The position numbers and the translations under genes are program-made. Positions 1 to 64,000 of a stretch of 64,000 bases of DNA are shown piece after piece. Position 1 is the first letter of the stretch, and every line of letters starts with the position of its first letter. Under the pieces are notes generated by a model that was not told where the DNA came from, did no database searches, and worked only from the letters and a program-made list of their open reading frames with translations. Where the stretch lies: the IMG/VR virus record IMGVR_UViG_3300044680_000280, positions 124,001 through 188,000 of that record. One strand, given 5' to 3'.

Positions 1-3000
1 TCGGAGGAATCCGTTACCCAGGTCGTCGAGGAGCGTGACGCCCGCGACTGCCGTCTGGTTTGCCGTGACGGGGTCGAGAGTTCGCTCGATGCTGGTAAAG
101 CCCAGAATCTTGCGGTGCGTATAGGGAGTCGCCACGTCGATTGCTGGGGAGCAGGACGCTCCTGCAACCGCCGCCGCAAAGAAGGTTCCGTCCACGATGC
201 TGTCGTAGGACTGGCCGGTCTCGTCGGTCAGGGTGATATCCGAGCTGTCGGGGTAGAGAGCCAGGATACGGTTCGAATTGAGGCTCTTGGCAACGGACTG
301 AGCATTGCTTGGAGTGGTTCCCGAAGCGAATCCGATCATACCCATGCGCTCTGCTTGATTTCGAATGCTCGACTGAACTTCGCAGTGCTGCGTGAGGTAC
401 GCAAACACTGAGGTGTCCGTCGCGAGCGGAACGATGACGTCGGGCTTGACATTGCCAGGAAGCGGGGTCGCGAGACCTTGAATCGCAGCGATGAAACTCG
501 CATCCGACGCCTGGTTCGTGTTCGCGACGGTGAGAACCTGGTCGATACCAACGAGAACCGCACCGTTCTGGACCATCAGATAGAAGGCAAGGGAGACGCG
601 GTTCTGCGGGCTGACCGCACCGAAGTTGGCCTCGACTGTCTTCTGCTGCTGGTAAAGACGAGTCGTGTAGTCCTGCTTCATGTACGTGTAGGACACGTAG
701 TAGGAGTCACCAATCGAAGGCGCGACGCCCGAGGGGTCGAACGTTTGAACCGTACCTGTATCGTTCACTCCGACACCGACCGTGTTCGAAACCGTTGTCT
801 CGAGACCGGGAATGGCGTACGTCGGAATCGACGAGGACACCTGGAAGGTTTCGCTTACGGTCAGGGTGAAGCTTCCAGCCGAGTCGTACGAGCCGCTCGA
901 GGCTGGGAGAACTGTGAAGCGAAGTCCCGTGACTTCGTCAACATAGGTCTGACCAGGGTAACCGACGTTGTTCGTACCCGTACCCGTACCGCTCGCATTC
1001 GAGGAGGTGACGACGTAGTTGTTCGTGGCGTCTTCGCCGTTATCCCCATCCGTACCAGGCGTGAGCCCGATGTTCGTAGTGGGATTGAAGGCCGAATTAC
1101 CCGAGGTGACGAAGGCGATGCTAGAGGATGCCGCACCGACGGTCAAAGACTCGAACGTGATGTAGTTCAAGCCATTGAGCTGATCGACATAAGCGACCGC
1201 GCCGCTTACGAAGCCCGACGTGGCCATCAGCTCATCGACAACTTCGTAGGCGAAAACCTTCGTCTGCGTTGCCGTCTGATTGACGGTGAGTCCGAGAGTC
1301 GCGTTCGACGTGCCCGAACCGATGGAGATGATCGAGTTGGCGTTATTCGTGGGGCTCGTCAAACGGAGCTTGTTGACGTTTCCAAGAGTTCCCGCCGACG
1401 CAACACCCGAAAGGCCCGGAACCGTATTGATGAGCGTCACAAGGGTCGACGTGGTAACGGAAGTACCAGCCGTCAGGGTGATGGTGTACTGAACCCCATT
1501 GACCGTAATGATGAGCTGGTCGTTGACACCCGCCGTGATGTTGAACGGTCCCGCAACCGATCCGAGAATCGTAGCGGGCTTGTTGATCGCACCAGGGGTG
1601 CCGTTCGCCGACTGGAAGGTCGTGAATCCAAGAACCGTCTCAACGGTTCCCTGCTCAATCGTGATGTTCGACACACTATCGAAACCGCCGGGGAGAGCCG
1701 CCGGAGTCGAGTAGCTGAAGATGTGAAAGAGCACGTCTCCGCCCGAGATCTGCGATAGGCCGGCGAGATGGTTCGGCGCCGTACCCGAGAAGGTGGCGTT
1801 CGCATCGATTGCCGCGTTGATCGCAGCCACGATAGCCGTAGGGGTCAGACTTCCGATAGGGATCGGGGCTACGACCGCCGTGCCGTCAATGAGCAGGTTG
1901 AGGTAGGGGGCCACTTGGGCTGTCGTCGCCGAATTCGTTGTACCCGTGTAAGATGCACTGAGCGTAACGACCGTACCAACAACCGTGGAAACGGTGTACG
2001 GAGTACCGGGCTGAGAAGCGAAGGTGACCTGAGAACCCGCTGTCAAGTAGCCCGTCTGATTGAGCGACGCGTTGACGACGGCCGAGGATGCCGTCACGGA
2101 GAATGTGCCGAGGAGGGCAGTTCCCGTGATGGTGATGTCACCGCCTGAAGGCGTAACGTGCTTACCGACGACAACGCCGCGAGCGGCCGACGCCAGGTTT
2201 GTCGTCACGTCCGTTCCATTGACCTCAGTTACCCAGGTTGCTGAGTAGGGGCTGAAGAAGCTGTAGGGCTCGGAGTTTCGATTCGTGAAAGAGGCGTTGT
2301 TCGCAGCGGCAGTCCCGAAGGTCACCGTGACAACCTCAGACACGGGCGTTCCAGCACCCGTGTGGAACGCATCCGGAATCGACTGCGAACCGCGAGGCCA
2401 CTGGACTGTCTCCGAAAGACCAGACTTCGTACCGAAGAGGATCTGGTAGAGGGGAGCGTTGTTGTTCGCATCGAGCATCGTGTACTGCCCGAATCCCAAA
2501 CCGCCCGGAACTTGGCACGTGAGGATGAAGGTATCGTCCTCGATGCGAGAGTACCAGAAGGTCGCAAACGCTTGGAAGTCCGGCGGAACCGGATTCTGAA
2601 GAGTGATGAGTCGGTTGGGGCCGTCGACCGCCGTAACAGTGACCTGTCCACGGTTCAGCGCATCGCGAAGAGACCGACCCACGTAGACCGTAACGAGGTC
2701 GGGTCGGTTCGTGACAACGTCTTGTCGTGAATTGGTAACCGACGCGAACAGGGTTTGTCCGAGTGGCGTATTGCGTCCGTTACCAGTGGTCGGCACCTCG
2801 GGAAGGAGGAACTGGTTCGGCGATACTGTTGCAGGAATGACCTGCGTGTTCGTCACTCGCGAGCACGGAGCGAGGAAGAGCTGGTCGTCGATGAGAAGCC
2901 CAGAGACTAGAGTCTCGTCGAACGGTTGAGCGCCCGGCGTCGTGGAACCCGCCGCAACGACGAAGCTTGTACCCCAGAAGATGACCGACACCGACGATGA

Positions 3001-4143
3001 CGGATTCGAAAGCACGAAATCCGTTCCCGGAAGGTAGTCGTTTCGACCCATCGCGATACCGCACTGAAGGATCGAGGTGACGAGAGCGTTCGGAAGGTAG
3101 TCGAACGTATCCTGCCAGGTATTCGAGAAGTACGTGACCGTGACGGTCGTCCCCGCGGCGGGCGCGAAGGAGAGAGTCACAATACCGTTCGTACCGTCGA
3201 GAGCCGTCGGAATGGTCTGCGTTCCGTTGACCTTGACGACGACCTTGCTTGTATCCGTCGTGGTAACGCCGCCGCCGCTGCCATCGACAACCGGGATCTG
3301 GTAAACCTGGAAGGCCTGGTTGCGAGTGGTCGCGGTCCCCGATGAGAATCCGAGAAGGCCGTTGGCCGTGCCAGAACCGATGACGAGATTCTGCGTCGTG
3401 GTGAGCTGAACGTGATTCAAACCGTCGTTGTCGGTGGAAACCGTAGCAACAAGGTTGGCGATAGCCGCCGCGTTGACCGCAGAGGCGAATCCCGCCGCCG
3501 TGTAAGTGTTGGCACCGAGAGTGATCGTTGAGCTCGTGCCGTTGACGGTGACCGTGAACTGGTCGCTCTGACCCGAAACAACCGTGTACGGTTCGGCTGC
3601 TGGCGAGACGAGAATCGCCTGAACTTGGGTGACCTGCGAAGAAACGTCATCCGTAAAGGATGTGTCGCCGCGGTGGAAGTAGTACGTAACTCGAACAATG
3701 TCCGTCGGTTGCGTCGGAACCTGAAGGGTAATGAGGCCCTTGGCGCCCTGAACCGAACCGACCGCGACCGGCGTACCGTTGACGGTAACAGTAACGGCAT
3801 TCGCCGAGTTCGTTACGATTCCTGTACCCTGTCCGTTGGTAATCGGAAAGTTTCGAACCTGGAAGGTCACGAGAGTTCCCGTCTGAACTCCAAGCACGGG
3901 GTTTTGGGGGTTGGTCGCGTTGACGACCCACTCTTCCGTGACGTCCTCGTTCACGATCTGCTGATCGACCGTTGCCGACGAACCTCGAACGAGCTCAACG
4001 TTATCGATCTCCAGGTCCTCCTGGCCGACACCGACAACTACCGGGATCCTTAGACCGGCAGTGAGGTTCGCAGTGTTCGCTTGCGTTAGCGTGCGGGTGT
4101 ATACGCCCGGGGGAACATAACTGAGGAACGGTCCCAAACTCAT
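1..4143 (-). CDS. Contractile tail sheath protein, 3'-partial (>1381 aa; runs off the left edge)
   Basis: ATG at 4143 reads MSLGPFLSYVPPGVYTRT (typical sheath YxxPGVY start). The frame was open wherever I translated it and ends at position 1 with NQTAVAGVTLLDDLGNGFLR, like a sheath C-terminal domain. Missing from the ORF track because its stop lies outside the window. Confidence 0.9.
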   Translation of the reverse strand, partial: MSLGPFLSYVPPGVYTRTLTQANTANLTAGLRIPVVVGVGQEDLEIDNVELVRGSSATVDQQIVNEDVTEEWVVNATNPQNPVLGVQTGTLVTFQVRNFPITNGQGTGIVTNSANAVTVTVNGTPVAVGSVQGAKGLITLQVPTQPTDIVRVTYYFHRGDTSFTDDVSSQVTQVQAILVSPAAEPYTVVSGQSDQFTVTVNGTSSTITLGANTYTAAGFASAVNAAAIANLVATVSTDNDGLNHVQLTTTQNLVIGSGTANGLLGFSSGTATTRNQAFQVYQIPVVDGSGGGVTTTDTSKVVVKVNGTQTIPTALDGTNGIVTLSFAPAAGTTVTVTYFSNTWQDTFDYLPNALVTSILQCGIAMGRNDYLPGTDFVLSNPSSSVSVIFWGTSFVVAAGSTTPGAQPFDETLVSGLLIDDQLFLAPCSRVTNTQVIPATVSPNQFLLPEVPTTGNGRNTPLGQTLFASVTNSRQDVVTNRPDLVTVYVGRSLRDALNRGQVTVTAVDGPNRLITLQNPVPPDFQAFATFWYSRIEDDTFILTCQVPGGLGFGQYTMLDANNNAPLYQILFGTKSGLSETVQWPRGSQSIPDAFHTGAGTPVSEVVTVTFGTAAANNASFTNRNSEPYSFFSPYSATWVTEVNGTDVTTNLASAARGVVVGKHVTPSGGDITITGTALLGTFSVTASSAVVNASLNQTGYLTAGSQVTFASQPGTPYTVSTVVGTVVTLSASYTGTTNSATTAQVAPYLNLLIDGTAVVAPIPIGSLTPTAIVAAINAAIDANATFSGTAPNHLAGLSQISGGDVLFHIFSYSTPAALPGGFDSVSNITIEQGTVETVLGFTTFQSANGTPGAINKPATILGSVAGPFNITAGVNDQLIITVNGVQYTITLTAGTSVTTSTLVTLINTVPGLSGVASAGTLGNVNKLRLTSPTNNANSIISIGSGTSNATLGLTVNQTATQTKVFAYEVVDELMATSGFVSGAVAYVDQLNGLNYITFESLTVGAASSSIAFVTSGNSAFNPTTNIGLTPGTDGDNGEDATNNYVVTSSNASGTGTGTNNVGYPGQTYVDEVTGLRFTVLPASSGSYDSAGSFTLTVSETFQVSSSIPTYAIPGLETTVSNTVGVGVNDTGTVQTFDPSGVAPSIGDSYYVSYTYMKQDYTTRLYQQQKTVEANFGAVSPQNRVSLAFYLMVQNGAVLVGIDQVLTVANTNQASDASFIAAIQGLATPLPGNVKPDVIVPLATDTSVFAYLTQHCEVQSSIRNQAERMGMIGFASGTTPSNAQSVAKSLNSNRILALYPDSSDITLTDETGQSYDSIVDGTFFAAAVAGASCSPAIDVATPYTHRKILGFTSIERTLDPVTANQTAVAGVTLLDDLGNGFLR

Positions 4144-4268
4144 TTTCGAGGCTCCCAGAGGAACGAAGGGTTAGGTCTGAATGCGTGTCTGATCTAAATC
4201 TGTCGCGAAACGCGAGAAGTGTCGTCTGGTTTGGATTTAGTATCTACGCAGTGAGACCTAACAAAGGA

Positions 4269-4712
4269 CTAACGATTCTTTCGATTTTCAGCCCTTTGTG
4301 CCCGCATCGAGTCAAATACAGCGTTCGAAAGTTCCTTACGGGCTTGCCTACCTGTCTGGGTCATAGGCTCATAATCGATAAAATCTCGACTCGTACGACG
4401 GATGAGCGCATGGGTGCCGCCCAACGCTCGAGCTTCCTGCTTGACCCTCTCCCGTTCGTGATATTGGGCCCATCGAGCCTCAGCGTCCCGACCGACCACC
4501 TTGTCAGCCGTTGGGTAATCGTCGACATGAACCCCCGTGTTGGCGGTTGAGCCAGTCGTGGAACCCTTGAACCCAAAAGACATGTTGCCGTCCCACACCC
4601 TAAACGCATCCTCCCCGCACTGGGGACACGCATGAGTCAGGTTCTCTGCCATCTTGAGGGTTCTTTCGAACTCCAATGAGCAATCGTTGCACTCAAAAAC
4701 GTATCTAGGCAC
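4269..4712 (-). CDS. FmdB-type zinc-ribbon protein
   Basis: MPRYVFECNDC...CPQCG: MPxYxF-CxxC...CxxC pattern. Confidence 0.7.
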   Translation of the reverse strand: MPRYVFECNDCSLEFERTLKMAENLTHACPQCGEDAFRVWDGNMSFGFKGSTTGSTANTGVHVDDYPTADKVVGRDAEARWAQYHERERVKQEARALGGTHALIRRTSRDFIDYEPMTQTGRQARKELSNAVFDSMRAQRAENRKNR

Positions 4713-4719
4713 GGGTCAC

Positions 4720-5922
4720 CTACTTGATCCTTTCGAAGTCACTATTCCGGCCAGCAAACAGGGGGAGGGTCGCGAAGACCAGATTGTTCGCTGTAGCGAT
4801 GAGCCCGGCCGAACTCGTTGGATCGCTGGGATCTGGAACCGTGCCCACAATAGCCGGACCGGGAATGGTCGGTTGAAGCTTGCTGATGGTAAAGGGTAGA
4901 GGAACGTGGAGTTCCCAGTCCGTCTGAATCTGAACGGTAAGGGAAGACGTGTACATGATGATCTCCCCGGTCTCATCCATGGGCTCTTCGCTCTCACCAC
5001 CCAAACTGATGTCAGTGATCTCAATACCCTCGTTCGAGAGAAAAGGACGCTTGTCCGCCCAAAGGTACATCATGACCCAATCCGAGATTTCCTCTCGCTG
5101 AATAGGGTCCTGGGATATGACATCGAGCTCGAAAGTCATATCCCACTTACCCCCGAACGCCTCAGCAGTGGCGACGCGGTCCTGCGTGACCACAATAGCC
5201 ACGGTATCGCCCTTTTTTGCCCTCTTTCCAAATGCCAGCACCACCCCCGGTAAGGTCTTGAAGTCCGCCGTGTTCCACTGGAATGCAACAGGACCTATGG
5301 ACTCAGCGGCATATCGATAATTGGCCGTAATCCTAGCACCCGGATTAAACGGGGTGAGAAACCGTATCTCCGAGGTTTGGTAATTGACCGAATAATCCGT
5401 TCCCTCTTTAAGCATGTAGCGACCATTCTCGTACATACGAACGGTACCGGCCACGGGTGTTCGCTGGAACGCAGCGTGTGTCTCCACTCCAGATTGAAAA
5501 TAGATGATCGGCTCCTGAGTGGCATCTAGGAGGGGATCCAAAATATACTCGCCATATTCGCTCGCATTCTGGGGGACCTTCAGAATCTCCATAAAGTACA
5601 CACCCGGGATGGTTGGCATGACGTCATTGTTTGACTGAAGTACTGCCATATCCTCGCGTACCCACTCGAGCGGATATGCGGGCGTACCAAAGAAGGCGAG
5701 CATAACGTGACTGACGACCTCCCCAAGGGAATTGTCAGCGGACAGAGAAACCTTGTTGGCGTTGACCCCCTTCAGAACAATACCGTATTGCGGACGCTCT
5801 GCGAACGAGTATCGATCCTGAATAAACGGGACGACCTTATCGTACACGGGATGCTTCGAGAAGGAGTCCTTTAACTCCTCCAGTAGCCGCCGCTTCATCG
5901 CCCCGCTGAGTCGATAGAACAT
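4720..5922 (-). CDS. Virion structural protein, probable tail terminator/completion protein
   Basis: 400 aa, just upstream of the sheath. C-terminal FELDVISQDPIQREEISDWV resembles tail-completion proteins; also carries a GTDYSVNY beta-module. Positional inference. Confidence 0.45.
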   Translation of the reverse strand: MFYRLSGAMKRRLLEELKDSFSKHPVYDKVVPFIQDRYSFAERPQYGIVLKGVNANKVSLSADNSLGEVVSHVMLAFFGTPAYPLEWVREDMAVLQSNNDVMPTIPGVYFMEILKVPQNASEYGEYILDPLLDATQEPIIYFQSGVETHAAFQRTPVAGTVRMYENGRYMLKEGTDYSVNYQTSEIRFLTPFNPGARITANYRYAAESIGPVAFQWNTADFKTLPGVVLAFGKRAKKGDTVAIVVTQDRVATAEAFGGKWDMTFELDVISQDPIQREEISDWVMMYLWADKRPFLSNEGIEITDISLGGESEEPMDETGEIIMYTSSLTVQIQTDWELHVPLPFTISKLQPTIPGPAIVGTVPDPSDPTSSAGLIATANNLVFATLPLFAGRNSDFERIK

Positions 5923-5923
5923 A

Positions 5924-6931
5924 CTATCCCGCGTGCTCTTCCAAAGCTAGAACGAGGAGACCTTCGGCTACCGCCGTCATGGGGTCTCTAGCCATACGGA
6001 TCTCACTGATGTTGACGGGAAATCCCTTCTTCTTGATTTCCCCGTACTCTTCCTTGAAGACCTGTTCGAAGTTACCAGCCAGCGTCGTACCGCCAGAAAT
6101 GACGAATGGGATGGGGTCGGGCAAATCGACGCTCGACTGCACCCGATTAAACTGAACCGCGATATTCTCGAGACAGTACCGAATGAGGGAACGGGCATAG
6201 AGGGCGATGGCTTCCTCATCCCGGTTGCTTTTGCTGGGATTGGCAATATCGACGCCACGTTCCTTGAGAGCGCACATCCGAGATGCCGTACTACCCATGG
6301 CTTTCGCAGCGTTCCGGTCGATCCAGTCTCCCCCGCGAGAGAGTGAGAACTCGAGACCCTTCACCGTCTGGTAAGCCAGAGCAACGTTGCACATTCCACT
6401 CCCAAAGGAGACGGCCAGCCCCGAGAAAGTCTGGTCAGCGCACTGCGAATAAATGAGGGCCATCGCCTCATTCATCGGGTGTGCCGTGTATCCCTGCTCA
6501 GAGAGGATCTTGCGGAAAATCTCCGTGTGGTAAACGATGTCCTGATCGGCATCGATGGGCGCCGCCGGCACTGAGTAAAAACAGTGTTCTCCAGCGACTC
6601 GGGGCGTTTCGACAACATCCTTGATGAGGAGACTCAAAACCTGCTGGGCCTTGAGCTCTCCTGCCGAAATGACTCCCTGACTGAGGGGACGTCGAACCTC
6701 CCGCTTGAACAGATTTGCCATGGCGAGAGCCGAATCTCCGATAACGATGAGCTGACCATCGATGTCCACGAAGTCTACCTTCGATAGACGGAGCTGCTTT
6801 TTGACCTCGGGCTCCAAGTCCAAGAAGGCGTCTCGGATTCGCTTGGTTGTGATCTTGTCTCCGACCTGCCTGGCCGAAACGACATTCATCGTGCCCAGGT
6901 CCAACCCAATTCCCACGCTCTCTTTGCTCAT
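5924..6931 (-). CDS. Actin-fold (MreB/FtsA/ParM-like) ATPase
   Basis: All five actin-superfamily motifs in order: IGLDLGT (phosphate 1), NEAMA (connect 1), SFGSGM (phosphate 2 variant), SGGTT (adenosine), PMTAVAEG (connect 2). Confidence 0.85.
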   Translation of the reverse strand: MSKESVGIGLDLGTMNVVSARQVGDKITTKRIRDAFLDLEPEVKKQLRLSKVDFVDIDGQLIVIGDSALAMANLFKREVRRPLSQGVISAGELKAQQVLSLLIKDVVETPRVAGEHCFYSVPAAPIDADQDIVYHTEIFRKILSEQGYTAHPMNEAMALIYSQCADQTFSGLAVSFGSGMCNVALAYQTVKGLEFSLSRGGDWIDRNAAKAMGSTASRMCALKERGVDIANPSKSNRDEEAIALYARSLIRYCLENIAVQFNRVQSSVDLPDPIPFVISGGTTLAGNFEQVFKEEYGEIKKKGFPVNISEIRMARDPMTAVAEGLLVLALEEHAG

Positions 6932-6979
6932 CTGATTTTCTCCATTGTTTTCATCTGATAGCGCTCTAAGCGCAAGTTT

Positions 6980-7762
6980 TCAAATCTTCCAGGGATCCCT
7001 TGCGTACTTAGCTCCGCCCTGAGACGGTTCCATTGAACGACTGCTTCGTTGCTTGAGTAAGTATACGAACTCCTCATGCTTGTCGGCGAAGCTTTGAAGG
7101 AGATTCTCGATACCATCGGTCATGGTGCCTTTGGCTTTCATCAGCTTGGACACGATCTGAAGTAGAACGAGAAAGCGAAGAGCTCCTTTGAGGGAGATCA
7201 GAACGTTTTCATCCGGGCTCGCCACAAGCGGGGCACCGTTGTAAAGTTCCTTAAGAATCAGCAGCACATGCGTAGACTGGATGACCGCGTTGACAAGTAC
7301 TGGCGTTCCTACACCGACTGAACGCTCGGCCAACTGGTCAATCATCTTGAGAGTGTCGTTGTACAGACGTTCGAAAAGCTGGTGATCCGCGTAGAAGGAG
7401 GGGCCAGACGCCTGCCAGTGATGGGTCTGATGGGCCAGGTTGATCGCCCGCATGAACGACAAGAGAGCCGCGAGCTCAGCCATTGACTCCTGACCATAGT
7501 CGAGAAGGAAATGGGCGAGAACGTTGGCGACTTCTTCGTTAGCGGCCTCCTTGCTGACCATCGCACGCACTTCGGCCAGCGAATCACTATCAGGCACGCC
7601 CGAAGCTTGCTTGGGGTGTCCAGCAGCTTTCCACGTATCGGCCCCAGGAAGATAGGGAGGACCCATCTTCAGGTGGTCGTACGTTGAGGGGTCGTGCCAG
7701 ACGGCATAAATTGCCGGAGCGTGACCGTTCTCGTACGGATTCTCGGGACCTTGATCAGCCAT
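6980..7762 (-). CDS. Dps/ferritin-like four-helix-bundle protein with N-terminal extension
   Basis: HQTHHWQASGPSFYADHQLFERLY...IDQLAER matches the Dps HW-x-G-x-F-xx-H...D-xx-AER pattern. Likely start is the ATG at 7762 (MADQGPEN), not the track start at 7882. Confidence 0.75.
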   Translation of the reverse strand: MADQGPENPYENGHAPAIYAVWHDPSTYDHLKMGPPYLPGADTWKAAGHPKQASGVPDSDSLAEVRAMVSKEAANEEVANVLAHFLLDYGQESMAELAALLSFMRAINLAHQTHHWQASGPSFYADHQLFERLYNDTLKMIDQLAERSVGVGTPVLVNAVIQSTHVLLILKELYNGAPLVASPDENVLISLKGALRFLVLLQIVSKLMKAKGTMTDGIENLLQSFADKHEEFVYLLKQRSSRSMEPSQGGAKYARDPWKI

Positions 7763-8123
7763 CGGTCGTCGGTTCTGATTCGGGAACCTCGAAGGAGGTC
7801 GCCTTCCACTCGTCGTCGGCCATCTTCTTCCGTTTGGTCTGCACTTTTGGACCTGGACCTGCTCCCATGGCTGCTTCCTCACGGAGATCCTGCCCTACAC
7901 TCGAGGGAGTCTCCCGTTCGGGCTTAGCAGAAAATGACTTGCCTGAGTAGGGCGACCTGACGGTCATCCTTTTTTCCTCAAGCCAGAACCGATGTCCTTC
8001 GGCGTCCGTGTATTTCCAAAGCATGGGAGATGCAGCCTGCTGCTTCTTCCCACTGTTTTTGGCAGCAAGCTTCTCGATGAGCTCACCGGCTTGTTTGCTG
8101 AGCTGATTTTGAACAGGGTGCAT
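7755..8123 (-). CDS. Hypothetical protein (122 aa)
   Basis: ATG start; overlaps the next gene by 8 nt; contains K/R-x-A motifs. Confidence 0.65.
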   Translation of the reverse strand: MHPVQNQLSKQAGELIEKLAAKNSGKKQQAASPMLWKYTDAEGHRFWLEEKRMTVRSPYSGKSFSAKPERETPSSVGQDLREEAAMGAGPGPKVQTKRKKMADDEWKATSFEVPESEPTTDG

Positions 8124-8156
8124 CGTTTGCCTCTAACTTGCACCGCAATAGAAACT

Positions 8157-8708
8157 CTACACACGCCCCTTCTGACGAAGTTCCCTCAACTTACCCGCGG
8201 CCCCCGAAACCGCACCATCGTCCGACTCCCCCCGCTTGGCCTCGATTCTCATTTCCGAATTCTCTGGAGTGATGCTCGACGGTATGAATGTGGGGACCTC
8301 CGATGCCACAACCTGAGGTCGTGAAACGGGAGCCAACGTTACGGCTGGGCTGGCTGGAATGGACGCCCCCACAGATTGTAAAAGCGTCAAGATTGAATCG
8401 AGCTTCTTTGCTTGGTCGACGAGAGCCTCCTTGAGTGCCTTGTTTTCCTCCTCCAAGGAAGGGACCTTAGGCACCACTTTTGGCTCGGGCGCTGGAATAG
8501 GCGGGGGAACACCCGGACCACCGTGAGAACCCGGATTCAACCGAAAGAGATGTTTCTGACCAATCGCCCGCCACAAGTCCTTCGACTCGTAGGCCCTATC
8601 CCCAGGAATTGCTACGGATACCCCATGAGGGACATCTATTCCCAGGTCATGTAGAATACACGTCGGGGTCCTAAGCCCAAATACGACGACGTTTATTTCT
8701 ACCGGCAT
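8157..8708 (-). CDS. Hypothetical protein (183 aa, Pro-rich with short coiled coil)
   Basis: Tightly packed ORF on the operon strand. Confidence 0.65.
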   Translation of the reverse strand: MPVEINVVVFGLRTPTCILHDLGIDVPHGVSVAIPGDRAYESKDLWRAIGQKHLFRLNPGSHGGPGVPPPIPAPEPKVVPKVPSLEEENKALKEALVDQAKKLDSILTLLQSVGASIPASPAVTLAPVSRPQVVASEVPTFIPSSITPENSEMRIEAKRGESDDGAVSGAAGKLRELRQKGRV

Positions 8709-8710
8709 GG

Positions 8711-9223
8711 TTACTTCCCAGTCAATACACCTTTGAGCTGCTTCATGACCTCGGCGGCCAATCGAGCCTTAACAAATTCTCGGGTTTCCTTCTTCGCCTT
8801 GTCAATAAGCGTGGTAGGACGGTACCCGGGATGCCACCAACTATTATGCAGCATCGACGCCCCAGTCGCCCATCGAAAAATGGTGGTACCGTCCTCAAGT
8901 TTGATGGGTATCGGACGTTTGGCCTTGGTAAGCCATGTCATCTGATGCGCCTTGCTCCCGTAAAGGAGTGGGAAGAACCCGGCGAAGTTTGTTGTAAGGA
9001 CTAAACTGCTTTTCTTGACGTGAATCTGTAGAGATTTGGCAATCTTAGCCTTGACTTTCGCGGAGTAGGCTGGATGAGTGATGAGACCCTCTAGCTTCTT
9101 CTTTAACCTGAGGTTGAGTTGGTACTTGAGGCTCCGAAGAACCTTGGCCGGATCTGCATGGAGGTTTCCCTCCCCGAGGATGGGTTTACCGTAAATACCA
9201 GTGACTCGACGACGAGGGGACAT
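8711..9223 (-). CDS. Hypothetical basic protein, possible neck/tail-completion component
   Basis: 170 aa, Lys/Arg-rich, abuts the neck-like gene; positional inference only. Confidence 0.5.
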   Translation of the reverse strand: MSPRRRVTGIYGKPILGEGNLHADPAKVLRSLKYQLNLRLKKKLEGLITHPAYSAKVKAKIAKSLQIHVKKSSLVLTTNFAGFFPLLYGSKAHQMTWLTKAKRPIPIKLEDGTTIFRWATGASMLHNSWWHPGYRPTTLIDKAKKETREFVKARLAAEVMKQLKGVLTGK

Positions 9224-10576
9224 TTAGTACTCGATATTCGCCCAAACGGGCTGGCGACCGCGGAGCTGACGATCCTCTGGGATCTCTGGCTTGTCCGTGA
9301 TCTGATTGTCTGCTTCATACTCCGGCCCGTTGGGCATGAACTCAACGGCTGGAAACCGCAGATTATCGAGCGGGACACGGTACCGAATGTCCTTCTCATC
9401 AAAATGACCGACGTTGAAGTGCTGCTGCAAGAGCATGCCCCGATTGGTCGGCATCCGAACGCCGCCTATCGTGTACCGCTCCCCATTGATCTTCACAATG
9501 AAATCCCGTTGAGATAGGAGCGGGCTAGGTCCTGTCCAAGTCTCATAGGTGTGCGTCACCGTGCGGCCTAGGTCCTTTTGGGAGATGGTCTTTTCCGAGT
9601 CGTCGGGGGCGATGATGATATCGTACGGACCATCGTAACCCCCAATGAAACCGGTACCATAGCAAAGTGGGTCGTCATTAATCGGCTGCTTATGCACATC
9701 GTCAGGAATGCACGGGCATGGGACACCCACCTGTTTGCGGAGAAACACCTTGACGCGCTCCCCGCCCTGCTCGAGAATCCAACGGTTACGCCGAACGGCT
9801 TCCCGCCACATGTAGTCCATTTTCTCGAGCTCGTACGAGTTCGTCATCGTAGCCGCCTCGAGCGGGGTCTCCATGAGGTCGTTGCACTGAACCGTCGTCA
9901 GACTGTTGTTCACCGGAATGCCGACTGTCGTAAAACGCCAGAAAACCCGCTGAACAAGGTCCGTTCGCAAAAGGGCTTTCGTGTATCGATAGGTACACGT
10001 AACCTTGCTCGTTGCCGTGGGAACAACCGTAGGTAGGTAATTCTGCTTGGAGGGATCCGGATACCGTCGAATGTCGATCTCAACCTCACCCGTTTGCCCG
10101 ATGACCGAGAGAACTGGAACCTCGGTTCCGTCAACAAAGACTTGAACGTCTAGCGGGGAGTTCGCGTAGGTCATCTGAGAACCCGGCTTGACGATGGGAT
10201 GGCGAAGCGTCCTGAAAACGTACCTGGGGTGATAAAGTCCCGCGCCCTCGTCCCCAAAAGTCACCCAACTGTTCGACACGTCCTCATCGGGAACGAGTAC
10301 GTTGTCCGTCACATCCCTCCAGTAACCGGAACCTACGGGGTAATCCGTGATCCGTTCGAAAGGTCCAAACTCCGAATCGAACGAGCGGTAGATGTTGACC
10401 CCCAAGATTTGGAAACGGCTATTAACCGCCAAGTTTGAGGGATTGTCCCAAGTGAGATCAAAGGCGCCCGGTCGGTGAACGCTCCTCATGAAAGCGTTCA
10501 GAGGGGATGCGGGCCAGGGGGCTCGAGAGAGCTCTAGCTCAGTGATATTTCTGTCACGATTAGTGGCGTACGGCAT
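9224..10576 (-). CDS. Putative neck/head-closure protein
   Basis: About 450 aa. C-terminal half has CPC...PLCYGTGFIGGY followed by a stopper-like region (QRDFIVKINGERYTI). Confidence 0.55.
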   Translation of the reverse strand: MPYATNRDRNITELELSRAPWPASPLNAFMRSVHRPGAFDLTWDNPSNLAVNSRFQILGVNIYRSFDSEFGPFERITDYPVGSGYWRDVTDNVLVPDEDVSNSWVTFGDEGAGLYHPRYVFRTLRHPIVKPGSQMTYANSPLDVQVFVDGTEVPVLSVIGQTGEVEIDIRRYPDPSKQNYLPTVVPTATSKVTCTYRYTKALLRTDLVQRVFWRFTTVGIPVNNSLTTVQCNDLMETPLEAATMTNSYELEKMDYMWREAVRRNRWILEQGGERVKVFLRKQVGVPCPCIPDDVHKQPINDDPLCYGTGFIGGYDGPYDIIIAPDDSEKTISQKDLGRTVTHTYETWTGPSPLLSQRDFIVKINGERYTIGGVRMPTNRGMLLQQHFNVGHFDEKDIRYRVPLDNLRFPAVEFMPNGPEYEADNQITDKPEIPEDRQLRGRQPVWANIEY

Positions 10577-10614
10577 CAACGGCCCTCAAAGTAGCCGTCG
10601 AATAAGAAGAGGTG

Positions 10615-10911
10615 TCACTCCTCGGACGGAATGTCTGGCATGACCAATTCGATGACGCCCGTCGTTCCGTCAATAGTCACCTGGGTCTCTGAGGAAATCC
10701 CTCGAGCCTCGAGTTCCCGTGCGAAAAGTCGACCTTTTTCCTCATCAAGGGTTCGTGCGGCCACGATGAGGGGAATCTTCTCGAGCTCCATGTTGAGGAG
10801 GGTCTCGGCGACCTGCTGGCGACTGCCCATGATGCGGGACAGATTTCGAAGGACCTCGGGGGAGACGGGATCCTTAATGCTGAGCTTTGGTAGCTTGGGT
10901 TCAGCGGGCAT
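10615..10911 (-). CDS. Hypothetical protein (98 aa)
   Basis: ATG start, operon context. Confidence 0.6.
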   Translation of the reverse strand: MPAEPKLPKLSIKDPVSPEVLRNLSRIMGSRQQVAETLLNMELEKIPLIVAARTLDEEKGRLFARELEARGISSETQVTIDGTTGVIELVMPDIPSEE

Positions 10912-10920
10912 ACCAGTCCA

Positions 10921-11205
10921 CTACACCGTGGATGCTGAGACCTTCTCCAAAATCATAGCGAGCAACGGACCGATCTTCTCGAACTCGGTCCTCATGTCCT
11001 CCGAGACTTGTTTGAGGAGAGCAACATCCTCATTGGTCGAGGTCACAATCCGTTCGATAGAATCCAACCGACGAATGACACCGGCGAGGTCGTTGTCTAC
11101 CTCATCCACATGCCTGGTTACAAGCTCGAGTTTCGGAGCCACCGCGGCAACAACGGCGATCATAGTCTCTGAGTCTAGATTCTCGAATGTTGCTCTTGTA
11201 CCCAT
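10921..11205 (-). CDS. Hypothetical coiled-coil protein (94 aa)
   Basis: ATG overlaps the upstream TAA (TAATG coupling); heptad pattern. Confidence 0.6.
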   Translation of the reverse strand: MGTRATFENLDSETMIAVVAAVAPKLELVTRHVDEVDNDLAGVIRRLDSIERIVTSTNEDVALLKQVSEDMRTEFEKIGPLLAMILEKVSASTV

Positions 11206-12089
11206 TAGAACCCCACAAACTTTCGTGGACTCAATACACCACGTCCTGCATAGGGTCCGAAAGCGCTTCGAATACCCGTACCAAACTTAGGTTGCTGGAC
11301 ACCCTTGAGGATGTTGACGGTAGCTTTCGCCTTCTCAAGTTGCTGCGTGAAGTTCTCTTGAGCCGCCTGCTGGGCCGCCTCGTACTTCGAAGACTTGTCG
11401 AGGTTTAGGCTCACCCCGCCGATGGTATAGTCGAATTCATCGGCAACCCAATTGATACGAAGCGCCTGAAGGGCGAAGACCATCGCACCCGTCAGAAGCA
11501 AAGTGCGCCACTCAGGTTTCATCGCAACCATGGCGTCAACACTGGCAAACGGTGTCCTAGGGGGAGATGCGATGATCTCATCAAGGGACCGCTCAAGGTA
11601 TTCCTTAAGTTCGTTATTTTCCCAAATGAAGCCGAAGACTCGGCTAAACTGAGATATGGTCTCTTCGTGGGTCGGCGGACGAAAATGGTAATTGCGGTCA
11701 GGAGAGTTTGACACAAGCATACCAGACTTCTGAAGGATGAAATTGTGCCAACCTTCTGCCGTGAGATCATACATGTAGCGACGAGAAGAAAGTCTCTCTG
11801 TAGATAGAACCCGAACTGATGAAGAAGCACCGGCAACGACCGTTTGGGGACTCAGTGACTCCACCTCAGTCTTGAGTTTCGGGGTAAGAAACACACGATG
11901 ACCACCAGTCAGGACAGACGAGCCTTTCGTTGTATGTACCCTAAAAATAGGCTCTGACTCGACCTCTGCGCGCTGTACTTGGAGAACTCGCTTCCACTCC
12001 TGCACCCCGTTCGGGGACACGGATCGAACTCGCAAGGTCCCCGTGTAGAATGCGGACTTGATTCTCTCACTTTGCTGGGGAGTTAACAT
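11205..12089 (-). CDS. Split-intein C-precursor: IntC (aa 1-128) plus 166-aa C-extein of a probable head-tail adaptor/neck protein
   Basis: Block B VLTGGHRVF, block F MYDLTAEGWHNF, block G GMLVSN|S(+1). No block A. Has its own SD (AAAGGA, 5 nt before ATG). Confidence 0.88.
   Translation of the reverse strand: MLTPQQSERIKSAFYTGTLRVRSVSPNGVQEWKRVLQVQRAEVESEPIFRVHTTKGSSVLTGGHRVFLTPKLKTEVESLSPQTVVAGASSSVRVLSTERLSSRRYMYDLTAEGWHNFILQKSGMLVSNSPDRNYHFRPPTHEETISQFSRVFGFIWENNELKEYLERSLDEIIASPPRTPFASVDAMVAMKPEWRTLLLTGAMVFALQALRINWVADEFDYTIGGVSLNLDKSSKYEAAQQAAQENFTQQLEKAKATVNILKGVQQPKFGTGIRSAFGPYAGRGVLSPRKFVGF
11706..12089 (-). mobile_element. IntC fragment of an atypically split intein (128 aa)
   Basis: HINT blocks B, F and G; terminal Asn followed by Ser+1; penultimate Ser instead of His; no Cys in the fragment. 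Confidence 0.85.
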
Positions 12090-12345
12090 CGAAGTCCTTT
12101 TCCGTCCAGATCAAAAAGTCCCACCCCATACTGGCCGCATAGGAAGAAGCTGCCTCAAGTCGACGCTGCACGTTATGGTCCGTTGGGAGAGACAGCACCC
12201 AACTTGCTTTAACTTCAATGAGAGCAACGGTTCCATCCTGATGTGTCACAACAAAGTCTGGAAGCATCCAGCGACCGTCCGGAAGTTCTATTCGCGGTTC
12301 GAATACGTACTCTCTAACGGAGGGGTCCTGGTCTAATAAGGACAC
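12067..12345 (-). CDS. TnsA-N-like PD-(D/E)XK endonuclease (92 aa, possibly N-truncated)
   Basis: LLDQDPSVREYVFEP...LPDFVV...LIEVK...GWDFLIWTE matches the TnsA N-terminal / T4 gp4-like nuclease pattern. GTG start, no clear SD. Confidence 0.75.
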   Translation of the reverse strand: MSLLDQDPSVREYVFEPRIELPDGRWMLPDFVVTHQDGTVALIEVKASWVLSLPTDHNVQRRLEAASSYAASMGWDFLIWTEKDFDVNSPAK

Positions 12346-12362
12346 AACGACAAGGGATCAGT

Positions 12363-12860
12363 TCAGGATGTGCCGTGAATGGCTTCGTATAGGTCACGGA
12401 TAGATACTACCATATTCTCCCCACTCACGTCAACTTCTATCGTCTCCTCTTCACCTACACAATTGTCCCTAAGTAGAATACGGAGTCTCCGACCCATGTC
12501 CTGCTCCGCGGACGTTAGGGTCGGTTCAATCGAATCCGGGTTGACCTTGTCAATAACCGAAAAGTTCATGAGCACTTGCTGAATGGGCGCCCCCGGCATT
12601 TCACGAAACGTCCAGCGAATGCGATATTCTCCTAGATTTGCGTCCAAAGGAACGATAATGCTCGCAAAGTACTCCCCTAGCGATGGGTTGACGGGCTGAC
12701 GACGCGGAGCCCCAACGAGAACTTCGCGTCCCGTCGTAAAGTCGTAGAGAGCGTAGCTAATCTCGGCAGCGTTCTCGGGGGTTCCGTTGACGTTGTCGAG
12801 AAAAATGCTCAAGTCGTTACGACCGAGCTGCTGTCCCTTGTAAAAAGCGCTACCGCTCAT
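12363..12860 (-). CDS. Split-intein N-precursor: 133-aa N-extein (Ig-like structural domain) plus IntN (32 aa)
   Basis: Ends ...RILLRDN|CVGEEETIEVDVSGENMVVSIRDLYEAIHGTS*, an intein block A (Cys1...I-x-DL) followed by a stop. Confidence 0.82.
   Translation of the reverse strand: MSGSAFYKGQQLGRNDLSIFLDNVNGTPENAAEISYALYDFTTGREVLVGAPRRQPVNPSLGEYFASIIVPLDANLGEYRIRWTFREMPGAPIQQVLMNFSVIDKVNPDSIEPTLTSAEQDMGRRLRILLRDNCVGEEETIEVDVSGENMVVSIRDLYEAIHGTS
12366..12461 (-). mobile_element. IntN fragment of an atypically split intein (32 aa)
   Basis: Cys1 codon at 12461-12459; block A-like sequence; acidic composition complementary to the basic start of IntC. Confidence 0.8.
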
Positions 12861-13186
12861 TTGACCTCTTCGAGATCCTCCTGTGGCACAACGTGTCGAC
12901 CGTTCTTCTCGAGCTGTACATAGAACTTTCCAAACGGAATGTATTTCTCGATGGTACCCACGTCTCCGTGCCAGTGAGTTAAACCGTGAGAGGGCAGAAC
13001 CCTTACCCTCGTGCCTGGCTTCAGGCTAGACGGCACGCTCGCAACGCGAGCGACAACCTTCTTGACAATGAGGGCGTCCTGAAAATCTCGAAGTTCTCGA
13101 CTCATGGCCGTCTTTCCTTGGGACTTCCTCTTACTGGGAAGCCAATCCTCGTTTTCTGCGTCTAGGTGTATCTCAAGCTTGGCCAT
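12857..13186 (-). CDS. Small protein with C-terminal SH3/KOW-like domain (109 aa)
   Basis: Likely ATG at 13186 coupled to the ART stop (TAATG); LKPGTRVRV...GDVGTIEKY...FYVQL is an SH3-like barrel pattern. Confidence 0.6.
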   Translation of the reverse strand: MAKLEIHLDAENEDWLPSKRKSQGKTAMSRELRDFQDALIVKKVVARVASVPSSLKPGTRVRVLPSHGLTHWHGDVGTIEKYIPFGKFYVQLEKNGRHVVPQEDLEEVK

Positions 13187-14415
13187 TACTTCTTCTTTCC
13201 ACCACGTCCAACACACTTACCGTGTATGGCTGAAGCTCCCATCACAACCATCTCAGCCTCACCAGTATAATCTGTATTCGTTTTGGCTTTTGGGTTTGCA
13301 TCGGATCCCATGATCGGGGTCGTCAGATAGGACCAAAAGATATTTTCCACGGGAACCTTCATTTTGAAGGCGGTTCCAAAGCCGGTAGCTTGAGACGGGT
13401 CCGAGGAAAAGCTTGAAAGTTCCCTTGTCTTCACCACGAGGTCATCCCCCGGCTGAGCCTTATCGGCACCTTGCCCATTGACTCCCCTGAACAAGGTGAG
13501 TTCCTTCAATCCAAGATGCTTAAAAACAGCACGGTTGAATTTCAGAATCTCGTGGGCGTACTCTTTCATTGCTTGGTCCTTGGCACCCCTGGCCCGACCC
13601 TCTTTGGCGTCCGCCTCTTCCTTGGGAAGAGTGTAGCCCTCAACCCCGAGACTGCTCATGAGCCCATTGATCTCATCGGAGGGTGGTTGACCAGAAGAGT
13701 CCGTCCAGTCCATGACCAACCCATTATGGACCTTGTTCAACTTGGAATTGGACTTCAAATGCTTTTCAAAGTACTCCCCGATCATGTACCCGTTGACGTG
13801 GAGTAGCTTCTCAGCTTCAGACAACTGAGAGAAAGCCTCCTTAGCGACGGAGGGGGTGTCCTTGTCAGACCTGGCACCGAATTTCTTCTCGTATTCGGCA
13901 ACACCCTTCTTCATCTTCCCAATCACCTCATCCAAAGCCGCCTTGTGTTTGGAAAGGGTCTCATCTACTTCCTTGTCCGTAACGATGAGTTCCCCTTTTG
14001 GGGACATTCCAACAGACTTCTTGCTCTCCGTCCTTTTGCCATTGGACTTCGAAGGTTCGGTCTTGGGCTTCGAATCCGTGGACTTATCGGACTCTTCCTT
14101 AGGGGCTTCTCGAGGTATGGGGTCCCTCTTCTCAGGATTCTTCTTGGCCCACTCGTGGTACTCTTTGAGGGCCTTCCGAAAAACGTCTTTATCCTTGAGC
14201 GCCGTCGTAAAGGAGACATCCTTGAAACGGTCTCTGGTTTCTGGATTCGGATTGGGAACCTTTTCCGATCCGCCCTGATGGACCTTATCTAGCCACTCTT
14301 TCCACCGAGGCGGTACCCCACCCTTAGATGGATCCTCTTCCTGAGCGTCCGCGGTGCGGCCCAAGAATCGGGTCATAACTCTCAGAGCAATAGGGTTCAT
14401 TCGACTCAATCCCAT
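13186..14415 (-). CDS. ADP-ribosyltransferase-domain protein (R-S-E class)
   Basis: C-terminal TLFRGV (R), LSSFSSDP (SxS), GEAEMVV (ExE) in canonical order; charged low-complexity N-terminal half. Confidence 0.78.
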   Translation of the reverse strand: MGLSRMNPIALRVMTRFLGRTADAQEEDPSKGGVPPRWKEWLDKVHQGGSEKVPNPNPETRDRFKDVSFTTALKDKDVFRKALKEYHEWAKKNPEKRDPIPREAPKEESDKSTDSKPKTEPSKSNGKRTESKKSVGMSPKGELIVTDKEVDETLSKHKAALDEVIGKMKKGVAEYEKKFGARSDKDTPSVAKEAFSQLSEAEKLLHVNGYMIGEYFEKHLKSNSKLNKVHNGLVMDWTDSSGQPPSDEINGLMSSLGVEGYTLPKEEADAKEGRARGAKDQAMKEYAHEILKFNRAVFKHLGLKELTLFRGVNGQGADKAQPGDDLVVKTRELSSFSSDPSQATGFGTAFKMKVPVENIFWSYLTTPIMGSDANPKAKTNTDYTGEAEMVVMGASAIHGKCVGRGGKKK

Positions 14416-15803
14416 CCGTACTTAACTACCCGACAGGTCGGATCCCCTGGAATCGGTTTGGTCACGGCATCAACGACCTGAAACGGAAAATCTACCGTAG
14501 TGGGGGCACCCTGAAAGGTCACCTGATAGGACCACCTTATGAGCCAATTACCGGGTTGACCGTTCTCCCCCGACGTTCCCGTAGCGTAGTAAAGCCCCAC
14601 CTTCTGCATAACGGGGGACTTTGCGAATGGACCCGTCTGCATAATGAGCTGACCCCGAACCTGGTACATCGTGTAGCTCACGTTGTACGGAGAAATGGGA
14701 TTTCGAGAACGATCGAAGAGGCAGAGCATAAGATCCCCCCTCGTGAACATGTACCCCCAGCGAAACTGCTTGGTCAGACATGGATTGGTCTGAACATTCC
14801 CACCATCATCGGGGCACTTGCATCCGCCCCCGTGTGGATGGTATTCATCGTTACCGCCGCCACAATTACCGCTGTACGGATAACTGCCCTGACCGTACGG
14901 ATAATTTCCACCGCCCCCACAATCCCTACCCCGTCCAGGAGATAGTAATCGCCATCCCTCTTTGCGCTCCCAAATGTCTAGGTTCGTGTGACCGCACAAC
15001 CTCAACTGAGACCGCTCCCAGTTGTCAGGTAGCGTAGGTTCAGGGTTAGAACTGATGGGTGGGCAGACCGTAGTGACAAGAAGGAACGCGGCGCCACCAC
15101 CCTCTCCGAAGATCGGCATAGGAGCTGAATCCGCTGTCGTTGCAAATCCCAACGCTGAGCCACTCAAAAAATCGTAGGTGAAGAAGTTGGGCTCAGAGAC
15201 CGTAGCACCACCCGACGTAGATCCAGAGAGTAGAACTGCAATGTTGTCGAGAACGGTCGCCATGCCCCCGTCCCGCCCCGAAACGAGGGCAAGAAGATGG
15301 GGCACGGGTGTCGATAGGGTAGCAACCCCTCCGTCTCGACCAGTCTCACGGTAGACCGTATGCGGGGGAATAACTCCAGTGGCAACAATGACCGCCGAAC
15401 CGGCCAAGAGGGCGGTCACAGTGTCCGTTCGAAACGTAGACCCTCCCTGCAACGTAAGGATGACCCCACAGTCGACTCCAGACGCGGTGAATGTTGACTC
15501 GCTTGCTATCTCCGAAGCAACGCCGTCAGACACGAACACGGATTCACCGAACATGTCGGAAACAGCACCAACGTTCACGCGAGGCGTCAACGAGGAGTTT
15601 GCTGATGGGGAGGAGGAGACGGTATATTGAGCTGAAGCGTTGAACGCAATCGTAGCGCTTCCAGACGCAACAGAACCAGCCGCATAGTGCGCCTTTGGAA
15701 TATGACCGAATGACGAAGCTCCGGCCAGGTCCGTCGCTACGAAGTACCTCTCCGTGACAAACGAATCCGCGACGATATTCGCACTAGCGGACATCAGAGG
15801 CAT
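14406..15803 (-). CDS. Virion structural protein (465 aa) with C-terminal Ig-like domain
   Basis: Ala/Ser/Thr-rich N-terminus, Gly/Cys-rich linker, and a C-terminal domain resembling the N-extein at 12462-12860. Confidence 0.6.
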   Translation of the reverse strand: MPLMSASANIVADSFVTERYFVATDLAGASSFGHIPKAHYAAGSVASGSATIAFNASAQYTVSSSPSANSSLTPRVNVGAVSDMFGESVFVSDGVASEIASESTFTASGVDCGVILTLQGGSTFRTDTVTALLAGSAVIVATGVIPPHTVYRETGRDGGVATLSTPVPHLLALVSGRDGGMATVLDNIAVLLSGSTSGGATVSEPNFFTYDFLSGSALGFATTADSAPMPIFGEGGGAAFLLVTTVCPPISSNPEPTLPDNWERSQLRLCGHTNLDIWERKEGWRLLSPGRGRDCGGGGNYPYGQGSYPYSGNCGGGNDEYHPHGGGCKCPDDGGNVQTNPCLTKQFRWGYMFTRGDLMLCLFDRSRNPISPYNVSYTMYQVRGQLIMQTGPFAKSPVMQKVGLYYATGTSGENGQPGNWLIRWSYQVTFQGAPTTVDFPFQVVDAVTKPIPGDPTCRVVKYGWD

Positions 15804-15806
15804 AGA

Positions 15807-16190
15807 TTAGGCCTCAGTGATTTGCAACTGCCCCGCTGGGAAGGAAACTTGCGTAGATGCTAGAACGGTCCTCGGGGCTCCAAGGGCGCCGTAGTAGAGC
15901 AGGTTACCGCCCGACACGTTGTCCACGATACCCCATGCGACAATCGTACCCCAGGTAGCTGAAGCGGTAGGGAACAAGATGTCCGCAACGTTGGATACAA
16001 CTCCTTCACTCGCAGACGTCCAGGTAACTGCTTGACGCGCGTACGATCCACCAGAAACCTCAACACCGGCAGAAGTCGGAGTCGGAGAAGTCGTATAGAT
16101 AGCAACGTATACGGCGGGGGGCGACTCATACGAAACGTCGTTCAGCACCGCGTTGAGCATAACGTTGTCGAGGTACTGGCTCTTGGGCAT
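15807..16190 (-). CDS. Small tail-fibre-associated protein, paralog of 16878-17270
   Basis: YLDNVMLNAVL...VYVAIYTT...EVSGGSYARQAVTW pattern seen in phage minor tail proteins. Confidence 0.65.
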   Translation of the reverse strand: MPKSQYLDNVMLNAVLNDVSYESPPAVYVAIYTTSPTPTSAGVEVSGGSYARQAVTWTSASEGVVSNVADILFPTASATWGTIVAWGIVDNVSGGNLLYYGALGAPRTVLASTQVSFPAGQLQITEA

Positions 16191-16235
16191 AACGTGGACT
16201 CCTACCTCAGTCGAAAAGACAAGAGCTTTAGAGGG

Positions 16236-16640
16236 CTATTGGCAGCCCGGCTTGTTGAAAGACGAGGAGAGCCCACCAGGGGGTCCTGAGGACGGGAGTT
16301 CCGTGACATCGTAGTCCTGAGCCGCAATTTGCGTCCCTGACGGATAGATGATCAGAAGCCGCCAGTACCCCACCGCATTCGGCATGAACCGTACGTTGTA
16401 ATACCCTGGAGCCCCTGGAATCTCGTTCCAATAAACTTTACCGGAGGCGATTTGGGAGTCTGTAACCCCAGAACCGCTGGTCAAAACCCAAGGTTGAGGA
16501 ACGTTGTTAAAAAAGAGGGCATCCTGAATTTGCAGGATCGTAAGCCCAGTAACGCGAGTGTACCCGTCGGGCTGAAAGAAGTCCGCCTGGTCGCGAACAA
16601 GCTCATTATTGTATACTACGCGCCCGCGTGTGGTAGCCAT
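16236..16640 (-). CDS. Hypothetical Ig-like structural protein (134 aa)
   Basis: Beta-rich; GYYNVRFMPNAVGYWRL. Confidence 0.6.
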   Translation of the reverse strand: MATTRGRVVYNNELVRDQADFFQPDGYTRVTGLTILQIQDALFFNNVPQPWVLTSGSGVTDSQIASGKVYWNEIPGAPGYYNVRFMPNAVGYWRLLIIYPSGTQIAAQDYDVTELPSSGPPGGLSSSFNKPGCQ

Positions 16641-16643
16641 CCG

Positions 16644-16814
16644 TCACCTCTTGTACGGACGAAGTACAACCACTTCCTCACCTGTTGGTGTTTTCCCTGG
16701 GAGTAGCTCAGCGGGTAAGTCCTTTCGAATACTCGACCTAGCCGAATACGAGGCTCCTGCCAAACCGCCGGTTCGGGCATCCGAAGTAAGGATGGCGGAA
16801 ACGCGATGTTCCAT
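16644..16814 (-). CDS. Small hypothetical protein (56 aa)
   Basis: ATG at 16814 (MEHRVSAIL) with GGAAGGA upstream; fills the gap between neighbours. Confidence 0.45.
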   Translation of the reverse strand: MEHRVSAILTSDARTGGLAGASYSARSSIRKDLPAELLPGKTPTGEEVVVLRPYKR

Positions 16815-16877
16815 CTTGTTGTCCTTCCTCCCAGAATTCGTTTGTCTCACACCCTCACTGGAAGACATTATCGGAAT

Positions 16878-17270
16878 TTATGCTTCTGTGACGCTGAGTG
16901 CACTCGCAGCGAAGGACATCGTATCGCCGATTCCGATGGTCTTGGCGGTCGTGAGGTTACCGAAGTACAGGATGTTGCCGCTCGTCGAAGCGTCGAGAAT
17001 GGCAACGGCAACGACTGAACCGACCGCCGTTGCGGCGCCGGAACCGAAGAAGCTCAGAACACCGGTGTTCGAGGTCGAACCGCCCGAAGGAGTGCTGAAG
17101 GTTGCCGCCTGGCGGGAGTAGTTCGCATCCGAAACTTCTGTGCCGCTCGTAGATGGCGTAGGGGCTGTCGTGTAGAGCGCCACGTAGACCGTCGTAGGAG
17201 AGGTGTACGAAACGTCCGTAAGGACGGCGGCGAGGACCTTATCGTCGAGGTAAATGGATTTGGCAGCCAT
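16878..17270 (-). CDS. Small tail-fibre-associated protein, paralog of 15807-16190
   Basis: YLDDKVLAAVL...VYVALYTT...EVSDANYSRQAATF; aligns end to end with its paralog. Confidence 0.65.
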   Translation of the reverse strand: MAAKSIYLDDKVLAAVLTDVSYTSPTTVYVALYTTAPTPSTSGTEVSDANYSRQAATFSTPSGGSTSNTGVLSFFGSGAATAVGSVVAVAILDASTSGNILYFGNLTTAKTIGIGDTMSFAASALSVTEA

Positions 17271-17333
17271 GAGGGGATCGCTCCTTCTGAGTCGTCTGAA
17301 TCTTGTGGGTGATAAAAGGAAACGTGATTGGAA

Positions 17334-17582
17334 TCACCCCATGTGGACCAAGGATTTGAGACTTTTGACCGCGTGCGAGTAGGGCTGCGCCGCGACCTTG
17401 CCGGTATTGTTGAACCAGGCTGCCTTCAACCCTTCGATGTCACCCACCGAAGTGTCGAACACGAAATGAACACGGTTCCCCTCACGCTCTGTACGCTTCA
17501 TTTCTAGCCCAGCTACCTGAAGGTAACTGGCCATGTACAAATCGGGTGTCCGGAACTCGTTTACGTCACTTGCTTTTTTCAT
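17334..17582 (-). CDS. DUF5659-like small protein
   Basis: TPDLYMASYL...G...VHFVF pattern, recalled rather than searched. Confidence 0.5.
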   Translation of the reverse strand: MKKASDVNEFRTPDLYMASYLQVAGLEMKRTEREGNRVHFVFDTSVGDIEGLKAAWFNNTGKVAAQPYSHAVKSLKSLVHMG

Positions 17583-17607
17583 GACCGTTCGTCCTCATCT
17601 CTATCTG

Positions 17608-17636
17608 AGATCCACCCCCATTCCGAGGGTGGATCT
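17608..17636. promoter_or_regulatory. Intergenic hairpin (10-bp stem, 9-nt loop)
   Basis: AGATCCACCC / GGGTGGATCT perfect inverted repeat downstream of the 17664 stop. Confidence 0.5.
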
Positions 17637-17663
17637 TTGGGTTGTGATTGGTATTCCTGAATA

Positions 17664-19052
17664 TCAGGTAACCGTGAATGCAACCGGGAAATTGACCCAG
17701 TCGATCGAACCGTTGTTCGCCTCAGGAAGGAATCCATTCGGATTACCCACTGTCACGCTCGAAGACGAGATGTACGACAGAACACGGAAGGTACCGTTGT
17801 TCGACGGGCTATTGCAGTTCGAGAACCGAATGAACGAGCCGACCGAAGCTGCTGACATACCCGTCAGACCCGTGATGGTGGAAACACCAAGAACTGCGGA
17901 AGAGATGGTCGCCGAGCTACCAGAAATGCAATTGACGGTAGACTCGAACTTGACCTCAACAGTATTCCCAGCGACACCAAACCCATTCAGAATCGAGGCA
18001 GGGATGACGATCGAGGTCGAAGAAACCGACCCAGTCGTACCGCCAGAAACCGTGTTCACAATGAGCTCTTGGTTGACCTTGACCGTAGCGCCCGTCGTGG
18101 GGTTCGTAACGAGAACCGCGGTGGAACTGAAGTACTCGGAATTACCGAGACCAACACCAGTGATGGTGATGTCCCCCGTATTTGGGCTGTTGTGAACCGC
18201 GCCCGTGATGCTCGGAAGAGGATAGGTGAAGAGAGTCGTACCGTCGTTTTCGACGACCGTGATGGCCGGTCCGTACGCTGGAAGCGGAACGAGACGGGGA
18301 TCGGGGTTGAAATTCGGCAACAGGTAACCAGCAAGATTTCCAACCTGGAAACTCTTGAGGGCTACGTCCGACTCAACAAACTCGGGAGCGATAACATTGG
18401 CAACGGACGCGACGCTTGGCGAAGCACCAAGAGTCGAGAGTAGGTTTGCCGCCGAAACGTTCAACGGGCCGCCAACGGGCAGAAGAGCCGTGATGATGGT
18501 CGACGCAGTCGGCATCGTAAAACTCGCGCCCCCGGATACCAGGTGGGCTGGGGTGTTGAATGTCGAACCGTCGCCAGTCGTGTCGTAGGCGATGTACGCT
18601 CCGACACCGACAGCCGTCGACTGAAGAACGAACAGGGTACCAGTTGCCGTGTCCGTGGTGGCCGTTGCCGCGACGCCAGCACCCGTGAGAGCCGTGTTCG
18701 CCGCCGCAAGCAGGGTGGTCATGCTCGCGTAGGTGGCCGCCGGAATGGTGACCGCCGTGAAAGAACCGCCCGAGGATGTCTTCACGCGAAGGACATTGTT
18801 CGAGCCCGTGAGGGTCAGAGGGAACGTGACCGCCGAGCTACCCTCGACGCCTGACATGACCCCGCCCAATCCGTTCGACAGACCGTCATTGCTGAGTCCA
18901 GCAAGAAAGTTTGTCAAAGCCGTGGGGCTCGGGTATTCGAGGTACTGCGTCTGACCCGGAGGATCGACCGAAAAGTTGATTTGGGAGGTAGGCTCCAGGT
19001 CCGCCAGAAAGATCGGTCCCGGAAGGTCTCCTCGAATAACTCCTACGCGCAT
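17664..19052 (-). CDS. Virion structural protein (462 aa, Thr/Ser/Gly-rich beta modules)
   Basis: High-GC3 codons. Contains an NNGTF module shared with the 949-aa protein and an Ig-like segment shared with 19479-20093. Confidence 0.7.
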   Translation of the reverse strand: MRVGVIRGDLPGPIFLADLEPTSQINFSVDPPGQTQYLEYPSPTALTNFLAGLSNDGLSNGLGGVMSGVEGSSAVTFPLTLTGSNNVLRVKTSSGGSFTAVTIPAATYASMTTLLAAANTALTGAGVAATATTDTATGTLFVLQSTAVGVGAYIAYDTTGDGSTFNTPAHLVSGGASFTMPTASTIITALLPVGGPLNVSAANLLSTLGASPSVASVANVIAPEFVESDVALKSFQVGNLAGYLLPNFNPDPRLVPLPAYGPAITVVENDGTTLFTYPLPSITGAVHNSPNTGDITITGVGLGNSEYFSSTAVLVTNPTTGATVKVNQELIVNTVSGGTTGSVSSTSIVIPASILNGFGVAGNTVEVKFESTVNCISGSSATISSAVLGVSTITGLTGMSAASVGSFIRFSNCNSPSNNGTFRVLSYISSSSVTVGNPNGFLPEANNGSIDWVNFPVAFTVT

Positions 19053-19471
19053 GATGTCAGACTCCCTTTTCGTAACGGTGGTTGGTCAAGTCTCGGCGTG
19101 CCGAGCAGTGTTTGATCGGCAAGACGACCCCGTAGGAGGTCGAATTTGAGGAGTCTGAGGACGGCTCCGTAATCCGAGTAAAAGTGCGAAATGGCTTGAA
19201 GGAACTTGAGTTGGTCGGCCTTCCAAGAAAAAAGGGCCGCTCGGATGTGGACTCGCATCCCCCTGAGGTATTTGATGTACAGGTCGCGCCGGTCAAGAGT
19301 TTCAAACTCACCCTCAGCCTCCGAGAGGCGTTCGAATCGGCCCTCGATGTCCTTAATGAGAGCCCGCACTTGGCTCCCCATGAGGAGATTCTGAGGCCGC
19401 CAACGATTCTCGATCTGCTGAAAGGCGTCGCCTTCCCGCTCGATGAGCCGTCGGAGGAGGATGTAGTCCAC
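19043..19471 (-). CDS. Hypothetical helical protein (142 aa)
   Basis: GTG start; more protein-like than the competing frame. Confidence 0.5.
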   Translation of the reverse strand: MDYILLRRLIEREGDAFQQIENRWRPQNLLMGSQVRALIKDIEGRFERLSEAEGEFETLDRRDLYIKYLRGMRVHIRAALFSWKADQLKFLQAISHFYSDYGAVLRLLKFDLLRGRLADQTLLGTPRLDQPPLRKGSLTSCA

Positions 19472-19478
19472 GTGTTCA

Positions 19479-20093
19479 TCAGGCCAGGGTGAAGGTGTTG
19501 GAGTTTTGCTCGTTGGCGTTGACAGTGACCGTATTTCCAGCCGACGGAGCCGTACTGAAAGCCGAAAGCGGAATCGTGATGCTCGTGGCCGAAACCGTAC
19601 CCGTGGCGGCGAGGATCTGAGCCTGCGTCCACACCGCAGGGGATGGAGCCGTTGCCGTACCCGCCGCGAAGGTGACTGTCGTCGTGTCGGGCGAAACCGA
19701 CGTCAGGGTCGTCCCCGTAACACTCGCATTGGAAGAGCTCGAGTGGCTTGCCGCCGTAACAACGGGGGCTGCGACTTGAGAAGCCGTCAGACTCGTGACC
19801 GTGACAAGCTCCGCCTTCTGGAGGTTGAAAATGCGACCCTCACCCGAGGACAGTAGAACCCTGGGAGTCTCGTCCAAGTCGATGTAGCCGGGAACCGAGG
19901 GGTATCCTTGGGTCGTTCGATTGAACGCGATGTAACAGGACTGTTTGGGGGCTTGGGCATACCCATCCCTCTTGTAGGCCTTGGGATCGCCTTGAGAGCC
20001 CAAACGGTATACGGTTTTGTTCGGGAGTCCGTCATCGATGTCGTCGACGAGGATACCACCAACGACTGTTTGGTTGTGTTGGACACGCAGCAT
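19479..20093 (-). CDS. Virion structural protein with C-terminal Ig-like domain (204 aa)
   Basis: C-terminal half resembles the Ig-like segment of 17664-19052. Confidence 0.65.
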   Translation of the reverse strand: MLRVQHNQTVVGGILVDDIDDGLPNKTVYRLGSQGDPKAYKRDGYAQAPKQSCYIAFNRTTQGYPSVPGYIDLDETPRVLLSSGEGRIFNLQKAELVTVTSLTASQVAAPVVTAASHSSSSNASVTGTTLTSVSPDTTTVTFAAGTATAPSPAVWTQAQILAATGTVSATSITIPLSAFSTAPSAGNTVTVNANEQNSNTFTLA

Positions 20094-20139
20094 GGTTTTG
20101 GGCTCCTAGAATTCGATTTTGAGGTCTGATAAGTAAAAG

Positions 20140-20694
20140 TTACAAGGAAGTTGACCCCAAAGGACGCTTCGCGTGGTCCACGGGAACGACATCTTTCGTC
20201 AAGAAGGCATAAAGGTCCTGCGGAGTGGTGTTCTTTGCGATAAGGGCGTCCGCACCGGGGTACTTGCTTACCTGAAGCACGAATACAATGGCTTCCGAGC
20301 AAAACATTGCCCGTTGCTCATGCAGTGGGTTCCGAATCTTGAACTTAAGCCATCGCCAGGTACGCTCTAGCCATCTTTCGTAGACGACAACGGCCTCCCC
20401 GAGGAGGCCGCCCACGTCATACGAACCCCCGAGCCACCCCATAGCCCGAATCACCCCATCTTCAACGGGGTACGGTAGAGTGACTAGCGACACAAGGTGA
20501 TTACCAACCGTATACCCCTCGTAAGGAATCAAGTGGTACCCCTGCAAAACCGCCTCAAGCACCCACTTTTGTTGACCGTAAAACGCTGTCCCGGGGTCCA
20601 AAAGGAGCCAACAGTGACTAATCGTGGATCCGGTAAACCATTGAATGATCTTGGAAAGCCAGGTGTTCGAATTTGAGAATCCTACGCTGATCAT
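20140..20694 (-). CDS. Permuted papain-like NlpC/P60 (YiiX/YebB-type) enzyme
   Basis: ISHCWL (His) precedes LGGSYD and MFCSE (Cys), the circularly permuted order. ATG at 20694 coupled to the upstream TGA. Confidence 0.78.
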   Translation of the reverse strand: MISVGFSNSNTWLSKIIQWFTGSTISHCWLLLDPGTAFYGQQKWVLEAVLQGYHLIPYEGYTVGNHLVSLVTLPYPVEDGVIRAMGWLGGSYDVGGLLGEAVVVYERWLERTWRWLKFKIRNPLHEQRAMFCSEAIVFVLQVSKYPGADALIAKNTTPQDLYAFLTKDVVPVDHAKRPLGSTSL

Positions 20695-21836
20695 TCTGTC
20701 TCCACTATGCAGTAGAACGTTGCGGCCGCCGCCGTGCCCGTGAAGGGGACGTCGTGCTGGAGCTTGATTTTTACATACATTCCGCTTGCCGACTCGATGA
20801 CAAGAGCCGACTGATAGTTCCAGGAAAGGATGACGTGAGGAGTGTTCAATCCGCGCCAAGAAGAGCCGCCAAGAGCCGGATACGTGGGATAGGACAACTG
20901 GGCGTCGTTCTGGTAATCGTTCATCGTCTTGTAATTGAGACTGTTCCCCAACGGAATGACTGTTCCAGTGGGCACGGCCCCCGAGGTCACGAGTTCTGGG
21001 GCAAAAAAGTCTACTATACCGTAGAGCTGGAAGGTTGTGGTGTCCGTAATGCCGATGTCCGTTGTGAACTGGACCTCAGCGGAGTCAATGCTCAGGTTCG
21101 TCCCTGAGTTCGGTTTGATAATGAACGAGGAATCCACCATATAGTGGTATGTGACGGTAACGACATCGGTCGGCTGATTTGCCGCGAGAAAGTGGATGAT
21201 CCCGTTCTTGTAATCGATCGTGTAGTCCCCGCCCGTACCGTAATGCGGATCCTGTTCCGTCTTCTGGGTCCCATTCACGTAAACGCTGACTCGGTAGGAC
21301 TGATTATTGCTGTCGACTAGGTAGTCCTCCCCAGTCAGTTTACCGTGGTAACTGTCAATGAGAGTTTGCTTAGAGGTCGCATAGTTGAGGTGCGTACCAT
21401 CATCGGTTGCGGTTTCCGCCGTGATGAGAACTGAGCTACCGTACCAAGTTGTGGGATCCGTCCAATCGTGCGAATAAAGAGTGGCGCGAACAACGCTCGT
21501 TTTCTCAGAGGCCACTCGGATACGCCCGTCGGCCAACCTGGGAGCCACGGTCTGGTTAGAACTCGTATGGTAATTGGTTAAAAAGTCAGTTGTGTCAGTG
21601 TCGTTTTGAGCCTGGGAGTAATCAGAATCAAACTGGAAAGTAGGAGACACTGACGAGAACACCAAGAGGCATTTGTATGCGATGTCGTCGTCAAAAGCGA
21701 AGACACAGTAACTGTCAACTTGGGTGATGTATTGTACGGACAAGTTCTTAGCTGTGCAGATCGCCTTGAAGTCGGGCCACCGTAGGGTGACGACCGCCGA
21801 ACTGTTGAAATGGATTTGTTGCGCGTAGGTGGTCAT
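20691..21836 (-). CDS. Fibre-associated structural protein (381 aa)
   Basis: Likely ATG at 21836 (MTTYAQQI; ATGA overlap with the fibre stop); DYTIDYKNGIIHF beta-module. Confidence 0.6.
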   Translation of the reverse strand: MTTYAQQIHFNSSAVVTLRWPDFKAICTAKNLSVQYITQVDSYCVFAFDDDIAYKCLLVFSSVSPTFQFDSDYSQAQNDTDTTDFLTNYHTSSNQTVAPRLADGRIRVASEKTSVVRATLYSHDWTDPTTWYGSSVLITAETATDDGTHLNYATSKQTLIDSYHGKLTGEDYLVDSNNQSYRVSVYVNGTQKTEQDPHYGTGGDYTIDYKNGIIHFLAANQPTDVVTVTYHYMVDSSFIIKPNSGTNLSIDSAEVQFTTDIGITDTTTFQLYGIVDFFAPELVTSGAVPTGTVIPLGNSLNYKTMNDYQNDAQLSYPTYPALGGSSWRGLNTPHVILSWNYQSALVIESASGMYVKIKLQHDVPFTGTAAAATFYCIVETE

Positions 21837-24685
21837 TCGAAGTACCCGTTGATGAATATGGTGCCACGAACGACCCCTGTAGTCGGACCATAGAGGTGTT
21901 TGACCAAGATGAGGAAGTACTTCCCAGGTTGTACAACGATGGGTGCGGTTAGAGTTTGGGTAATAGGTGATCCTGTAAAGATGGTGCCCACGGCGGAGCT
22001 CGCCGGTGCGGTAAAAATGCCCAAAACGTATCGTTGACCTGTAGCCGTACTCGGATTGTTGGAGTTGGCCACCATGAAGCTCCACTCCTCAATGTTGATC
22101 GTCGCCCCTAAAACCGTCGTGACGAACGGTTGGGGCATGTAAATTTCTGTCACATACAAGGTATAAGGTGACGGTACCTGATACCCGAATACCCCGTAAA
22201 GCGACTCAGACCCGCTCGTTGTCGCTATATCGAAGTCACCACCCAAGTACGCATAATTGACGCCGGTCGTGGTAGGAGCCGCAGAAGAGGGAGCAGTGGT
22301 GAAAACCTGAGAGGTCTGTAAGAACGTTGTTGGGTCAATGCCCGCTGAGCGTCCGGTTCCTGCTAATTGATGTGCCCACGGTTTGGACTCATCGATGTCA
22401 TAGCGCCAGGACTGAAAACCGGTGATCTTCGTTTCAGGAGCCGCACTCGCCGTACCAGTCGTATACACACGGGCAAAAGCAGGCAAGTGGGAGACTGCGG
22501 CCGCAACGTTTGGAGTGGCTAGGGTTATAGGAGCAAAGTAGTCCACAAGGGGAACGCCAGTCTCTGACTCAATGATAAATCGTGCGCCCCCGTCCTCGAC
22601 CCACACAAAAAACAGGTAGTAGGTAGTACCCACGAGGGTACCAAGAGAGGAGGAGACGGTCTCTGTCCCGTTGTTGGACGTAACCGCGAAAATAGTGCCT
22701 GACGAGTTAAAGCGAAAGAAGGCTCCGTTACTGACGACCGCAGTTGTGCCCGACGGAGCTCCGAAACCCAACTCACTGACAGAGTTGGTTCCTTGAGTGA
22801 CGAGTGCTTTGAACGAGCACCCGGTCGGAGCCTGGTTAAACAATGCAAATTGGCTGTTGCTTGTGATAATCGCATAGGTTGTCGTAGTCGTGATGGCACC
22901 ACTGTTCAGTGTGAGTAGACCACCACTCTGACCTATTGTCATCGTTCCAGTACTTTGAGTCCAAACCCACGTGTTGATGTTGCTTCCCTCAACGGGGTCG
23001 AAACCAACAAGCGTTTGGTACCCTGGAGTGAGGTGGCCTAAACGATTTGCTCTCGCTACCCTACCGACTCCCGAGGACTGACCAATAATGGGGACGCCTG
23101 TCTGGGCACCCGCTGTCATTGCCGTACGGTCGACAACAGATCCTAGATTACGTACCAACCCCGCCGAATCAATTCCGGATACAGGCACTGGGTTAGTCAA
23201 TGGGGTGTTGGCGACAGGAGTGGAACCCTGAACAGGAATAGGCTCCCCGTTGAAGTCCTGATCTATCTGAAGTCGATCGATATCCTCAAAAAAGGCGTAG
23301 TCAACTGAAAGAGTGGTGCTCGATGCGGCTGTCCCAGTATTTCCAATATCGGCGATAATGAAAAGTGGTGTGTACGGAGTGGGGAGGTGGATCGTATTGA
23401 TTGCCACCACGATCCCATCGATGGACAGGGTCGCCTGGTTAGCTGAAAGTCCAATGTTGTACGTGTGGTAAGTCGCCGTGGTTCCACCATTCGGCAGTGT
23501 AACCGTCGTGCTCTGGGTGTCAGTGACCGCACTAGTGTATGCTGTTGTGAAGGTAACCTGAGTATTGTTTGTACCGCTAAATCCAATGACGGCCTGCTGA
23601 TTTATAGAGGTGGGGTTGTCTACCAATCCAAGGTATGCCGATTGGTTCGCAATACGTTGAGACAATGAGGCGTAGAATTGAATGTTGAACGGGAGGTAGT
23701 CCGAAAGGCTCACAATGGATCCAGAAGACCCGCTCGTGGTACCCGTGGCAATACTCACAATCGAACTGGCCACTGTGATTGAGCCGGCCGAAGGAGTCGT
23801 AGTCTTCCAATTGCTGACGACACTCGTTGCGCCGCCCGTTGTACCCGTATAGTTGGTGTCGAGAATAAGCTGTGTTGCCGAAACAACATATGAGACCTGC
23901 GCGTAGAGGGTCTCAGAATCAGCAGACTTTTTGACGTACTGACCCATTTTGATCTGGGTCGTGAAAGAAGTCCCAGAGCCAGTAACCGTAGTCGAACCGT
24001 TCGTAAACGTGACGGTACCCGTTAGGGTTGTCGTAAGAGCCGTGCCCGTGAAGTCGTCCCGAAAACTGCCCTCATCGGTAATAACCGGACCTCGGGTCTC
24101 AAGATTCCCATAAGCGTCAATAGTTGGGGTGCCATTTCCCGAGATGTAAGATCCTGGATCTGGGTACGAACTTGATGCCTGCTGATCTATCTCGGTAATG
24201 TTCGCGTTACTGTTCGGGGAAATGGTGACCACGAGGGCGTCGTCCGTAGCCAGTGGAGCCACACCCGATGGCTTAACCGCAACTGGCCCGTTACCAGCAT
24301 TATCGAAAATACCGGTTGTCCCAGCAACCTTGTTGACGAGAGTCGCGTACACGCCGCCGAAGGACGGCGTCGTACCCGTAACCGTCCAGGTGATCTGGAA
24401 GCAGCTTCCTCTGGCCATGGCCAGAGATATGATCTGTGTGCCCACCGCCGTGATGGCCGTCCCCACGGCTGAGCTACTAATGGCGGTTGTAAAGTTCCCG
24501 GGGTCAACTTCCTGAATCGTAAACGTAATGGTAGGGGTCGTCCCTGAAACGGTGCCCGTAACATTGACGATAAGGACGACTTCTTTTGCCCCTACATCTT
24601 CGAATACGCCTGACGACCCCGACGCCGTAACCGTGGCGTTTGCCAGTACAACTTGTCTATAGTCGTCGATTACGACTTCCATCAA
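21833..24685 (-). CDS. Tail fibre/adhesin-like protein A (950 aa)
   Basis: Thr/Ser/Gly-rich, multi-module; N- and C-terminal domains paralogous to 26356-29166 and 29214-30155. Confidence 0.7.
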   Translation of the reverse strand: MMEVVIDDYRQVVLANATVTASGSSGVFEDVGAKEVVLIVNVTGTVSGTTPTITFTIQEVDPGNFTTAISSSAVGTAITAVGTQIISLAMARGSCFQITWTVTGTTPSFGGVYATLVNKVAGTTGIFDNAGNGPVAVKPSGVAPLATDDALVVTISPNSNANITEIDQQASSSYPDPGSYISGNGTPTIDAYGNLETRGPVITDEGSFRDDFTGTALTTTLTGTVTFTNGSTTVTGSGTSFTTQIKMGQYVKKSADSETLYAQVSYVVSATQLILDTNYTGTTGGATSVVSNWKTTTPSAGSITVASSIVSIATGTTSGSSGSIVSLSDYLPFNIQFYASLSQRIANQSAYLGLVDNPTSINQQAVIGFSGTNNTQVTFTTAYTSAVTDTQSTTVTLPNGGTTATYHTYNIGLSANQATLSIDGIVVAINTIHLPTPYTPLFIIADIGNTGTAASSTTLSVDYAFFEDIDRLQIDQDFNGEPIPVQGSTPVANTPLTNPVPVSGIDSAGLVRNLGSVVDRTAMTAGAQTGVPIIGQSSGVGRVARANRLGHLTPGYQTLVGFDPVEGSNINTWVWTQSTGTMTIGQSGGLLTLNSGAITTTTTYAIITSNSQFALFNQAPTGCSFKALVTQGTNSVSELGFGAPSGTTAVVSNGAFFRFNSSGTIFAVTSNNGTETVSSSLGTLVGTTYYLFFVWVEDGGARFIIESETGVPLVDYFAPITLATPNVAAAVSHLPAFARVYTTGTASAAPETKITGFQSWRYDIDESKPWAHQLAGTGRSAGIDPTTFLQTSQVFTTAPSSAAPTTTGVNYAYLGGDFDIATTSGSESLYGVFGYQVPSPYTLYVTEIYMPQPFVTTVLGATINIEEWSFMVANSNNPSTATGQRYVLGIFTAPASSAVGTIFTGSPITQTLTAPIVVQPGKYFLILVKHLYGPTTGVVRGTIFINGYFE

Positions 24686-24709
24686 CCTCAGACAACTATA
24701 GAAAGAAGG

Positions 24710-26287
24710 TTACTCACAACCAGTCGATGGAGCCGTCGTACAACTAGCCGCAGTCGTCACACTCTTCGTCGCAATGCAACTCAGGTAGTTCTTGTAGACC
24801 GTGCCGTTGGAACTGGGCGTAAAGCTTGTGGTATCATTGAGCAATTGGGGATTGTTTGAATCGGACCAAGACCAAGCAAAGAATCCGATGTCTTGTGTGT
24901 CCGCCCAACTGAGGAAAAGAGGCCACCAAGCCGAACCCGTAGACGTATCGCATGCGTAGTATCCAGTCTCACCTACAACGATGGGATACCCTGCCGAAAG
25001 CACCGCTTGAGCTCCAAGTCCCGATGATGGGTCACAGAGCTGACTGAAGGTGGAAGCAGGGTTCGTGGTGCAGCCGCCCTGGTCGTCGTAAACGTGCCAG
25101 CTAGCCGCGAGGTTGTTCGCAGGGTCAGTCGGTAGGTATTGGGTCCAAAGGTCAAGGTTGGACGAGTAGCCAGGACCCCCCAGAATGATGAGATTGTTGG
25201 CTCCTGCGGTTCGAACGGTGTTGACGAGCGTTTGCCAACCAGCAACCGCGAAGTTCATCATGGGGCAGGACCCGCTCGACGCGGCCGTACTTCCATTCAG
25301 AAGACACGCGAACTGCTGAGCTTCGGTACCCGAGCTCATATTGGGCTCGTTGAACAAGTCGAAGATTACGTTCCCATTGCTTGCAAAAAGCCCAGCAACC
25401 TGTTGCCAGAACGTAATGCTGTGATCGACGTCTGGCATCAAACCCTGATTGAGAGCCTGAGTAGTTCCAGGGGCTGACATGTGAAGGTCGAGGATGACGT
25501 ACATGCCTTCCGACGTGATGAGATTCACCGCCTGCTGAATTGGGGTCTCGTAGTTAACCCCACCAACGCTCGCATCCGTACCATTGATACCAAGCCAGCA
25601 ATCCTCATTCAGAGGAATACGAACGGCATTGATACCCCAAGACTGCATCGCTGTAAGGCTGTCTTGAGTGAGGGGAGACGGTCCTCCTTCGGGGGACAGT
25701 ACAACGGCCGGTGGACCCCACGTAAGGCAGAAGTTCTCCGAGCCAGACTCGTCAACTCCATGAAGAGTGACCTTGTTGCCATTCGAGTCGGCAACATATC
25801 CATGCGCCCCGCCCACGCCCACGACCGCATGTAGGCCACTTGAGGGTGGGAGGCTAGACGAAGATATTGAGGTCGTCGTTGTACTGGTCGACGAAGACGT
25901 TGAGGTCGAAGTCGAAGAAGCGGTAGAGGTCGAAGTAGAGTGAGAGTGCGTATGGGAGCTACTCGAACTCGTCGAGGTTCCAACAATGGTCGATGAGTTG
26001 GAACTAGAAGTCGAACTGGGGGACGATGTCAGCGTCATCGACGATGATGAAGTTGACGGGGAACTCACTGAGGTCGATGAGTGAGTGTTTGACGACGTTG
26101 ACGTCGTGCTGGAGCTGGACTCTACCGTATACGACGTCGAGGACGTCGACAGAGTTGACGAGGTCGTGGTGGACTCCGTAGAGGTTGAGGACTCGGGCGG
26201 TGGTGTGCCCCCGCCGCAGGCTACGACACAGAGCAGCCCCACAGTGAATAGAGATACGAATTGACGACCAATGCGGGACCAAACCAT
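24710..26287 (-). CDS. GH5 glycoside hydrolase lipoprotein (cellulase-like) with Ser/Thr linker
   Basis: Signal peptide and lipobox VVAC; about 120-aa S/T linker; then AVRIPLN, ILDLH, LFNEP (acid/base Glu), WHVY, VGETG (nucleophile Glu), FAWSW. Confidence 0.9.
   Translation of the reverse strand: MVWSRIGRQFVSLFTVGLLCVVACGGGTPPPESSTSTESTTTSSTLSTSSTSYTVESSSSTTSTSSNTHSSTSVSSPSTSSSSMTLTSSPSSTSSSNSSTIVGTSTSSSSSHTHSHSTSTSTASSTSTSTSSSTSTTTTSISSSSLPPSSGLHAVVGVGGAHGYVADSNGNKVTLHGVDESGSENFCLTWGPPAVVLSPEGGPSPLTQDSLTAMQSWGINAVRIPLNEDCWLGINGTDASVGGVNYETPIQQAVNLITSEGMYVILDLHMSAPGTTQALNQGLMPDVDHSITFWQQVAGLFASNGNVIFDLFNEPNMSSGTEAQQFACLLNGSTAASSGSCPMMNFAVAGWQTLVNTVRTAGANNLIILGGPGYSSNLDLWTQYLPTDPANNLAASWHVYDDQGGCTTNPASTFSQLCDPSSGLGAQAVLSAGYPIVVGETGYYACDTSTGSAWWPLFLSWADTQDIGFFAWSWSDSNNPQLLNDTTSFTPSSNGTVYKNYLSCIATKSVTTAASCTTAPSTGCE
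25850..26200 (-). repeat. Low-complexity Ser/Thr-coding tract
   Basis: Encodes the SSTSTESTTTSSTLS...SSSS linker; boundaries approximate. Confidence 0.8.
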
Positions 26288-26355
26288 GACGAATACCTCC
26301 CAGGTACAACGGGAATCGGATTTGATCTGGGTCTGGTATGGTCCTAAAGTCGGTC

Positions 26356-29166
26356 TTACTGGAGCATTGCGTCGAGAGTCACCATGCCTCGGTTGATCTG
26401 ACCAGCCGTGACGTTTCCGAGCGGAACGCGAAGAATGACTTGGACGTACTTACCACCAAAGCACACGATGGGAACCTTGGGGGTGTACTGAATGATTCCA
26501 GGGGTGAAGGGGTCCCCGAGGTTGGCGGATTTGGGTGCCTGCTGCATTCCGATGGCCGTACGAACTGGTGGGTTAGCGCCAGCCGTAGCCAAGGATGCGG
26601 CGCTGGATCCGACGGCGAGACCCCACTGAAGAAGTGTCGGCGTCGTCGTGCTTTGGGCGCCCATCAGGAATGTCGCTATCTGAATGCTCCAAATGACGAG
26701 TGTGAAGCCCGTCGGAACCTGATACGCAAAGAGCAGATAGTCCGTTTCAGCGGATGCAGGGGTGTTAAAGGCGAAGAGTCCGCCAAGCGTTGTGTATGCC
26801 GCCGTAGTGTTTGATAGCGACGTCGTCGCAATGGTGGACGGTGCCGTGCTGTTCGAGAAATTCTGTAGCTGGACACCAGTCAGGGGATCTGCAATACCGC
26901 TGCGAGAAGCAGACGCGAGCTGTTCGCCCCAAGTCGAGTTCGTCGAAAGATCGAGCTGCTCAACCGTAACGGACGTCAGAATGGCGTTGGCCGCGGTTCC
27001 AGGAGCTGTACCGCCGTTGTACACACGAATGGCAGCGGGAATGTGTCCCGTTTGAATGAGAGCGCCCTGAGTGGCCGGAGTTTGCAACGTGGTCGTTGCA
27101 AAGACCGAGTTATCCCAGTTTAGAATGTCGAGTCGAGCAATCGTACCGTAGACGTAGATGACGAACGTGTAGTAGTTCGCAGCCGTCAGAGCGGTCGCAA
27201 TGACCGACGTGGTTTCCGTTCCGTTGAAGTTGATGACGAGCTCTTGTGTACCCGCTGAAGTGATTCGGAAGAAAACTCCGTTAGTAGGGGCCGCGTTCGT
27301 AGCAGCGGCGAGGAACCCGAGCTCAATCGTGGCGTTCGTCTGAGCAGTGAGCTTTGCCTTAATGCGAGTCTGAACGGCAAACTCACCGTTGAGGAGGAAG
27401 GACTTATTCGACGTCAGAATCGAATACGCGTTCGCAGTCACGACGCTCGTAGAGTTCATGCTGAACGAAGTCTGAGTCTGTGCCTGAACAAGGCCGGACG
27501 TGGATTGAGCCCAACGAACCGTATTGACCGTCGTTCCATCGAAGGTGTCGAGGAATTCCAGACTTTCGGAACCCACTCGAAGACGATTGGCTTCACCGAA
27601 GGCAAACTCACCAACGAGGGCGTTGTCCGTCAGAGGGGCGAACAGAACCGGGTTACCGACAATGGCAGCGCCGCCAGCGGCAGGACCAACAACAATCGGT
27701 CGGCCCGAAGTGTCCGTTGAAAGGGCACGAGCAAGCGTACCGTCGGAGCCGCCGATGACCGCAACAACAGGCGGAGTCGCGGAAGCAACCGGCGCCTGAA
27801 AAGGGACTGCGGGATCGTACATGTCCGAGGCACGTAGGGTGACGTTTGCTGTACCCGACGTATACGCGGTAACCGTGACACGAGTGAGACCTGAACCGGT
27901 ATCCCCAAGGATCGACTTTGCTGTGGCTCCGTTAGCCGAGGCGAAGACAACAGTCTGCGTGATGGCGAGAGTCGTAGGATCCTGGAAGAAAGTGTTGCTC
28001 CAGGTTGTACCGCCGTCATACGAAATCTGCGGGGTGATCGTTCCGATCAGGGTTCCCGCCGCGAGCTGCATGCCCACTCCCGACAAGCCCGCCGTGGTGA
28101 TTTGAACCGCTGCGTTCAAAGCTCCGAGGGCGCCGGTTGCCGTGACATCGGAAGCCGAAAGGGTGATGGAGTTGTTAGGCGAGATTGCAACAACAAGGGC
28201 TGGGTCGGCTGCAACAGCCGCCGTGTTGGGCGCTTTAACCGCAACTGGACCGTGCGTACCGTCCGTGATTTCAAAAGGCCACGCACCCGAGAGAGCGGCG
28301 GCTGTGCCCTGGTTGACAGCACCGATGGTGTTCGAACCAGTCGGAAGTGGAGCTCCAATTTCAACGACCTGGGCACCAACACCCGAATCGAGAGTGACCG
28401 TAGCTGTACCCGTGGCAACCGTATTACCGAGAACGCGAACCTGCTGGTATCCAGCACTCGGGATTTCCCAGTTACCGTTCGCCGTCGTTGATGTAACTTC
28501 AACGCCCGTAACCGGAACGATGGCATTGACGGCTACCCAGTTGGTACCGTCGACTGTCGCCTGGAAGGACAGGGTTCCAGTCCAAGTGCCAGTGACCTCC
28601 ACACCAGTCGAGGCGGAGCCTTGCGTGTTGACAGCAACGTTCTGCGTGCTCGTGATTGTACCGGTAGACGTACGGTCCGTATATGTGATGGTAACGGGAA
28701 CCGAAGTACCGTTCGTGATACCCTGAATCGTGATGGCCGTGGCACCAGGAGAACCGGCCGTACCGAAGGCGGGAACACCGCTTGTCCCATAGAGTTCCGA
28801 GGTGCCGGCAAGTTTGTTGACAAGCGTCGCGTACACGCCGCCGAAGGACGGCGTTGTACCGCCGACCGCCCAAGAAACCTGAACGCAGGAGGCCACCATC
28901 GTCGGAATGGTGATTGTCTGAGTCCCGACTGCCGTGATCGCAGCGCCCGAAAAGGTTGGACCGATCAGCGTCGTTTGATTACCAGGATCAACCTCTTGAA
29001 CCGTGAACGTCAGGGTCGGAGTCGTACCCGAAACGGTTCCTGTGACGTTGATAACGAGAACCAGTTCTGCGGCACCGTAGCCAGTGAAAACGGCGGACCC
29101 GCTGGTCGTAACGGTCTGATTCGCTAGGACAATGGTCCTAAAATCCTGAATTGCTACTTCAGCCAT
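26356..29166 (-). CDS. Tail fibre/adhesin-like protein B (936 aa)
   Basis: N-terminal about 120 aa nearly identical to fibre A; lectin-like central domain; shared C-terminal ETDY..F.YQVP domain. Confidence 0.7.
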   Translation of the reverse strand: MAEVAIQDFRTIVLANQTVTTSGSAVFTGYGAAELVLVINVTGTVSGTTPTLTFTVQEVDPGNQTTLIGPTFSGAAITAVGTQTITIPTMVASCVQVSWAVGGTTPSFGGVYATLVNKLAGTSELYGTSGVPAFGTAGSPGATAITIQGITNGTSVPVTITYTDRTSTGTITSTQNVAVNTQGSASTGVEVTGTWTGTLSFQATVDGTNWVAVNAIVPVTGVEVTSTTANGNWEIPSAGYQQVRVLGNTVATGTATVTLDSGVGAQVVEIGAPLPTGSNTIGAVNQGTAAALSGAWPFEITDGTHGPVAVKAPNTAAVAADPALVVAISPNNSITLSASDVTATGALGALNAAVQITTAGLSGVGMQLAAGTLIGTITPQISYDGGTTWSNTFFQDPTTLAITQTVVFASANGATAKSILGDTGSGLTRVTVTAYTSGTANVTLRASDMYDPAVPFQAPVASATPPVVAVIGGSDGTLARALSTDTSGRPIVVGPAAGGAAIVGNPVLFAPLTDNALVGEFAFGEANRLRVGSESLEFLDTFDGTTVNTVRWAQSTSGLVQAQTQTSFSMNSTSVVTANAYSILTSNKSFLLNGEFAVQTRIKAKLTAQTNATIELGFLAAATNAAPTNGVFFRITSAGTQELVINFNGTETTSVIATALTAANYYTFVIYVYGTIARLDILNWDNSVFATTTLQTPATQGALIQTGHIPAAIRVYNGGTAPGTAANAILTSVTVEQLDLSTNSTWGEQLASASRSGIADPLTGVQLQNFSNSTAPSTIATTSLSNTTAAYTTLGGLFAFNTPASAETDYLLFAYQVPTGFTLVIWSIQIATFLMGAQSTTTPTLLQWGLAVGSSAASLATAGANPPVRTAIGMQQAPKSANLGDPFTPGIIQYTPKVPIVCFGGKYVQVILRVPLGNVTAGQINRGMVTLDAMLQ

Positions 29167-29213
29167 GTGGTTCCCTCACATGACTTGGTCCAAAAAGACT
29201 TTAGACGTCACGA

Positions 29214-30155
29214 TTACTCGAAGTAACCGTCAATCATACAAAACCCCCGAATCTGTTGTCCAGGAGTTGCGTTAGACATTGGGATCCTGAGTACGATATG
29301 CAAGTACTTTGTAGTACTGATCACAATTGGAGTGTCTGGCCTGAAGTTGACGGGAGACGAACTAAAACTATCTCCTATTCGAGAGGACTGAGCCGCGGTC
29401 ATCGTTCCGAGTGGGAGAAAAGCAGGGCCGCCTGATGCCAAAGATGGATTCGTAGCGTTCGCCCCTATAGCCCACTGCAAAATAGTTGGCTGTGCACTAC
29501 TAGACTGACCGAATATCTGAGCCCCAATCGAAATAGATCGCAAATACAGGTTGGAGCCCGTAGGAACCTGGTATCCAAAAAGGGCGTAGTCCGTCTCACT
29601 GCCAGAGATGGAGTTAAACTGCCAAAGACCCCCAAGAGTTGAGTAACTGGGTACCGTATTTGAGAGAGTAGCGAGGGACGGGGCGGAGTTGTTTGTGTAG
29701 TTCGCGGTCTGAACCTGCGACACGGGGGTAACGATTGTGGATCGATTCGTCCCAGCCGCCTCAGGCTGAGGATTGCCCAGAGCCGCGACAGAGACGTTGA
29801 CCCCAGAAAAAGACGGCGTCGTGCCCGTGAGTGTCCACGTAACAACGAAGGTGCCCGCGCCTTGAACTGGCACTGAAAACGTGCCAGCAAGAGTGCCCGT
29901 AATGGGGCCCGTACTAACCGAACCGCCTATTTGCGTCGTTTGGTCGATCGGATCGACCTCGGTCATTGTAAACGTGATCGTCGGAGAAATGCCCGTCGGG
30001 GCATTTGTGATATTGACGATCAGAGAAACTTGGGGAGAACCGTAGCCTGAAACAATCGCGCTTCCATTAGCCGTGAGTGTGACAGCGGACTGAACGATCT
30101 GTTCGTTCGGATCCGCAAAGGTCGGCTGGGGGGCTAGGAAGAATATGCCGGGCAT
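29214..30155 (-). CDS. Short fibre paralog C (313 aa)
   Basis: N-terminal and C-terminal domains of fibre B joined without the central region. Confidence 0.7.
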   Translation of the reverse strand: MPGIFFLAPQPTFADPNEQIVQSAVTLTANGSAIVSGYGSPQVSLIVNITNAPTGISPTITFTMTEVDPIDQTTQIGGSVSTGPITGTLAGTFSVPVQGAGTFVVTWTLTGTTPSFSGVNVSVAALGNPQPEAAGTNRSTIVTPVSQVQTANYTNNSAPSLATLSNTVPSYSTLGGLWQFNSISGSETDYALFGYQVPTGSNLYLRSISIGAQIFGQSSSAQPTILQWAIGANATNPSLASGGPAFLPLGTMTAAQSSRIGDSFSSSPVNFRPDTPIVISTTKYLHIVLRIPMSNATPGQQIRGFCMIDGYFE

Positions 30156-30865
30156 TAGACGTTCCTGACGATATTCTCACTCGTCACGGAGTTGCCGGAA
30201 TATGTATACGTTATGGTAGCCTGAGCAACGACCGTGAGCCCCGTGGCCGTATCGTAAACCGTCCTGACCTCCTGGGTCACCTTATTCCCAGTGTACGTAT
30301 AGTTGATGGTCTTGATGACGTTAGAATTCGAAGTCTGAGACCATTTTTCCTGAGTGACCCGCCTATTCACACGAGTGACCGAATACGTTGTTCCCAACGA
30401 GACGGGCTCGTTGTCCAGAAGCTCATGATTCGAGATGTCCGTGAGAGCCTGTTGGGCTACGGTTGAACTCGTAACGGTTTGTTCTTCTGTATTGAATCCG
30501 ATATAGCTCAACCCTGACGGGTACATGAAGGTGACATTTCCTCCTGTCGATGAGGGAATGATTTCTACCGTAGTAAAACTCGTGTCCGTGGGAATCGTAG
30601 CCACGTGATACGTCCCATCCGCGCCAGAAGTACCGCTGAGAACCGCTATGTCCCCGGGAGATACCGGATGGTCCTTCGTAAGAAGGATTCCCTCTCCGTC
30701 TGAGGCGAGATTCACGACAACCGTGCTCGTACCGTGAGTTGTCGAAACTAAGGTCGTGGTAAGGTATACCGCCGACCCGTCGGACACCAACTGAGCGGCA
30801 TCGACGAAGTCCGAATGGACTACGTCAGTCGCTTGTATTCCCGGTAGAGTTACTGACGGCGGCAC
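30155..30865 (-). CDS. Structural protein (236 aa)
   Basis: GTG start; beta-rich; C-terminal TINYTYTGNKVTQE repeats. Confidence 0.55.
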   Translation of the reverse strand: MPPSVTLPGIQATDVVHSDFVDAAQLVSDGSAVYLTTTLVSTTHGTSTVVVNLASDGEGILLTKDHPVSPGDIAVLSGTSGADGTYHVATIPTDTSFTTVEIIPSSTGGNVTFMYPSGLSYIGFNTEEQTVTSSTVAQQALTDISNHELLDNEPVSLGTTYSVTRVNRRVTQEKWSQTSNSNVIKTINYTYTGNKVTQEVRTVYDTATGLTVVAQATITYTYSGNSVTSENIVRNV

Positions 30866-31313
30866 TTACGTTCGACCCTTCATCCGCCACTGGGGTTACC
30901 TTACGCGGCCGTCCCCTCCTTCGACCGGGCGGTGGAGCCGTAGAAGGTGTAGGCTCGGGAGCGCTCGCTTGAGTCTCACGGAGAGCCTCTTGGCGCTCTT
31001 GTTCTCGTGCCCTCTCTTCTTCGAGTCTTCGCTCCTCCAGTACTACGTACCCATTCACAACCGAAAAAAGGATACTTGCCATGGAGGAGAAGGCATGGCC
31101 CTGAGCCTCGATTGCCGCCGCCTGGGTCCTCAGGGTTTGAGCCTGAGCGAAACAGCTTTGCTTGCGATTCTCGGTCTCCTGGTGAAGCTGAAGAATCGTC
31201 TGCTGATACAGAGCAAACGTTTCGGGATTCAACCTCTGAGATCTCTGGAGATCCAGCAATCTCGTCCGTATCCGAATCAGGTCGTTTTGGGGGTTGTTTG
31301 ATGCGGGGTCCAT
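30825..31313 (-). CDS. Coiled-coil protein with AT-hook motif
   Basis: Long helix, then PPPGRRRGRPRK. Confidence 0.6.
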   Translation of the reverse strand: MDPASNNPQNDLIRIRTRLLDLQRSQRLNPETFALYQQTILQLHQETENRKQSCFAQAQTLRTQAAAIEAQGHAFSSMASILFSVVNGYVVLEERRLEEERAREQERQEALRETQASAPEPTPSTAPPPGRRRGRPRKVTPVADEGSNVSAAVSNSTGNTSD

Positions 31314-31559
31314 TTATTTCATTCCTTTCAATGTGATCTCACCTCGAACTAAGGCATTCGCCAAAATGAGGCATGGTTCGCAGTAAATACCAGCAACAAG
31401 GTGTCCTTTGGAGGTCACCTTGAAAAAACGCGTGGGTTCCTCCGGCTTACTCTCACCATTTCTACGGAACATGGTAGGAGCGAAGTGCCCAGAACTACAC
31501 CAGTTCTGGGCGGGAGGAACCTTCTGCTCATCGATACTGAGATCGGCTTTGGGTAACAC
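31314..31559 (-). CDS. Hypothetical protein (81 aa)
   Basis: Abuts the downstream ATG; TTG/GTG-type start uncertain; CEPC motif. Confidence 0.45.
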   Translation of the reverse strand: MLPKADLSIDEQKVPPAQNWCSSGHFAPTMFRRNGESKPEEPTRFFKVTSKGHLVAGIYCEPCLILANALVRGEITLKGMK

Positions 31560-31577
31560 TGGGTTACCCTACACCGT

Positions 31578-34427
31578 TTAGAGTACCCAGTAATTGACGT
31601 GTTGGCCGGCCTTGATGGCCCAGTACGGAGTAATCGAGGTCGTGCTGGTCTCGGCATAGTCGTCACCGTTGGCGACCGTGCCGGGGTCACGGAGAACACC
31701 GTTCCAGTGAACGATGAGACCCCTACCGTTATTGGAGCCGTCCAGAACGTACGTCGCGCCGCCCGGAAGGGTGTGTGCCGTATTTGCCGGAAGAGCCGAA
31801 CCGAGGCGTTCAATGTACCGGGTAACCGTCGCCGAGGAGATGGCGTTCGAAAGGGCCTGAAGAGAGGCCGTGATGGTCGAGCCGGAGGTGAGGTACGGAC
31901 CCGTGAAGGTGTCGTCACCGATCTGCTGGTTGAGAATGTTGAGCGCCGAGATAACCGTGTCCCCTGCGCCGCCCGGAAGGTACGAGAACGGGAAGTAGTT
32001 GCCCGTGTTCGTAAGAGAACCCGAAATGTTCGTATCCGGGTAGGTCGTTCCGATCTGGCTGAGGATGTTGTCGATCTCCTGCTGAAGGAACGCGTCCGAG
32101 ACGAGTCCAAGAGCCGGGGTCGTTCGAAGACAGTTGACGTCGAGTAGGTCTCCTCGCTCGCCCTTACCGTAGATGAAATTGACGGTCGTAGCCTGACTCG
32201 ACTCCCAAACGTACGGAACAGCCTGCGTGCTGATATTTCCGCCGACCGGAACCGAGTAGAAGTTGATTTGAACCGAGTTCGGGCTGGTCGAAGTTCCCTC
32301 GGTCGTGACACCGAAGACCTTGTTGCCTTCGTTGGTCGTATTCGTCGCGGCCGACGCAGCGTAAGTGGTACCCGAGTAGTTCGTCGTCAGAACGATGTTA
32401 CCGCTCGAAACCGAGAGGATCGTGTACTGTGTGTCAGTACCGTCTGACGTGAAGGTAATCTTGTTACCCGCGACCAGGGCGCTAACCTGAGAAGCTGTAG
32501 TCGGAACTGTGGCCGAACCGTTGGTGATAGCGAACGTTCCGCTCAGAGCCGTTCCGCCGATGACGAAGAGCTCCTCGTCCGTCGCCGTGTTGACGATACC
32601 GACGTAGCAGCTCTCAAAGTCCCCAACGTATGGAGGGGTGTCGAAACACGGAATACCCGTCAGAGATTCAATGTTCGCGTGCGGAAGATTGCCAGTCGAC
32701 GTGATGACCACGTTCGTGTCGGTCGAAGCAACCGCCGCCGAATAGTAAACCTCGTTGACGTTGAGAACCTTCGCGTCGAGGGGGACCATGTTGGCCAGGT
32801 TCTTCGGAATCGGAACGAGGTTCAGGTCCGGACGGAGATACGTCGGAACGGGCTGGTCATAGTTGACGCCCTTGATCGCCGTTCGGTCCGTACGCTCGAA
32901 ATCGAGGTCGTCGTTGATGACGTACGGGTTGCGTTCGGTCCACATGGTACCCGTGTCACCAGAGACGGCCGATGCATTGGCAACGGACACCTGAGTCGCA
33001 CTTGTGTACGAAACGATGAGGAACGTTCCGTTGTTGCCAGCGTTCGTGAATCCACTCATCTGTAGGAAGTGACCCACAGAGTTCTGGGTCATATTCGCAA
33101 GACCCGTAATGGGAACGATACCCGCGGAGGGGGTGCCGGTTACAGGAGCGCTACCCGAATTGAAGCTCGTCCACGCGATGTTTCCCGAGTTCGAATCTGG
33201 ATAGTATCCGTTGGGATCCGACACAACCGCGGTGCCCGAAGCGGACGAACTGACTGTGAAAACGCCGTTGTTGCCGGCTTCTCCCGCGAGGGCAAGAAGA
33301 AGAAGGCTTCCCGTGGGAGCCGTTCCCGTCAAACCGCCGATGGCCAGCGCGTATGGGGTTGGAGTCATGACGGCCGTGGTCGCGGAGTTCGTCGTCCCCG
33401 TGTAATCGGTCGTCAGGGTGATGGTCGTACCGCCCGTGATCGAAAAGATCGTGTACTGAACAAGGGGGCGAGTCGCAAAAACGATCGTATCACCCGCAGA
33501 AAGGACACCCGTCTGCGAGGTCGACGCCGTGACAACGTTCGACTCGTGAGTTACCGCGAACGTTCCATACAGCGGAAGAGAAACCGCTTCCGCTGTGTAC
33601 GTGCCCGATGTTCCCCCATATGTCGACGTCAGGGTAATGGCCGTACCCGCAACCGTGAGGACCGTGTAGGTCACACCGAGAGCGGTGCCGTCATCGAACG
33701 AAACGTTGTCGCCTGGGAAGAGAAGACCATTTTGCGACACGGAAGCCGTGACCGATGCCGAACCGTTCGCAACGAGGAATGTCCCCGACAGAGTAACGAG
33801 GTTCGAGACCAACGCAGCAGTGGTCGCCACATTCGGCGTTCCCGCGTAAGCCACCGTCAAAGTGAAGGTCGCACCAGTAACCGTCGCAACCGTGTAGGCG
33901 ACTCCTGGCTGAGAAGCGAAAACGACGACGCTACCTGGCACCAGGATGCCAGTCATCGAAACCGAAGCCGTCACCGTAGTCGACGCACTGACCGCAAACG
34001 TTGTTGGAGTGTACAGCGGGGCGCCGCTATTGATCGCGGCAAGGGGAATCACTTCCGCCGTGGTCGAAGCGTTCGTCGTACCCTTGTATTCCGTAGCAAG
34101 GGTGACCGCAGTGCCCGCAACCGACGCAACCGTGTACTGAACGCCCGGTTGAGAAGCGAAAACGACGACTTCACCTGCATACAGAAGACCCGCTTGGGTC
34201 GTCGACGCCGTAACCGACGTCGAGTCGTTCGCCACCGAAAAAGTTCCCGTTAGGGTCGGAGTTGTGAAACCCGTGATGGTGGCACCCGTACCCGAGTTGA
34301 GAACAACGGGCATACCGAGACCCGCCGTCTCATCCAATAGCCACCGATTGTTGTTTTGATACGCGGATCCAGCGACGTCGAAGTCCTGCTGAACCGAATT
34401 GAAACGGAAATACGGTGTGTAGGTCAT
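31578..34427 (-). CDS. Large repetitive virion protein (949 aa; fibre-like)
   Basis: Five copies of an about 70-aa GTF-x-V...TAS..Q.G.L..G..V.F.S..G..YTV..V.GT..TL...Y.GT module; high-GC3 codons. Confidence 0.75.
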   Translation of the reverse strand: MTYTPYFRFNSVQQDFDVAGSAYQNNNRWLLDETAGLGMPVVLNSGTGATITGFTTPTLTGTFSVANDSTSVTASTTQAGLLYAGEVVVFASQPGVQYTVASVAGTAVTLATEYKGTTNASTTAEVIPLAAINSGAPLYTPTTFAVSASTTVTASVSMTGILVPGSVVVFASQPGVAYTVATVTGATFTLTVAYAGTPNVATTAALVSNLVTLSGTFLVANGSASVTASVSQNGLLFPGDNVSFDDGTALGVTYTVLTVAGTAITLTSTYGGTSGTYTAEAVSLPLYGTFAVTHESNVVTASTSQTGVLSAGDTIVFATRPLVQYTIFSITGGTTITLTTDYTGTTNSATTAVMTPTPYALAIGGLTGTAPTGSLLLLALAGEAGNNGVFTVSSSASGTAVVSDPNGYYPDSNSGNIAWTSFNSGSAPVTGTPSAGIVPITGLANMTQNSVGHFLQMSGFTNAGNNGTFLIVSYTSATQVSVANASAVSGDTGTMWTERNPYVINDDLDFERTDRTAIKGVNYDQPVPTYLRPDLNLVPIPKNLANMVPLDAKVLNVNEVYYSAAVASTDTNVVITSTGNLPHANIESLTGIPCFDTPPYVGDFESCYVGIVNTATDEELFVIGGTALSGTFAITNGSATVPTTASQVSALVAGNKITFTSDGTDTQYTILSVSSGNIVLTTNYSGTTYAASAATNTTNEGNKVFGVTTEGTSTSPNSVQINFYSVPVGGNISTQAVPYVWESSQATTVNFIYGKGERGDLLDVNCLRTTPALGLVSDAFLQQEIDNILSQIGTTYPDTNISGSLTNTGNYFPFSYLPGGAGDTVISALNILNQQIGDDTFTGPYLTSGSTITASLQALSNAISSATVTRYIERLGSALPANTAHTLPGGATYVLDGSNNGRGLIVHWNGVLRDPGTVANGDDYAETSTTSITPYWAIKAGQHVNYWVL

Positions 34428-34447
34428 TGAGAGTCTCCGACGGGGGG

Positions 34448-34972
34448 TTAGGCGGCTACTTGATAATTCGCGACCAAGGTGGTTCTTGCAACAGGGGTAA
34501 AAGTTAAGAGGTTTATTGTGTCGAAGCCGGTTCCAGGTCCACCACTTTCAGAAATCCAGTAATCCCCAACGCCGGGATTCGTCGTACTCGTCTGAATCAG
34601 ACGGCGACTATTCGAAAAGACCTCGATCGTCTGCATCGTCGTAAGGTTATTGATGAACTTGTCGGGGGTTGTGAACTTTCGATTGGTCCCATCTCGAGCC
34701 CCTATAAGGGGAATCCCGACTTTTGGCGTGACTTGATTGAGACCCTGAGAAAGCTGGAGAAGACTAAGAATCCCCTCATTCTCAAAATCCTCGTACCAAT
34801 GATGTACAGAGGCGTCCCCAAATATGACTTGGCGTAAACGACTGAGGAAGTACCTCTGATAGTCGTCCTGCGTAAACGAATTGGGTATCGCGTTGGCGAT
34901 CTCCCCCGAGTCCGCCTGGTCGTCTACCTCATCGGCTCGACGAATCTGTCTGTAGCGAATTTCGGAGGTCAT
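34448..34972 (-). CDS. Structural protein (174 aa)
   Basis: C-terminal DYWISESGGPGTGFDTI module shared with 34985-35302. Confidence 0.65.
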   Translation of the reverse strand: MTSEIRYRQIRRADEVDDQADSGEIANAIPNSFTQDDYQRYFLSRLRQVIFGDASVHHWYEDFENEGILSLLQLSQGLNQVTPKVGIPLIGARDGTNRKFTTPDKFINNLTTMQTIEVFSNSRRLIQTSTTNPGVGDYWISESGGPGTGFDTINLLTFTPVARTTLVANYQVAA

Positions 34973-34984
34973 GCGTCAAACCAC

Positions 34985-35302
34985 TCAGGCAACAATGTAG
35001 TTGACGACTAGTGAATCGTTAGAGTACGGGGCGTACGCTAGAGTTATGGTGTCGAATCCTGTACCCGATCCGCCGCTTTCCGAGACCGTGTAGTCCCATA
35101 GAAGTGTTTGCAGAACACCGTTGTAGTAGACCTCAATGGCAAAAAAAGGGACGTTCTGAAGAAACTTGTCCCCAAAAGGTACCGTAAATACCTGATTAGA
35201 TTGATCTAATAGTCCTAGAGGGGTGACCTCAGTTCTGTACCTTGCAACCGAAATGAAAAGTTGCTGGGCAGCTTGAAGCGAGAGGTAATTGACAAGATAC
35301 AC
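34985..35302 (-). CDS. Structural protein (105 aa), paralogous module
   Basis: DYTVSESGGSGTGFDTI; GTG start with AAGGAGG SD. Confidence 0.65.
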   Translation of the reverse strand: MYLVNYLSLQAAQQLFISVARYRTEVTPLGLLDQSNQVFTVPFGDKFLQNVPFFAIEVYYNGVLQTLLWDYTVSESGGSGTGFDTITLAYAPYSNDSLVVNYIVA

Positions 35303-35324
35303 TCGAACCCTCCTTCGAGTGTAT
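35297..35324 (-). promoter_or_regulatory. Hairpin with SD in the loop and the GTG start in the stem
   Basis: Perfect 11-bp stem ATACACTCGAA/TTCGAGTGTAT; minus-strand loop GGAGGG. Confidence 0.55.
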
Positions 35325-35983
35325 TACCTCGGGTAGGCGAGAGTGAATCGAGCAGAGAACTCCACAGCGCCGCCACCGCCACGGACCCAAAGAGAACCCT
35401 GTGTCCCCCTCAAAGAAGTGAATTGCTCAGCCGTATCCGGTGGGACTTTCGTTTCGGGTCCGCCCGCTTCCGTCGAAACGTACAGACTGTTCGACGGGTC
35501 CTCGTTATGAATGTGGAAGTCCTCCATCAAACGAGGGAGATCGATCTGGAACGAGTTTGCGGTCGATGCGCCAGAAGGAGCCTGACCGTGAATCGTAACG
35601 ATACCTACCCCATGATTGGATGAGTCCGGAAGGAGAAGCGTTGGGGCCCCAACGAGTGTCTCAGTGCTTCCTACGACCTGAGCGAACTGAAGCCAAATAT
35701 CGCTCGTGTCCGTAAGGCTGAAGGTCGCTGGATTGAAAACAATACGAACGTTCCGACCGCTCGATAACTGACCTGTAAATCCACCCAAAGGTTGGGCGTC
35801 CACGGTATTGATGTTGATACTGGGGTCCAAATACCCGACATTCGTAACCGTGAGAAATGGCGTAAAAGAGCCGTCGAAGTTCGTTGACGACTTCAAGCGG
35901 TACCCTGTCGCACCGTAGGCGAAAGGCGTGAGTACGTCGACATAGTTCGGTCGGCGTCGAACAACTGAGAAGAGGCGGTTCAT
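35324..35983 (-). CDS. Structural protein (219 aa)
   Basis: Beta-rich two-domain ORF in the operon. Confidence 0.6.
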   Translation of the reverse strand: MNRLFSVVRRRPNYVDVLTPFAYGATGYRLKSSTNFDGSFTPFLTVTNVGYLDPSININTVDAQPLGGFTGQLSSGRNVRIVFNPATFSLTDTSDIWLQFAQVVGSTETLVGAPTLLLPDSSNHGVGIVTIHGQAPSGASTANSFQIDLPRLMEDFHIHNEDPSNSLYVSTEAGGPETKVPPDTAEQFTSLRGTQGSLWVRGGGGAVEFSARFTLAYPR

Positions 35984-35987
35984 GGTC

Positions 35988-36419
35988 TTATGTACCCTTC
36001 ACGATTAGTGGATCAAAGGTCCTTGCCGTAGCGTCCGCCACCTTCTTCCCGTGATCTTTCGCAACTTCCGTACGAGCGAATTCCTTGGCGTCTTTCCAAG
36101 TACCCGTCTCGACCCCGCGAAAATTGGGTTGAAGCTTTGGTTTGAACACATGGTCGCGTTCCCGACGAGCCATATGCTCTCGATGACGAGCACGGTAGCT
36201 GTTCTCCTTCATGGCTTTGGATGCCCAGCCACCCGATTCACCATCCTTAAGGACGAACTGAACCGAACTGGGATCAAAAACAATCTGGCACTTGCCGCCT
36301 TCACAACTGTTGCAAAGAAGGTTCTTCTCCCCGTTTCGAACGTCGTCGTAGTCCGAAAAACTGAGACGCATGTCTCCACTGTCATTGCAGGTTTGGCATT
36401 GTACTTGGTAGGTGGGCAC
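35988..36419 (-). CDS. FmdB-type zinc-ribbon protein (second copy)
   Basis: MPTYQVQCQTC...CNSC. Confidence 0.65.
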   Translation of the reverse strand: MPTYQVQCQTCNDSGDMRLSFSDYDDVRNGEKNLLCNSCEGGKCQIVFDPSSVQFVLKDGESGGWASKAMKENSYRARHREHMARRERDHVFKPKLQPNFRGVETGTWKDAKEFARTEVAKDHGKKVADATARTFDPLIVKGT

Positions 36420-36421
36420 GG

Positions 36422-37666
36422 TTATTTCTCCGATCCCCTATTACGCCAAACGGAACACGCTTGATGGAGAAATTCGACCGGAGTACCACTATTTACCCAA
36501 GCCTTCACCGGTTCAGGTACAAGAGACCACTCCACGTCGAGGCCTAGTAGCCCCATATCCCCGGCCAGGTCAGAAGACTTGATCCACTGTTGAGGCCAGG
36601 ATTCCCCATGCTTTCGTAGCTGGAATTCAGCAGTCTTGAACTCCGCCCCGCCTCTCGCTCTCACATAGATGGGCGGCTGCTTGCCCCAAATAACCGCGTG
36701 ACCCCCATCCTGATTGGTAGGAGCCAAGGACAACTCAGCCACACGGACCTCGTGCGCCCGCTTCGCCATAGCAGTCTTAACCGCCTGCCTCTTTGGTCCG
36801 ACCTGCCATTTGCGGATGTTGGAAAGAACCGCCGCCACGTGCTTACAGACCCGATTGATCCCCTCAGGGTCTCGAATAACAGGTTCGGAAGCCGTGCCTC
36901 GGGGTTTTCCATCAATGTAATTCTCACCCTTCGACCAATGCTCAGAACCGAGCCACCGCCACGCAGGACAGGAGCACGACAGGTGCAGGTCCATCTTGGA
37001 AAGATTCGTAACGTTCCCCGTGCGGATCGCCTTGACCTTTACGACCTTCGATCCATTCCCGCAATTCACGGCAAAGATCCATCGAAGATTGGGAATGTCC
37101 GCTCGCTTGAGATCCGCGGTGCATTGATGCGAACGTTCCGTCACAAGAGGGTTTAGTCCATCCTCAATAGCGTGGAGGCGTGTTGCAACCTTGATACCGT
37201 CGTCAGACACGTCCGCGGACATGACCAGTTCCGGCGCCGAATTGGCTAGGTGAGACTCGAGAACGAACTCAACCGAGGCATAGTGCTTGTACTTGCGGTC
37301 GCCTCGATACGGGTATTTCGTGATCGATTGATCCCCCGGAGGACGTCCCCCTGGATCTGTATACTCCGGGTGAACCTCCTCCATATGACGACCATCTCCC
37401 TTCTGGTCGTCCTGAGGCTTGGCCATATCGTCGGGTCGGTCCCGCCTGTAAATGGAGCCGGGTTCAGCCTTATCGAACTGCCTCTTGTCGTCCTCAGGCT
37501 TGTTAAAGGTTGACGTACCAGGAATATCTTTATCGAGAGACATCCCCTTGTCCGCTGGACCGCCCCCAGGAAGCTTCGCTTCCGCAATAGGCTCCTGCCG
37601 CTTCGAAGACCCGTAGTCTCGACGAAGCGTCAGGGGTTGCGACAATGCGAAACGACCATGGCTCAC
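36422..37666 (-). CDS. SWIM-type zinc-finger protein (414 aa)
   Basis: LSCSCPAW...RVCKHVAAVL (CxC...CxH). Confidence 0.65.
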   Translation of the reverse strand: MSHGRFALSQPLTLRRDYGSSKRQEPIAEAKLPGGGPADKGMSLDKDIPGTSTFNKPEDDKRQFDKAEPGSIYRRDRPDDMAKPQDDQKGDGRHMEEVHPEYTDPGGRPPGDQSITKYPYRGDRKYKHYASVEFVLESHLANSAPELVMSADVSDDGIKVATRLHAIEDGLNPLVTERSHQCTADLKRADIPNLRWIFAVNCGNGSKVVKVKAIRTGNVTNLSKMDLHLSCSCPAWRWLGSEHWSKGENYIDGKPRGTASEPVIRDPEGINRVCKHVAAVLSNIRKWQVGPKRQAVKTAMAKRAHEVRVAELSLAPTNQDGGHAVIWGKQPPIYVRARGGAEFKTAEFQLRKHGESWPQQWIKSSDLAGDMGLLGLDVEWSLVPEPVKAWVNSGTPVEFLHQACSVWRNRGSEK

Positions 37667-37669
37667 GAA

Positions 37670-38506
37670 TCAACCCTGGTGCTTGTCTTTCACTACGTTC
37701 TTGTGCTTTTCCCAATTATCGGCAGCCGCTTCGAGGGCTTCCTGGGACATCGAAGGGTTGCTCTCCTTGAAGCCCTTCATGACCTCTTCGCGGCTGCTCG
37801 CTTGCTGATAGATCATCGCAGCAACCTGAGCCGAGGTCGGCGTCATCTGATCCGCGAGAACGTTGCGGAGCCAATTCGACATCGCAGCGGGGCTTGGAGG
37901 AGTCGCCGAAAGAACATCGGTGGCAGCCTTGCGGAACGCCGCAGCAGCCTTGGGGGCTTCCACGGACGCTCGCTTGGTACGGGTCCCATTCTCGATTCGA
38001 GCGAGAAGGGTCATCACCTTCGCGAGCGGGACGGCGCCCTTGGTCTCGGTTTCGACGGCGATATCATTGAGAATTTCTGCGGCCTGCTTGGGAGTCATTT
38101 GCTTTTCCTTAGGTGAGTCGGTTTCGGAACGTCGTTGCAAGTATCGGAGACGAACGTCTTGAAGGGCATCCTCGAGCTCGTCCGCTTTCTCCGGCTTCAA
38201 ATTGTCCTTGATTTCCTCATAGTCCAAACGAGCCGCCGCCATGGCGGAAGCATCGAGGGCTTTCTCCATCTTGAAAAGGACATCAGGAACACCATGGATT
38301 AAATGAGCAGCGACCTCAAAGAAATGGTCCCGCTGGGGGCTTTTCTCGATGAGGTCGATGGCTTCCTTGACGTACTTTTTTAGCTGAGCACAGCGAAGTC
38401 GCGCGTCACCCAATTCCTCGAGCAGATAGACCGTGATACCACCAGCAACCTTGTTGGTTGACGCAGTCTTACGGACGCAGCGATCTTCAGGCACTTGTGT
38501 AGTCAA
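37670..38506 (-). CDS. Helical hypothetical protein (278 aa), possible internal head protein
   Basis: TTG start uncertain; several K-x-A motifs. Confidence 0.6.
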   Translation of the reverse strand: MTTQVPEDRCVRKTASTNKVAGGITVYLLEELGDARLRCAQLKKYVKEAIDLIEKSPQRDHFFEVAAHLIHGVPDVLFKMEKALDASAMAAARLDYEEIKDNLKPEKADELEDALQDVRLRYLQRRSETDSPKEKQMTPKQAAEILNDIAVETETKGAVPLAKVMTLLARIENGTRTKRASVEAPKAAAAFRKAATDVLSATPPSPAAMSNWLRNVLADQMTPTSAQVAAMIYQQASSREEVMKGFKESNPSMSQEALEAAADNWEKHKNVVKDKHQG

Positions 38507-38576
38507 GAGGCTACTCCCATTTCGTCTCGGCGGAACCGAGCATTCAAAGGACTAGCCTCACAAATACACTATGCTA

Positions 38577-39875
38577 TTACGCGGCGTCGGGCTCAGTAAA
38601 AGCCTGCGGAAATTCCTGAAGAAGCAGGGCCTTCATATCATCCGATTCCGCGGCGTAGACTGCCTGAAGCACGTCCTTACGTTCTGAGAAGTCGGCTTCC
38701 AGACGGGCAAGCTTCTTCTTGGGCGACAACGTAAAATCGTAGTTGGCCGGGAAGTCGGGACATACCGCCTTCGCCACCCTACGCCGGACATCGAGATTCG
38801 CAGGCACGGGAGGCGGGGGTTCCGCCGATGCAGTGACACGAGCGGGGGCTCGCTGAGGAGCAGGTGCCGGAGCGGCCTTGACCGGGGTTCGGCGCGGACC
38901 GTTCGTGGTCGTGAATTTGATGCCGTCCTGCTCAAAGGTTTCGATGTTGTCCTCGGCCGTATGTACCGTACCAACAATATCTCCGTCCGACTCATCCCCA
39001 ATAACGGAGCCGCCGCCGACATGATTTTTGAAGCTCATGCCTTCCGAATGACCCTCGCTCTTCGACACCACTCGAGCTACGACCTTTCTGGACTGTGGAC
39101 GCTGAATAGGAGGCGAAGGCTCTTGCTCAGTCACGTATTGAGAACGAAGAGCTTCCTTCTTGAGGAGGTACTCCTGCTGTTCCTCGGCGGACATACGATT
39201 GAGCATGTCCTCTTGCGTGATACCCTCGCCGGCCTGAATCTGAGCGTTCTTCGCAATGTGCATCGCTCGAGCGGCTCGTTCGCTAGTCAGATCGAGACGT
39301 TCCTTCGACCGCTCCCCCGCAGGCGTCACAAGCTGACGATCGAGCTCAACACCGTCCTGAGCTTCGACCTCCATGACCCCACGTTGAGTACGAACCTTCG
39401 TACCAGGAGTCACGTAGTTGACCGGGGTCTGTCCACGAACATAGCCCCTGTTGTTCGAAGCGGTTCGGTTGGCGTGCTCCCGTGTGTTCCCAACTTCTCG
39501 CTCGTCCGACTCAGTCGTGACAATGTGCGAACGGGGTTGAGGATTGAGCGGATTGCCCCCAATGACCGGGCGAACCTGAATCTGAGCTCGAGTCCTCTGC
39601 TCGTAAAGAGGGTTCCCCTCCTCGTAGTCCTCAGCAAGGACCATCCACCCAGCTTTGTACGCCCCTCGGAGAAACGGGAGCTTGTACTCGGAACCTTCTA
39701 CCTCTGCATTGGTGCCGTCGAAGTAGATCTCCGCGCCGGTTCGAACGGGAACACCGGACTGCCCGAGAGTGAAGGGCCGAGTGGCGATAAAACGAAGCAT
39801 ATCGCCTTTTCGGAACATGATCTGACCGGACTGAGATCGTGCCCCATTCTGTTGTACATTCGGATACGTGTTCAT
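38577..39875 (-). CDS. Hypothetical protein (432 aa)
   Basis: Long ORF in the operon; globular termini with a low-complexity middle. Confidence 0.7.
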   Translation of the reverse strand: MNTYPNVQQNGARSQSGQIMFRKGDMLRFIATRPFTLGQSGVPVRTGAEIYFDGTNAEVEGSEYKLPFLRGAYKAGWMVLAEDYEEGNPLYEQRTRAQIQVRPVIGGNPLNPQPRSHIVTTESDEREVGNTREHANRTASNNRGYVRGQTPVNYVTPGTKVRTQRGVMEVEAQDGVELDRQLVTPAGERSKERLDLTSERAARAMHIAKNAQIQAGEGITQEDMLNRMSAEEQQEYLLKKEALRSQYVTEQEPSPPIQRPQSRKVVARVVSKSEGHSEGMSFKNHVGGGSVIGDESDGDIVGTVHTAEDNIETFEQDGIKFTTTNGPRRTPVKAAPAPAPQRAPARVTASAEPPPPVPANLDVRRRVAKAVCPDFPANYDFTLSPKKKLARLEADFSERKDVLQAVYAAESDDMKALLLQEFPQAFTEPDAA

Positions 39876-39953
39876 TGTTATCTCCTTGGGGTGATTGAGG
39901 AAGCGTAGAAGCTCCCATTAGAGATAACTCCAAAAGTAAATTAGTAGTTTGGT

Positions 39954-40454
39954 CTACTTGAGGGTAACGAGGGGACGAGGATCATCACTGCCGGGCGTCC
40001 AAATGTCACCGGCATCATTCTGCTCATCCGCAGCTTCCAGAGTAAAAGCCTGCTCTTTCGTCTCAGCGCCCCAGATCGGCTGAATGTCTTCGAGGTTATC
40101 GTCCCCGGTAAGTTGAGCCAACGCTGACTCGATCGCGGTAACCTCCGTCTTTTTGTCGACGAGAGCCGTCGACAGGAACTGGGATAGACGGAGAGCCATA
40201 AGGTTCGAGCACTCACTGGGACTGGCGCCCTTGTCCTCCCATTCCTTGGAGAATGTGGCGAGGGGAGTTCCGTTACCATCACACTTCGAGAAGTCCTCGT
40301 AGGCCTCCAAGATGACATGAATGGTCCACTCGTCCGTACCAATGTCGGAAGGTTCGCATGTGAAGCGTACGTGAACCTTGGGAATGGCACCCGGGTTGAT
40401 TCCTTGGGAGTACAGGTTCAGGACTTGAGTGATCTTGGCAATCTGGGCGGACAT
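39954..40454 (-). CDS. Acidic hypothetical protein (166 aa)
   Basis: ATG start, operon strand. Confidence 0.6.
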   Translation of the reverse strand: MSAQIAKITQVLNLYSQGINPGAIPKVHVRFTCEPSDIGTDEWTIHVILEAYEDFSKCDGNGTPLATFSKEWEDKGASPSECSNLMALRLSQFLSTALVDKKTEVTAIESALAQLTGDDNLEDIQPIWGAETKEQAFTLEAADEQNDAGDIWTPGSDDPRPLVTLK

Positions 40455-40464
40455 GCCCGCCCCA

Positions 40465-40830
40465 CTACACCACCGCTCCGTGCTGGATCAGTACATTTCT
40501 AACAGTCCGCACGATGAGAGACATCCGACCCGCCACAAGGCGCGGGGTATCTTCAACTTCATGCTGCCAAACACGAAGGACCGTCCAACCATTCTTCCGA
40601 AGTCGGGCGTCCCGTACGTCCAAGGACTTCGAGTACTTGATGCTCGAGCGTTTCGAGGAGTGCTTGGAGCACCGTCCCTCGTCACAGTCCTGAACGAAGA
40701 TGGCAACTTTGCAGTTGGGGATGGTAACCGATGGGACAACCCCAAGCACATCCTCATTGGTCTTGAACCGAACTCCGAACTCCCATAACGTCGCACGGAG
40801 CAACTTCTCGGCGGGCGTACCAAGCGGCAT
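40465..40830 (-). CDS. Vsr/DUF559-like endonuclease homolog, catalytic motifs degenerate
   Basis: TPAEKLLR..LW..G.RF...P...KVAIFV...RD..LRKNGWTVLRVWQHE skeleton; PD replaced by PS, and DGCFWH replaced by QDCDEG. Confidence 0.7.
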   Translation of the reverse strand: MPLGTPAEKLLRATLWEFGVRFKTNEDVLGVVPSVTIPNCKVAIFVQDCDEGRCSKHSSKRSSIKYSKSLDVRDARLRKNGWTVLRVWQHEVEDTPRLVAGRMSLIVRTVRNVLIQHGAVV

Positions 40831-40865
40831 ACCCCAGACGGTTTACTAAGGGAAGTGCTGTTTTT

Positions 40866-40895
40866 TTGAACAATCAGAATGATATGTGCTATTAA
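40866..40895 (+). promoter_or_regulatory. Candidate sigma70-type promoter for the tRNA
   Basis: TTGAAC-N18-TATTAA with TG at the extended -10 position, in an AT-rich gap. Confidence 0.45.
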
Positions 40896-40903
40896 ATAAA
40901 TGA

Positions 40904-40936
40904 ATGCCCGATCGATTAGCACAATCGATCGGGCAT
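40904..40936. promoter_or_regulatory. Perfect 14-bp hairpin
   Basis: ATGCCCGATCGATT-agcac-AATCGATCGGGCAT, 14 nt upstream of the tRNA. Confidence 0.7.
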
Positions 40937-40950
40937 CGAGAAATGTGGAT

Positions 40951-41022
40951 GGGGAGTTAGTTTAACGGGCAAAACACAAGGCTGACACCCCTGCAATACG
41001 GGTTCGATTCCCGTACTCTCCA
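40951..41022 (+). tRNA. tRNA with anticodon GAC (Val-decoding) and G3:U70 acceptor stem; no encoded CCA
   Basis: Acceptor GGGGAGT/ACTCTCC+A73; D-stem GTTT/AAAC; anticodon stem CAAGG/CCCTG (one A:C mismatch) with loop CTGACAC; T-arm ACGGG-TTCGATT-CCCGT. Confidence 0.85.
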
Positions 41023-41045
41023 CACCCACAGATTTAAATGAAAAT

Positions 41046-41086
41046 AGTAAATGGGAGAAGGTTTTTCAAGCCTTCTCCCATTTACT
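41046..41086 (-). terminator. Intrinsic terminator downstream of the major capsid gene
   Basis: Perfect 16-bp stem AGTAAATGGGAGAAGG/CCTTCTCCCATTTACT, 8 nt after the MCP stop, followed by ATTTTCATTT on the minus strand. Confidence 0.75.
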
Positions 41087-41094
41087 TCACTCGC

Positions 41095-41976
41095 TTAGAA
41101 GCGGGTGATGACGAGGCGGGTGAGGCCTTTGGGGTTGAAGGCACCGATGCCGACATTTTCGAAACAAGAGAAGCCGATCGTACGAGCCTTCGGGTCATCG
41201 GCGCTCAGAACCGTCAGCTCGGTGCGGACGGGGAATCGACCGAAGTTTTCCGGCTCGGCACAGACGTACACGAACCCGACGGGCACGAGACGGCTGATGA
41301 TGATTTGGGCACCCCAGAGAACGGCCTGAAGGCCCGTCTTGAGGAGGGTCGCCTGGGACTCGATGTCCAGGATGTCACGACCGAACTTGCGGATGTCCGC
41401 GTAGTCGACCGCGTTCATGTAGATACGAGCGACGCGAAGGTCGTTTCGCTCGATCTCGGCGAAGGCATCGGCGAGAACCGACGGGCTGAGAGGAGCCACG
41501 ACGGAAACGTCGGGGTTCGTCTGGCCGGGGAGGGTGTCGAAGCCGGAGACGGCAATCGAGTCGAGAACCGCGAACACGCGCTCGTCTTCCGCGGCCTGGA
41601 TCTGCGCCTTCGCGAGGTCCTGAGCGCGTTCGATGAGGTCGAATCGGCGTTCCTTGATCTGGGTCAGCGGAATCTCGGGGTTCGAGGCACACTCGAACAA
41701 CGGGAAGATGACTCGGCGCGGCTTCTGAATGGCAAGAATGTTCTCGCCTTCTTCACCGACGACGAACGCCGTGACCTCAGGGTCCTTGTCGTAGATCGGC
41801 AAGGCGCCGTCCGGGAGCTGCTCGACGAGGAAGGTCTTGCGACCGACCGCCGTGTAGTCTCGGCGAAGGCGGAGGGGTTGGATCATCGAAGCTGCGAGCT
41901 TCGAGCGACCGGCAGCGGTCTTGATGTACTCGCTGATGATTGCTTGCTTGGTTTCGTTCGAAACTTGGGGGTACAT
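41095..41976 (-). CDS. Major capsid protein (HK97-type, 293 aa)
   Basis: Order protease-scaffold-decoration-MCP; strongly biased codons; own terminator; sequence pattern (GRKTFLVEQLPDGALPIYD, ASNPEI, AEDERVF) of HK97-fold MCPs. Confidence 0.85.
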   Translation of the reverse strand: MYPQVSNETKQAIISEYIKTAAGRSKLAASMIQPLRLRRDYTAVGRKTFLVEQLPDGALPIYDKDPEVTAFVVGEEGENILAIQKPRRVIFPLFECASNPEIPLTQIKERRFDLIERAQDLAKAQIQAAEDERVFAVLDSIAVSGFDTLPGQTNPDVSVVAPLSPSVLADAFAEIERNDLRVARIYMNAVDYADIRKFGRDILDIESQATLLKTGLQAVLWGAQIIISRLVPVGFVYVCAEPENFGRFPVRTELTVLSADDPKARTIGFSCFENVGIGAFNPKGLTRLVITRF

Positions 41977-42004
41977 GGCTTTCCTTAGCTCCTCTTCTTC
42001 TTTT

Positions 42005-42625
42005 TCAGACTCGAAGGTCGATCACGAGGAGCGACGAGTTTGCATCCGGGGCAACCTTGACCACGCCAAGTTGCTTGACGTAGTAGATCTGGTTCTGACC
42101 AGAGACGTTGTATTCGTACGCATCGGCGAGGATGTTCGTGACGAATCCGTTGACGCTGGCGTAGACCGCGTCACCCGGGTTGTACGTAATCGTCGTGCCG
42201 GGCGTGATTTGCGACTTGGTCTCATAGACGGCGAGTCCGAGAGACGTGCCCGAGCCGCAGAGGTACGGAGCGCGACCCGAGGCGACGCCCGGGGTGTTCT
42301 CGTACGCATTGCCGATCGCGTCGTTGACAAAGATACCGAGGGGCTTGCACCCAGCGGCGTAGGAAGCAGTGTTCGGACCACCGTGGAAGCCGTTACCGTA
42401 GTCGGGGCGCGTGAACGCGACCGATCCACCGAGAACGCCGACCTTCGAGATTGACGCGAGTGTGGTGGATGCTTGTCCGGCGACTTTGCAGGGATTGGCT
42501 TGCGTGAAACCGTCCGGCGTGAGCATACCCAGCGAGTTGCGGGTAACGACGTGGAAGATTTGAACGCGAGCCGAGGTCTCCTTGAAATCACCCGAGCCTT
42601 GTCCACCGATGGCATAGCTGGTCAT
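42005..42625 (-). CDS. Capsid decoration/cement protein (206 aa)
   Basis: Directly upstream of MCP; KPLGIF...YET...Y.PGDAVYAS.NG pattern; high-GC3 codons. Confidence 0.6.
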   Translation of the reverse strand: MTSYAIGGQGSGDFKETSARVQIFHVVTRNSLGMLTPDGFTQANPCKVAGQASTTLASISKVGVLGGSVAFTRPDYGNGFHGGPNTASYAAGCKPLGIFVNDAIGNAYENTPGVASGRAPYLCGSGTSLGLAVYETKSQITPGTTITYNPGDAVYASVNGFVTNILADAYEYNVSGQNQIYYVKQLGVVKVAPDANSSLLVIDLRV

Positions 42626-42683
42626 GTTGAGAACTCCATGGGCTTGTTGCTTGGGGTGCTTTGATCCGATTTACATATTTGGA

Positions 42684-42713
42684 GATAACTGGAGATGCTA
42701 ATCCCCAGTTATC
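42684..42713. promoter_or_regulatory. Intergenic hairpin after the scaffold gene
   Basis: GATAACTGG / CCAGTTATC 9-bp stem. Confidence 0.4.
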
Positions 42714-42719
42714 AAACCG

Positions 42720-44144
42720 TTATCGATTGTTGATTCCGAAATGCTCGCGAACGTCCGGAGCCGAGGCCCAGAGATTGGAGAGCTTGTCTACGTCGGTTCC
42801 CGCCGTCTTCGAGGTCGGAGCCGCGCCACCACCAACTCGGCTTACGCCTGCCGTGGGACGAGTACCGACGGTACGAGTCGAAGGGGAGCGAAGAACGTTC
42901 GCCTGAACCTGTTGACCCTGCTGAGCCTGTTGGGCTTGCTCGGCATCATCCGTCTCTTGATTCGCGAAGAGGGTCTTGAGAACGTCGTCTTCCGGTCCGA
43001 GTTGAACTTCGCCGACGTCCATCGGGGAGGGTTCGAGTTCGATGTCGCCGAGTCCGGCAACACTCACGTTGGTGGCCGTTGCAGGAGCGAGCATGTCGTC
43101 GAGGAGCTGGTCATCGCTCGCCTGGAACTGTTGACCCTGGCCCTGCTGATCTTGCTGACCTTGCTGACCTTGCTGACCTTGCTGACCCTGTTGAGCGCGC
43201 AGTTGCTGAACGGCCTGCTGAACGAGAGTGGAGATCTGCATCTGCTGCGTCGCCTGCTGTTGCTGGGGCTGGCCTTGACCCTGACCCTGACCTTGACCTT
43301 GACCCTGCTGATCGCCTTGGGCCTTTTTCGCCGAGGCAACGGGGTTGTTGTGTCCCCACTGGCCGCCCGGGAATTCGGCTTGCGAACCTTGCTGCTGCTT
43401 CATGGCCTCTTGAACCATCTGCTGAACAGCGGCCATGGCCTTCTGCTGGTCGCCCTGACCCATGGCCTCCATACATTGCTGCATGGCAGTCTGGTAAGCG
43501 GCGGACTCCTGCTGCATGCCGCCCTGTTGACCCTGCTGACCCTGGTCCTGCTGGGCAGCCTGCTGACCCTGGTCCTGCTGGGCAGCCTGCTGATCTTGCT
43601 GAGCGGGCGGGGGCTCTTGCTGTCCCTGATCCTGAGCAACGGGCTGTGCAACGGCGGCCTGTTGATCTTGCTGAGCGGGGGCTTGCTGACCCTGTTGACC
43701 CTGCTGGTCATCCGCGAGTCGCTGGAAGGTCTCAATGAGATCCGAGTCACGAAGGGCCATGAGTGCAACGGCCTGATCCTCGACGACAGCTTCGGACGCA
43801 GTCGGAAGCAACTGACGGGCGATCTTCACGCAAAGGTCGGCCTTCTTGAAAACGAGTTGGTCCGCAGCGGACTTCGCCATCTCCGGGTGGTTGAAGGTCT
43901 CGGGACGAAACTCGGCTTCACCGATCTCGTTGCGCTTGGTCGCGCCTCCCGAGTATTCCTTTTCCCACTCATTCGGGGAATGGACGTCCTCGGCCCAAGA
44001 CGACGGCGTACCGTTCATGTACTTGCTGGCCGGGGGGTTCTTGCTGACGTGGTCTTGATTCATGAGATACGGGTCGGCCACTTTCGGCATGGCAGCCGTT
44101 CGCTGAATCTCGGCACGATTCCAAGTAGTGCGTTCACGCGTCAT
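42720..44144 (-). CDS. Gln-rich capsid scaffold-like protein (474 aa)
   Basis: Between protease and decoration/MCP genes; about 200-aa Q/G/A low-complexity core. Confidence 0.65.
   Translation of the reverse strand: MTRERTTWNRAEIQRTAAMPKVADPYLMNQDHVSKNPPASKYMNGTPSSWAEDVHSPNEWEKEYSGGATKRNEIGEAEFRPETFNHPEMAKSAADQLVFKKADLCVKIARQLLPTASEAVVEDQAVALMALRDSDLIETFQRLADDQQGQQGQQAPAQQDQQAAVAQPVAQDQGQQEPPPAQQDQQAAQQDQGQQAAQQDQGQQGQQGGMQQESAAYQTAMQQCMEAMGQGDQQKAMAAVQQMVQEAMKQQQGSQAEFPGGQWGHNNPVASAKKAQGDQQGQGQGQGQGQGQPQQQQATQQMQISTLVQQAVQQLRAQQGQQGQQGQQGQQDQQGQGQQFQASDDQLLDDMLAPATATNVSVAGLGDIELEPSPMDVGEVQLGPEDDVLKTLFANQETDDAEQAQQAQQGQQVQANVLRSPSTRTVGTRPTAGVSRVGGGAAPTSKTAGTDVDKLSNLWASAPDVREHFGINNR
43140..43595 (-). 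repeat. Coding tandem repeats: 9-bp (QQG)n at about 43140-43195, 6-bp (QG)n at about 43275-43305, 27-bp unit x2.3 at 43532-43593
   Basis: CCTTGCTGA runs, TGACCC/TGACCT runs, and CCTGCTGACCCTGGTCCTGCTGGGCAG repeated exactly. Confidence 0.85.
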
Positions 44145-44187
44145 GATAGGTCACCCTTTTCTCGAACAATGGTGTTTATAGAAAGAA

Positions 44188-45681
44188 TCACGACCCCAAA
44201 TCAAAGAGTCGTCCCTTATCAGTAAAGGACACCTTCTCTTCGGACGTGAGGTCACGGCCCAAAACGTTTCGACAGGCTGTCAGGAATGCGTCCGTATCCT
44301 TATACGGGCGCATTCCGTTAACAGCGAGTACCGTCGAATAGACTCGTGACTCACCGGCCTTGAAGGACCTTTTCGTCATGAGATCGATTTGACGGGAGAC
44401 TGCAAGTAACTCACGACCACTGAACGAGCCCGTCTTTACGAGGGAAGCCCATCCACCGTTCTTGTGCAAAATCAAGCCCCAAAGGACCTTTTTCGCAATA
44501 GAAACGTCGCGTGTTGAAGCTAGGACACTCTTCGCAATAGCGCGCCATTGAGAACTCTGGAGGGAGGACTTGATGATCGACTCGTTCTCTCGATTCTCAT
44601 CGAGTCCGAGATTGGACACTTCGTCCTTAGAGATCTCGTCACGCACCTTCTTAACGACGTGGTCACGAATCGTGTTCGCCAGATCGTCGACCGCCTTCGA
44701 AAGCGGACTGGCCTCGGGCTTCTTGTCCTCTTCCTTGGGGGTTGATTCTTGGGGGTCCGTGCCAAAGTCCTCCGAGAGAACCCTACGAACATGTTCCGGG
44801 ACGATCAATCGAGCCGCCTTCGACATAATGCCGTTGTCGTTCGCGCGAATGGGTTGTGAGAACGCAAAGGACATTTTGCCCTGCAAGTTCTCAATGTCCC
44901 CTGCCGTTAGGATGCTTCGAAGTACTGCCCCGGTGAATGCGGGATTCGCAACCCAAGAAGCCTCGATGAATCGAACCGAACCCGGTTCCTCCGTCACGTG
45001 ACCGCAGAGCTCAGCGATCTTACGCTTCTTACCGAAGCTATCGTAGAAATCGGAGCCCTTGAAGTACTTGACGTGAGGGCAAAGTTGAGTCTCATCGTAC
45101 GCGACATTGCCGCATTTCGTGCAGAGCGTGAACTGAACCTGGCAACCCATGGATAGGGTCTTCAAAGTTCCGTCAGAGATGGCTTTGACGAGAGGCTTGT
45201 GTTTGCGATCCGTTGCTACGAGGATGTCTACGTAAATGGAGTCGCCGATGTCACGAGCCGCACTGTCAATGATTTTGCCCTTAGAGAGCTCCGGGATCTG
45301 AATGTGCTCAACGTAGTTTTCTCCGCCCGTGAAGGTGCGGAACGATGCCATGAGGAGCTTGCGTTCCCAGCAATCGTTGTTGTTGTTGATGTACTTGAGC
45401 GTGCCCGGCGTGACGTGCCAGTCGGCGTATTTTCGATCGATCTGAAAGTTCTCAACAACCATCTTGCCGAGGGGCTGGTCGACTTGCTCCGTGTCAACTG
45501 AAGCAATGATGGTGCAGTGCGATAGTAAGTATTGCTTCGGGTCGTACTTGTCTAGAACGACCTTCGACGCATTGCGTACGTTAAAGGTGGTTTCGGTAGC
45601 TCGCGAACGGATCTCATCCCAACCAGCGAAGGTAATCGCTGGTTTGACGAGAGCTGCATTGGCGAACTTATTAAAAGCCAC
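44188..45681 (-). CDS. Prohead (capsid maturation) protease with zinc-finger insertion
   Basis: NYVEH (His), LSMGC (Ser nucleophile), CTKCG...CPH Zn motif, EASWVANPAF; position before the scaffold. Confidence 0.78.
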   Translation of the reverse strand: MAFNKFANAALVKPAITFAGWDEIRSRATETTFNVRNASKVVLDKYDPKQYLLSHCTIIASVDTEQVDQPLGKMVVENFQIDRKYADWHVTPGTLKYINNNNDCWERKLLMASFRTFTGGENYVEHIQIPELSKGKIIDSAARDIGDSIYVDILVATDRKHKPLVKAISDGTLKTLSMGCQVQFTLCTKCGNVAYDETQLCPHVKYFKGSDFYDSFGKKRKIAELCGHVTEEPGSVRFIEASWVANPAFTGAVLRSILTAGDIENLQGKMSFAFSQPIRANDNGIMSKAARLIVPEHVRRVLSEDFGTDPQESTPKEEDKKPEASPLSKAVDDLANTIRDHVVKKVRDEISKDEVSNLGLDENRENESIIKSSLQSSQWRAIAKSVLASTRDVSIAKKVLWGLILHKNGGWASLVKTGSFSGRELLAVSRQIDLMTKRSFKAGESRVYSTVLAVNGMRPYKDTDAFLTACRNVLGRDLTSEEKVSFTDKGRLFDLGS

Positions 45682-45684
45682 GTG

Positions 45685-46008
45685 TTACCTCAGAGTGTTC
45701 TGCCCGGAAAGGCGCTTCTGCATCTGTTCAACAATTACAGCGCATGTTTCGGAGAGCTCCTGAATGGCTGGAACAACCATAGTCAGAACTAAAGTAGGAT
45801 CTTCCGTCCTGCCGACCCCCATGCGCTGCATACCCTTTGAGCGCTTTTCCGCTTCGGCAATCGACTTGAGAACGTCCTCGTAGCCGGCTTTGATGGCTTT
45901 AATCGCGTCGTGCTCTTCTTTTTTGGCAAGAATCTCCGCGGCCAGCTCCCACTGTTCTTCACTGGAAGACTGCTTCATTGCCATACGAATCGCAGTTCGT
46001 TCGTCCAT
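45685..46008 (-). CDS. Helical hypothetical protein
   Basis: ATG at 46008 just after the upstream stop (track uses GTG 46017). Confidence 0.6.
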   Translation of the reverse strand: MDERTAIRMAMKQSSSEEQWELAAEILAKKEEHDAIKAIKAGYEDVLKSIAEAEKRSKGMQRMGVGRTEDPTLVLTMVVPAIQELSETCAVIVEQMQKRLSGQNTLR

Positions 46009-46010
46009 GT

Positions 46011-46742
46011 TTACCACTCCACCGGTTCACCCTCGGGGCCGAGGAGATCAGATTGTCGAAGAAGAAAGAGATCCTTAGGACACGCGAACAGTCGAACGCG
46101 GGCTCCCTTGTCCATCTTATACGTTGTTTTTCGCATACCCGTGCCACACTTGGGACAAGCAGGCTTTCGTGTACCTATGTCTCCGGAAGTTGCACGGTAC
46201 TGCCTATTGGCGGCAGCCCAATATGCCGCCGTCTTGGCAGCATGTTGCTGGATACGAAGCTCTACGAAATTCGAGGCGACTCGATAGAACTTCTGAATCT
46301 CCGAACGCATCGTAGTATCGTTACCACCCACGGTGGCATATCGCCTCCAAAGAGCGTCGTATGCCGCAACCTCATTCGCGCCCTTTGACCAAACCTGCGC
46401 CAAGTCTCGATGAAATCCGGCGGGGAGACCCGTGGTCTCCCACAGCTTGCTCGAGGATGCCCAAACCTCTCGAGCTTTTTCAGTATCGAGACCTACGTAG
46501 GTCTGGTCAATAAGGGACGGAGGAAGCCAGTTTGACACACTCGGCTGAACCACAACAACGTCGTCTGGAAAGATGCGATCAACCCCGTAAGGAAACTGGA
46601 CATCCAGAACCCCGAGTCCTCGATGCACAGCCGTGACTCGACCCACGAACGGAGAAAGGGCGAGCCCTCCCGTTCCTGGGGCGAATCGTTGGACGACATC
46701 CCCGACCTTGAATTCACGGACCAGCTTCCAATAGTCAATCAT
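46011..46742 (-). CDS. Hypothetical protein with SH3-like N-terminus and C-terminal Zn-ribbon-like motif
   Basis: FKVGDVV...VGRVTAV; CPKCG...ACPKD. Confidence 0.6.
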   Translation of the reverse strand: MIDYWKLVREFKVGDVVQRFAPGTGGLALSPFVGRVTAVHRGLGVLDVQFPYGVDRIFPDDVVVVQPSVSNWLPPSLIDQTYVGLDTEKAREVWASSSKLWETTGLPAGFHRDLAQVWSKGANEVAAYDALWRRYATVGGNDTTMRSEIQKFYRVASNFVELRIQQHAAKTAAYWAAANRQYRATSGDIGTRKPACPKCGTGMRKTTYKMDKGARVRLFACPKDLFLLRQSDLLGPEGEPVEW

Positions 46743-46785
46743 GTTTTACCTCTCAGTTGGTGGCTCCCGAAACGGGAGGAGAGGC

Positions 46786-47187
46786 TCAGGTACCGCTGTT
46801 GAACGGACCGTGACCCGGAGCGAGCTTGCGACCCGTAGAGTCCATGCCGTGCTGCACGACCGAAGACTGATCCGGGCTTCCGTACGCCTTCATGTAGGGC
46901 TCGTCACCTTCCGTCTGGATTGGCTCCATCGGATTCGCGAACGTCCCCATGTAGGACTCGTCTCCGTCACGCTTCAGGACTTCTGCTTGGCGCGTACGGA
47001 ACGACTCGATGCCGAACGTCGCGACTTCGATGAGGTCGGCGGTCTTGTCGAGGTTGTTGACCACGTCTTTTGCCGCTTCGAAGGGCATACCCCACGACTT
47101 GTGGTTGGCTTGAATGTGGCGGGCGAGACCGTCCAGACGAGTAAGGATCGTCTCGGCGTCTTTGGCTGCAAACTTGGGCATCGTCAT
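46786..47187 (-). CDS. Hypothetical protein (133 aa)
   Basis: ATG, GGAG upstream, high-GC3 codons. Confidence 0.65.
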   Translation of the reverse strand: MTMPKFAAKDAETILTRLDGLARHIQANHKSWGMPFEAAKDVVNNLDKTADLIEVATFGIESFRTRQAEVLKRDGDESYMGTFANPMEPIQTEGDEPYMKAYGSPDQSSVVQHGMDSTGRKLAPGHGPFNSGT

Positions 47188-47236
47188 GACTGGATTCTCC
47201 GGTTATTGGGCTTTTGGAAAAGTTGGTGGGTTCGAC

Positions 47237-50200
47237 TCAGCCGAGCTTCTTGATCGTCTCGAGAAGAGGCTGGTAGGCCGCTCGGAGCTGGGGATTTGCA
47301 TGTGCAAGTCGAATGACGGCGGAACGAAGACCGTGGTAGGCAGCGTCCTTCTGCTGGCTCTGACCGTCTTCCTTCTTCTCTTCCTTGCCGTCTTCCTTCT
47401 TCTTCATGTGCTCGAGAAACTGGGGAGGAACCTGTCCGCCCTGCTTCTGGTCTTGCTGAGCCGGTTCCTGGCCTTCTTCCTGAGCAATCTTGTCAGAGAG
47501 CTCAACGAGGTCGTACGCAAGAGCGGGATTCGAGGCGTACTTCACGGCGAGCTGTCGAATGCGAGCGGCGGTCTTCATGGGCTTTTCCTCTCCTGACGGA
47601 GGAGCATAAGGGGATTTGGAACTTGATTTCACTTTGTGGATTCGATGTGTGTACTCGAGACTGCCCGAAGCGCCGGGCGGGGTTGACTTGATCCGATGCT
47701 CAAGCTCATGAGGGCCCATGCCCTCTTCATTGAGCTTTTTTGCATCTTTGGGGTCGTACCCATTCTCTTTGAGAATTTTCTCGAGTTCGGAAAGCTCGTT
47801 AGGATGAGCTGAAGCAATAGCGACCGTAATCGGTCCTTTGATGTTGCTTCGATCCGTCAGCAGAGTGTCCGTCTGCGAGTGGCCGCCCAACTTTGCGAGG
47901 AGCATATTGTAAAGCGGGGGTTGCAACCCGACGGAATACTTGCCATTTTCGCAAGAGCGAAGGGCTAAATCGAGAGCTGCCCTGAGCTGGGTGTCTCGAT
48001 AAATGCCATCGATCGCGGAGGACAGAACAGGAGCCTTCAACCATTCTCGAGCGGACTTCAGAATCGTGTCAAAGTCCTTGTCTCCGAGGTCTCGCTGATG
48101 CACTTGCCCCCAACCCACATATGGAGCGAAGCCCTCATGTCCTTTGGGGTACGGCTCGACACCCCAATAGACGGCCTGCTTCGCCCTCTCGGCAACTCGA
48201 GATACGGAATCACCCATCGTTCTGATGGGCTTACAAATAGAATGTTTGCGTGAACGATCAACGACGGACCAAAGAAGATGGGCGGTCTTGTCTGTGTTGG
48301 CTACTCCCATCTGACGACGGTAGCGGTCAAATAGCTCATTCTTGTTCTTCTTGAGGTCTTCCTTGCTACCACGCGATTGCAGATAGCCTTCCGGTCGACG
48401 CGGGGGCTCAGGAAAAGAGGACTCTCCTTTTTCTCGATAGGGGTCCTTCTTCTGTTTCTTAGCCTGTTCCTTCTCGTACTTCTTATGCTGAAATTCCCAG
48501 CGTTTCAAACTATCCTCGTAGTCGTCATACTCCTGCTCCTGAACGAGCTTTTTGACGAATGGGAACTTCTCGGGAGCGAGGGTTCGAATCTTCTCAACCA
48601 CTCGTTCCCGAAGGCTCTCCTTAGCTGGAACGAGATCTCGCATATTTTCAGGATATTCCTTGGCCCGTTCGTCGAAGAATTCTCCCATGCGACGAACCTT
48701 GTTGGCAATGTCGCGCGGAGTCTGGTGTTCCGAGATGGCATCGGGTGAGTCGGGGTCCAGAAAATCGTGTCGAGCACTGAGATAATCCGCCGCCTGAGAC
48801 CACCCGACGGCTATTTGTTGGGCGGCCGGGTCCCCGTCAAAGTGCTTCAGTAGTTTACCAATCTGCTTCACCGTGCCCAAAGAGGGGGGCGGGGGCAGAT
48901 CCTCATCGAGCTCCGGATCGTATTCTTCCCCCTCTTGCTTAGCCCTCTCCTCGTGCTTTTCGATCAGCTTGTCTCGCTTGGCCTGCCAGCGAGCATAACG
49001 ATCGGTATCTTCGCCCATGATGCCACGCTTAACTGCATCGGCGAAAATGTGCTTGGCGCTTTCCTTGGCTCTAGCTAGGTGGTCCTCTTCCGTCTCTCCA
49101 GGCCTACGACCGAGGGTTGTGTCCGCAATGGCGCCCAGGAGTTCTCTTGGGGCTCCCGTCTTTTTCTCAAGCCGGTCAACTTCCTGCTCCCTTGCCGCAA
49201 GGGACATCGCAACAACGAACATCTGATGTTTCTGGAGAGCGGCGGCCTGCTCTTTGGGGTGAAGTTTCGCGAACGGAACCTCTTGTCCCGTACTATCCAC
49301 GCCAACACTTGGAGGACGAACTTTCGATGGATCGGTCTCGTAACCGGTCTCCTTTACGAGGTCAGTGAGCTCACCGTCCTTAGCGTGAAGCTTTGCTGTA
49401 TTGTAATTTTCGACCAGATCCCTCACGTCATCGGGGTGCAGGTCCATGTCGCGAAATTTTGCGGCCACCTCAACAGGAAAGTTCTCAATGAGTTGCCTGG
49501 TTGCCTTATCTTTTTCCGCCTCTGTCACCTTTCGACGTGGAATCTTCGGCGCAGGTTTGTGGATCTCGTGAGCCGCATCAATGAGGTCTCCGACCGTTCT
49601 AACCCCCTTAGGAAGGTCGAGATTTTTCAACTCGGGAATCGACTTTTTGAGGTCGACGTACCTAGCGTGTTCTCCGAGTTTCTTCTCAAGGGACTCAGAT
49701 AGCTCGCTATCGGGATTCGAAAGGTCTTTCAGAAGATTCGAGAAGTGGGGATCCTTCTCGGCCATCTCCTTGAGGGGTTGGAGATTCGCCTGTAGGTTCT
49801 GCTCTTCTTCAAAGCGCTCCTTCCAGGAATACTTCTCCTCATCGGAAAGCCGATCGAACGGCACATGCTTTCGACGCTTCTCGTCGAAAAATAAGGGGTT
49901 CCCGTCATCGTCCTCCGAGGTACTGTACTCTTTGGACGCCCACTCTTTGAATTCAGGGGTTTCGTGAATCTTAGACTTTAGGAATTCGTCAACCTCGGCC
50001 TTATCGTCTGGATGCATCTCCTCTCGAGGGGATACTCCGAGGGCCTTCTGGACAGTCTCGACCAGCTTGTTGACAGCATCTTCCGACCTATCCTCATCCC
50101 TGGGTTTTGGCTCTTTTTTCTCGGGTTCGGGCTTGGTCGCCTGAAGGGCGTCAACGAGATCCCCGACACTCTTTACCCCTGACGGAAGACCAGAAACGCT

Positions 50201-51118
50201 TTTCGATATGTCCTCAGCGGGATTGATCGTATTTCGGAGCTGATAAAGGGAGTTCGGGTCCTGACCGTCGATTTGATGAACAACAGTCTTGAGGGCTGGA
50301 TCCTTCTCGGCCAACTCGCGAATCTGCTGACCCGCATCGGAAACCGCCTTCTGTTTCTCAGGACTGACTTGCGACTCAGGCGCCTTAGGCCCTTCCTGCT
50401 TTTTCTCGGCCGGTGCAACCTTCTGAGAGGGCTTGCCGTGGGGGGCACTTTTCGCCCCGTGAATTGCCTTACGAACGTCACCAATGGTCTTGAATTTGAA
50501 CTTCTCGAGAACAGGGAACTTCTTTAGAAGTCCAGCTTTTTCCAGGGGGAAATCGTTCGGAAACCCACCCAACGACTTAGGATCTTTGGAGAAGAGGCTC
50601 TTGGCAAAGGACTCCAGGTAGGGGTCCTCCTTCATCTCATCGCCGAAATCGGCGTAGAGTTGCTTGTTATCCTCGTGAGGTGGGGCACTCTCGGGCTTGG
50701 GCTCTTCTGGTGAGTGAGGCTTGGGCACCTCTGGCGCCGAGCCAGAGTCCGACTTCTCCTCCCCTTCGGGTTCTACCTTCTCGTACTCGGATCCCTTCTC
50801 TTTTAGGGTATCCTTGTTGACGTAGCCCACCCACCCAGTATCCTTGTGCCGAACTTTGACCTTGTTGGTGATGTCCAACTCATCCGCCTGACGTTGTAAC
50901 CACCGGTTCACAACCCGTCCGCCAACAGATCCTCCGATGTCCTTCCGGTTCATCGAGAGGTCCTTGTCGGGCTTCGAATCGGGGTCCTTGTCGGGCTCGA
51001 TGAGCTCTCGGCGCTTGTCATGCCGAGGCGGCTTGACCTTAGGAGCAGGACGTACAAGGCGCTCGGCCTCATCGTTCTCCCGCTCAAAGTGGTCCTTGGT
51101 GGCGCGACGATCACCCAT
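47237..51118 (-). CDS. Large charged protein (1293 aa), candidate internal head/ejection protein
   Basis: E/K/D/P-rich; immediately downstream of the portal; multiple K/R-x-A motifs. Confidence 0.65.
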   Translation of the reverse strand: MGDRRATKDHFERENDEAERLVRPAPKVKPPRHDKRRELIEPDKDPDSKPDKDLSMNRKDIGGSVGGRVVNRWLQRQADELDITNKVKVRHKDTGWVGYVNKDTLKEKGSEYEKVEPEGEEKSDSGSAPEVPKPHSPEEPKPESAPPHEDNKQLYADFGDEMKEDPYLESFAKSLFSKDPKSLGGFPNDFPLEKAGLLKKFPVLEKFKFKTIGDVRKAIHGAKSAPHGKPSQKVAPAEKKQEGPKAPESQVSPEKQKAVSDAGQQIRELAEKDPALKTVVHQIDGQDPNSLYQLRNTINPAEDISKSVSGLPSGVKSVGDLVDALQATKPEPEKKEPKPRDEDRSEDAVNKLVETVQKALGVSPREEMHPDDKAEVDEFLKSKIHETPEFKEWASKEYSTSEDDDGNPLFFDEKRRKHVPFDRLSDEEKYSWKERFEEEQNLQANLQPLKEMAEKDPHFSNLLKDLSNPDSELSESLEKKLGEHARYVDLKKSIPELKNLDLPKGVRTVGDLIDAAHEIHKPAPKIPRRKVTEAEKDKATRQLIENFPVEVAAKFRDMDLHPDDVRDLVENYNTAKLHAKDGELTDLVKETGYETDPSKVRPPSVGVDSTGQEVPFAKLHPKEQAAALQKHQMFVVAMSLAAREQEVDRLEKKTGAPRELLGAIADTTLGRRPGETEEDHLARAKESAKHIFADAVKRGIMGEDTDRYARWQAKRDKLIEKHEERAKQEGEEYDPELDEDLPPPPSLGTVKQIGKLLKHFDGDPAAQQIAVGWSQAADYLSARHDFLDPDSPDAISEHQTPRDIANKVRRMGEFFDERAKEYPENMRDLVPAKESLRERVVEKIRTLAPEKFPFVKKLVQEQEYDDYEDSLKRWEFQHKKYEKEQAKKQKKDPYREKGESSFPEPPRRPEGYLQSRGSKEDLKKNKNELFDRYRRQMGVANTDKTAHLLWSVVDRSRKHSICKPIRTMGDSVSRVAERAKQAVYWGVEPYPKGHEGFAPYVGWGQVHQRDLGDKDFDTILKSAREWLKAPVLSSAIDGIYRDTQLRAALDLALRSCENGKYSVGLQPPLYNMLLAKLGGHSQTDTLLTDRSNIKGPITVAIASAHPNELSELEKILKENGYDPKDAKKLNEEGMGPHELEHRIKSTPPGASGSLEYTHRIHKVKSSSKSPYAPPSGEEKPMKTAARIRQLAVKYASNPALAYDLVELSDKIAQEEGQEPAQQDQKQGGQVPPQFLEHMKKKEDGKEEKKEDGQSQQKDAAYHGLRSAVIRLAHANPQLRAAYQPLLETIKKLG

Positions 51119-51154
51119 CGTAATCAGAGAGGCATAGCTAGAAAACCATTCGGA

Positions 51155-52987
51155 TTATCCGAATCGGTTGTCCGGCGGGGCCGCTTCCTCTTCCTTGATC
51201 TTGAGACCCAGGTACTCGGCAATCTTCTTGGTGACATCGCTCTTTTCAGCCAACGACTGACCAACCGCACTATACAGACCACGAGACATCTCGGTGAATA
51301 TCGCGTCATTGACCGTGAACATGTCATTCTTGATCTTCCGAGCCGTGTCGTCCGGATCGATATTGAACATCTCGAGAATGAGGTCGATCGAGATCGAACC
51401 CTTCTGGTAGAGGTTGAAGAGAGCGTCGTAGGTGTCCTGCGAGTCGCGGAGCGGCAAACGAGTGAAGGAAAGACGGGGGTACAGGATGACTTCTTCGCCC
51501 CACTTATCCTTCTCAACGAATCCCTTGCGACGGGCAACGGGTTTGAACAAGTACTCTTCGACGTATTCTTGGATCATCTCTCGAAGGAATAGGTATCGCT
51601 GATTGATGACCTCGAGCTTCAAGCGGTCGCCAGAGTACAGGGTCTCACCAGAAAGCAAGGATTCCGTAACGCCTAGACCCGTGCGTAGACGACGTTCTGT
51701 TTGCTCGTATTCAGCCGAAAGGTCGAGAAGACGGTCTTTAGACCCCATTTCCTCCCAGTGAACCTCATAGTTGGCAATGATAGAGTAGTCAGGATCGACA
51801 AGGGACAAGTCGACCTGCTCTCGGAGGTCATCAGCATCGGCGTCAGAGATGTCCTCCGCCCAAACGATGCGCTTAGGAGTCATCGCACGGTCGGCAATCT
51901 GAGTTTGAGCCTGACGAAGTTTTTCACGATAATACAGAGTTCGAAGACACCGATCCAGAATACTCTGCCCCAGCTCCTCGCCCGCCTGCTTGCGGCTCGA
52001 GAGCATGTACACGAAGCTTCCTTCGTCGGGATCCGTGCCAAGAGGAATGAGGCGCCCCTGCCCGATGTACTCACGTACTTCCTCGGGCATCTCTTGGACC
52101 ATCTCCTCAGCGACGGGATCTCCTAGTTTGGCTTCCTCCAACAAGGCACGATCTCGCTCTGACGGAATGAGCTCAACACGAACCTTATCCGAAAAGGAGA
52201 ACGTTTTGACTTCGACCTGATCGATCGGAAAGATGATGAGACGATCCCACCCTTGGTAGTGCTTCTGGTAGTAGGAGAGTTCCTCTTCCTCTCGGTTGTC
52301 TTTTTCGATGTATCCTTTTTCGAGAACTTCTTTCGCCTCGCCGTCCTCCATAAGAACGTTCTTCGGAACCGTCTGTTCGCGATAACCAACGTCGGGCGGA
52401 ACTTGAACGTCGGAATCTTCAGCAAAAATAGGGCAAGTACCGTCCAACCATAGGTGGTGAACTGCCATAATGAGCTTCTGAAAGAGTTTGACCTTCTTCG
52501 TCATTCTCTCAAAGAAGCTGAGAATGTACTTGCCATAGTCCTCAGCACTTTCGAATCCCTTCGGAAACGTACGAGGTTTGGGTGCTGCAAGGCGTACCTT
52601 CGAGAGCGGGAGTTCTGTATGAAGGTCGATCGCTTGCGCTACGATCTCATCCGTATTGTAGAAGTGTCGGTAGATCTCCCGCTTTTCCCGAATCGATTGC
52701 GGAAGCTGAAGAAAGTCTGTCGATAGTTGCGGAGAAAAGAACGAGCTGGAGCCCGACTGTACCGTGTTGGCGCCCATCACGGGATCGATGGCAAAGGCGG
52801 AGGACTTGTTACGATAACTCCCCATCTGGCGAGCTTGCTCCCTCGCCATCCGCTCCTTGGCGGTCAACGGTTGCATCTTGTTCCCGTACGGCTGCGAGAC
52901 ATACGGACGGTTTCTGGCTGGCGCCGAGGGCACCACCAGTCCACCACGTACATTCGTGACGTTCGTGAACTTACTACCTAGGGGCAT
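51155..52987 (-). CDS. Portal protein (610 aa)
   Basis: Position downstream of TerL; portal-like helices (IVAQAIDLH, SILDRCLRTL, TGLGVTESLLSGE, LSFTRLPLRD). Confidence 0.85.
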   Translation of the reverse strand: MPLGSKFTNVTNVRGGLVVPSAPARNRPYVSQPYGNKMQPLTAKERMAREQARQMGSYRNKSSAFAIDPVMGANTVQSGSSSFFSPQLSTDFLQLPQSIREKREIYRHFYNTDEIVAQAIDLHTELPLSKVRLAAPKPRTFPKGFESAEDYGKYILSFFERMTKKVKLFQKLIMAVHHLWLDGTCPIFAEDSDVQVPPDVGYREQTVPKNVLMEDGEAKEVLEKGYIEKDNREEEELSYYQKHYQGWDRLIIFPIDQVEVKTFSFSDKVRVELIPSERDRALLEEAKLGDPVAEEMVQEMPEEVREYIGQGRLIPLGTDPDEGSFVYMLSSRKQAGEELGQSILDRCLRTLYYREKLRQAQTQIADRAMTPKRIVWAEDISDADADDLREQVDLSLVDPDYSIIANYEVHWEEMGSKDRLLDLSAEYEQTERRLRTGLGVTESLLSGETLYSGDRLKLEVINQRYLFLREMIQEYVEEYLFKPVARRKGFVEKDKWGEEVILYPRLSFTRLPLRDSQDTYDALFNLYQKGSISIDLILEMFNIDPDDTARKIKNDMFTVNDAIFTEMSRGLYSAVGQSLAEKSDVTKKIAEYLGLKIKEEEAAPPDNRFG

Positions 52988-53507
52988 CGCGCACTATTCC
53001 CGCACCATACAAACTAATCAAATCATCAAGAGAATTACCCTCCAAAGTTCGGAGTGGGTTGTCGTTCCTCAGCGGATTAGGAGCAACCTCCTTAACTCGC
53101 CTCTTTTCTTCAGCTTGAGCTCTACGGCTCGCTTCCCTTCGTTCAAAAGCTTCCTGTTCATCTCGCTGAAGCCCTAGAGCCCGGTCGAGTGTGCGATCCG
53201 CGATGACCGTTCGCCTTAAACCCTGTTGGATGGCCCCCGCAAACCGCCCCCAAGCGCCCGCAAATGACACGTATGCGGTGGACGCCGTATCCGAAGACGC
53301 ATTGCGTCTAGCATGAGCGTAGAGTTGCTGAGAAAGAGCCACAATCCGCGTAGCAGCGAGATTGACAGTTTCTCGTAAACCCTTGATCTCTTCGACAATT
53401 TCCTCGGCTTTCATTGTCCGAGGTTCTCGCGTACCGGCCGTAACCCGAGAACGGTAGATGTCCTCGTTTTTACCACGTCTGATTTGATCTTCGATTTCAC
53501 TGGGCAT
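52974..53507 (-). CDS. Helical hypothetical protein (177 aa)
   Basis: Coiled-coil ORF overlapping the portal start by 14 nt. Confidence 0.6.
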   Translation of the reverse strand: MPSEIEDQIRRGKNEDIYRSRVTAGTREPRTMKAEEIVEEIKGLRETVNLAATRIVALSQQLYAHARRNASSDTASTAYVSFAGAWGRFAGAIQQGLRRTVIADRTLDRALGLQRDEQEAFERREASRRAQAEEKRRVKEVAPNPLRNDNPLRTLEGNSLDDLISLYGAGIVRDAPR

Positions 53508-53513
53508 GAGAAC

Positions 53514-54059
53514 TCACAGCTTCGTTTGGACACCGAGGTAATACTGGTTGACAGCTTTGGGCAACTGGGACACGACTCCACAGTAGAGGGCTGGAGCGAG
53601 AGGGCTGGCACTGAGGGTTAGCTCATCCTCATTAGTCCAATACCCCCGTAGAGACATGAAGAGTGGTTGATTTGGGGTGTAAACGATCGAAACGAAGGGT
53701 CCTCCCATCATTCGAGATGCGTAAGTGTATTGCTCGTAAGCTATGGTGGAGATGATGGCCCGACCAGCCATGAGAACCCCGTACCCGTAATACAGGGGTT
53801 GCTGGGTCATCGCAGTATATTGGTCAGCCGCCTCATCCGAACCCCAGAGCATGAACCCACCGAAAAGTCCCGAGGAGTACGTGAGGATTGGATTGTCAGG
53901 ATCCGTGTACGTATCCCACTGGGCGCCCTGCCCCCCAACCCAACCCCCGGATAGCATCTCCTGGGAGACTGACATCGAGTAGCCGTCGCCTTTGGAAAAG
54001 ACAACACAGTCTCGTCCACGGATCAGGTCTATACCCTGGAAGTCTATCTGAAAGCTCAT
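53514..54059 (-). CDS. Decoration-like protein, tandem paralog 3
   Basis: RGRDC...KG...GW.GGQG.QW...GF.LWGS.E..DQ...YASRM.GP...IVY...SLRG..TNEDE shared by all three. Confidence 0.65.
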   Translation of the reverse strand: MSFQIDFQGIDLIRGRDCVVFSKGDGYSMSVSQEMLSGGWVGGQGAQWDTYTDPDNPILTYSSGLFGGFMLWGSDEAADQYTAMTQQPLYYGYGVLMAGRAIISTIAYEQYTYASRMMGGPFVSIVYTPNQPLFMSLRGYWTNEDELTLSASPLAPALYCGVVSQLPKAVNQYYLGVQTKL

Positions 54060-54571
54060 ATCTGAACCTGCACTGTCAGGTAGTTGTTGGTCAAGACGGC
54101 GTCGGGTATTTGAGAAACAGCACCGGTCACGAAACCAAAACCGCTCTCATCCTCGTTGGTAAACAACCCCCTAAGGGAAAAGTAGAGTGGCTCTCCCGCT
54201 GTGTAGACGATAGGAACGAGCGGCCCAGCCATTCTAGAGGCAAGGGTATAAACCTCGAAGGTTCGCGTTGCGATAACCCACGGACCAAAACAGTAGGTTG
54301 CAAATCCGTAGGTGGGCTGGTTTTTCGTATACGAGATGAATTGGTCTGCACTTTCGTTCGAACCCCAGAGAAGAAACCCGCCGGGTAGCCCGTTCGAAAA
54401 GGTCACGATGAATGTGTCATCGTCGAAGGCCGCATCCGTCCATTGAACCCCCTGCCCACCTTGCCAACCCGTGGTCATAAGGTTCGTGTCAACCATAACG
54501 GTGAAGGACGGGCCCTTGGAGAAAACGGCAACGTCTCGATCACGGTAGTAGGGTTCAATGTTGACGGACAT
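54056..54571 (-). CDS. Decoration-like protein, tandem paralog 2
   Basis: Same motif set. Confidence 0.65.
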   Translation of the reverse strand: MSVNIEPYYRDRDVAVFSKGPSFTVMVDTNLMTTGWQGGQGVQWTDAAFDDDTFIVTFSNGLPGGFLLWGSNESADQFISYTKNQPTYGFATYCFGPWVIATRTFEVYTLASRMAGPLVPIVYTAGEPLYFSLRGLFTNEDESGFGFVTGAVSQIPDAVLTNNYLTVQVQI

Positions 54572-54577
54572 GGGTGC

Positions 54578-55105
54578 CTAAATCGAAATTTGAATGGTCA
54601 TGTACCCACCCGTGGAGGCGGAGGGAACTTGAGAAACGAAGCCAACGTACAAAAGATTGGGCGCTCTGGGGTCTCCACTGAGAGTCCACTCGTCCTCCGA
54701 GGTGTAAAGACCCCTCAACGAAAACCTGAGGCGCTGGCTTGGCGTGTAGACAATGGGAACGAGAGGCCCGGACATGCGAGACGCGTATGTGAACTCCTCG
54801 TATTGAGGGGTCAGAATGAGCCAGCTACCAAAACCCATAACCGCGTACTTGTAGTAAGGTTGAGCTTGGGTCATTGACGTGTACTGGTCAGACGATTCGT
54901 TTGACCCCCAAATCAGAAAACCGGCCACGTACCCGTCAGAGAGCGTGACAACACGATCGTCCGTGTCCGAATTCGACCACTGAACCCCAATACCGCCCGG
55001 CCACCCGAGAACGGAGAGGTTCTCGTCGACGGTAGGCGTGAAAGTTTCTCCCTTGACCAGGGTGTAACAGTCGCGAGTACGGGGAATCTGAGTGTCAACC
55101 GACAT
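54578..55105 (-). CDS. Decoration-like protein, tandem paralog 1
   Basis: Same motif set. Confidence 0.65.
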   Translation of the reverse strand: MSVDTQIPRTRDCYTLVKGETFTPTVDENLSVLGWPGGIGVQWSNSDTDDRVVTLSDGYVAGFLIWGSNESSDQYTSMTQAQPYYKYAVMGFGSWLILTPQYEEFTYASRMSGPLVPIVYTPSQRLRFSLRGLYTSEDEWTLSGDPRAPNLLYVGFVSQVPSASTGGYMTIQISI

Positions 55106-55114
55106 GGTAACCCC

Positions 55115-55366
55115 TCACACGAAGGTGTCTGACTTCTTCTCGTGAGGGAGTTGGGACCACCCCGTAACGACTTTTTGAAGGAGCTCGAGCTCCTTCATAC
55201 TGCCCAACCCTAGCTGGTCCCAAGAACCCCCAAGAGTGCGAAACACGACTCTAATTGACGAGTAGTCAGCAGCCTTGACCTTGAAGTCGTCCGCAAACAT
55301 GTGCTCAATGAGCTGCTTGATGACCTTGTTGGCGAAGATTTTGGGGGGCTTCGGGCGGTCGTTCAC
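55115..55366 (-). CDS. Hypothetical protein (83 aa)
   Basis: GTG start, operon context. Confidence 0.55.
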   Translation of the reverse strand: MNDRPKPPKIFANKVIKQLIEHMFADDFKVKAADYSSIRVVFRTLGGSWDQLGLGSMKELELLQKVVTGWSQLPHEKKSDTFV

Positions 55367-55389
55367 GTAAGAGCAACTATAAAAAGGGT

Positions 55390-57399
55390 CTAACGCATGC
55401 GACCGCGGAACCCGCGACTTATGCCTGCTCGTGGGCTCATTCGCTCAGTGAATACCCCATGCTTGCGCATACGGGACATGTGGTATCCCTGCAAACTAGG
55501 ACCGGTTGGATTGCGAGTCTGCTCAAGTCCCTTATAGGTGTGCTTGAGGTTCGACATCTTGTCAGCAGTGAGCCAAACCGCTCGGACAAGAGCGTCCGCC
55601 TGGTCGTCGTGGTATCCACTTTTCTCAGGCGCCCCAACTATGACAATGTTCCTTGACACCTGCTCGGCTTGAAGGGTTAGGAGCTCAGAGATGAGGGGAG
55701 AGTGCTTGGATTGGGAGCCGGCCCCCGGAATTGGGTAGTCGTAAAGAACGAGCTTGTGGTCAAGCATGAAGGACTTTACCGTTTGGTACATTTTCGACGT
55801 TGTGTCCCGAGTGAAGAACTCACACTTGATATGACCGTACCCTCGCTTGATGAAGTCCTGCTCCATCGACATACCCTGCCACCGGTCGTAAAGACCGTCC
55901 GTAATGTGGAATCGCTTGGTCAGACCTATGAGCCACTCCAAAATCTCGTCAAAGTCTAATCGGTCCTCATCCTGCATACGGCGGGCATAATCGCAGGAGT
56001 AGTCGGTAAGGTGCGGATTGAGCTCCTTCCAGTCGTAACCGGCACGCCAGTACTCATGATAGGCCAGAACGATCTTACCGTCTAGAGGGTACGTAATGGC
56101 AACAGCGGTACCGTCTCGATCCCCTGCGGCACTACCGATACCGATGTCAAGCCCTAGTTGGTGCGGATACTTCGGGAACCCAACCATAATGGGGCGACGA
56201 ACTGGATCAACACAGTCGATGAGGTCCTTCTCCCTCTCAATCCAGGCACGGACTCGATCCGAGAACCGAGCCCCATGCTCAGTTTCAAAAGTTGTCGGAT
56301 CCTCGTAGTACTTCTCTCGATAGTAGTCGGAAGAAACCGTGGGATTGATCTCCCAGGTGGGCATCTGAATTGCCAGCTTGTTGTACGCTCCGTCCCCGCC
56401 CTTCATGGCTGTCTGAAAAAGCTCGTAAAACTTGCCAGACTTGTTGAGTGGCGAAGAGATGCAAATGATACGTCCCTCGTTCGGCCCTATAGGCTTGGTC
56501 GAGTCCTCAGGATCTTTCGGAGAAAAAGCCGCCTTGCTAGGAGAGATGGCGTCGTAGATATCCTTTGCAGACGACTGACCCTCATCAATAAAGTGAGCCA
56601 TCTCATCGAGAATCATGACGATGTTACCAGCACCGCGGAGACCCTTGGCGATGCAGCTTTTGAACGTGACTCGAATCGTCGCCTTGCCGTTCAGAGACTC
56701 GTAGCGACCGCCCGCCGTACGGTAGGACGTACCAAACTTCTCGATGTCGTGAGGCGTACGAAACTTGATATCACTGAGAGTGTTAGAAGCAATGTACGGT
56801 TTGAAGTAGTCGCATCGAGCCAAGTGGGAAGTCACCTCATTGAAGAGAAGCCCCGCCTGATCCTTGTCCGTAGCGACGGAGATGATTTGGATCCGGTTGC
56901 CTGAGGGTAATCCGTAGTAGCTCTGAGGATGGTGTAAATTGAGGAGACGGTAAACCTCGTAGCTGGCAAAAATACCTGCCAAAGTAGTCTTTCCTCCGCG
57001 ACGGCCGATGGGCAAAATGAGCTCTCGGCGCTCATGGTCCTGCTCCGCGATGTTGCAGCGGCCCTCACTATAGAGGTACTTCAAGTACTCGACCTCAGTG
57101 AATTGATACTTCACATGAGTCGCAAGCATGTCCTTGATCTCGATCGTCTTCGTCGTGTCGTCGAGAGGAATGTGGTAGTACAACTTGACAATAAAGCGCT
57201 GTACTGGGTAAAGGGTCATGCCTAGACCCCAGTCGCTCTCAATGTACTCAATGATGTTGAAAATGCGTGGCTGCTTAGGTCGAACAATGACGTCATCCTG
57301 ACCGACGTTCTGGTCTAGAACGGCTTCAACTCTCTGTTTTGCCTCTTTGCCAGCTTTTCGAATGAGGGCCGACAGACCCCCTGCTTCATCTTTCGCCAT
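55390..57399 (-). CDS. terL: Terminase large subunit
   Basis: Walker A IGRRGGKTT, Walker B MILDEMAHF, coupling motif ISSP, RNase H nuclease LGLDIG and HDDQADA. Confidence 0.95.
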   Translation of the reverse strand: MAKDEAGGLSALIRKAGKEAKQRVEAVLDQNVGQDDVIVRPKQPRIFNIIEYIESDWGLGMTLYPVQRFIVKLYYHIPLDDTTKTIEIKDMLATHVKYQFTEVEYLKYLYSEGRCNIAEQDHERRELILPIGRRGGKTTLAGIFASYEVYRLLNLHHPQSYYGLPSGNRIQIISVATDKDQAGLLFNEVTSHLARCDYFKPYIASNTLSDIKFRTPHDIEKFGTSYRTAGGRYESLNGKATIRVTFKSCIAKGLRGAGNIVMILDEMAHFIDEGQSSAKDIYDAISPSKAAFSPKDPEDSTKPIGPNEGRIICISSPLNKSGKFYELFQTAMKGGDGAYNKLAIQMPTWEINPTVSSDYYREKYYEDPTTFETEHGARFSDRVRAWIEREKDLIDCVDPVRRPIMVGFPKYPHQLGLDIGIGSAAGDRDGTAVAITYPLDGKIVLAYHEYWRAGYDWKELNPHLTDYSCDYARRMQDEDRLDFDEILEWLIGLTKRFHITDGLYDRWQGMSMEQDFIKRGYGHIKCEFFTRDTTSKMYQTVKSFMLDHKLVLYDYPIPGAGSQSKHSPLISELLTLQAEQVSRNIVIVGAPEKSGYHDDQADALVRAVWLTADKMSNLKHTYKGLEQTRNPTGPSLQGYHMSRMRKHGVFTERMSPRAGISRGFRGRMR

Positions 57400-57402
57400 T
57401 TG

Positions 57403-58080
57403 TTACCTAACCAATTCAGCAGCCTTTTCCTCCCAACCCTCGAGATTGGTGCTCAAGTGGTTGAATAGGAGATCAATTTGCTCGGGGGACATGTTGATTT
57501 GAACACACCCCTCACGAAACGCTGCGATGATGTATTGGAAGAGCTTCTGCATACGCTCACTCTTGAGATTAATGGTGTCGGCGCCCATTCTCTTGATCTC
57601 GAGTTCTATCTCGGCGATCTTCTTAAGACCATCGATGCGTCGAGTTGATATCTGAGCGGTATCCCGACCAAACTTACCGTTCTCTAAACGCTGATGGTGT
57701 AGAGCCGCGGTTTCGCGAGCCACCTCCTCCTTGATACGATTCATCAGTTCGGCAGTATCCGAACGATTCTGGATGGACCTTACAATGGGGTCTTCTTCAA
57801 TGAATTCGGCTCTCTCCTTGACTATCATCTCATGATACTCAAGGTCACTTTCGACCGGCTTGCGTTCAATCTTTCGAGGACGCCCCACCTGACGGCTAAT
57901 CCCCTTCGAAGCGCTTACTACGGCGTGAATGGGAAGCAGTCTGGCGATCTTGTCGAACTTACGATTGGTGACGGATTCGAGAACCTCTACCTCTTCGTTT
58001 GAACCTAAGTACGAAGACTCCTGAACTTCTGAATTCTCGTCACCCTCACTGCTCGTACTGACTTTTTTGTTTTCATTCAT
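57403..58080 (-). CDS. Putative terminase small subunit (225 aa)
   Basis: Helical ORF immediately upstream of terL; likely ATG at 58080 (MNENKK); positional inference. Confidence 0.5.
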   Translation of the reverse strand: MNENKKVSTSSEGDENSEVQESSYLGSNEEVEVLESVTNRKFDKIARLLPIHAVVSASKGISRQVGRPRKIERKPVESDLEYHEMIVKERAEFIEEDPIVRSIQNRSDTAELMNRIKEEVARETAALHHQRLENGKFGRDTAQISTRRIDGLKKIAEIELEIKRMGADTINLKSERMQKLFQYIIAAFREGCVQINMSPEQIDLLFNHLSTNLEGWEEKAAELVR

Positions 58081-58087
58081 TTGGATC

Positions 58088-58459
58088 CTACCGATCTGAC
58101 CGTACCCCCTCAGTCCTAATGAGGTACTGGGATAGATTGTAAACAGTATCGTAGCCCCGATCCTTGGGAACGGATCGATCAATAGCCTTTTGCATGTCAT
58201 TTCCCGTCTCAACGAGGTTGAGAACGCCGGCGTGATTTGGCGTGAGGTTAAACACATCCTTGGGCTGAATATCGCGGCGATTCATCTCCGCATCTTCAAG
58301 CATGGTCTCACCATTTTCCCGCACGATCTCACGAGAAATGCCACGAGGGGCATTTACGGGCTTCGTCAGCTTTTTCGCGTGCTGACGAGCTCCGGGAGGC
58401 TGATCGGCCACCCTCTGAAAGCGTGCGGCGACCTTGAGCGCGATCAAGGTGTCGGTCAT
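58088..58459 (-). CDS. Hypothetical protein (123 aa) with leader LIALKVAARFQRVAD
   Basis: ATG; leader resembles that of the ART protein. Confidence 0.65.
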   Translation of the reverse strand: MTDTLIALKVAARFQRVADQPPGARQHAKKLTKPVNAPRGISREIVRENGETMLEDAEMNRRDIQPKDVFNLTPNHAGVLNLVETGNDMQKAIDRSVPKDRGYDTVYNLSQYLIRTEGVRSDR

Positions 58460-58461
58460 GA

Positions 58462-60495
58462 TCAGACCTTGACCCTGGTCCTCCCGAGCACGATGTCGAA
58501 GGACGCGGTTTTCACGGGCTCATTGAGCTCAATGTCCATACCGTGATTTTGAAGTTGGTACTCCGTAATGACGGACATACCGCTTGGAGCAAGAATACTT
58601 GCGGGGTCGACCGACTGAGTCGAAGGACCGGAAGCAAGAATGGCTTGCTGCTGAGCGGACTTGTCGACGTAGGGAGGCTCGACCACGAGCGGTTTGTTCA
58701 ACTTTGAACAGGTCATGTTGTGGTTGTGTACGCAGCTACCGCACTTATCGCCGAGTTTGGCGTAGGGAACCTGCTTGGCACGGAACAACCGAGACACCTC
58801 TTCACATCCGTGACCGTAGTCGTCATAGACAGACGGATTGACGTAGTAAATGCCCTGTAGTCCTTGCTCGGCAATAACGCTCTTCAGATCTTCCTTGGAG
58901 GCGGCAAGGTCTCGAACCTCGTATCGCGTCTTGAGAGCTCGAAGCAAATCCTTACCGTACAGCCCTTCGTTCATGTACTTAGAAGCGGTTTTCACGATGT
59001 TTCGCTTCGTCGTACCACTAGCGACATGTTCTTGACGGGGACCACCAGCCCACTGATAGAAGAGGTCCATACGCTCGGCCGTCCCAGAAGGTTTACCCTG
59101 CTGAGAAGAAACTCGATCGTGAATGCTCTTGAGTGCGGAGCGGGGGTCAGATGTCCCAAGAGAGGCCGATTTCTCCCAAGCAGGAATGCGTCCGGCATTC
59201 TTGTGTTCGAGAAGAACGGCCTCTACGGTATCCCACGTGTAGAGGTCAGAGGCCGCCTTTACCAGGGGCTTCCCGTAAAGCATGCAGCGACTGATCTTGT
59301 TGTAAATGCAGGATTCGCACTTGGAACCCGCCACCATGGCACGGACTCCCGGGTTGTGTTTTGCCAGGAAGTCGGCACCCTCATGGCAGTCCTCGAAACT
59401 ATCTTGAGTCGAGTAAACCGCCCCCAGTAGACCGGCTTCCTTGAAATAAGGCTCCCACTCTGCGCGGGTCTCGGCAAGGTCACTCAAAGGAAAACTGACC
59501 TTGAGGGAGGAAGCCAGCTCGGCCGCCGTACGGCCCTTGAGAAGCTCCCGCCGAACGAACGCGATAATCGGTTTGGACTTCAGCTCCAGGTGAAGTTTTT
59601 CGTCCCGTTTCCGAGTCAAACTACTGGCCTGAATGAGGCGCTCACCCGATTCTTGAACGGGCATCACAGCAGGCTTGGGGAGCTGATTTTCCCCGACGCC
59701 CTTGTACACTGGGGCTTCCATCTGCGGCGCTTCCGCCAACATAGCGAGTCGAACCCGCTCTCTCGGAGTGGCATTGCTCGAAGCCTGAATGACTTTGCCG
59801 CGAGTTTGTTGGAGCTGCTCAACCTCAGCCGCAAGCTGGTCCGTGTACGGAACGTTGAGAACAATTTGCTTGTGGAAGACAGAGCAATTCGTTGTTCCGC
59901 CGACCTTCTTGGCATGGATGCATCCGCTGCATTCGGGCTTTGCAACGATGTACTTGGCATCGCAAGCGAAACGTCGAACGAAGGTGGTGGTGTTTTTGGG
60001 CGACTGGGCACAGTTAGGAAAGTCCGACGCCTGAATGTATACCGGCCCTAGGAGTCCCCTCTCCTGAAGCACAGAAGCGATGACATCACGATTGGCCTGA
60101 AGGGTCGGTAGGTCAAATCGAGCCGTAAGAAGCCGCTTCAAGTTGGATGAGTCCGTGGACTGCATCATGGCGTAACGTGTGATCTTCGCAATATCCTCGG
60201 CGCGGTCACGAAGCTTCCCGTGCGCCTGAGACAAGTCCCCCATCGTGTGAACCTCCCCCGCTCCTGGGAAGGGCTTCACCACCTGCTTGTTTGGCACAAG
60301 ATACGAGGTCGTCGGTTTGTCGTCTCTAGCCCAAAGTCCGACGAGGTCTGGAGAAATGTCCAGATTCTGCTTCGGTAGAGCCCCCTGGCCTGGAATCTCT
60401 CCAGCACGGTACTCCGCGTCATCGATCTCAAGCCACTTGAGATCCGAAACGCTACCTTCCTTCAGGAAGTCACTGAGATCACCGAGTTCAGCCAT
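58462..60495 (-). CDS. 677-aa protein with three Cys-rich internal repeats
   Basis: C...C-x2-C-[IV][HY]...C...K-[PQ]-[LI]-V repeated three times. Confidence 0.7.
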   Translation of the reverse strand: MAELGDLSDFLKEGSVSDLKWLEIDDAEYRAGEIPGQGALPKQNLDISPDLVGLWARDDKPTTSYLVPNKQVVKPFPGAGEVHTMGDLSQAHGKLRDRAEDIAKITRYAMMQSTDSSNLKRLLTARFDLPTLQANRDVIASVLQERGLLGPVYIQASDFPNCAQSPKNTTTFVRRFACDAKYIVAKPECSGCIHAKKVGGTTNCSVFHKQIVLNVPYTDQLAAEVEQLQQTRGKVIQASSNATPRERVRLAMLAEAPQMEAPVYKGVGENQLPKPAVMPVQESGERLIQASSLTRKRDEKLHLELKSKPIIAFVRRELLKGRTAAELASSLKVSFPLSDLAETRAEWEPYFKEAGLLGAVYSTQDSFEDCHEGADFLAKHNPGVRAMVAGSKCESCIYNKISRCMLYGKPLVKAASDLYTWDTVEAVLLEHKNAGRIPAWEKSASLGTSDPRSALKSIHDRVSSQQGKPSGTAERMDLFYQWAGGPRQEHVASGTTKRNIVKTASKYMNEGLYGKDLLRALKTRYEVRDLAASKEDLKSVIAEQGLQGIYYVNPSVYDDYGHGCEEVSRLFRAKQVPYAKLGDKCGSCVHNHNMTCSKLNKPLVVEPPYVDKSAQQQAILASGPSTQSVDPASILAPSGMSVITEYQLQNHGMDIELNEPVKTASFDIVLGRTRVKV

Positions 60496-60512
60496 CGAAG
60501 GGCTCCTTCACG

Positions 60513-62228
60513 TCAATTTCCTGGCTTTGCATATGGTCCCTGGTCATCTCGTTGATTGGTCCAGTCGGGTCGCATGTTCGGGGTGGTATCGTCCCACTTG
60601 GTGTACGGCTCATCGACACGTTCGTACCTATACCCTGTATCCATGAGATCCTTATCGAAAGTCTCGTTGACCGCCGTATCGTCCCCTGGAAGGGCCGTCT
60701 GGGCAAAAAGGAACTCGTTGTCGTGTAGGGGACGGTGATAGAGGGGACGAGGCGGGCCCTGCGGGCTACTGTTTGGCAATTCGCTTTGACCCATCACGGG
60801 ATTCTCCGTAGGGCCAGTGATTGTGTCCTGGTCGTTGTCTTTGGGGCCCGTGTAATAGTCCGCTCTAGCAACCCCATTGCCGTCTTCGTCGGGAAGCCCA
60901 CTGCTTGGGCCGGGTTCTGACGGATTCAGAAAAAGAGCTTGAACCTGTCTGATTCGCTCTCGGGCAGTCCTATAAATGGTATCGAGCTTTTGCTCAACCG
61001 TCTTCGTGGTGTCGGTCTCCGAACGATCGTGGGTTTTGCCTCCCGGGTCATACGGGAGCTCAGCACGGGGGCCATAAACGCCCTTGTCCCCCTGATCATT
61101 GTACGCTGAACCTCCACCAGGATTCTTAGCGCCCTGGCCGTGAGCATCGTTGCCGTTTCCACGTCCGATACCAAAATCGAACCCCTCACTCGGAGTGTGA
61201 TCCGTCGGCATGGCTGACTCAGCCACTGGGGCCTGAGGAGCCGCCTGTCGACCACCGTCGATCTGGTACGCCGGCTGATTGCCGCGATCCTGGCTCATGG
61301 GCTCGCCACTGACGCCTTCGTCCGTAGACCAATCGTCCTTCGGGTCCTTCTTTTCGTCTTGATTGACCGAACCGAACGGCCCAGTCTGGTCCGTGTCCGC
61401 ACGGTCGAGGTGTTCGACCCTAGGTCCTGGCAGAGTGTTGGGATTCACCGACGAAACAGCCAAAACAATCTCTTCGGCAATCTTCTCGATAGGTGAACGC
61501 CGATCGTACAAGGAGGCCAACTTCGGACGGGCCTTGTTGCCACTCCCACCCTCCCCGGGCTTAGGAGCCTTGCCCGGAGCGGCATCCCCGCCGCCCGGAA
61601 GGTCGGAGGCGGGCGGCTTGCCTTCCTTCTCCTTCATCTTCTTGACCCAGGACGAGCTAGGCTTACCGGTCTTTTCGACTTCCTCTTCCTCCTCGTCCGT
61701 CTCCTCCTCAGAGTTATCGAGCATGTTCTCGGACTCTCCGATAAGTCGCTCTATGCTCGCGAGGTCGTCCTTCGAGAGTTCCCCGATCTTCGGTTTCCAA
61801 TGGGGGGCATTGATCTCATCGTGCACCGTGTCGGACACGGCAGAAAGGGCCTCGACAGCTTCGTAAATCTTCTGCCGAAGTTCCGTGACCTTCATGATGT
61901 ACCCACGGCCACCGAGCATGCCGTCGGGGCTCACCGTTGAGGACTTGACCCGGTTGAACAGACGGTAGGCCTGAAGGGCGTGTCCAAGAGAAACACTCAT
62001 TGCCCAAAGCATTTTGGCCATGGGTTTCAAGGACTTGGGATCAAACTTATGATCCTTAGGAATCTGTCGATTTGCGGGCCCGTTGGGACCCTCTGGCAAC
62101 TGACCCGCGGACCCCGGCACGGAACCAGGAACTGGCATTTCCTGGTCGTTACCCTTGGCGACACGGATGTTCTCCGCTCGTCTCAGGGCTTCTTTGACTT
62201 GAGCTCGGTAGTCCACAATGCCTCCCAT
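60513..62228 (-). CDS. Largely disordered protein (571 aa), candidate internal head protein
   Basis: Helical N-terminal domain, then a P/G/D-rich tail with K/R-x-A motifs. Confidence 0.65.
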   Translation of the reverse strand: MGGIVDYRAQVKEALRRAENIRVAKGNDQEMPVPGSVPGSAGQLPEGPNGPANRQIPKDHKFDPKSLKPMAKMLWAMSVSLGHALQAYRLFNRVKSSTVSPDGMLGGRGYIMKVTELRQKIYEAVEALSAVSDTVHDEINAPHWKPKIGELSKDDLASIERLIGESENMLDNSEEETDEEEEEVEKTGKPSSSWVKKMKEKEGKPPASDLPGGGDAAPGKAPKPGEGGSGNKARPKLASLYDRRSPIEKIAEEIVLAVSSVNPNTLPGPRVEHLDRADTDQTGPFGSVNQDEKKDPKDDWSTDEGVSGEPMSQDRGNQPAYQIDGGRQAAPQAPVAESAMPTDHTPSEGFDFGIGRGNGNDAHGQGAKNPGGGSAYNDQGDKGVYGPRAELPYDPGGKTHDRSETDTTKTVEQKLDTIYRTARERIRQVQALFLNPSEPGPSSGLPDEDGNGVARADYYTGPKDNDQDTITGPTENPVMGQSELPNSSPQGPPRPLYHRPLHDNEFLFAQTALPGDDTAVNETFDKDLMDTGYRYERVDEPYTKWDDTTPNMRPDWTNQRDDQGPYAKPGN

Positions 62229-62497
62229 TAGCCCTTGAGGGGCTCCCCATTGTCGTCGAAGAGTCTCTCGATGAAGAAGTTCCCGCCTTCCTTCTTCAAC
62301 GCCCAGAGGTCTCGCTCGCTGCGATGAACGAGGGTCTCGGCGGACACTCGGACGAATTCCGAGATGTCCCCAAGCGAAGCAACTCGACGGCGACCCGTCT
62401 TGTGCGGAGAAACGATTTGCGGTTCCCGGGACAATAGAGCATCCATACCAGGAGAACCGGACATCTCGAAATCGCTGAAATCAAACGGCTTAGACAT
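62228..62497 (-). CDS. Hypothetical protein (89 aa)
   Basis: TAATG coupling to the next gene. Confidence 0.6.
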   Translation of the reverse strand: MSKPFDFSDFEMSGSPGMDALLSREPQIVSPHKTGRRRVASLGDISEFVRVSAETLVHRSERDLWALKKEGGNFFIERLFDDNGEPLKG

Positions 62498-62503
62498 GGT
62501 TCC

Positions 62504-63406
62504 TCACGATACGACGAAGTTGACGCAGAGATCTTGGTGGAAATTAGAGGAGTACCCGCTGACACGAAGGGTCTCCGTGTATGTGCCACATTGCATGTTC
62601 AACGTCGGCTGAACAATAACCGTCGTGGTCTGAGCAGCGCCGCCCGAAAGGGTTCCAGTAGGCGGACCGAATCCTACCAGCCACGGGGAGTTACCGATGA
62701 GCTTTTGGATTTGGTAACTCAACGAGGAACCAGATAGCCCAGTGTTCTGAACTTGGAAGGTTTGGGCGGGCACGGGCGGGAACGTACCATCACCATTCGC
62801 CGTAACATAGAAGGTCAGCGTCGTGGGGGTGAGGGCAATCGTCGCTACAGGCTGAACGATAATCGTGACAGGTATGACCTGAGGACTGTTCGGGGCATAC
62901 GAGTCTTGAATCGTAATGTTTGCCGAATAGGGGGAATTTGCCGCCAGAAGGGATGTTGAGTCTACGGCAACGGAAAACACACCTGATCCGTTGAAAGCCA
63001 AGCCCGTAACATTGGCAGGATTGACAGTCACGAATCCAGAGTCCGACGTGATGCTTACGGACAAAAGAGAGCCGTACACACCACCATTCGATACGGTAAC
63101 GTTCTGCGGAATTCCGAACCCCAGTCCCTCGGTCTGAGTGAAGGTCAAAGACGTCGGGCTCAGGATGATCGACGGAGCAAACGCATTTTGTAGGGCGGTG
63201 ATACTATCCGCCATCGCATTGACGACCGGTCCAGGAATGGGGATGGTGTCGCGGAGCAACCCGAACGGAGTAATGACGTCCCTGATCGAGAAAAAAGGAG
63301 ACGCCTTCGACACATCCACGCGAGTCGTCCACCGCCAAACCCCTTGCGGTAATTGGACCTGGTATTGGTAGTCTTGAAACTGGATAGTGCTCGCGAAGGT
63401 CGACAA
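62504..63406 (-). CDS. Protein with two BACON/Ig-like domains
   Basis: I.L.PT.LTF...Q...V.N.G...L......W/F...P..G.L.......V.V......G.Y...I pattern twice; TTG start. Confidence 0.7.
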   Translation of the reverse strand: MSTFASTIQFQDYQYQVQLPQGVWRWTTRVDVSKASPFFSIRDVITPFGLLRDTIPIPGPVVNAMADSITALQNAFAPSIILSPTSLTFTQTEGLGFGIPQNVTVSNGGVYGSLLSVSITSDSGFVTVNPANVTGLAFNGSGVFSVAVDSTSLLAANSPYSANITIQDSYAPNSPQVIPVTIIVQPVATIALTPTTLTFYVTANGDGTFPPVPAQTFQVQNTGLSGSSLSYQIQKLIGNSPWLVGFGPPTGTLSGGAAQTTTVIVQPTLNMQCGTYTETLRVSGYSSNFHQDLCVNFVVS

Positions 63407-63453
63407 GGTCGCGCTCCTATAGACAAAGGAACGCCCGCATAAAAGGAAACCGC

Positions 63454-63726
63454 TTAGTTAGCCTTGGGTTTCACTGGCACGGAGTCGTCTCCCTGGGCCG
63501 CCCGCTCGAGAAGAACGGCGTATCCCGCCATTCGTCGGAGGAAGTCGATGCTCTTGAGGGTCCGCTGCTTGATCCTCACGGCGGTCATTCCCAAGGCCTT
63601 TGCCACCTCATCCGTTGGGTTAGGGCAGTGCTTAGCCTTGTACAGTTGAATCAGAATCTCCACGTCCTCTTTCGAAAAAACAGCTTTGAGGTCTTCGCGA
63701 AATTGGTCTTTGTCGAGGAACTTCAT
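63454..63726 (-). CDS. Small HTH protein (sigma region-4-like)
   Basis: FSKEDVEILIQLY...TDEVAKALGMTAVRIKQRTLKSIDFLR. Confidence 0.55.
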   Translation of the reverse strand: MKFLDKDQFREDLKAVFSKEDVEILIQLYKAKHCPNPTDEVAKALGMTAVRIKQRTLKSIDFLRRMAGYAVLLERAAQGDDSVPVKPKAN

Positions 63727-63750
63727 GTCTCTCCGTGTGGTGTGTGATAA

Positions 63751-63882
63751 CTAACAGTTAAACCTACCCCAAACGAACGGGCGCAACTGGCCAAAGGACG
63801 AACACAACGTGAGGTTGCTGAGGAATTCGGCGTGTTCCCATCATTGGTTGGCAAAATAGGAAGGAGAGAAGTTTGGAAGTAG
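63751..63882 (+). pseudogene. Start-less remnant of a homing-endonuclease-type HTH domain
   Basis: Between in-frame stops, reads LTVKPTPNERAQLAKGRTQREVAEEFGVFPSLVGKIGRREVWK*, the C-terminal HTH pattern of phage HNH nucleases. Confidence 0.55.
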
Positions 63883-64000
63883 GTACTTCTCTCAAAAAAC
63901 TTCATCTCCACCCCTGTCCGCCCACTGCGGCAACTTGACTTCTCTTAGTATGTTGAACCCTTTTGATGAAATAGCACTGAATATCTTCGCGTAATCATTG

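What the first reader, a model, noticed from the sequence alone, without database searches (positions are those of the whole stretch)
5924..6931. Actin-like ATPase among tail-assembly genes, with an altered phosphate-2 motif
Seen: full actin-fold motif set, but phosphate 2 reads SFGSG instead of the usual D-x-G-G/x-G. The gene lies 1 nt from the putative tail terminator gene. Established: known jumbo-phage cytoskeletons are mostly tubulin (PhuZ); actin-like phage proteins are less studied. Inference: a late filament or assembly chaperone for positioning capsids or tails.
Basis: partly seen in the sequence, partly recalled or inferred. Interest (0 to 1): 0.6.

Follow-up and report, generated by a model that had tools for sequence, protein, structure and literature searches.

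The report
Volactin-type actin gene in huge phage
A 400-kb-plus peat-soil phage, like hundreds of uncultured relatives, carries a well-conserved gene for a volactin-family actin homologue right in front of its tail-terminator gene, which suggests an untested actin-type phage cytoskeleton made late in infection.

Summary
Window 5924-6931, on the minus strand, encodes a 335-aa actin-fold ATPase. Its stop codon lies 1 nt before a gene whose predicted fold is a tail terminator.

The protein is neither an odd MreB nor an odd FtsA. It is a full-length member of Pfam Volactin (PF25216; 244 bits, cut-off 35).

The "altered" phosphate-2 motif (SFGSG) is not peculiar to this gene. Ser-x-Gly-x-Gly-[M/L]-x-Asn is invariant in all 220 family members I aligned, phage and cellular. 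That includes the haloarchaeal clade whose founding member forms dynamic filaments in vivo.

The phage genes form one well-supported clade, 51-82% identical to each other and 30-45% identical to cellular members. At least 280 IMG/VR contigs carry one, many of them 200-530 kb long.

In 77 of 78 viral loci the tail terminator follows directly downstream. In 69 of 73 a Dps/ferritin-like gene precedes. Volactin is more conserved than the terminator in 76 of 77 loci. The phage record holds no tubulin.

The most likely reading is an ATP-dependent filament made with the late neck and tail genes. Its cargo or role is unknown. I found no paper describing volactins in phages. I class it as a new member of a known family in a new setting, of moderate interest.

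The parts
5924..6931 (-). Volactin-family actin homologue gene (335 aa, P0001)
   Evidence: Pfam PF25216 at E 2.6e-72, 244.5 bits, profile positions 3-321 of 321. AF2 model pLDDT 92.3. Z 29.2 to MamK, 27.8 to BeeR, about 26 to MreB and crenactin.
6940..6943 (-). Shine-Dalgarno-like GGAG, 8 nt upstream of the ATG
   Evidence: Read directly from the sequence.
6884..6913 (-). Phosphate-1 motif (residues 7-16, G-x-D-x-G-T; D11)
   Evidence: Aligned to the MreB phosphate-1 motif by hhalign. D11 is kept in 216 of 217 family members.
6458..6478 (-). Connect-1 motif (residues 152-158, with E155)
   Evidence: E155 aligns with the Glu of MreB's E-E-P-M-A-A-A. It is kept in 220 of 220 sequences.
6386..6418 (-). 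Phosphate-2 motif (residues 172-182, S175-F-G-S-G-M-C-N); the family signature is S-x-G-x-G-[M/L]-x-N
   Evidence: S175 aligns with the Asp of MreB's DIGGGTTE. S175, G177, G179 and N182 are each kept in 220 of 220 sequences.
6080..6103 (-). Adenosine motif (residues 277-284, S-G-G-T)
5945..5992 (-). Connect-2 motif (residues 314-329)
   Evidence: Aligned to the MreB C-terminal motif. P317, G324 and L326 are conserved in at least 95% of both phage and cellular members.
4720..5922 (-). Tail terminator gene (400 aa, P0002): a gpU-like core with an inserted beta-sandwich (about residues 132-205). It starts 1 nt after the volactin stop.
   Evidence: VIA-align Z 14.8 and 13.3 to a phage 812 neck chain, 12.9 to the E217 neck, 11.6-11.8 to lambda gpU, 9.9 to the A-1(L) gp7 terminator. 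Atlas look-alike cluster carrying PF23932 SP10_terminator, score 0.91. A homologue lies directly downstream of volactin in 77 of 78 viral loci.
6980..7762 (-). Dps/ferritin-like gene (260 aa from the ATG), immediately upstream of volactin
   Evidence: Pfam Ferritin E 6.5e-5, just below cut-off. phrog_3636 'DNA binding protein' E 1.3e-12. Found upstream of volactin in 69 of 73 viral loci.
4269..4712 (-). Zinc-ribbon protein gene (147 aa), a conserved member of the module
   Evidence: PF09723 Zn_ribbon_8 at E 1.4e-10. The same position is conserved in relatives.
1..4143 (-). Giant protein gene (1491 aa in the full contig; it runs off the window), a conserved member of the module, function unknown
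   Evidence: Gene calls. It is 40-61% identical in relatives at the same position. The only family hit is a weak DUF2460-like stretch.

Best explanation
The ORF encodes a phage-borne member of the Volactin family of actin-fold ATPases. It has the complete four-subdomain actin fold and keeps the phosphate-1 Asp, the connect-1 Glu and the adenosine loop. Like every member of its family, it carries Ser in place of the phosphate-2 Asp of MreB, ParM and actin.

The most likely mechanism has four steps.
1. It binds ATP-Mg.
2. It assembles into dynamic filaments in the infected cell, as the founding cellular volactin does.
3. It is made late, from the same transcript as the neck and tail genes. In this phage it is probably translationally coupled to the tail terminator.
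4. The filament acts as an intracellular scaffold or track for building or placing the very large virions of this phage clade.

What is shown: family membership, fold, motif conservation, a single conserved phage clade, and conserved linkage to the terminator and Dps-like genes.

What is inferred: ATP binding, polymerisation, late expression, and above all the cargo or role.

My rough odds: family member 0.97; binds nucleotide 0.85; polymerises 0.6; co-expressed with late genes 0.7; role in virion assembly or positioning 0.25-0.3.
For: Family and fold:
- Pfam Volactin at 244.5 bits over the full length.
- The AF2 model has pLDDT 92.3.
- The top structural matches are all filament-forming actins: the MamK filament subunit at Z 29.2, BeeR 27.8, crenactin and MreB about 26, F-actin about 25.
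- 36 positions, including all the nucleotide-binding motifs, are at least 95% conserved across phage and cellular members.
- The family's founding member forms dynamic filaments in vivo (PMC10869688).

Constraint in phages:
- The phage clade is monophyletic, SH-aLRT 99.
- At least 280 IMG/VR contigs carry a relative, many of them 200-530 kb.
- The word search returned 1308 hits. The best 120 are 69-81% identical and several sit on 280-570 kb contigs.
- Volactin is more conserved than the adjacent terminator in 76 of 77 loci.

Linkage:
- The terminator lies directly downstream in 77 of 78 loci, with a median gap of about 21 nt. The Dps-like gene lies upstream in 69 of 73.
- In this window the gap is 1 nt, and no promoter-like or terminator-like sites occur above chance.
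- The surrounding genes all read on the minus strand: terminase, portal, protease, tail-fibre-like genes.
- No tubulin and no second MreB-like gene is found in the 406-kb record.
Against: - There is no expression data and no biochemistry. Only peat DNA runs hold the sequence; no RNA run was found.
- Gene order in huge phages is a weak guide to function. Topoisomerase IB and UvrD genes lie a few genes downstream, so the module borders DNA-metabolism genes as well.
- The phosphate-2 Asp that is replaced here is needed for ATP hydrolysis in MreB and ParM (my own knowledge, not tested here). Hydrolysis chemistry in this family is therefore unknown.
- No partner or adaptor is identified.
- Volactin in Haloferax acts in cell shape, not in particle assembly.
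Confidence: 0.45

Rival explanations
1. The filament positions or segregates phage DNA, or a replication or packaging site. This would resemble the prophage actin AlpC with its adaptor AlpA, plasmid ParM, or the tubulin PhuZ of nucleus-forming jumbo phages. On this reading, its place beside tail genes is incidental.
For: - Phage-encoded cytoskeletal proteins with known functions act on DNA or on replication compartments. AlpC is one example (PMC4446434, PMC5539076). PhuZ is another (reviewed in PMC7950403).
- The conserved upstream neighbour is Dps-like, matching a PHROG annotated as a DNA-binding protein.
- A zinc-ribbon protein is part of the module.
- No tubulin is present in the record to do this job.
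Against: - No centromere-like repeat array lies near the gene.
- The intergenic spaces are only 1 and 48 nt.
- No ParM/StbA-type family match appeared in the Pfam scan.
- The conserved linkage is to a tail terminator.
Confidence: 0.2
2. The phage uses volactin to reshape the host cell, changing its shape or size or blocking division, so that a cell can hold very large particles. This would mirror the cell-shape role of cellular volactin.
For: - The only studied family member affects the rod-to-disk transition in Haloferax volcanii (PMC10869688).
- Cellular members are widespread: haloarchaea, Archaeoglobaceae, Thermoplasmatales, Omnitrophota, Planctomycetota, Magnetococcales and Desulfosarcina. 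A cytoskeletal role is plausible in all of them.
Against: - The phage clade has 20 clade-specific invariant residues and is only 30-45% identical to cellular members. It is unlikely simply to plug into a host volactin system.
- Host-takeover genes are usually early genes, not embedded in the neck and tail block.
- The host is unknown.
Confidence: 0.2
3. It is a non-polymerising actin-fold ATPase that works as an assembly chaperone, an Hsp70-like nucleotide switch, for the tail terminator or for neck-tail joining.
For: - Tight and conserved coupling to the terminator gene.
- The Hsp70 nucleotide-binding domain is also a strong fold match, at Z 24.6-24.7.
- The altered phosphate-2 loop might slow hydrolysis.
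Against: - It has no substrate-binding domain; the protein is only the 335-aa actin core.
- The best structural matches are filament formers.
- The cellular family founder polymerises and carries the same phosphate-2 loop.
Confidence: 0.1
4. It is a recent, passive capture of a host gene, or cellular DNA mis-assigned to a virus, with no phage-specific function.
For: - IMG/VR labels the record a 'provirus'.
- Some relatives sit in contigs binned into bacterial MAGs.
Against: - Those MAG contigs carry the same phage gene order.
- The phage clade is monophyletic on a long stem.
- At least 280 viral contigs carry the gene.
- GC and GC3 equal those of the neighbouring genes.
- It is flanked on both sides by phage genes.
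- It is more conserved than the adjacent structural gene.
Confidence: 0.02

Closest known systems
Volactin (VolA, HVO_2015) of Haloferax volcanii and the Pfam family PF25216
   Same: - Same family by profile: 244.5 bits over the full length.
- Same length class and the same actin fold.
- Same phosphate-2 signature S-x-G-x-G-[M/L]-x-N, plus 36 near-invariant positions.
- The founder forms dynamic filaments (PMC10869688).
   Different: - It is encoded by a huge phage and is only 36-40% identical to haloarchaeal members.
- It belongs to a separate clade with 20 clade-specific invariant residues.
- It lies between a Dps-like gene and a tail terminator gene, a context not found in any cellular locus.
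- Its function in infection is unknown.
MamK, MreB, BeeR and crenactin (solved filament-forming prokaryotic actins)
   Same: - Closest solved folds: MamK Z 29.2, rmsd 2.9 over 296 residues; BeeR Z 27.8; crenactin and MreB about 26.
- Phosphate 1, connect 1 and the adenosine motif all align with MreB's.
   Different: - Only 16-22% identical.
- MreB_Mbl profile score is 14.8 bits, below the cut-off of 27.
- The phosphate-2 Asp, Thr and Glu of MreB are Ser, Met and Asn here.
- In the tree, MreB and MamK-like proteins from volactin-carrying genomes fall outside the family.
AlpC/AlpA of the Corynebacterium glutamicum prophage CGP3
   Same: A phage-encoded actin-like protein, which shows that phages do use actin homologues (PMC4446434, PMC5539076).
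   Different: AlpC works with a DNA-binding adaptor and alpS sites in a ParMRC-like way, for viral DNA transport and replication. Here no centromere-like repeats or recognisable adaptor are present. The family is Volactin, the phage is a huge one (over 400 kb), and the linkage is to a tail gene.
PhuZ tubulin of nucleus-forming jumbo phages (Chimalliviridae)
   Same: A cytoskeletal NTPase encoded by a phage with a very large genome. It is a possible functional analogue for intracellular organisation.
   Different: PhuZ has a different fold (tubulin/FtsZ). No tubulin-family gene is found in this record. Whether this phage builds a nucleus-like compartment was not tested.

Membership tests
Volactin (Pfam PF25216) | Full-length match to the family profile above the curated cut-off | tested here: met
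   244.5 bits against a cut-off of 35, E 2.6e-72, profile positions 3-321 of 321. The same result came from a six-frame search of the record.
Volactin (Pfam PF25216) | Complete four-subdomain actin (ASKHA) fold with the five nucleotide-binding and hinge motifs | tested here: met
   AF2 model pLDDT 92.3, pTM 0.90. Z 29.2 to MamK and about 26 to MreB. The motifs align with MreB's at 95.8% probability.
Volactin (Pfam PF25216) | Family-specific phosphate-2 loop S-x-G-x-G-[M/L]-x-N. I derived this signature here from 220 members; it is not a published definition. | tested here: met
   S175, G177, G179 and N182 are each present in 220 of 220 sequences. Position 180 is M in 207 and L in 13. Haloarchaeal, Omnitrophota, Magnetococcales and phage members all carry it.
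Volactin (Pfam PF25216) | Groups with volactins rather than with MreB or MamK in a tree | tested here: met
   The family is separated from MreB, MamK-like and archaeal MreB-like outgroups at SH-aLRT 98. The phage clade has support 99. This is a quick tree with long outgroup branches.
Volactin (Pfam PF25216) | Dynamic polymerisation in cells, the property that led to the founder being called a cytoskeletal protein | not testable with these tools
   This rests only on the literature for H. volcanii (PMC10869688). The homodimer prediction gave no verdict.
MreB/Mbl (Pfam PF06723) | Profile match above the curated cut-off | tested here: not met
   14.8 bits against a cut-off of 27, E 0.013, with no stretch passing on its own. 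The own-genome search found nothing at E up to 1.
MreB/Mbl (Pfam PF06723) | Phosphate-2 D-x-G-G-G-T-[TS]-[ED] | tested here: not met
   Ser, Met and Asn stand at the Asp, Thr and Glu positions.
ParM/AlpC-type actin segregation system | An actin-like ATPase beside a small DNA-binding adaptor gene and a centromere-like repeat array | tested here: not met
   No tandem repeats in window 1-20000 and only chance-level short repeats around the gene. The intergenic spaces are 1 and 48 nt. No ParM/StbA family match in the Pfam scan. Whether the Dps-like or zinc-ribbon proteins act as adaptors was not tested.
Tail terminator, gpU-like (for the neighbour P0002) | gpU-type alpha/beta core fold, as in solved phage neck structures | tested here: met
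   Z 14.8 and 13.3 to phage 812 neck chains of 275-277 residues. Z 12.9 to the E217 neck. Z 11.6-11.8 to lambda gpU with 125 of 131 residues aligned. Z 9.9 to the A-1(L) gp7 terminator. The model is only moderate (pLDDT 65.7), but its confident core is what aligns. I assigned the phage 812 chain to gp99 by its size and its core-plus-beta-sandwich build, using the description in PMC12886913, not from a chain table.

The most novel reading that the evidence does not exclude
A large, uncultured clade of huge soil and freshwater phages, which has no PhuZ-type tubulin, has recruited a volactin-type actin as a conserved late gene that is functionally tied to the tail terminator. That would be an actin-based phage cytoskeleton dedicated to neck and tail morphogenesis or particle placement, a role not known for any actin homologue.
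Probability: 0.25. Interest if true: 0.8.

Novelty: new member of a known kind. Interest (0 to 1): 0.55.

Why it matters
Known phage cytoskeletons are mostly tubulins (PhuZ, TubZ). The one studied phage actin, AlpC, is a ParM-like DNA mover in a small prophage.

Here an actin homologue of a different and barely studied family is a strongly conserved gene in hundreds of huge-phage contigs. It is locked next to a tail terminator gene and is more conserved than that structural gene.

If it polymerises in infected cells, it would give huge phages an actin-type cytoskeleton alongside the tubulin-type one. It would also be a tractable soluble protein for working out how the volactin family hydrolyses ATP without the usual phosphate-2 Asp.

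The work also shows that volactin-family genes are widespread in bacteria such as Omnitrophota, Magnetococcales and Planctomycetota, not only in haloarchaea.

Tried and rejected
- PHROGs gave no family for the protein. Sequence search of PDB chains gave nothing at E up to 1.
- A homodimer prediction (two copies, alignment A2) scored 0.00. The tool's verdict is 'no answer', so it counts neither for nor against self-assembly.
- A search for sequencing runs found only peat DNA metagenomes and no RNA run. I therefore did not use read laying and have no expression evidence.
- Promoter-like and terminator-like sites around the gene were no more frequent than in shuffled sequence.
- Repeat and tandem-repeat scans found no centromere-like array.
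- The Atlas feature search on the conserved 451-aa upstream ORF gave nothing usable, score 0.77. PHROGs and Pfam left most neighbouring genes unnamed.
- Cellular volactin loci share none of the phage neighbours. They also show no common partner among themselves.
- Literature searches found no paper on phage volactins: 'volactin' returned 17 papers, none about phages among the 14 listed, and I also searched 'actin-like' with 'jumbo phage', and 'huge phages' with 'actin'.
- The second GenBank phage homologue (LR756511.1, 28% identical) sits on a long branch near the archaeal clade in the quick tree. An AU test does not reject one clade for all phage sequences (p 0.53), so one acquisition versus two stays open.
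- I did not run the large representative-protein search, because the word search and the family scans had already settled the family.

Full report
WHAT IS THERE

The window is part of an IMG/VR virus record of 406,734 bp, labelled 'provirus' with an estimated completeness of 85%. The same gene sits on a 463,523-bp JGI contig. The only sequencing runs that hold the stretch are peat metagenomes.

The plus-strand reading of 5924-6931 is full of stops. The gene is on the minus strand: 335 aa, ATG at 6931-6929, GGAG 8 nt upstream, stop TAG at 5926-5924. Independent gene calls in two assemblies give the same 335-aa product.

WHICH FAMILY

- Pfam gives a full-length match to Volactin (PF25216): 244.5 bits against a cut-off of 35, E 2.6e-72. 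MreB_Mbl reaches only 14.8 bits against a cut-off of 27.
- PHROGs has no family for it. No PDB chain matches by sequence.
- An AlphaFold2 model built from a 35-sequence alignment is confident, with pLDDT 92.3 and pTM 0.90.
- The model is a complete actin fold. Its best matches are the MamK filament subunit (Z 29.2, rmsd 2.9, 296 residues, 22% identity), BeeR (27.8), crenactin and MreB (about 26), F-actin (about 25) and the Hsp70 nucleotide-binding domain (about 24.7).

THE PHOSPHATE-2 MOTIF

A profile-profile alignment against MreB proteins taken from volactin-carrying genomes has 95.8% probability and lines up all five motifs. The key equivalences are:
- D11 with the phosphate-1 Asp.
- E155 with the Glu of the connect-1 motif.
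- S175, M180 and N182 with the Asp, Thr and Glu of MreB's D-I-G-G-G-T-T-E.

It is not special to this gene. I aligned 221 sequences: about 125 phage-type and 94 cellular. S175, G177, G179 and N182 are each present in 220 of 220 informative rows. E155 is present in 220 of 220 and D11 in 216 of 217.

The haloarchaeal orthologues score about 447 bits against the Pfam model and carry the same loop. H. volcanii volactin was reported to form filaments that grow and shrink in vivo (PMC10869688). The Ser is therefore a family signature that is compatible with polymerisation. How the family hydrolyses ATP without that Asp is an open question for the whole family.

RELATIVES AND ORIGIN

- The word-based protein search returned 1308 hits. 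The best 120 all carry PF25216, are 69-81% identical, and several lie on contigs of 280-570 kb.
- IMG/VR holds at least 280 contigs with a relative. Among the best 80, many are 200-529 kb long.
- GenBank phages hold two relatives, both from metagenomes: LR745208.1 (485 kb, 49% identical) and LR756511.1 (595 kb, 28% identical).
- Cellular genomes hold family members at 35-45% identity. They occur in haloarchaea, Archaeoglobaceae, Thermoplasmatales, Omnitrophota, Planctomycetota, Magnetococcales, Desulfosarcina and a Neomarinimicrobiota MAG.
- Five contigs binned into MAGs are 51-65% identical: Methylobacter, Betaproteobacteria, Legionellales, Lysinibacter and one unnamed. All five carry the phage gene order, so they are phage DNA.

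In a quick maximum-likelihood tree rooted on MreB and MamK-like proteins:
- The family is separated from the outgroups at SH-aLRT 98.
- The phage sequences form one clade with support 99 on a stem of 0.74.
- That clade is not nested in any cellular clade. The order of the four main clades is unresolved.
- LR756511's protein is a long branch placed near the archaeal clade. An AU test does not reject a single clade of all phage sequences (p 0.53).

P0001 is 51-82% identical to its phage clade and 30-45% identical to cellular members. Twenty positions are fixed in the phage clade but rare in cells. GC and GC3 of the gene match its neighbours. A recent host capture is therefore excluded.

SURROUNDINGS

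The named genes of the window all read on the minus strand:
- Large terminase, 55390-57399.
- Portal, 51155-52987.
- Prohead protease, 44188-45681.
- A GH5 glycosidase-domain protein and a tail-fibre-like protein, 21833-26287.
- Two Gp80 fibre-protein paralogues.
- The module that holds the finding.

The gene that starts 1 nt after the volactin stop (4720-5922, 400 aa) has no significant family match; its only hit is a weak DUF2460 stretch below the Pfam cut-off. Its model is moderate, pLDDT 65.7. Even so, its confident core aligns with tail terminators:
- Z 14.8 and 13.3 to a 275-277-residue chain of the phage 812 neck.
- Z 12.9 to the E217 neck.
- Z 11.6-11.8 to lambda gpU.
- Z 9.9 to the cyanophage A-1(L) gp7 terminator.

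Foldseek agrees. The protein-language-model look-alikes include a cluster carrying PF23932 SP10_terminator, score 0.91. The phage 812 terminator is described as an alpha/beta core plus a beta-sandwich that grips the sheath (PMC12886913). P0002 shows the same build, with an inserted beta-sandwich at about residues 132-205.

CONSERVED LINKAGE

I examined the 80 best IMG/VR loci.
- 77 of the 78 with enough downstream sequence have the terminator homologue directly downstream on the same strand.
- The median gap is about 21 nt, and about two thirds of gaps are under 50 nt.
- 69 of 73 have the Dps/ferritin-like gene directly upstream.
- Volactin is more conserved than the terminator in 76 of 77 loci, with median identities of 65% and 53%.

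The wider module recurs down to about 50% identity. It runs: 451-aa ORF, small ORFs, Dps-like gene, volactin, terminator, zinc-ribbon protein, roughly 1500-aa giant protein. None of these neighbours occurs next to cellular volactins.

The record holds no tubulin-family gene and no second MreB-like gene. No centromere-like repeats lie nearby.

HOW IT MOST LIKELY WORKS

Shown:
- It is an intact and strongly constrained actin-fold protein of the Volactin family.
- It is fixed in a large clade of huge phages.
- It is kept next to, and in this phage almost touching, the tail terminator gene within a co-directional structural block.

Inferred:
- It binds ATP and polymerises as the cellular founder does.
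- It is made late together with the neck and tail proteins.
- It provides a filament used to organise assembly or placement of very large particles.

The rivals are positioning of phage DNA or compartments (AlpC-, ParM- or PhuZ-like), reshaping of the host cell, and a non-polymerising chaperone. None of them can be excluded. I put the specific assembly role at only about 0.25-0.3.

NOVELTY

The protein is a clear member of a known family, and phage-encoded actins are known (AlpC; PMC4446434). What seems not to have been described is three things together: a volactin-family actin as a conserved gene of huge phages, its fixed linkage to a tail terminator, and the family-wide Ser-type phosphate-2 loop.

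In the paper library, 'volactin' occurs in 17 papers. None of the 14 listed concerns phages. The huge-phage and jumbo-phage papers I checked do not mention a phage-encoded actin homologue. This is absence within the library searched, not proof of absence.

I class it as a new member of a known kind in a new setting, of moderate interest.

Noticed in passing
window 15807-16190 and 16878-17270, minus strand: Two paralogous genes match Pfam PF23140 'Podophage GP4 fiber I protein gp80' strongly (E 1.3e-39 and 3e-34). They lie within the tail region of what is otherwise a huge phage.
   Followed up: partly
window 24710-26287 and 21833-24685, minus strand: A 525-aa protein carries a glycosyl hydrolase family 5 (cellulase) domain, E 1.2e-38. 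It sits next to a 950-aa protein with a tail-fibre-like stretch (phrog_1980). This is probably a tail-borne polysaccharide depolymerase.
   Followed up: no
window 11205-12089, minus strand, and the small ORF beside it (L002 4665-4865): There is a sub-threshold intein-splicing-domain hit (E 3.4e-6) and a 66-aa Tn7 TnsA-like N-terminal fragment between conserved genes. Gene calls differ between two assemblies of the same phage (189 versus 294 aa). This may be the remnant of a homing element.
   Followed up: no
window 6980-7762, minus strand: A Dps/ferritin-like gene (phrog_3636 'DNA binding protein', E 1.3e-12) lies directly upstream of volactin in 69 of 73 related viral loci. It is a candidate partner and is untested.
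   Followed up: partly
L014-L028, for example L020 5144-8599: Omnitrophota and some Planctomycetota genomes carry two tandem volactin-family paralogues. The second has an N-terminal extension of about 150 aa. In L020 a coiled-coil protein with weak tropomyosin-like hits precedes them. This looks like an undescribed bacterial cytoskeletal locus.
   Followed up: partly
L032 and the same genome (G002: L091, L094, L098): Magnetococcales carry a volactin-family gene in addition to MreB and two MamK-like genes, so these bacteria have at least three distinct actin families.
   Followed up: partly
L009, L010, L011, L012, L037: Contigs binned into MAGs named Methylobacter, 'uncultured bacterium', Betaproteobacteria, Legionellales and Lysinibacter carry the phage module (451-aa ORF, volactin, terminator, zinc ribbon, giant protein). 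They are most likely huge-phage DNA mis-binned into these genomes.
   Followed up: yes
L008 10022-11041 (LR756511.1, a 595-kb phage): A second, very divergent phage volactin (28% identical, Pfam 227.7 bits) sits in a different gene context, with no terminator homologue beside it. Whether it was acquired independently is unresolved.
   Followed up: partly
L002 17956-21008, just beyond the window's left end: A type IB topoisomerase gene (PF01028) and a UvrD-like helicase of about 1100 aa follow the giant protein gene, so the structural block abuts DNA-metabolism genes.
   Followed up: no
whole record G000: IMG/VR labels the 406,734-bp record a 'provirus', while the JGI contig with the identical gene is 463,523 bp. 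Nothing in the window looks cellular. The label may be a trimming artefact, and the extra roughly 57 kb might reveal the host.
   Followed up: no
window 13186-14415, minus strand: A 409-aa protein has a weak, sub-threshold match to dinitrogenase reductase ADP-ribosyltransferase (DRAT), E 3.3e-4.
   Followed up: no

Follow-up and report, generated by a model that had tools for sequence, protein, structure and literature searches.

Why should two co-oriented ORFs in the virion module of a ~460-kb phage genome each carry one half of an intein, and are their products two proteins or the parts of one? The explanation that best accounts for the window (the whole stretch of DNA that was analysed, 64,000 nucleotides in length) is that both ORFs represent a single virion-module gene cut by a split intein. 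Thus, with a probability of about 85%, the locus is a fractured gene in which an S1-split class-1 intein interrupts the coding sequence, a decayed TnsA-like endonuclease gene lies between the halves, and the encoded polypeptides would be joined by trans-splicing. The locus is a real new example of an arrangement that is known but rare.

Organisation of the locus

The two ORFs, a third one located between them, and the elements that they contain are arranged as follows (positions are those of the window).

12363-12860, minus strand: ORF1, 165 aa, made up of a 133-aa N-extein and a 32-aa IntN, followed by TGA
12462-12860, minus strand: N-extein of the host gene, 133 aa, ending in ...RLRILLRDN and aligning to residues 1-133 of the 299-aa intein-free proteins P0002-P0004
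12366-12461, minus strand: IntN, 32 aa, from Cys1 (TGT) to ...HGTS, starting with CVGEEET
12363-12365, minus strand: TGA stop closing the N-terminal precursor, with an equivalent stop in all split relatives
12067-12345, minus strand: middle ORF, a TnsA-like endonuclease remnant of 92 aa (Pfam PF08722) between the halves and in another frame
12095-12099, minus strand: AAGGA, Shine-Dalgarno sequence of the IntC gene, inside the conserved ...WTEKDF codons of the endonuclease
11205-12089, minus strand: ORF3, 294 aa, made up of a 128-aa IntC and a 166-aa C-extein
11706-12089, minus strand: IntC, 128 aa, starting with MLTPQQ and containing TGGH, YMYDLTAEGWHNF and LVSN, with weak matches to mini-inteins
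11208-11705, minus strand: C-extein, 166 aa from Ser+1 (TCT), with the motif SPDRNYHFRPP and 91% identity to P0002

The coordinates, lengths and residues given for ORF1 and ORF3 in a previous sequence-only reading of this DNA were reproduced exactly on re-examination, as was the Shine-Dalgarno sequence that it had assigned to the IntC ORF: AAGGA lies 5 nt upstream of the ORF3 ATG, and a tract of the GA(G/A)AAGGA type precedes the IntC start in most relatives. The ATG of ORF1 overlaps the stop codon of the upstream ORF (ATGA) and has GAGG upstream of it, start/stop coupling to the neighbouring genes being found for both ORF1 and ORF3, which share one reading frame in the window. The predicted spliced product would have 299 aa, the length of the closest intein-free homologues. 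An identical sequence was found at another locus (L009), which may be the same assembly and is therefore not counted as an independent confirmation of the exact window sequence. The gene call that the protein database holds for the window is a truncated product of 189 aa.

An intein split before block B

The nucleophile of block A is Cys1, in CVGEEET, and a Cys occupies this position in all 13 loci. Block B is represented by TGGH (IntC residues 61-64), with both T and H conserved among relatives, block F by YMYDLTAEGWHNF, and block G by LVSN, which ends in Asn128 and is followed by Ser+1; the penultimate residue of the intein is Ser, not the usual His. Cys1 is the sole Cys of the intein, with none in IntC, and the +1 nucleophile is Ser, as had been claimed before. 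It had also been proposed that the split is atypical, with a short IntN, and this holds as well: the 32-aa IntN contains block A only and the split lies N-terminal to block B, which corresponds to the S1 type. The net charge of IntN is -7 in the window (-6 to -8 overall) and that of IntC is +7 in the window, and this complementarity counts in favour of a split intein.

The pieces of the ORFs were searched separately. The proposal that both fragments belong to a HINT domain finds a counterpart in Pfam for IntC, whose stretch with blocks F and G matches the intein splicing domain (E 3.4e-6, below the gathering score), and none for ORF1, which gave no match in Pfam or PHROGs. Against PDB sequences, IntC gave marginal intein matches only, none below E 0.07, and the weak matches to solved mini-inteins put blocks B, F and G in register. 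When IntC was compared with the other loci by tblastn, E values down to 1e-53 were obtained, far beyond chance, and 35 relatives of IntC, split and contiguous, were found among 1.84 billion representatives. An HMM of IntC detected no further related intein within the window.

The fold was modelled with AF2 on a natural contiguous relative, 36% identical, the split halves of the window being included as rows of the alignment. The model reached a pLDDT of 89 and a pTM of 0.81, and the top 50 matches obtained with Foldseek in the PDB were all inteins or intein-like HINT (BIL) domains (TM 0.6-0.8), the best of them being the atypically split VidaL intein (E 1.8e-8, 19% identity). Taking this contiguous relative as a proxy, the window intein would adopt the HINT fold. 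IntN accounts for block A together with a beta hairpin and the first helix, and the split point falls, in the model, within the loop that connects the first helix to the second.

Intein-free, contiguous and split relatives

The existence of homologues that run without interruption across the junction had been anticipated by the sequence-only reading, and such proteins were found (P0002-P0008), all of them with the sequence LLRDN-NPDRNYHF at this point. The +1 position is Asn in these intein-free alleles, and Ser or Cys where an intein is present. Contiguous inteins occupy the identical site in P0126, P0128, P0135, P0136, P0138 and L021; IntN aligns to the first ~32 residues of those of P0126, P0135, P0136, P0138 and L021, and ORF1 plus ORF3 tile the cis-inteins exactly, with zero residues missing.

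The same split layout appears in at least 12 further huge-phage loci, on viral contigs of 83-529 kb, and in LR745208.1, a public record in which the arrangement carries no annotation. In these split relatives, an IntN of 30-36 aa is followed by a stop and the IntC ORF starts in most cases with Met-Leu. The identity of IntN is 53-81% in 12 other loci, with the stop always next, and that of IntC in the 13 split loci is 36-68% with respect to the window; Cys1, block B, the terminal Asn and Ser/Cys+1 are kept in all of them. Some relatives contain two such split inteins, leaving the gene in three pieces. In IntN, IntC and the extein sequences alike, non-synonymous differences amount to 0.13-0.32 versus a saturated synonymous level of ~0.75. 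As saturation of the synonymous sites affects all pairs available, pN much below pS is reported here instead of dN/dS, and selection is shown qualitatively only.

A decayed endonuclease gene between the halves

The middle ORF matches the Pfam family Tn7_TnsA-like_N (PF08722) with 37.2 bits (cut-off 26.5, E 4.6e-9), as its full-length endonuclease relatives also do. It represents the C-terminal end (92 aa) of a PD-(D/E)xK nuclease, TnsA-like and of ~300-350 aa; its alignment partners are residues ~221-315 of the 347-aa product encoded by the intact homing-endonuclease gene (HEG) of locus L008, as well as the HEGs of L003 and L004. The remnant keeps the LPDF and EVK motifs and has lost the N-terminal ~220 aa, together with the conserved RSSYE motif of the intact relatives, whose Glu is probably catalytic by analogy with TnsA; a complete catalytic core with a DNA-binding region is therefore no longer encoded. 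It starts with GTG, preceded by neither a Shine-Dalgarno sequence nor a purine-rich tract. This remnant did not appear in the sequence-only reading.

Most split loci contain a full TnsA-like HEG of 300-350 aa; it is intact between the halves in L008, L010, L012, L013, L015, L017, L020 and L023, broken in L001 and L011, and absent in L016 and L018. The full HEG product gave no match to PDB sequences. Taking into account that only the last 92 codons of the HEG are left and that these have no Shine-Dalgarno sequence, the window is a decayed member of the fractured genes. The presence of the remnant between the halves would explain the fracture of the gene, and in the terms of Dassa et al. 2009 this stump, whose last codons contain the ribosome-binding site of IntC, makes the locus a fractured gene.

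The interrupted protein

The C-extein has 1092 homologues, mostly of 297-306 aa and uninterrupted, with LLRDN-NPDRNY across the junction. The N-extein comprises a beta-sandwich domain, predicted at residues 1-105 in the AF2 model of P0002, and the first helix, and the C-extein comprises a helical domain with a disordered tail. A profile of the host protein had no match in Pfam or among PDB sequences, and Foldseek searches with its model (pLDDT 70) against the PDB and BFVD retrieved nothing but Ig-like domains, baseplate fragments and phage proteins that are themselves uncharacterised, which is too little for naming a function. In PHROGs, 25 of 38 homologues match phrog_17327, the best E being no lower than 1e-4 (0.002 for the C-extein of the window).

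Full-length homology was found with gp319 of Tunturiibacter phage Tunturi_5, a 'head-tail connector protein' (hhalign 99.8%, E 4e-29), and it includes both conserved motifs that are used as intein insertion sites; this functional label was assigned computationally, by Phold (PMC11924767), and a look for virion proteomics in that paper found none. The unannotated gp165 of Bacillus phage G matches the C-terminal half only. Unlike the gene in the window, those for gp319 and gp165 are uninterrupted. As regards gene order, the window contains TerL, portal, protease and head protein genes upstream of the host gene and, downstream, a homologue of Tunturi_5 gp322, a 'minor tail protein'; in Tunturi_5 the gp319 gene precedes, on the same strand, those for the minor tail protein, tail terminator and sheath. 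It had been claimed that the host is a neck or head-tail adaptor. The conserved synteny with tail genes speaks for this claim, whereas the profile match is weak and the sole named homologue is annotated computationally; these data make the host protein a putative, weakly supported head-tail connector or neck protein.

Alternative explanations

If the intein halves had been domesticated as interaction domains, the two polypeptides could pair non-covalently and act as a heterodimer without any splicing. Non-covalent pairing has a precedent in the fragmented NrdA of phage Aeh1, as outlined in PMC3045599, and the replacement of the penultimate His of block G by Ser would fit it too. However, Cys1, TxxH, the terminal Asn and Ser/Cys+1 persist in 13 of 13 split loci at IntC identities as low as 36%, and the +1 Asn of intein-free alleles becomes a nucleophile solely where the intein is present, a pattern that makes pairing without splicing improbable. 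Another explanation would be that the window contains a decaying, non-functional gene copy broken by a mobile element, its loss being tolerated or another copy lying outside the window. The endonuclease gene is visibly decayed, and the window represents 64 kb of a ~463-kb genome, so a second copy could be located elsewhere. Nevertheless, neither extein ORF is damaged, the identity with intein-free P0002 being 81-91%, non-synonymous change is low, the translation signals of ORF1 and ORF3 are preserved, and the identical split is maintained across many diverged phages; within the window, moreover, no second homologue of the full gene was found, only a distant paralogue of its N-terminal domain. 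Decay of the whole gene is hence very unlikely.

Finally, the true product could be one chain, with a contiguous intein and a nested endonuclease domain, which an assembly or sequencing artefact, or recoding, would make appear as separate ORFs. That ORF1 and ORF3 share a frame in the window agrees with this idea, which is nonetheless barely credible, given that in all the independent assemblies, obtained from different samples, IntN is closed by a stop and IntC has a start of its own, and that the HEG ORF overlaps the genes on either side, in the manner of free-standing genes. It was also considered, and rejected, that a conserved frameshift or readthrough might join IntN, HEG and IntC: the frame relations among the three vary between loci, so that a conserved frameshift signal is ruled out.

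Proposed mechanism

Taking the locus as a fractured gene, it can be proposed that a class-1 intein became seated at the conserved RDN|(N/S)PDRNY site of a ~299-aa protein, and that the split was most likely made by a free-standing TnsA-like PD-(D/E)xK HEG inserting into the loop of a contiguous mini-intein. The endonuclease gene would later have lost its first ~220 codons, its retained 3' end supplying the ribosome-binding site of the IntC gene. The ORFs would be co-transcribed, and the 165-aa precursor would dock, through its acidic IntN tail of 32 aa, into the basic IntC (128 aa) carried by the 294-aa precursor, completing the HINT fold. Cys1 would then form a thioester, the N-extein would be transferred to Ser+1, and the cyclisation of Asn128, followed by an O-to-N shift, would release the 299-aa protein with the junction ...LLRDN-SPDRNYHF....

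A broader reading, tentative and with somewhat less than even odds, is that TnsA-like genes constitute a previously unrecognised family of homing endonucleases which take the S1 loop of cis mini-inteins as their homing site, thereby creating atypically split inteins. According to it, virion assembly in a clade of huge phages would obligatorily need trans-splicing of the neck protein, in some relatives from three pieces, with the participation of two distinct inteins, both atypically split and each associated with an endonuclease family of its own. If this were true, the series formed by intein-free, cis, split with HEG, split with decayed HEG and split without HEG alleles would document the origin and fixation of a split intein.

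Relevance

Few atypically split inteins are known from nature (a recent paper compares five of them), and those of the S1 type are wanted for protein semisynthesis because an IntN of ~30 aa can be made chemically. The family described here, with one Cys (Cys1), Ser+1, more than 12 diverged natural orthologues and cis versions, suits consensus design. It also extends fractured genes from enzymes of DNA metabolism to a virion-module protein, and suggests a TnsA-like nuclease in the role of a homing endonuclease associated with an intein; a literature search of incomplete coverage retrieved no paper on inteins in structural genes of huge phages and none on TnsA-like endonucleases within inteins. 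In addition, the graded natural series could be used to test the passage from endonuclease invasion to split intein and the persistence of the split after decay of the endonuclease. The truncated 189-aa gene call and the unannotated arrangement in LR745208.1 serve as a warning for annotation.

Comparison with known systems

Fractured genes, in which a split intein is accompanied by a homing-endonuclease gene that is free-standing, have been found mainly in phages (Dassa et al. 2009, PMC2677866). The locus resembles them in its overlapping ORFs and in the expression signals brought by the endonuclease gene, and the window contains the two ORFs with IntN and IntC at the same locus, in the same orientation and with their own stop and start. 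The intact HEG between the halves is missing in the window and present in the eight relatives listed above. The host also differs, being here a non-enzymatic protein of the virion module, and so does the endonuclease, which is TnsA-like (PF08722) and survives in the window as its C-terminal 92 aa.

The halves of natural split inteins usually measure ~100 aa (IntN) and ~40 aa (IntC), whereas the split in the window precedes block B and leaves an IntN of 32 aa. A short IntN is also found in the atypically split inteins AceL-TerL (25 aa), GOS-TerL (37 aa) and PolB16 OarG (15 aa), a class to which VidaL also belongs. The window intein shares with S1-type inteins a short IntN with block A only, a long IntC with blocks B, F and G, class-1 chemistry and a phage or metagenome source. 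By structure, the crystal structure of VidaL comes closest to the modelled contiguous relative, with 19% identity in the structural alignment, and the search among PDB sequences yielded no significant match. The TerL inteins interrupt a terminase and the PolB16 intein a DNA polymerase, while the host in the window is a putative connector protein. Compared with the known S1-type inteins, the one described here is distinguished by the nucleophile pair Cys1/Ser+1 with no other Cys, and by belonging to a large natural family in which cis, split-with-HEG and split-without-HEG alleles coexist.

Anatomy of the split gene

The gene for the virion-module protein is divided between two ORFs, ORF1 and ORF3, with a third, smaller ORF between them:

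12363-12860, minus strand: ORF1, 165 aa; a 133-aa N-extein ending ...RRLRILLRDN, then a 32-aa IntN (CVGEEETIEVDVSGENMVVSIRDLYEAIHGTS) and TGA
12067-12345, minus strand: middle ORF, 92 codons, in a frame differing from those of ORF1 and ORF3; Pfam Tn7_TnsA-like_N (PF08722), E 4.6e-9
11205-12089, minus strand: ORF3, 294 aa; a 128-aa IntC, then Ser+1 and a 166-aa C-extein starting SPDRNYHFRPP

IntC starts with MLTPQQ and contains TGGH, YMYDLTAEGWHNF and LVSN, and Cys1 is the only cysteine of IntN and IntC. The sequence AAGGA lies 5 nt 5' of the ORF3 ATG. The start of ORF1 overlaps the upstream stop (ATGA) and the stop of ORF3 overlaps the next start (TAATG), so the pieces belong to one tightly packed operon. 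On re-examination of the window sequence, all the numbers that the sequence-only reading gave for ORF1 and ORF3 were correct; the ORF between these halves had been overlooked. The split intein is a real feature of the window, and its earlier interpretation was essentially right, although the endonuclease remnant and a caveat on host function have to be added. The public-collection record for this gene (P0001, window 11775-12089) is a 189-aa product starting MYDLTAEG, inside the intein; thus, automatic annotation truncated IntC and hid the intein.

Probable reconstitution of a single HINT domain

Using IntC as query against 1.84 billion representatives, only 35 relatives were found. Five of them (P0126, P0128, P0135, P0136 and P0138) hold, in one chain, the N-extein, an entire mini-intein at the corresponding insertion site and the C-extein, and the IMG/VR locus L021 is also contiguous. 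Aligned with these proteins, ORF1 and ORF3 cover them without overlap or loss, and the break between the two falls in a loop of variable length. The L021 intein was modelled with AlphaFold2, with the split halves from 14 loci serving as alignment rows (pLDDT 89, pTM 0.81). Inteins and intein-like HINT (BIL) domains make up all of its top 50 PDB matches, headed by the crystal structure of VidaL (E 1.8e-8), itself an atypically split intein. The split falls in the loop that links the first helix to the second; as this is upstream of block B, the site is of the atypical S1 type.

IMG/VR yielded 13 loci (L009-L021), of which L009 has the same sequence as the window, L013 and L014 are duplicates, and L019 duplicates L008; the analysis also covered LR745208.1 (L008) and four contig groups from Logan/ENA/JGI. 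The arrangement of the window recurs in at least 12 other distinct loci: the N-terminal piece ends with a stop after an IntN of 30-36 aa, and IntC has an ORF of its own, usually starting with Met-Leu. Because the frame relations of IntN, endonuclease gene and IntC vary between loci, neither a common frameshift nor a faulty assembly can account for the split. Every locus has kept Cys1, block B, the terminal Asn and a +1 nucleophile. The net charge of IntN is strongly negative throughout (-6 to -8), and that of the window IntC is +7. Across IntN, IntC, exteins and the C-terminal region of the endonuclease, non-synonymous differences are 0.13-0.32, against saturated synonymous differences of ~0.75.

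Endonuclease remnant between the halves

The Pfam match of the middle ORF reaches 37.2 bits (cut-off, 26.5 bits), and the ORF aligns to residues ~221-315 of unnamed 300-350-aa proteins encoded at the equivalent position in related loci. These constitute a small family (47 clusters at 90% identity), found on contigs of up to 442 kb. In the window copy, the LPDF and EVK motifs are still present, the N-terminal ~220 aa and the conserved RSSYE segment are missing, and the GTG start has no Shine-Dalgarno. From these sequence features, it is read as the remnant of a homing-endonuclease gene (HEG). The Shine-Dalgarno of the IntC gene is embedded in the last conserved HEG codons (WTEKDF), and most relatives have this tract ahead of the IntC start as well. 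This offers an explanation for the fact that each of the three decayed HEG copies (window, L001 and L011) has retained its 3' end.

Insertion site and evolutionary states

With the C-extein as query, 1092 proteins were found, most of them uninterrupted and of 297-306 aa. Uninterrupted homologues spanning the junction, expected in the sequence-only reading, do exist: the closest, P0002 (identity 91% over the C-extein and 81% over the N-extein) and P0004, each of exactly 299 aa, read ...RRLRILLRDN-NPDRNYHFRPP.... In intein-bearing alleles, the Asn after the junction is replaced by Ser or Cys. The nearest extein relatives are intein-free and intein carriers have more distant exteins; close relatives therefore differ in whether they carry the intein, as would be expected of a mobile element. 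The following states were found:

Intein-free: most homologues
Cis mini-intein: L021, P0126 and others
Split, intact HEG: L008, L010, L012, L013, L015, L017, L020, L023
Split, broken HEG: window, L001/L002, L011
Split, no HEG: L016, L018 (gaps of 94-119 nt)

The simplest reading would be that a cis-intein was split when a HEG entered its S1 loop, and that the split outlasted the later decay of the HEG.

The same host gene has a second intein site, NWIADEF|(S)YSIGG (L015, L011, L017, L018, P0122, P0124 and P0128). At L015:2500-5800 (IMGVR_UViG_3300035150_000015), the gene for the ~300-aa protein is cut into three parts whose products two atypically split inteins would join, the second having Ser1 and a 31-aa IntN; two different endonuclease genes, one TnsA-like and one DUF559/Vsr-like, lie between the parts. 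The site-2 intein is contiguous in other relatives. In P0153 (513 aa), a Vsr-like endonuclease (VHGCYWHGC motif) is fused in frame to the site-2 IntC and the C-extein, and the protein may represent an intermediate between free-standing and nested endonucleases. A 374-aa ORF at L008:994-2118, directly upstream of the N-extein gene and overlapping it, combines HTH-like repeats in its N-terminal part with a YLPDFWV motif, and its only Pfam match is a weak one to HTH_5; it may be another PD-(D/E)xK mobile nuclease.

Host protein and genomic context

The window's own protein sits on a 463,523-bp contig, and the window encodes a tail-fibre-like protein as well as:

55390-57399: large terminase
51155-52987: portal
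44188-45681: protease-like protein
15807-16190: head protein

The closest terminase matches are in LR745208.1 (uncultured 485-kb phage, 45% identity) and the jumbo myovirus Tunturi_5 (29%). The assignment of the host protein as a neck or head-tail adaptor, made in the sequence-only reading, is favoured by Tunturi_5 gp319, a full-length homologue (hhalign 99.8%) labelled 'head-tail connector protein', and by synteny: the host gene has a 451-aa ORF homologous to gp322, 'minor tail protein', on its downstream side, and in Tunturi_5 gp319 is followed on the same strand by the genes for minor tail protein, tail terminator and sheath. However, the gp319 label is computational, PHROG matches of the host protein are weak and structure searches with it were uninformative. 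Thus, the evidence goes no further than a virion-module protein, possibly a neck or connector.

Several neighbouring ORFs, all on the minus strand, deserve mention:

14406-15803: 465 aa, upstream; its C-terminal ~110 aa (14436-14765) are a distant paralogue of the N-extein beta-sandwich (28% identity, E 5e-6), present in most related loci
13186-14415: 409 aa; weak match, below cut-off, to DRAT-type ADP-ribosyltransferase (E 3.3e-4)
6980-7882: 300 aa; Dps/ferritin-like segment, phrog_3636 'DNA binding protein' (E 1.3e-12), Pfam Ferritin just under cut-off (E 6.5e-5)
5924-6931: 335 aa; Pfam Volactin (PF25216) over its full length (E 2.6e-72)

Volactin is an archaeal actin homologue, so an actin-like protein is encoded beside huge-phage structural genes; a PDB sequence search with this ORF gave no match. 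An ART-PolyVal-like gene follows closely on the host gene in L023.

Comparison with known systems

Literature searches found no publication describing this locus. Naturally atypically split inteins are few (AceL-TerL, GOS-TerL, VidaL and PolB16 OarG). The layout of the window locus is that of the 'fractured genes' (Dassa et al. 2009, PMC2677866), here united with an atypical split. It differs from known fractured genes and atypically split inteins in having a host protein of a new class and a nuclease of another family, and the window shows it in a decayed form.

Follow-up and report, generated by a model that had tools for sequence, protein, structure and literature searches.

The window, by which we mean the whole stretch of 64,000 nt that was analysed, carries on its minus strand a giant-phage gene divided into two ORFs by a split intein. 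The N-part ORF (12860..12363, 165 aa) consists of a 133-codon N-extein (12462..12860), which ends in LRILLRDN and aligns in translation with intein-free homologues such as P0007, followed by a 32-residue IntN (12366..12461), CVGEEETIEVDVSGENMVVSIRDLYEAIHGTS (CVGEEET...HGTS), which begins with Cys1 and is closed by the stop codon at 12363-12365. The C-part ORF (12089..11205, 294 aa) comprises a 128-residue IntC (11706..12089), delimited by alignment with related loci and containing block B (LTGGHRVF), block F (MYDLTAEGWHNF) and the terminal MLVSN, and a C-extein of 166 codons and a stop (11205..11705), whose first residue is the Ser+1 nucleophile (SPDRNYHFRPP...). The 276 nt between the last IntN codon and the IntC ATG (12365..12090) are mostly filled by a 92-codon ORF with a GTG start (12345..12067, stop included), which starts 17 nt past the IntN stop, is read in a different frame from its neighbours and overlaps the IntC start by 23 nt. 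This arrangement had been described in the original prediction, together with the motifs PDF...IEVK and LLDxDPxV, and the coordinates, frame, overlap and motifs were all confirmed in the translation. A Shine-Dalgarno-like AAGGA (12095..12099) lies 5 nt 5' of the IntC ATG, within the ...TEKDF codons of the 92-codon ORF, and the surrounding stretch, GAAAAGGACTT, is kept in all four loci of the DNA alignment described below. Two peat-metagenome runs, which may include the source sample of the window, contain the region from 11100 to 13300 without a difference, in contigs of 99 kb and 86 kb, and a 135-nt peat metatranscriptome fragment (12249-12383) bridges the deletion junction upstream of the 92-codon ORF. 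Two DNA assemblies and one RNA library thus contain the junction, which rules out an assembly artefact.

Few natural split inteins have an N-fragment as short as about 30 residues, and inteins of this kind are in demand for protein labelling. With an IntN of 32 aa (below approximately 40) and an IntC of 128 aa that carries the block B TGGH at residues 61-64, the intein in the window is split atypically. The residues used in splicing are retained, namely C1 in IntN, T61-G-G-H64, D108, H115 and N128 in IntC, and then S+1, and IntN is 50-75% identical to the IntN of most related loci. The single sequence scores below the threshold of the Pfam Intein_splicing family (27.4 bits, cutoff 35.8); a profile built from the IntC alignment matches solved inteins (2jmz, E 1.8e-6; 7cfv, E 1.6e-4; and 4e2u). 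The two halves are predicted to associate: the modelled IntN-IntC complex has a score of 0.85, the best of three controls one of 0.02, and in calibration 51 of 78 solved complexes attained this mark, as did 2 of 108 mismatched pairs. In comparisons among relatives, both exteins and both intein halves have a pN far lower than their pS. We regard the split intein as intact and presumably still needed for making the host protein.

The host is a conserved 299-aa giant-phage protein encoded in the virion-gene region. Its C-extein has more than 1000 homologues, the best of which is 91% identical and intein-free. The host protein has no match in Pfam, matches PHROG 17327 ('head-tail connector') weakly (E 0.002-0.013) and gave weak leads to neck, adaptor or connector families in an Atlas comparison, with scores of at most 0.90. 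Its AlphaFold model (pLDDT 69) matches the fold of Ig-like domains and, weakly, one portal-adaptor chain (8gtd_M). The host protein is possibly a neck or adaptor component.

The 92-codon ORF encodes the motifs SLLDQDPSV, LPDFVV (with D30) and LIEVKAS (with E44 and K46), and also keeps E16. It matches Pfam PF08722 (Tn7_TnsA-like_N) above threshold (E 4.6e-9; 37.2 bits, cutoff 26.5), in line with the TnsA-like PD-(D/E)XK nuclease that had been proposed for it, and the match spans only positions 24-85 of the 85-position profile, the C-terminal two thirds. Homologues occupy the same position in related phages with 64-77% identity. In view of the PF08722 match and these co-located homologues, it is no chance ORF. 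A sequence search of the PDB with the 92-aa product alone returned chance matches only, and a search of the 407-kb genome found no second copy of the nuclease or of the intein. Upstream of the GTG we found no purine-rich Shine-Dalgarno sequence. The S-x-x-E of the upstream helix, which carries the first catalytic Glu, is absent from the ORF, and the frame is shut by a stop four codons 5' of the GTG. The original prediction had pointed out the lack of a clear Shine-Dalgarno sequence and of the S-x-x-E motif and had suggested that the ORF might be a decaying remnant.

Alignment of the DNA with related loci that carry the intact gene (L002, L004 and L005) bears this suggestion out. After the reading frames had been checked, the window differed by a single clean gap of approximately 605 nt, with its junction at 12346..12352, which corresponds to residues 19-220 of an enzyme of approximately 310 aa (L002 numbering). 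To the 5' side of the junction lies a stub of the endonuclease gene (12353..12397), consisting of the native GTG and 15 codons, VTYTKPFTAHPELIP, recognised in translation by comparison with the PHPELVPLL starts of intact relatives; the stub overlaps the end of IntN in a different frame and then runs out of frame to a stop at 12314-12316. To the 3' side lies the 92-codon ORF, which corresponds to residues 221-310 of the intact enzyme, so that 15 codons of the gene survive at its 5' end and 90 at its 3' end. The deletion is out of frame and has removed the N-terminal region, two N-terminal strands and the near-invariant RSSYE with its Glu, the RSSYE codons of relatives falling inside the deleted segment. 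Lacking residues 19-220, the window copy does not combine a DNA-binding part with all catalytic residues, as a complete enzyme would, and the product of the 92-codon ORF would almost certainly be inactive. Since the only possible start is an internal GTG with no ribosome-binding site, placed after an out-of-frame deletion, the sequence marks the ORF as a pseudogene fragment.

Beyond the deletion the remnant displays no further decay, and its frame stays open over all 92 codons. Over the shared part it has 79% identity to the L002 enzyme; its pN relative to L002 is 0.13, compared with 0.21-0.27 for the intein and extein segments on either side, and a rough comparison of relative rates detected no excess of amino-acid changes on its lineage relative to L002. 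This pattern fits a recent deletion, though there may also be continued constraint. With synonymous sites saturated (pS 0.7-0.9), the deletion could not be dated from dN/dS, and we relied on pN and on rough relative-rate comparisons. Two candidate features were rejected. P0003, a 93-aa prediction that resembled another instance of this truncation, is an artefact of gene calling: its contig is cut at the 5' end and still contains the RSSYE codons. A sigma-70-like site inside IntN (12433..12404), which ends 7 nt before the native GTG and was considered as a promoter for the nuclease gene, was also dropped; such sites are no more numerous in the region than expected from shuffling, and IntN third-codon positions are not conserved across 19 loci.

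In related loci, the layout consists of a mini-intein of approximately 160 aa between ...LLRDN and (S)PDRNYHF..., with an enzyme gene of approximately 310 aa after intein residue 32, which overlaps the last IntN codons at its 5' end and the IntC start at its 3' end. A full-length gap ORF of 290-330 aa is present in 27 of 45 distinct related loci, and the intact family comprises 32 cluster representatives at E<1e-30. The shortest open copies in our survey are of approximately 250 aa, and nearly all other uninterrupted copies are of 290-330 aa. In the intact enzyme, the N-terminal region is entirely helical, contains a helix-turn-helix-like motif and is the putative DNA-binding part; a C-terminal nuclease (RSSYE...PDF...EVK) follows it. 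R215, S216, E219, E238, D252, E266 and K268 are invariant or nearly so in the family, the PDF and EVK motif columns being invariant in a 20-sequence alignment and nearly so in a 66-sequence alignment, and intact relatives carry the N-terminal IWTRSSYER that the window ORF has lost. The pN/pS of intact genes is 0.2-0.6, with synonymous sites saturated.

TnsA is the 5'-end-cleaving subunit of the Tn7 transposase, with structures 1f1z and 1t0f in the PDB. The intact L002 enzyme matches PF08722 with 34.7 bits. A profile of the whole family, searched against the PDB, did not reach TnsA by sequence and gave weak helix-turn-helix-like matches for the N-terminal region only; because both sequence and profile searches of the PDB missed TnsA, the link to it required a comparison of folds. 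This was carried out on intact L002 as a stand-in for the window ORF. The top PDB matches of the AlphaFold model of L002 (pLDDT 90.9) are TnsA (1t0f and 1f1z; E approximately 1e-5, probability 1.00), followed by the PD-(D/E)XK nucleases Hjc, Bax1 and McrC, and the nuclease class named in the original prediction therefore holds for the best structural match. Apart from the N-terminal nuclease domain, Pfam recognised nothing in the window ORF or in L002, the TnsA C-terminal domain included, and no TnsB, TnsC or other transposase family was found among the neighbours searched, which are phage genes, most of them with no family match. Neither ORF matches Vsr or DUF559. At a second intein site, relatives carry Vsr-like ORFs with the motif VDGCYWHGC.

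The 45 related loci fall into several allelic states: besides the 27 with a full nuclease gene, six have a disrupted gene, nine a stub, one an HNH gene and two a contiguous intein. In every locus that includes both the TnsA-like gene and the host gene, the former lies between IntN and IntC on the same strand and overlaps them at its ends, and among the loci surveyed no TnsA-like ORF was found in an unsplit host gene. Intein-free alleles are single ORFs of 298-306 aa with the junction LLRDN|NPDRNY and no nuclease ORF; they account for 105 of the 120 best C-extein homologues and include the closest relatives of the window. Contiguous-intein, split-plus-nuclease and intein-free alleles, the three states envisaged in the original prediction, thus all occur. 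On a tree of C-exteins, the window is nested among the intein-free P0007, P0008 and P0009, and the split state requires 17 changes, at least nine of them forced by well-supported branches. The contiguous allele of L061 may be ancestral or may reflect secondary re-fusion. In L026 an HNH gene occupies the same gap, and for this reason the TnsA-like gene need not be the original splitter: it is the predominant occupant of the gap, not provably the first. The eight stubs other than that of the window have different deletion end points, and the losses were therefore independent.

We conclude that the 92-codon ORF is very probably what is left of the 3' part of a free-standing homing-endonuclease gene that occupied the break of a split intein. 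The locus represents the last stage in the life cycle of a homing endonuclease, within the known fractured-gene arrangement; what is unusual is the nuclease family, undescribed in a homing role, and the rare, atypical split site. The ancestral state would have been the layout seen in relatives, a split mini-intein with an intact gene for the enzyme of approximately 310 aa in its break. During co-infection, the enzyme would cut intein-free alleles near the LRDN/NPDR codons, and repair would then transfer both halves of the intein, together with the nuclease gene, to the allele that had been cut. The host protein would be made as two pieces joined by split-intein trans-splicing, and the insertion of the nuclease gene would be tolerated because of this joining. 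We infer that insertion of a nuclease gene caused the split, as had been proposed. In the window, the out-of-frame deletion has truncated the enzyme gene and left the split intein intact. The intact relatives look like an undescribed homing-endonuclease family, and among the papers searched we found no relevant one joining TnsA, homing endonuclease and intein or phage. Accepting a considerable margin of doubt, we lean towards a new homing-endonuclease family that combines a helix-turn-helix-like N-terminal region with a TnsA-fold nuclease and is tied to the break after residue 32 of one giant-phage intein, at a locus that would keep all main stages of the life cycle and yield split inteins with a short IntN.

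Decay of the nuclease gene has to be weighed against the idea that the 92-aa ORF is still expressed and useful, either as a spacer along which ribosomes would move on from the IntN stop to the IntC start (translational coupling) or as a truncated domain able to interfere with incoming members of its own nuclease family. The open frame and the lack of excess amino-acid changes on the window lineage are in keeping with such a role, as are the position of the ORF, which begins shortly after the IntN stop, contains the AAGGA and overlaps the IntC ATG, the RNA-library fragment that spans its 5' part and the tendency of other stubs to retain both the 5' and the 3' ends of the nuclease gene. However, the flanking genes have coding and start signals of their own there, which accounts for the retention of the gene ends, and the RNA fragment may represent polycistronic read-through or DNA carry-over. 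The eight other stubs retain different and much shorter pieces (0-41 codons), hence no particular protein segment is retained, and in the window the GTG has no Shine-Dalgarno sequence and the native start now leads out of frame into a stop. We consider a useful product unlikely.

That the ORF is instead a complete minimal PD-(D/E)XK nuclease, comparable to small Hjc-type or T4 gp4-type proteins and still active in homing, could be argued from the presence of D30 and E44-x-K46 and from its match to PHROG 218 (E 8.8e-7), a family of approximately 148 aa labelled 'head closure'. Such a nuclease would have to function without the RSSYE Glu, the two N-terminal strands and the whole putative DNA-binding region, and without a ribosome-binding site; moreover, the deletion is visible in the DNA alignment and the open copies are, down to the shortest, far longer than this ORF. 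We find this reading barely credible. It is also very improbable that the host gene is simply broken, with halves that no longer splice and the whole locus in decay, as the sub-threshold Pfam intein match might imply: Cys1, T-x-x-H, block F, the terminal Asn and Ser+1 are all retained, the intein halves and exteins have pN far below pS across relatives, the C-extein has 91% identity to that of an intein-free homologue, the halves are predicted to dock far better than the controls and the IntC profile matches solved inteins. The 3' remnant of a homing-endonuclease gene beside an intact split intein remains the reading that we prefer.

Taken alone, the window copy represents ordinary decay, and nuclease genes flanked by the two halves of a split intein have been on record since 2009. 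Its relatives give it a wider meaning. The TnsA branch, earlier catalogued only as transposase, appears here as a candidate resident homing endonuclease of an intein, and a TnsA-like homing family, if true, would extend the homing repertoire by one more nuclease lineage. More than 40 related loci present one site in states that are empty, contiguous, split and putatively active, disrupted, reduced to a stub or replaced by an HNH gene. This near-complete life cycle offers unusually full material for testing models of split-intein origin and of homing-gene loss, and the family supplies many diverged natural variants of a rare short-IntN split intein.

The closest precedent is provided by fractured genes, in which free-standing GIY-YIG or Vsr-like homing-endonuclease genes lie between split-intein halves and for which a model was proposed whereby a nuclease gene enters an intein; TnsA is not mentioned among them (Dassa et al., 2009; PMC2677866). 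The window shares with these genes the one-strand order of N-extein-IntN, endonuclease ORF and IntC-C-extein, the overlap of the ORF ends with their neighbours, the phage or metagenomic setting and the existence of intein-free relatives, and the model is matched here by intact, degraded and lost states of the nuclease. It differs in that the nuclease is TnsA-like (PF08722) rather than GIY-YIG or Vsr-like, in that the host is a protein from the virion region of a giant phage rather than an enzyme of DNA metabolism, and in that the break falls after intein residue 32, outside the usual region of endonuclease insertion, to which only one exception was noted (PMC2677866).

Recruitment of a restriction-enzyme-type PD-(D/E)XK fold for homing, which is suggested here by sequence and structure models, has parallels in I-Ssp6803I and I-Bth0305I (PMC3239194, PMC3424549). 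I-Bth0305I, of the Vsr-like or EDxHD family, also resembles the intact enzyme in having an N-terminal DNA-binding part, putative here, and a C-terminal nuclease. Unlike either of these enzymes, the TnsA-like family belongs to a different branch of the PD-(D/E)XK superfamily, and a 2012 survey of the superfamily lists PF08722 (TnsA) only as transposase and homing only for the Vsr/DUF559 and Ssp6803I groups. Compared with TnsA itself, the L002 nuclease domain belongs to the same Pfam family and superposes with an rmsd of 2.2-3.9 A over approximately 140 columns (probability 1.00). However, sequence identity is only approximately 20%, the N-terminal region differs and is helix-turn-helix-like, nothing matches the TnsA C-terminal part and no TnsB or TnsC was recognised among the neighbours searched.

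With regard to the intein, the atypical natural split inteins AceL-TerL (25/104 aa) and GOS-TerL (37/115 aa) offer the nearest counterparts (PMC11766414). In contrast to these, the host in the window is not a large terminase, and its splicing, predicted from sequence and modelling, would use the nucleophile pair Cys1/Ser+1. What it has in common with them is a phage-derived metagenomic origin, a very short IntN, a long IntC that carries block B and a break between blocks A and B.

One gene of this phage is broken within an intein. Its N-part ORF (12860..12363, minus strand, 165 aa) ends with ...LRILLRDN/CVGEEETIEVDVSGENMVVSIRDLYEAIHGTS and a stop codon (slashes mark splice junctions), and its C-part ORF (12089..11205, minus strand, 294 aa) starts with MLTPQQ..., contains LTGGHRVF followed by MYDLTAEGWHNF, and continues ...MLVSN/SPDRNYHF..., giving an N-extein of 133 aa, an IntN of 32 aa, an IntC of 128 aa and a C-extein of 166 aa. 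C-extein homologues number more than 1000, mostly of 298-306 aa. Since the intein-free ones read ...RRLRILLRDN-NPDRNYHFRPP... without interruption, the splice junction in the window is fixed; the predicted spliced product of 299 aa equals in length the intein-free homologue P0007, whose C-extein is 91% identical. Weak hints point to a neck, adaptor or connector role for the host protein. The C-terminal part (14433-14765, minus strand) of a 465-aa upstream protein (ORF 14406..15803) resembles the N-extein beta-sandwich (28% identity, E 1e-5), and this paralogous upstream domain is also present in relatives.

The intein breaks after residue 32, between blocks A and B. Cys1 lies in IntN, and T61-x-x-H64, block F and Asn128 in IntC, followed by Ser+1; these last four elements are kept across 13 aligned relatives, and the IntC profile matches solved inteins. 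Structure prediction of the IntN-IntC complex scored 0.85 (best of three controls, 0.02). In calibration, 51 of 78 solved complexes attained this mark, against 2 of 108 mismatched pairs; the predicted docking shows likeness to known intein assemblies rather than measured binding.

The IntC ATG lies 276 nt downstream of the last IntN codon, and within this gap lies an ORF of 92 codons starting with GTG (12345..12067, minus strand), in a different frame from its neighbours, which overlaps the IntC start by 23 nt and encodes SLLDQDPSV, LPDF and IEVK. Re-examination of the gap, ORF length, frame, overlap and motifs matched the original prediction exactly. Its reading of the ORF as a TnsA-like PD-(D/E)XK nuclease is upheld by a match to Pfam PF08722 (Tn7_TnsA-like_N; E 4.6e-9, 37.2 bits, cutoff 26.5), though only from profile position 24 on, and by the structural model of the intact enzyme described below. 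The ORF also matches PHROG 218, labelled 'head closure'.

Only five relatives of this ORF, 64-77% identical, were found among 5.8 billion proteins. Three are N-terminally complete, with approximately 36 additional residues including IWTRSSYER. The fourth, P0003, was considered as a natural short copy and rejected, being shortened only by its gene call and the contig end, with the RSSYE codons present on the contig; the fifth, P0002, proved to be the ORF of the window itself with an internal start called. On the relatives' contigs the nuclease frame extends far upstream: a 620-kb contig (L002) carries an ORF of 321 codons whose start lies within the final IntN codons and whose end overlaps the IntC start. 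L004 carries this ORF too, and in L005 a nonsense codon interrupts it. Exhaustive searching with the L002 protein returned 357 relatives (32 at E<1e-30), many of 290-330 aa and aligning end to end. Across 20 aligned family members E238, D252 and E266-V-K268 never vary, with near-invariance at R215, S216 and E219 (RSSYE). The confident AlphaFold model of the L002 protein (pLDDT 90.9) is all helical over residues 17-194, followed by an alpha/beta domain; its best PDB matches are TnsA (1t0f, 1f1z; E ~1e-5, probability 1.00, rmsd 2.2-3.9 A), followed by further PD-(D/E)XK nucleases including Hjc, Bax1, McrC and BspD6I subunits. The N-terminal region gave only weak helix-turn-helix-like sequence matches. 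Since pN is far below pS in both halves of the intact genes, sequence comparison indicates selection for function. In unrelated phage contexts, L018 (2572-3390) and L020 (2245-3339, adjoining a capsid-like gene) encode the same TnsA-like domain (FYRSSYE...PD...VEVK) fused to other, cysteine-rich N-terminal regions, with short repeats in L020 that are NUMOD3-like by eye only. These fusions hint that free-standing nuclease genes of TnsA-like fold form a wider set.

Alignment of the window DNA with L002, L004 and L005 reveals one gap, of approximately 605 nt. The surviving 5' stub (12397..12353, minus strand) comprises the native GTG and 15 codons, VTYTKPFTAHPELIP (compare PHPELVPLL in relatives); past the junction the frame shifts, reaching a stop after 12 codons. 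Since the sequence picks up again at enzyme residue V221, just beyond RSSYE, residues 19-220 are missing: all of the helical N-terminal part, two strands, and the start of the helix with the near-invariant Glu. This explains the lack of an upstream S-x-x-E motif remarked on originally, and the absence of a Shine-Dalgarno sequence likewise held, the only possible start of the 92-codon ORF being an internal GTG without one. The AAGGA for the IntC ATG sits within the remnant's last codons. Two peat runs, which may include the source sample, yielded contigs (99 kb and 86 kb) that do not differ from the window over 11100-13300. An adapter-flanked 135-nt insert in a peat metatranscriptome run (X6), identical to 12249-12383 and spanning the IntN end, the junction and the remnant start, may represent RNA read-through or DNA carry-over.

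The suggestion that the ORF may be a decaying remnant was therefore right as to the deletion, but the remnant is otherwise pristine, remaining open for 92 codons. Its pN relative to L002 is 0.13, lower than in flanking segments (0.21-0.27), and because synonymous sites are saturated in this comparison, the low value means that the region was constrained during most of the period following the split of the two lineages. The window also lies, if anything, closer to the outgroups than L002 does. The simplest reading is that the deletion is recent. Continued constraint on the remnant, for example for IntC translation, is less likely, because other stubs keep varied pieces of the gene.

Using enzyme and IntC alignments, we gathered loci from viral and metagenome contigs and automatically classed 45 distinct ones showing both the N-extein end and the IntC start. 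The TnsA-like gene is full length in 27 and disrupted by nonsense, frameshift or internal deletion in six (including L011 and L016, whose long open frames may be intact); nine, the window included, retain a stub of 0-90 codons, one has an HNH endonuclease gene instead, and two have a contiguous intein. In stubs L025, L031 and L040 the first 20-35 codons run straight into the last ones, L044 retains only approximately the last 27-40, and L033 and L057 almost nothing; from these differing end points, the nuclease gene is judged to have been lost repeatedly and independently. The HNH locus, L026 (1675-2511; viral contig IMGVR_UViG_3300037422_000307), encodes a 278-aa protein (PF01844, E 1.6e-9), and its close relative L025 retains a TnsA-like stub, which suggests that at a single break point one homing gene has taken the place of another. 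The two contiguous inteins lie on metagenome contigs. That of L061 (1173-2465), of 158 aa, occupies precisely the same site as in the window (LRDN/CVGAEE...VVISN/SPDR) and shares 68% identity with the L025 and L026 split inteins; this contiguous allele may be ancestral or a re-fusion following gene loss. The contiguous intein of L086 (1117-2505) lies six residues downstream (NPDRNF/SILGSEK...), where L090 has a split intein (NPDRNY/SVSGSEK...) with a Vsr-like ORF in the break. The anticipated coexistence of contiguous-intein, split-plus-nuclease and intein-free alleles is thus seen, and the related loci surveyed yielded no TnsA-like gene inside an unsplit host gene.

Many relatives have a second intein in the C-extein at ...NWIADEF/SYSIGG..., homologous to the first (~30-35% identical); the C-extein of the window (11208..11705) lacks it. 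L012 (4535-4990) has this second intein in contiguous form. In L008 (4553-5931) and L040 (3164-4601) a Vsr-like ORF (...VDGCYWHGC...) splits it after approximately 33 residues, and in L017 (4216-4827) the break holds a remnant of such an ORF. One gene thus hosts two atypically split inteins, each with its own nuclease family.

A maximum-likelihood tree of 131 C-exteins requires 17 changes of the split state, at least nine of them imposed by well-supported branches; its topology could be blurred by recombination within the C-extein. The window falls in a supported group of ten, alongside nine intein-free members. Such a patchy pattern is expected from repeated gain through homing, from loss, or from the two together. 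Drawing on established knowledge of homing endonucleases and fractured genes (PMC2677866), we infer that the intact enzyme would cut empty alleles near the LRDN/NPDR codons, repair would copy the element in, and trans-splicing would restore the host protein. Once empty targets are exhausted, the nuclease gene would decay while the split intein would have to remain; the window's copy is the dead end state.

The window covers bases 124001-188000 of a virus record (406,734 bp, classed as provirus by IMG/VR, ~85% complete by CheckV estimate); the 407-kb genome comes from peat and has a near-identical copy on a 464-kb contig. The window's long ORFs lie nearly all on the minus strand and few match phage families, most having no PHROG match; the few recognisable genes include the large terminase (55390..57399), which has tail-fibre-like genes in its vicinity, and a tail-fibre-like protein (21833..24685). 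Sequencing runs containing this DNA are peat metagenomes. All this marks the source as a phage that is very large and poorly characterised. Elsewhere in the genome, two HNH-like matches fall outside the window (221099-221251 and 269791-269919 in genome coordinates).

The locus has the same arrangement as the fractured genes of Dassa et al. (2009; PMC2677866), who described GIY-YIG and Vsr-like genes and did not mention TnsA, whereas the nuclease here is TnsA-like. The break also lies away from the region where endonucleases are usually inserted (Dassa et al., 2009), at the rare 'atypical' position seen in AceL-TerL (25/104) and GOS-TerL (37/115), compared with 32/128 in the window. A 2012 survey of the PD-(D/E)XK superfamily entered PF08722 solely as transposase, and the literature searched contained nothing relevant on TnsA with homing endonucleases and inteins or phages. 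Thus, a nuclease gene between split-intein halves is already known, and what appears to be new here is its TnsA-like identity.
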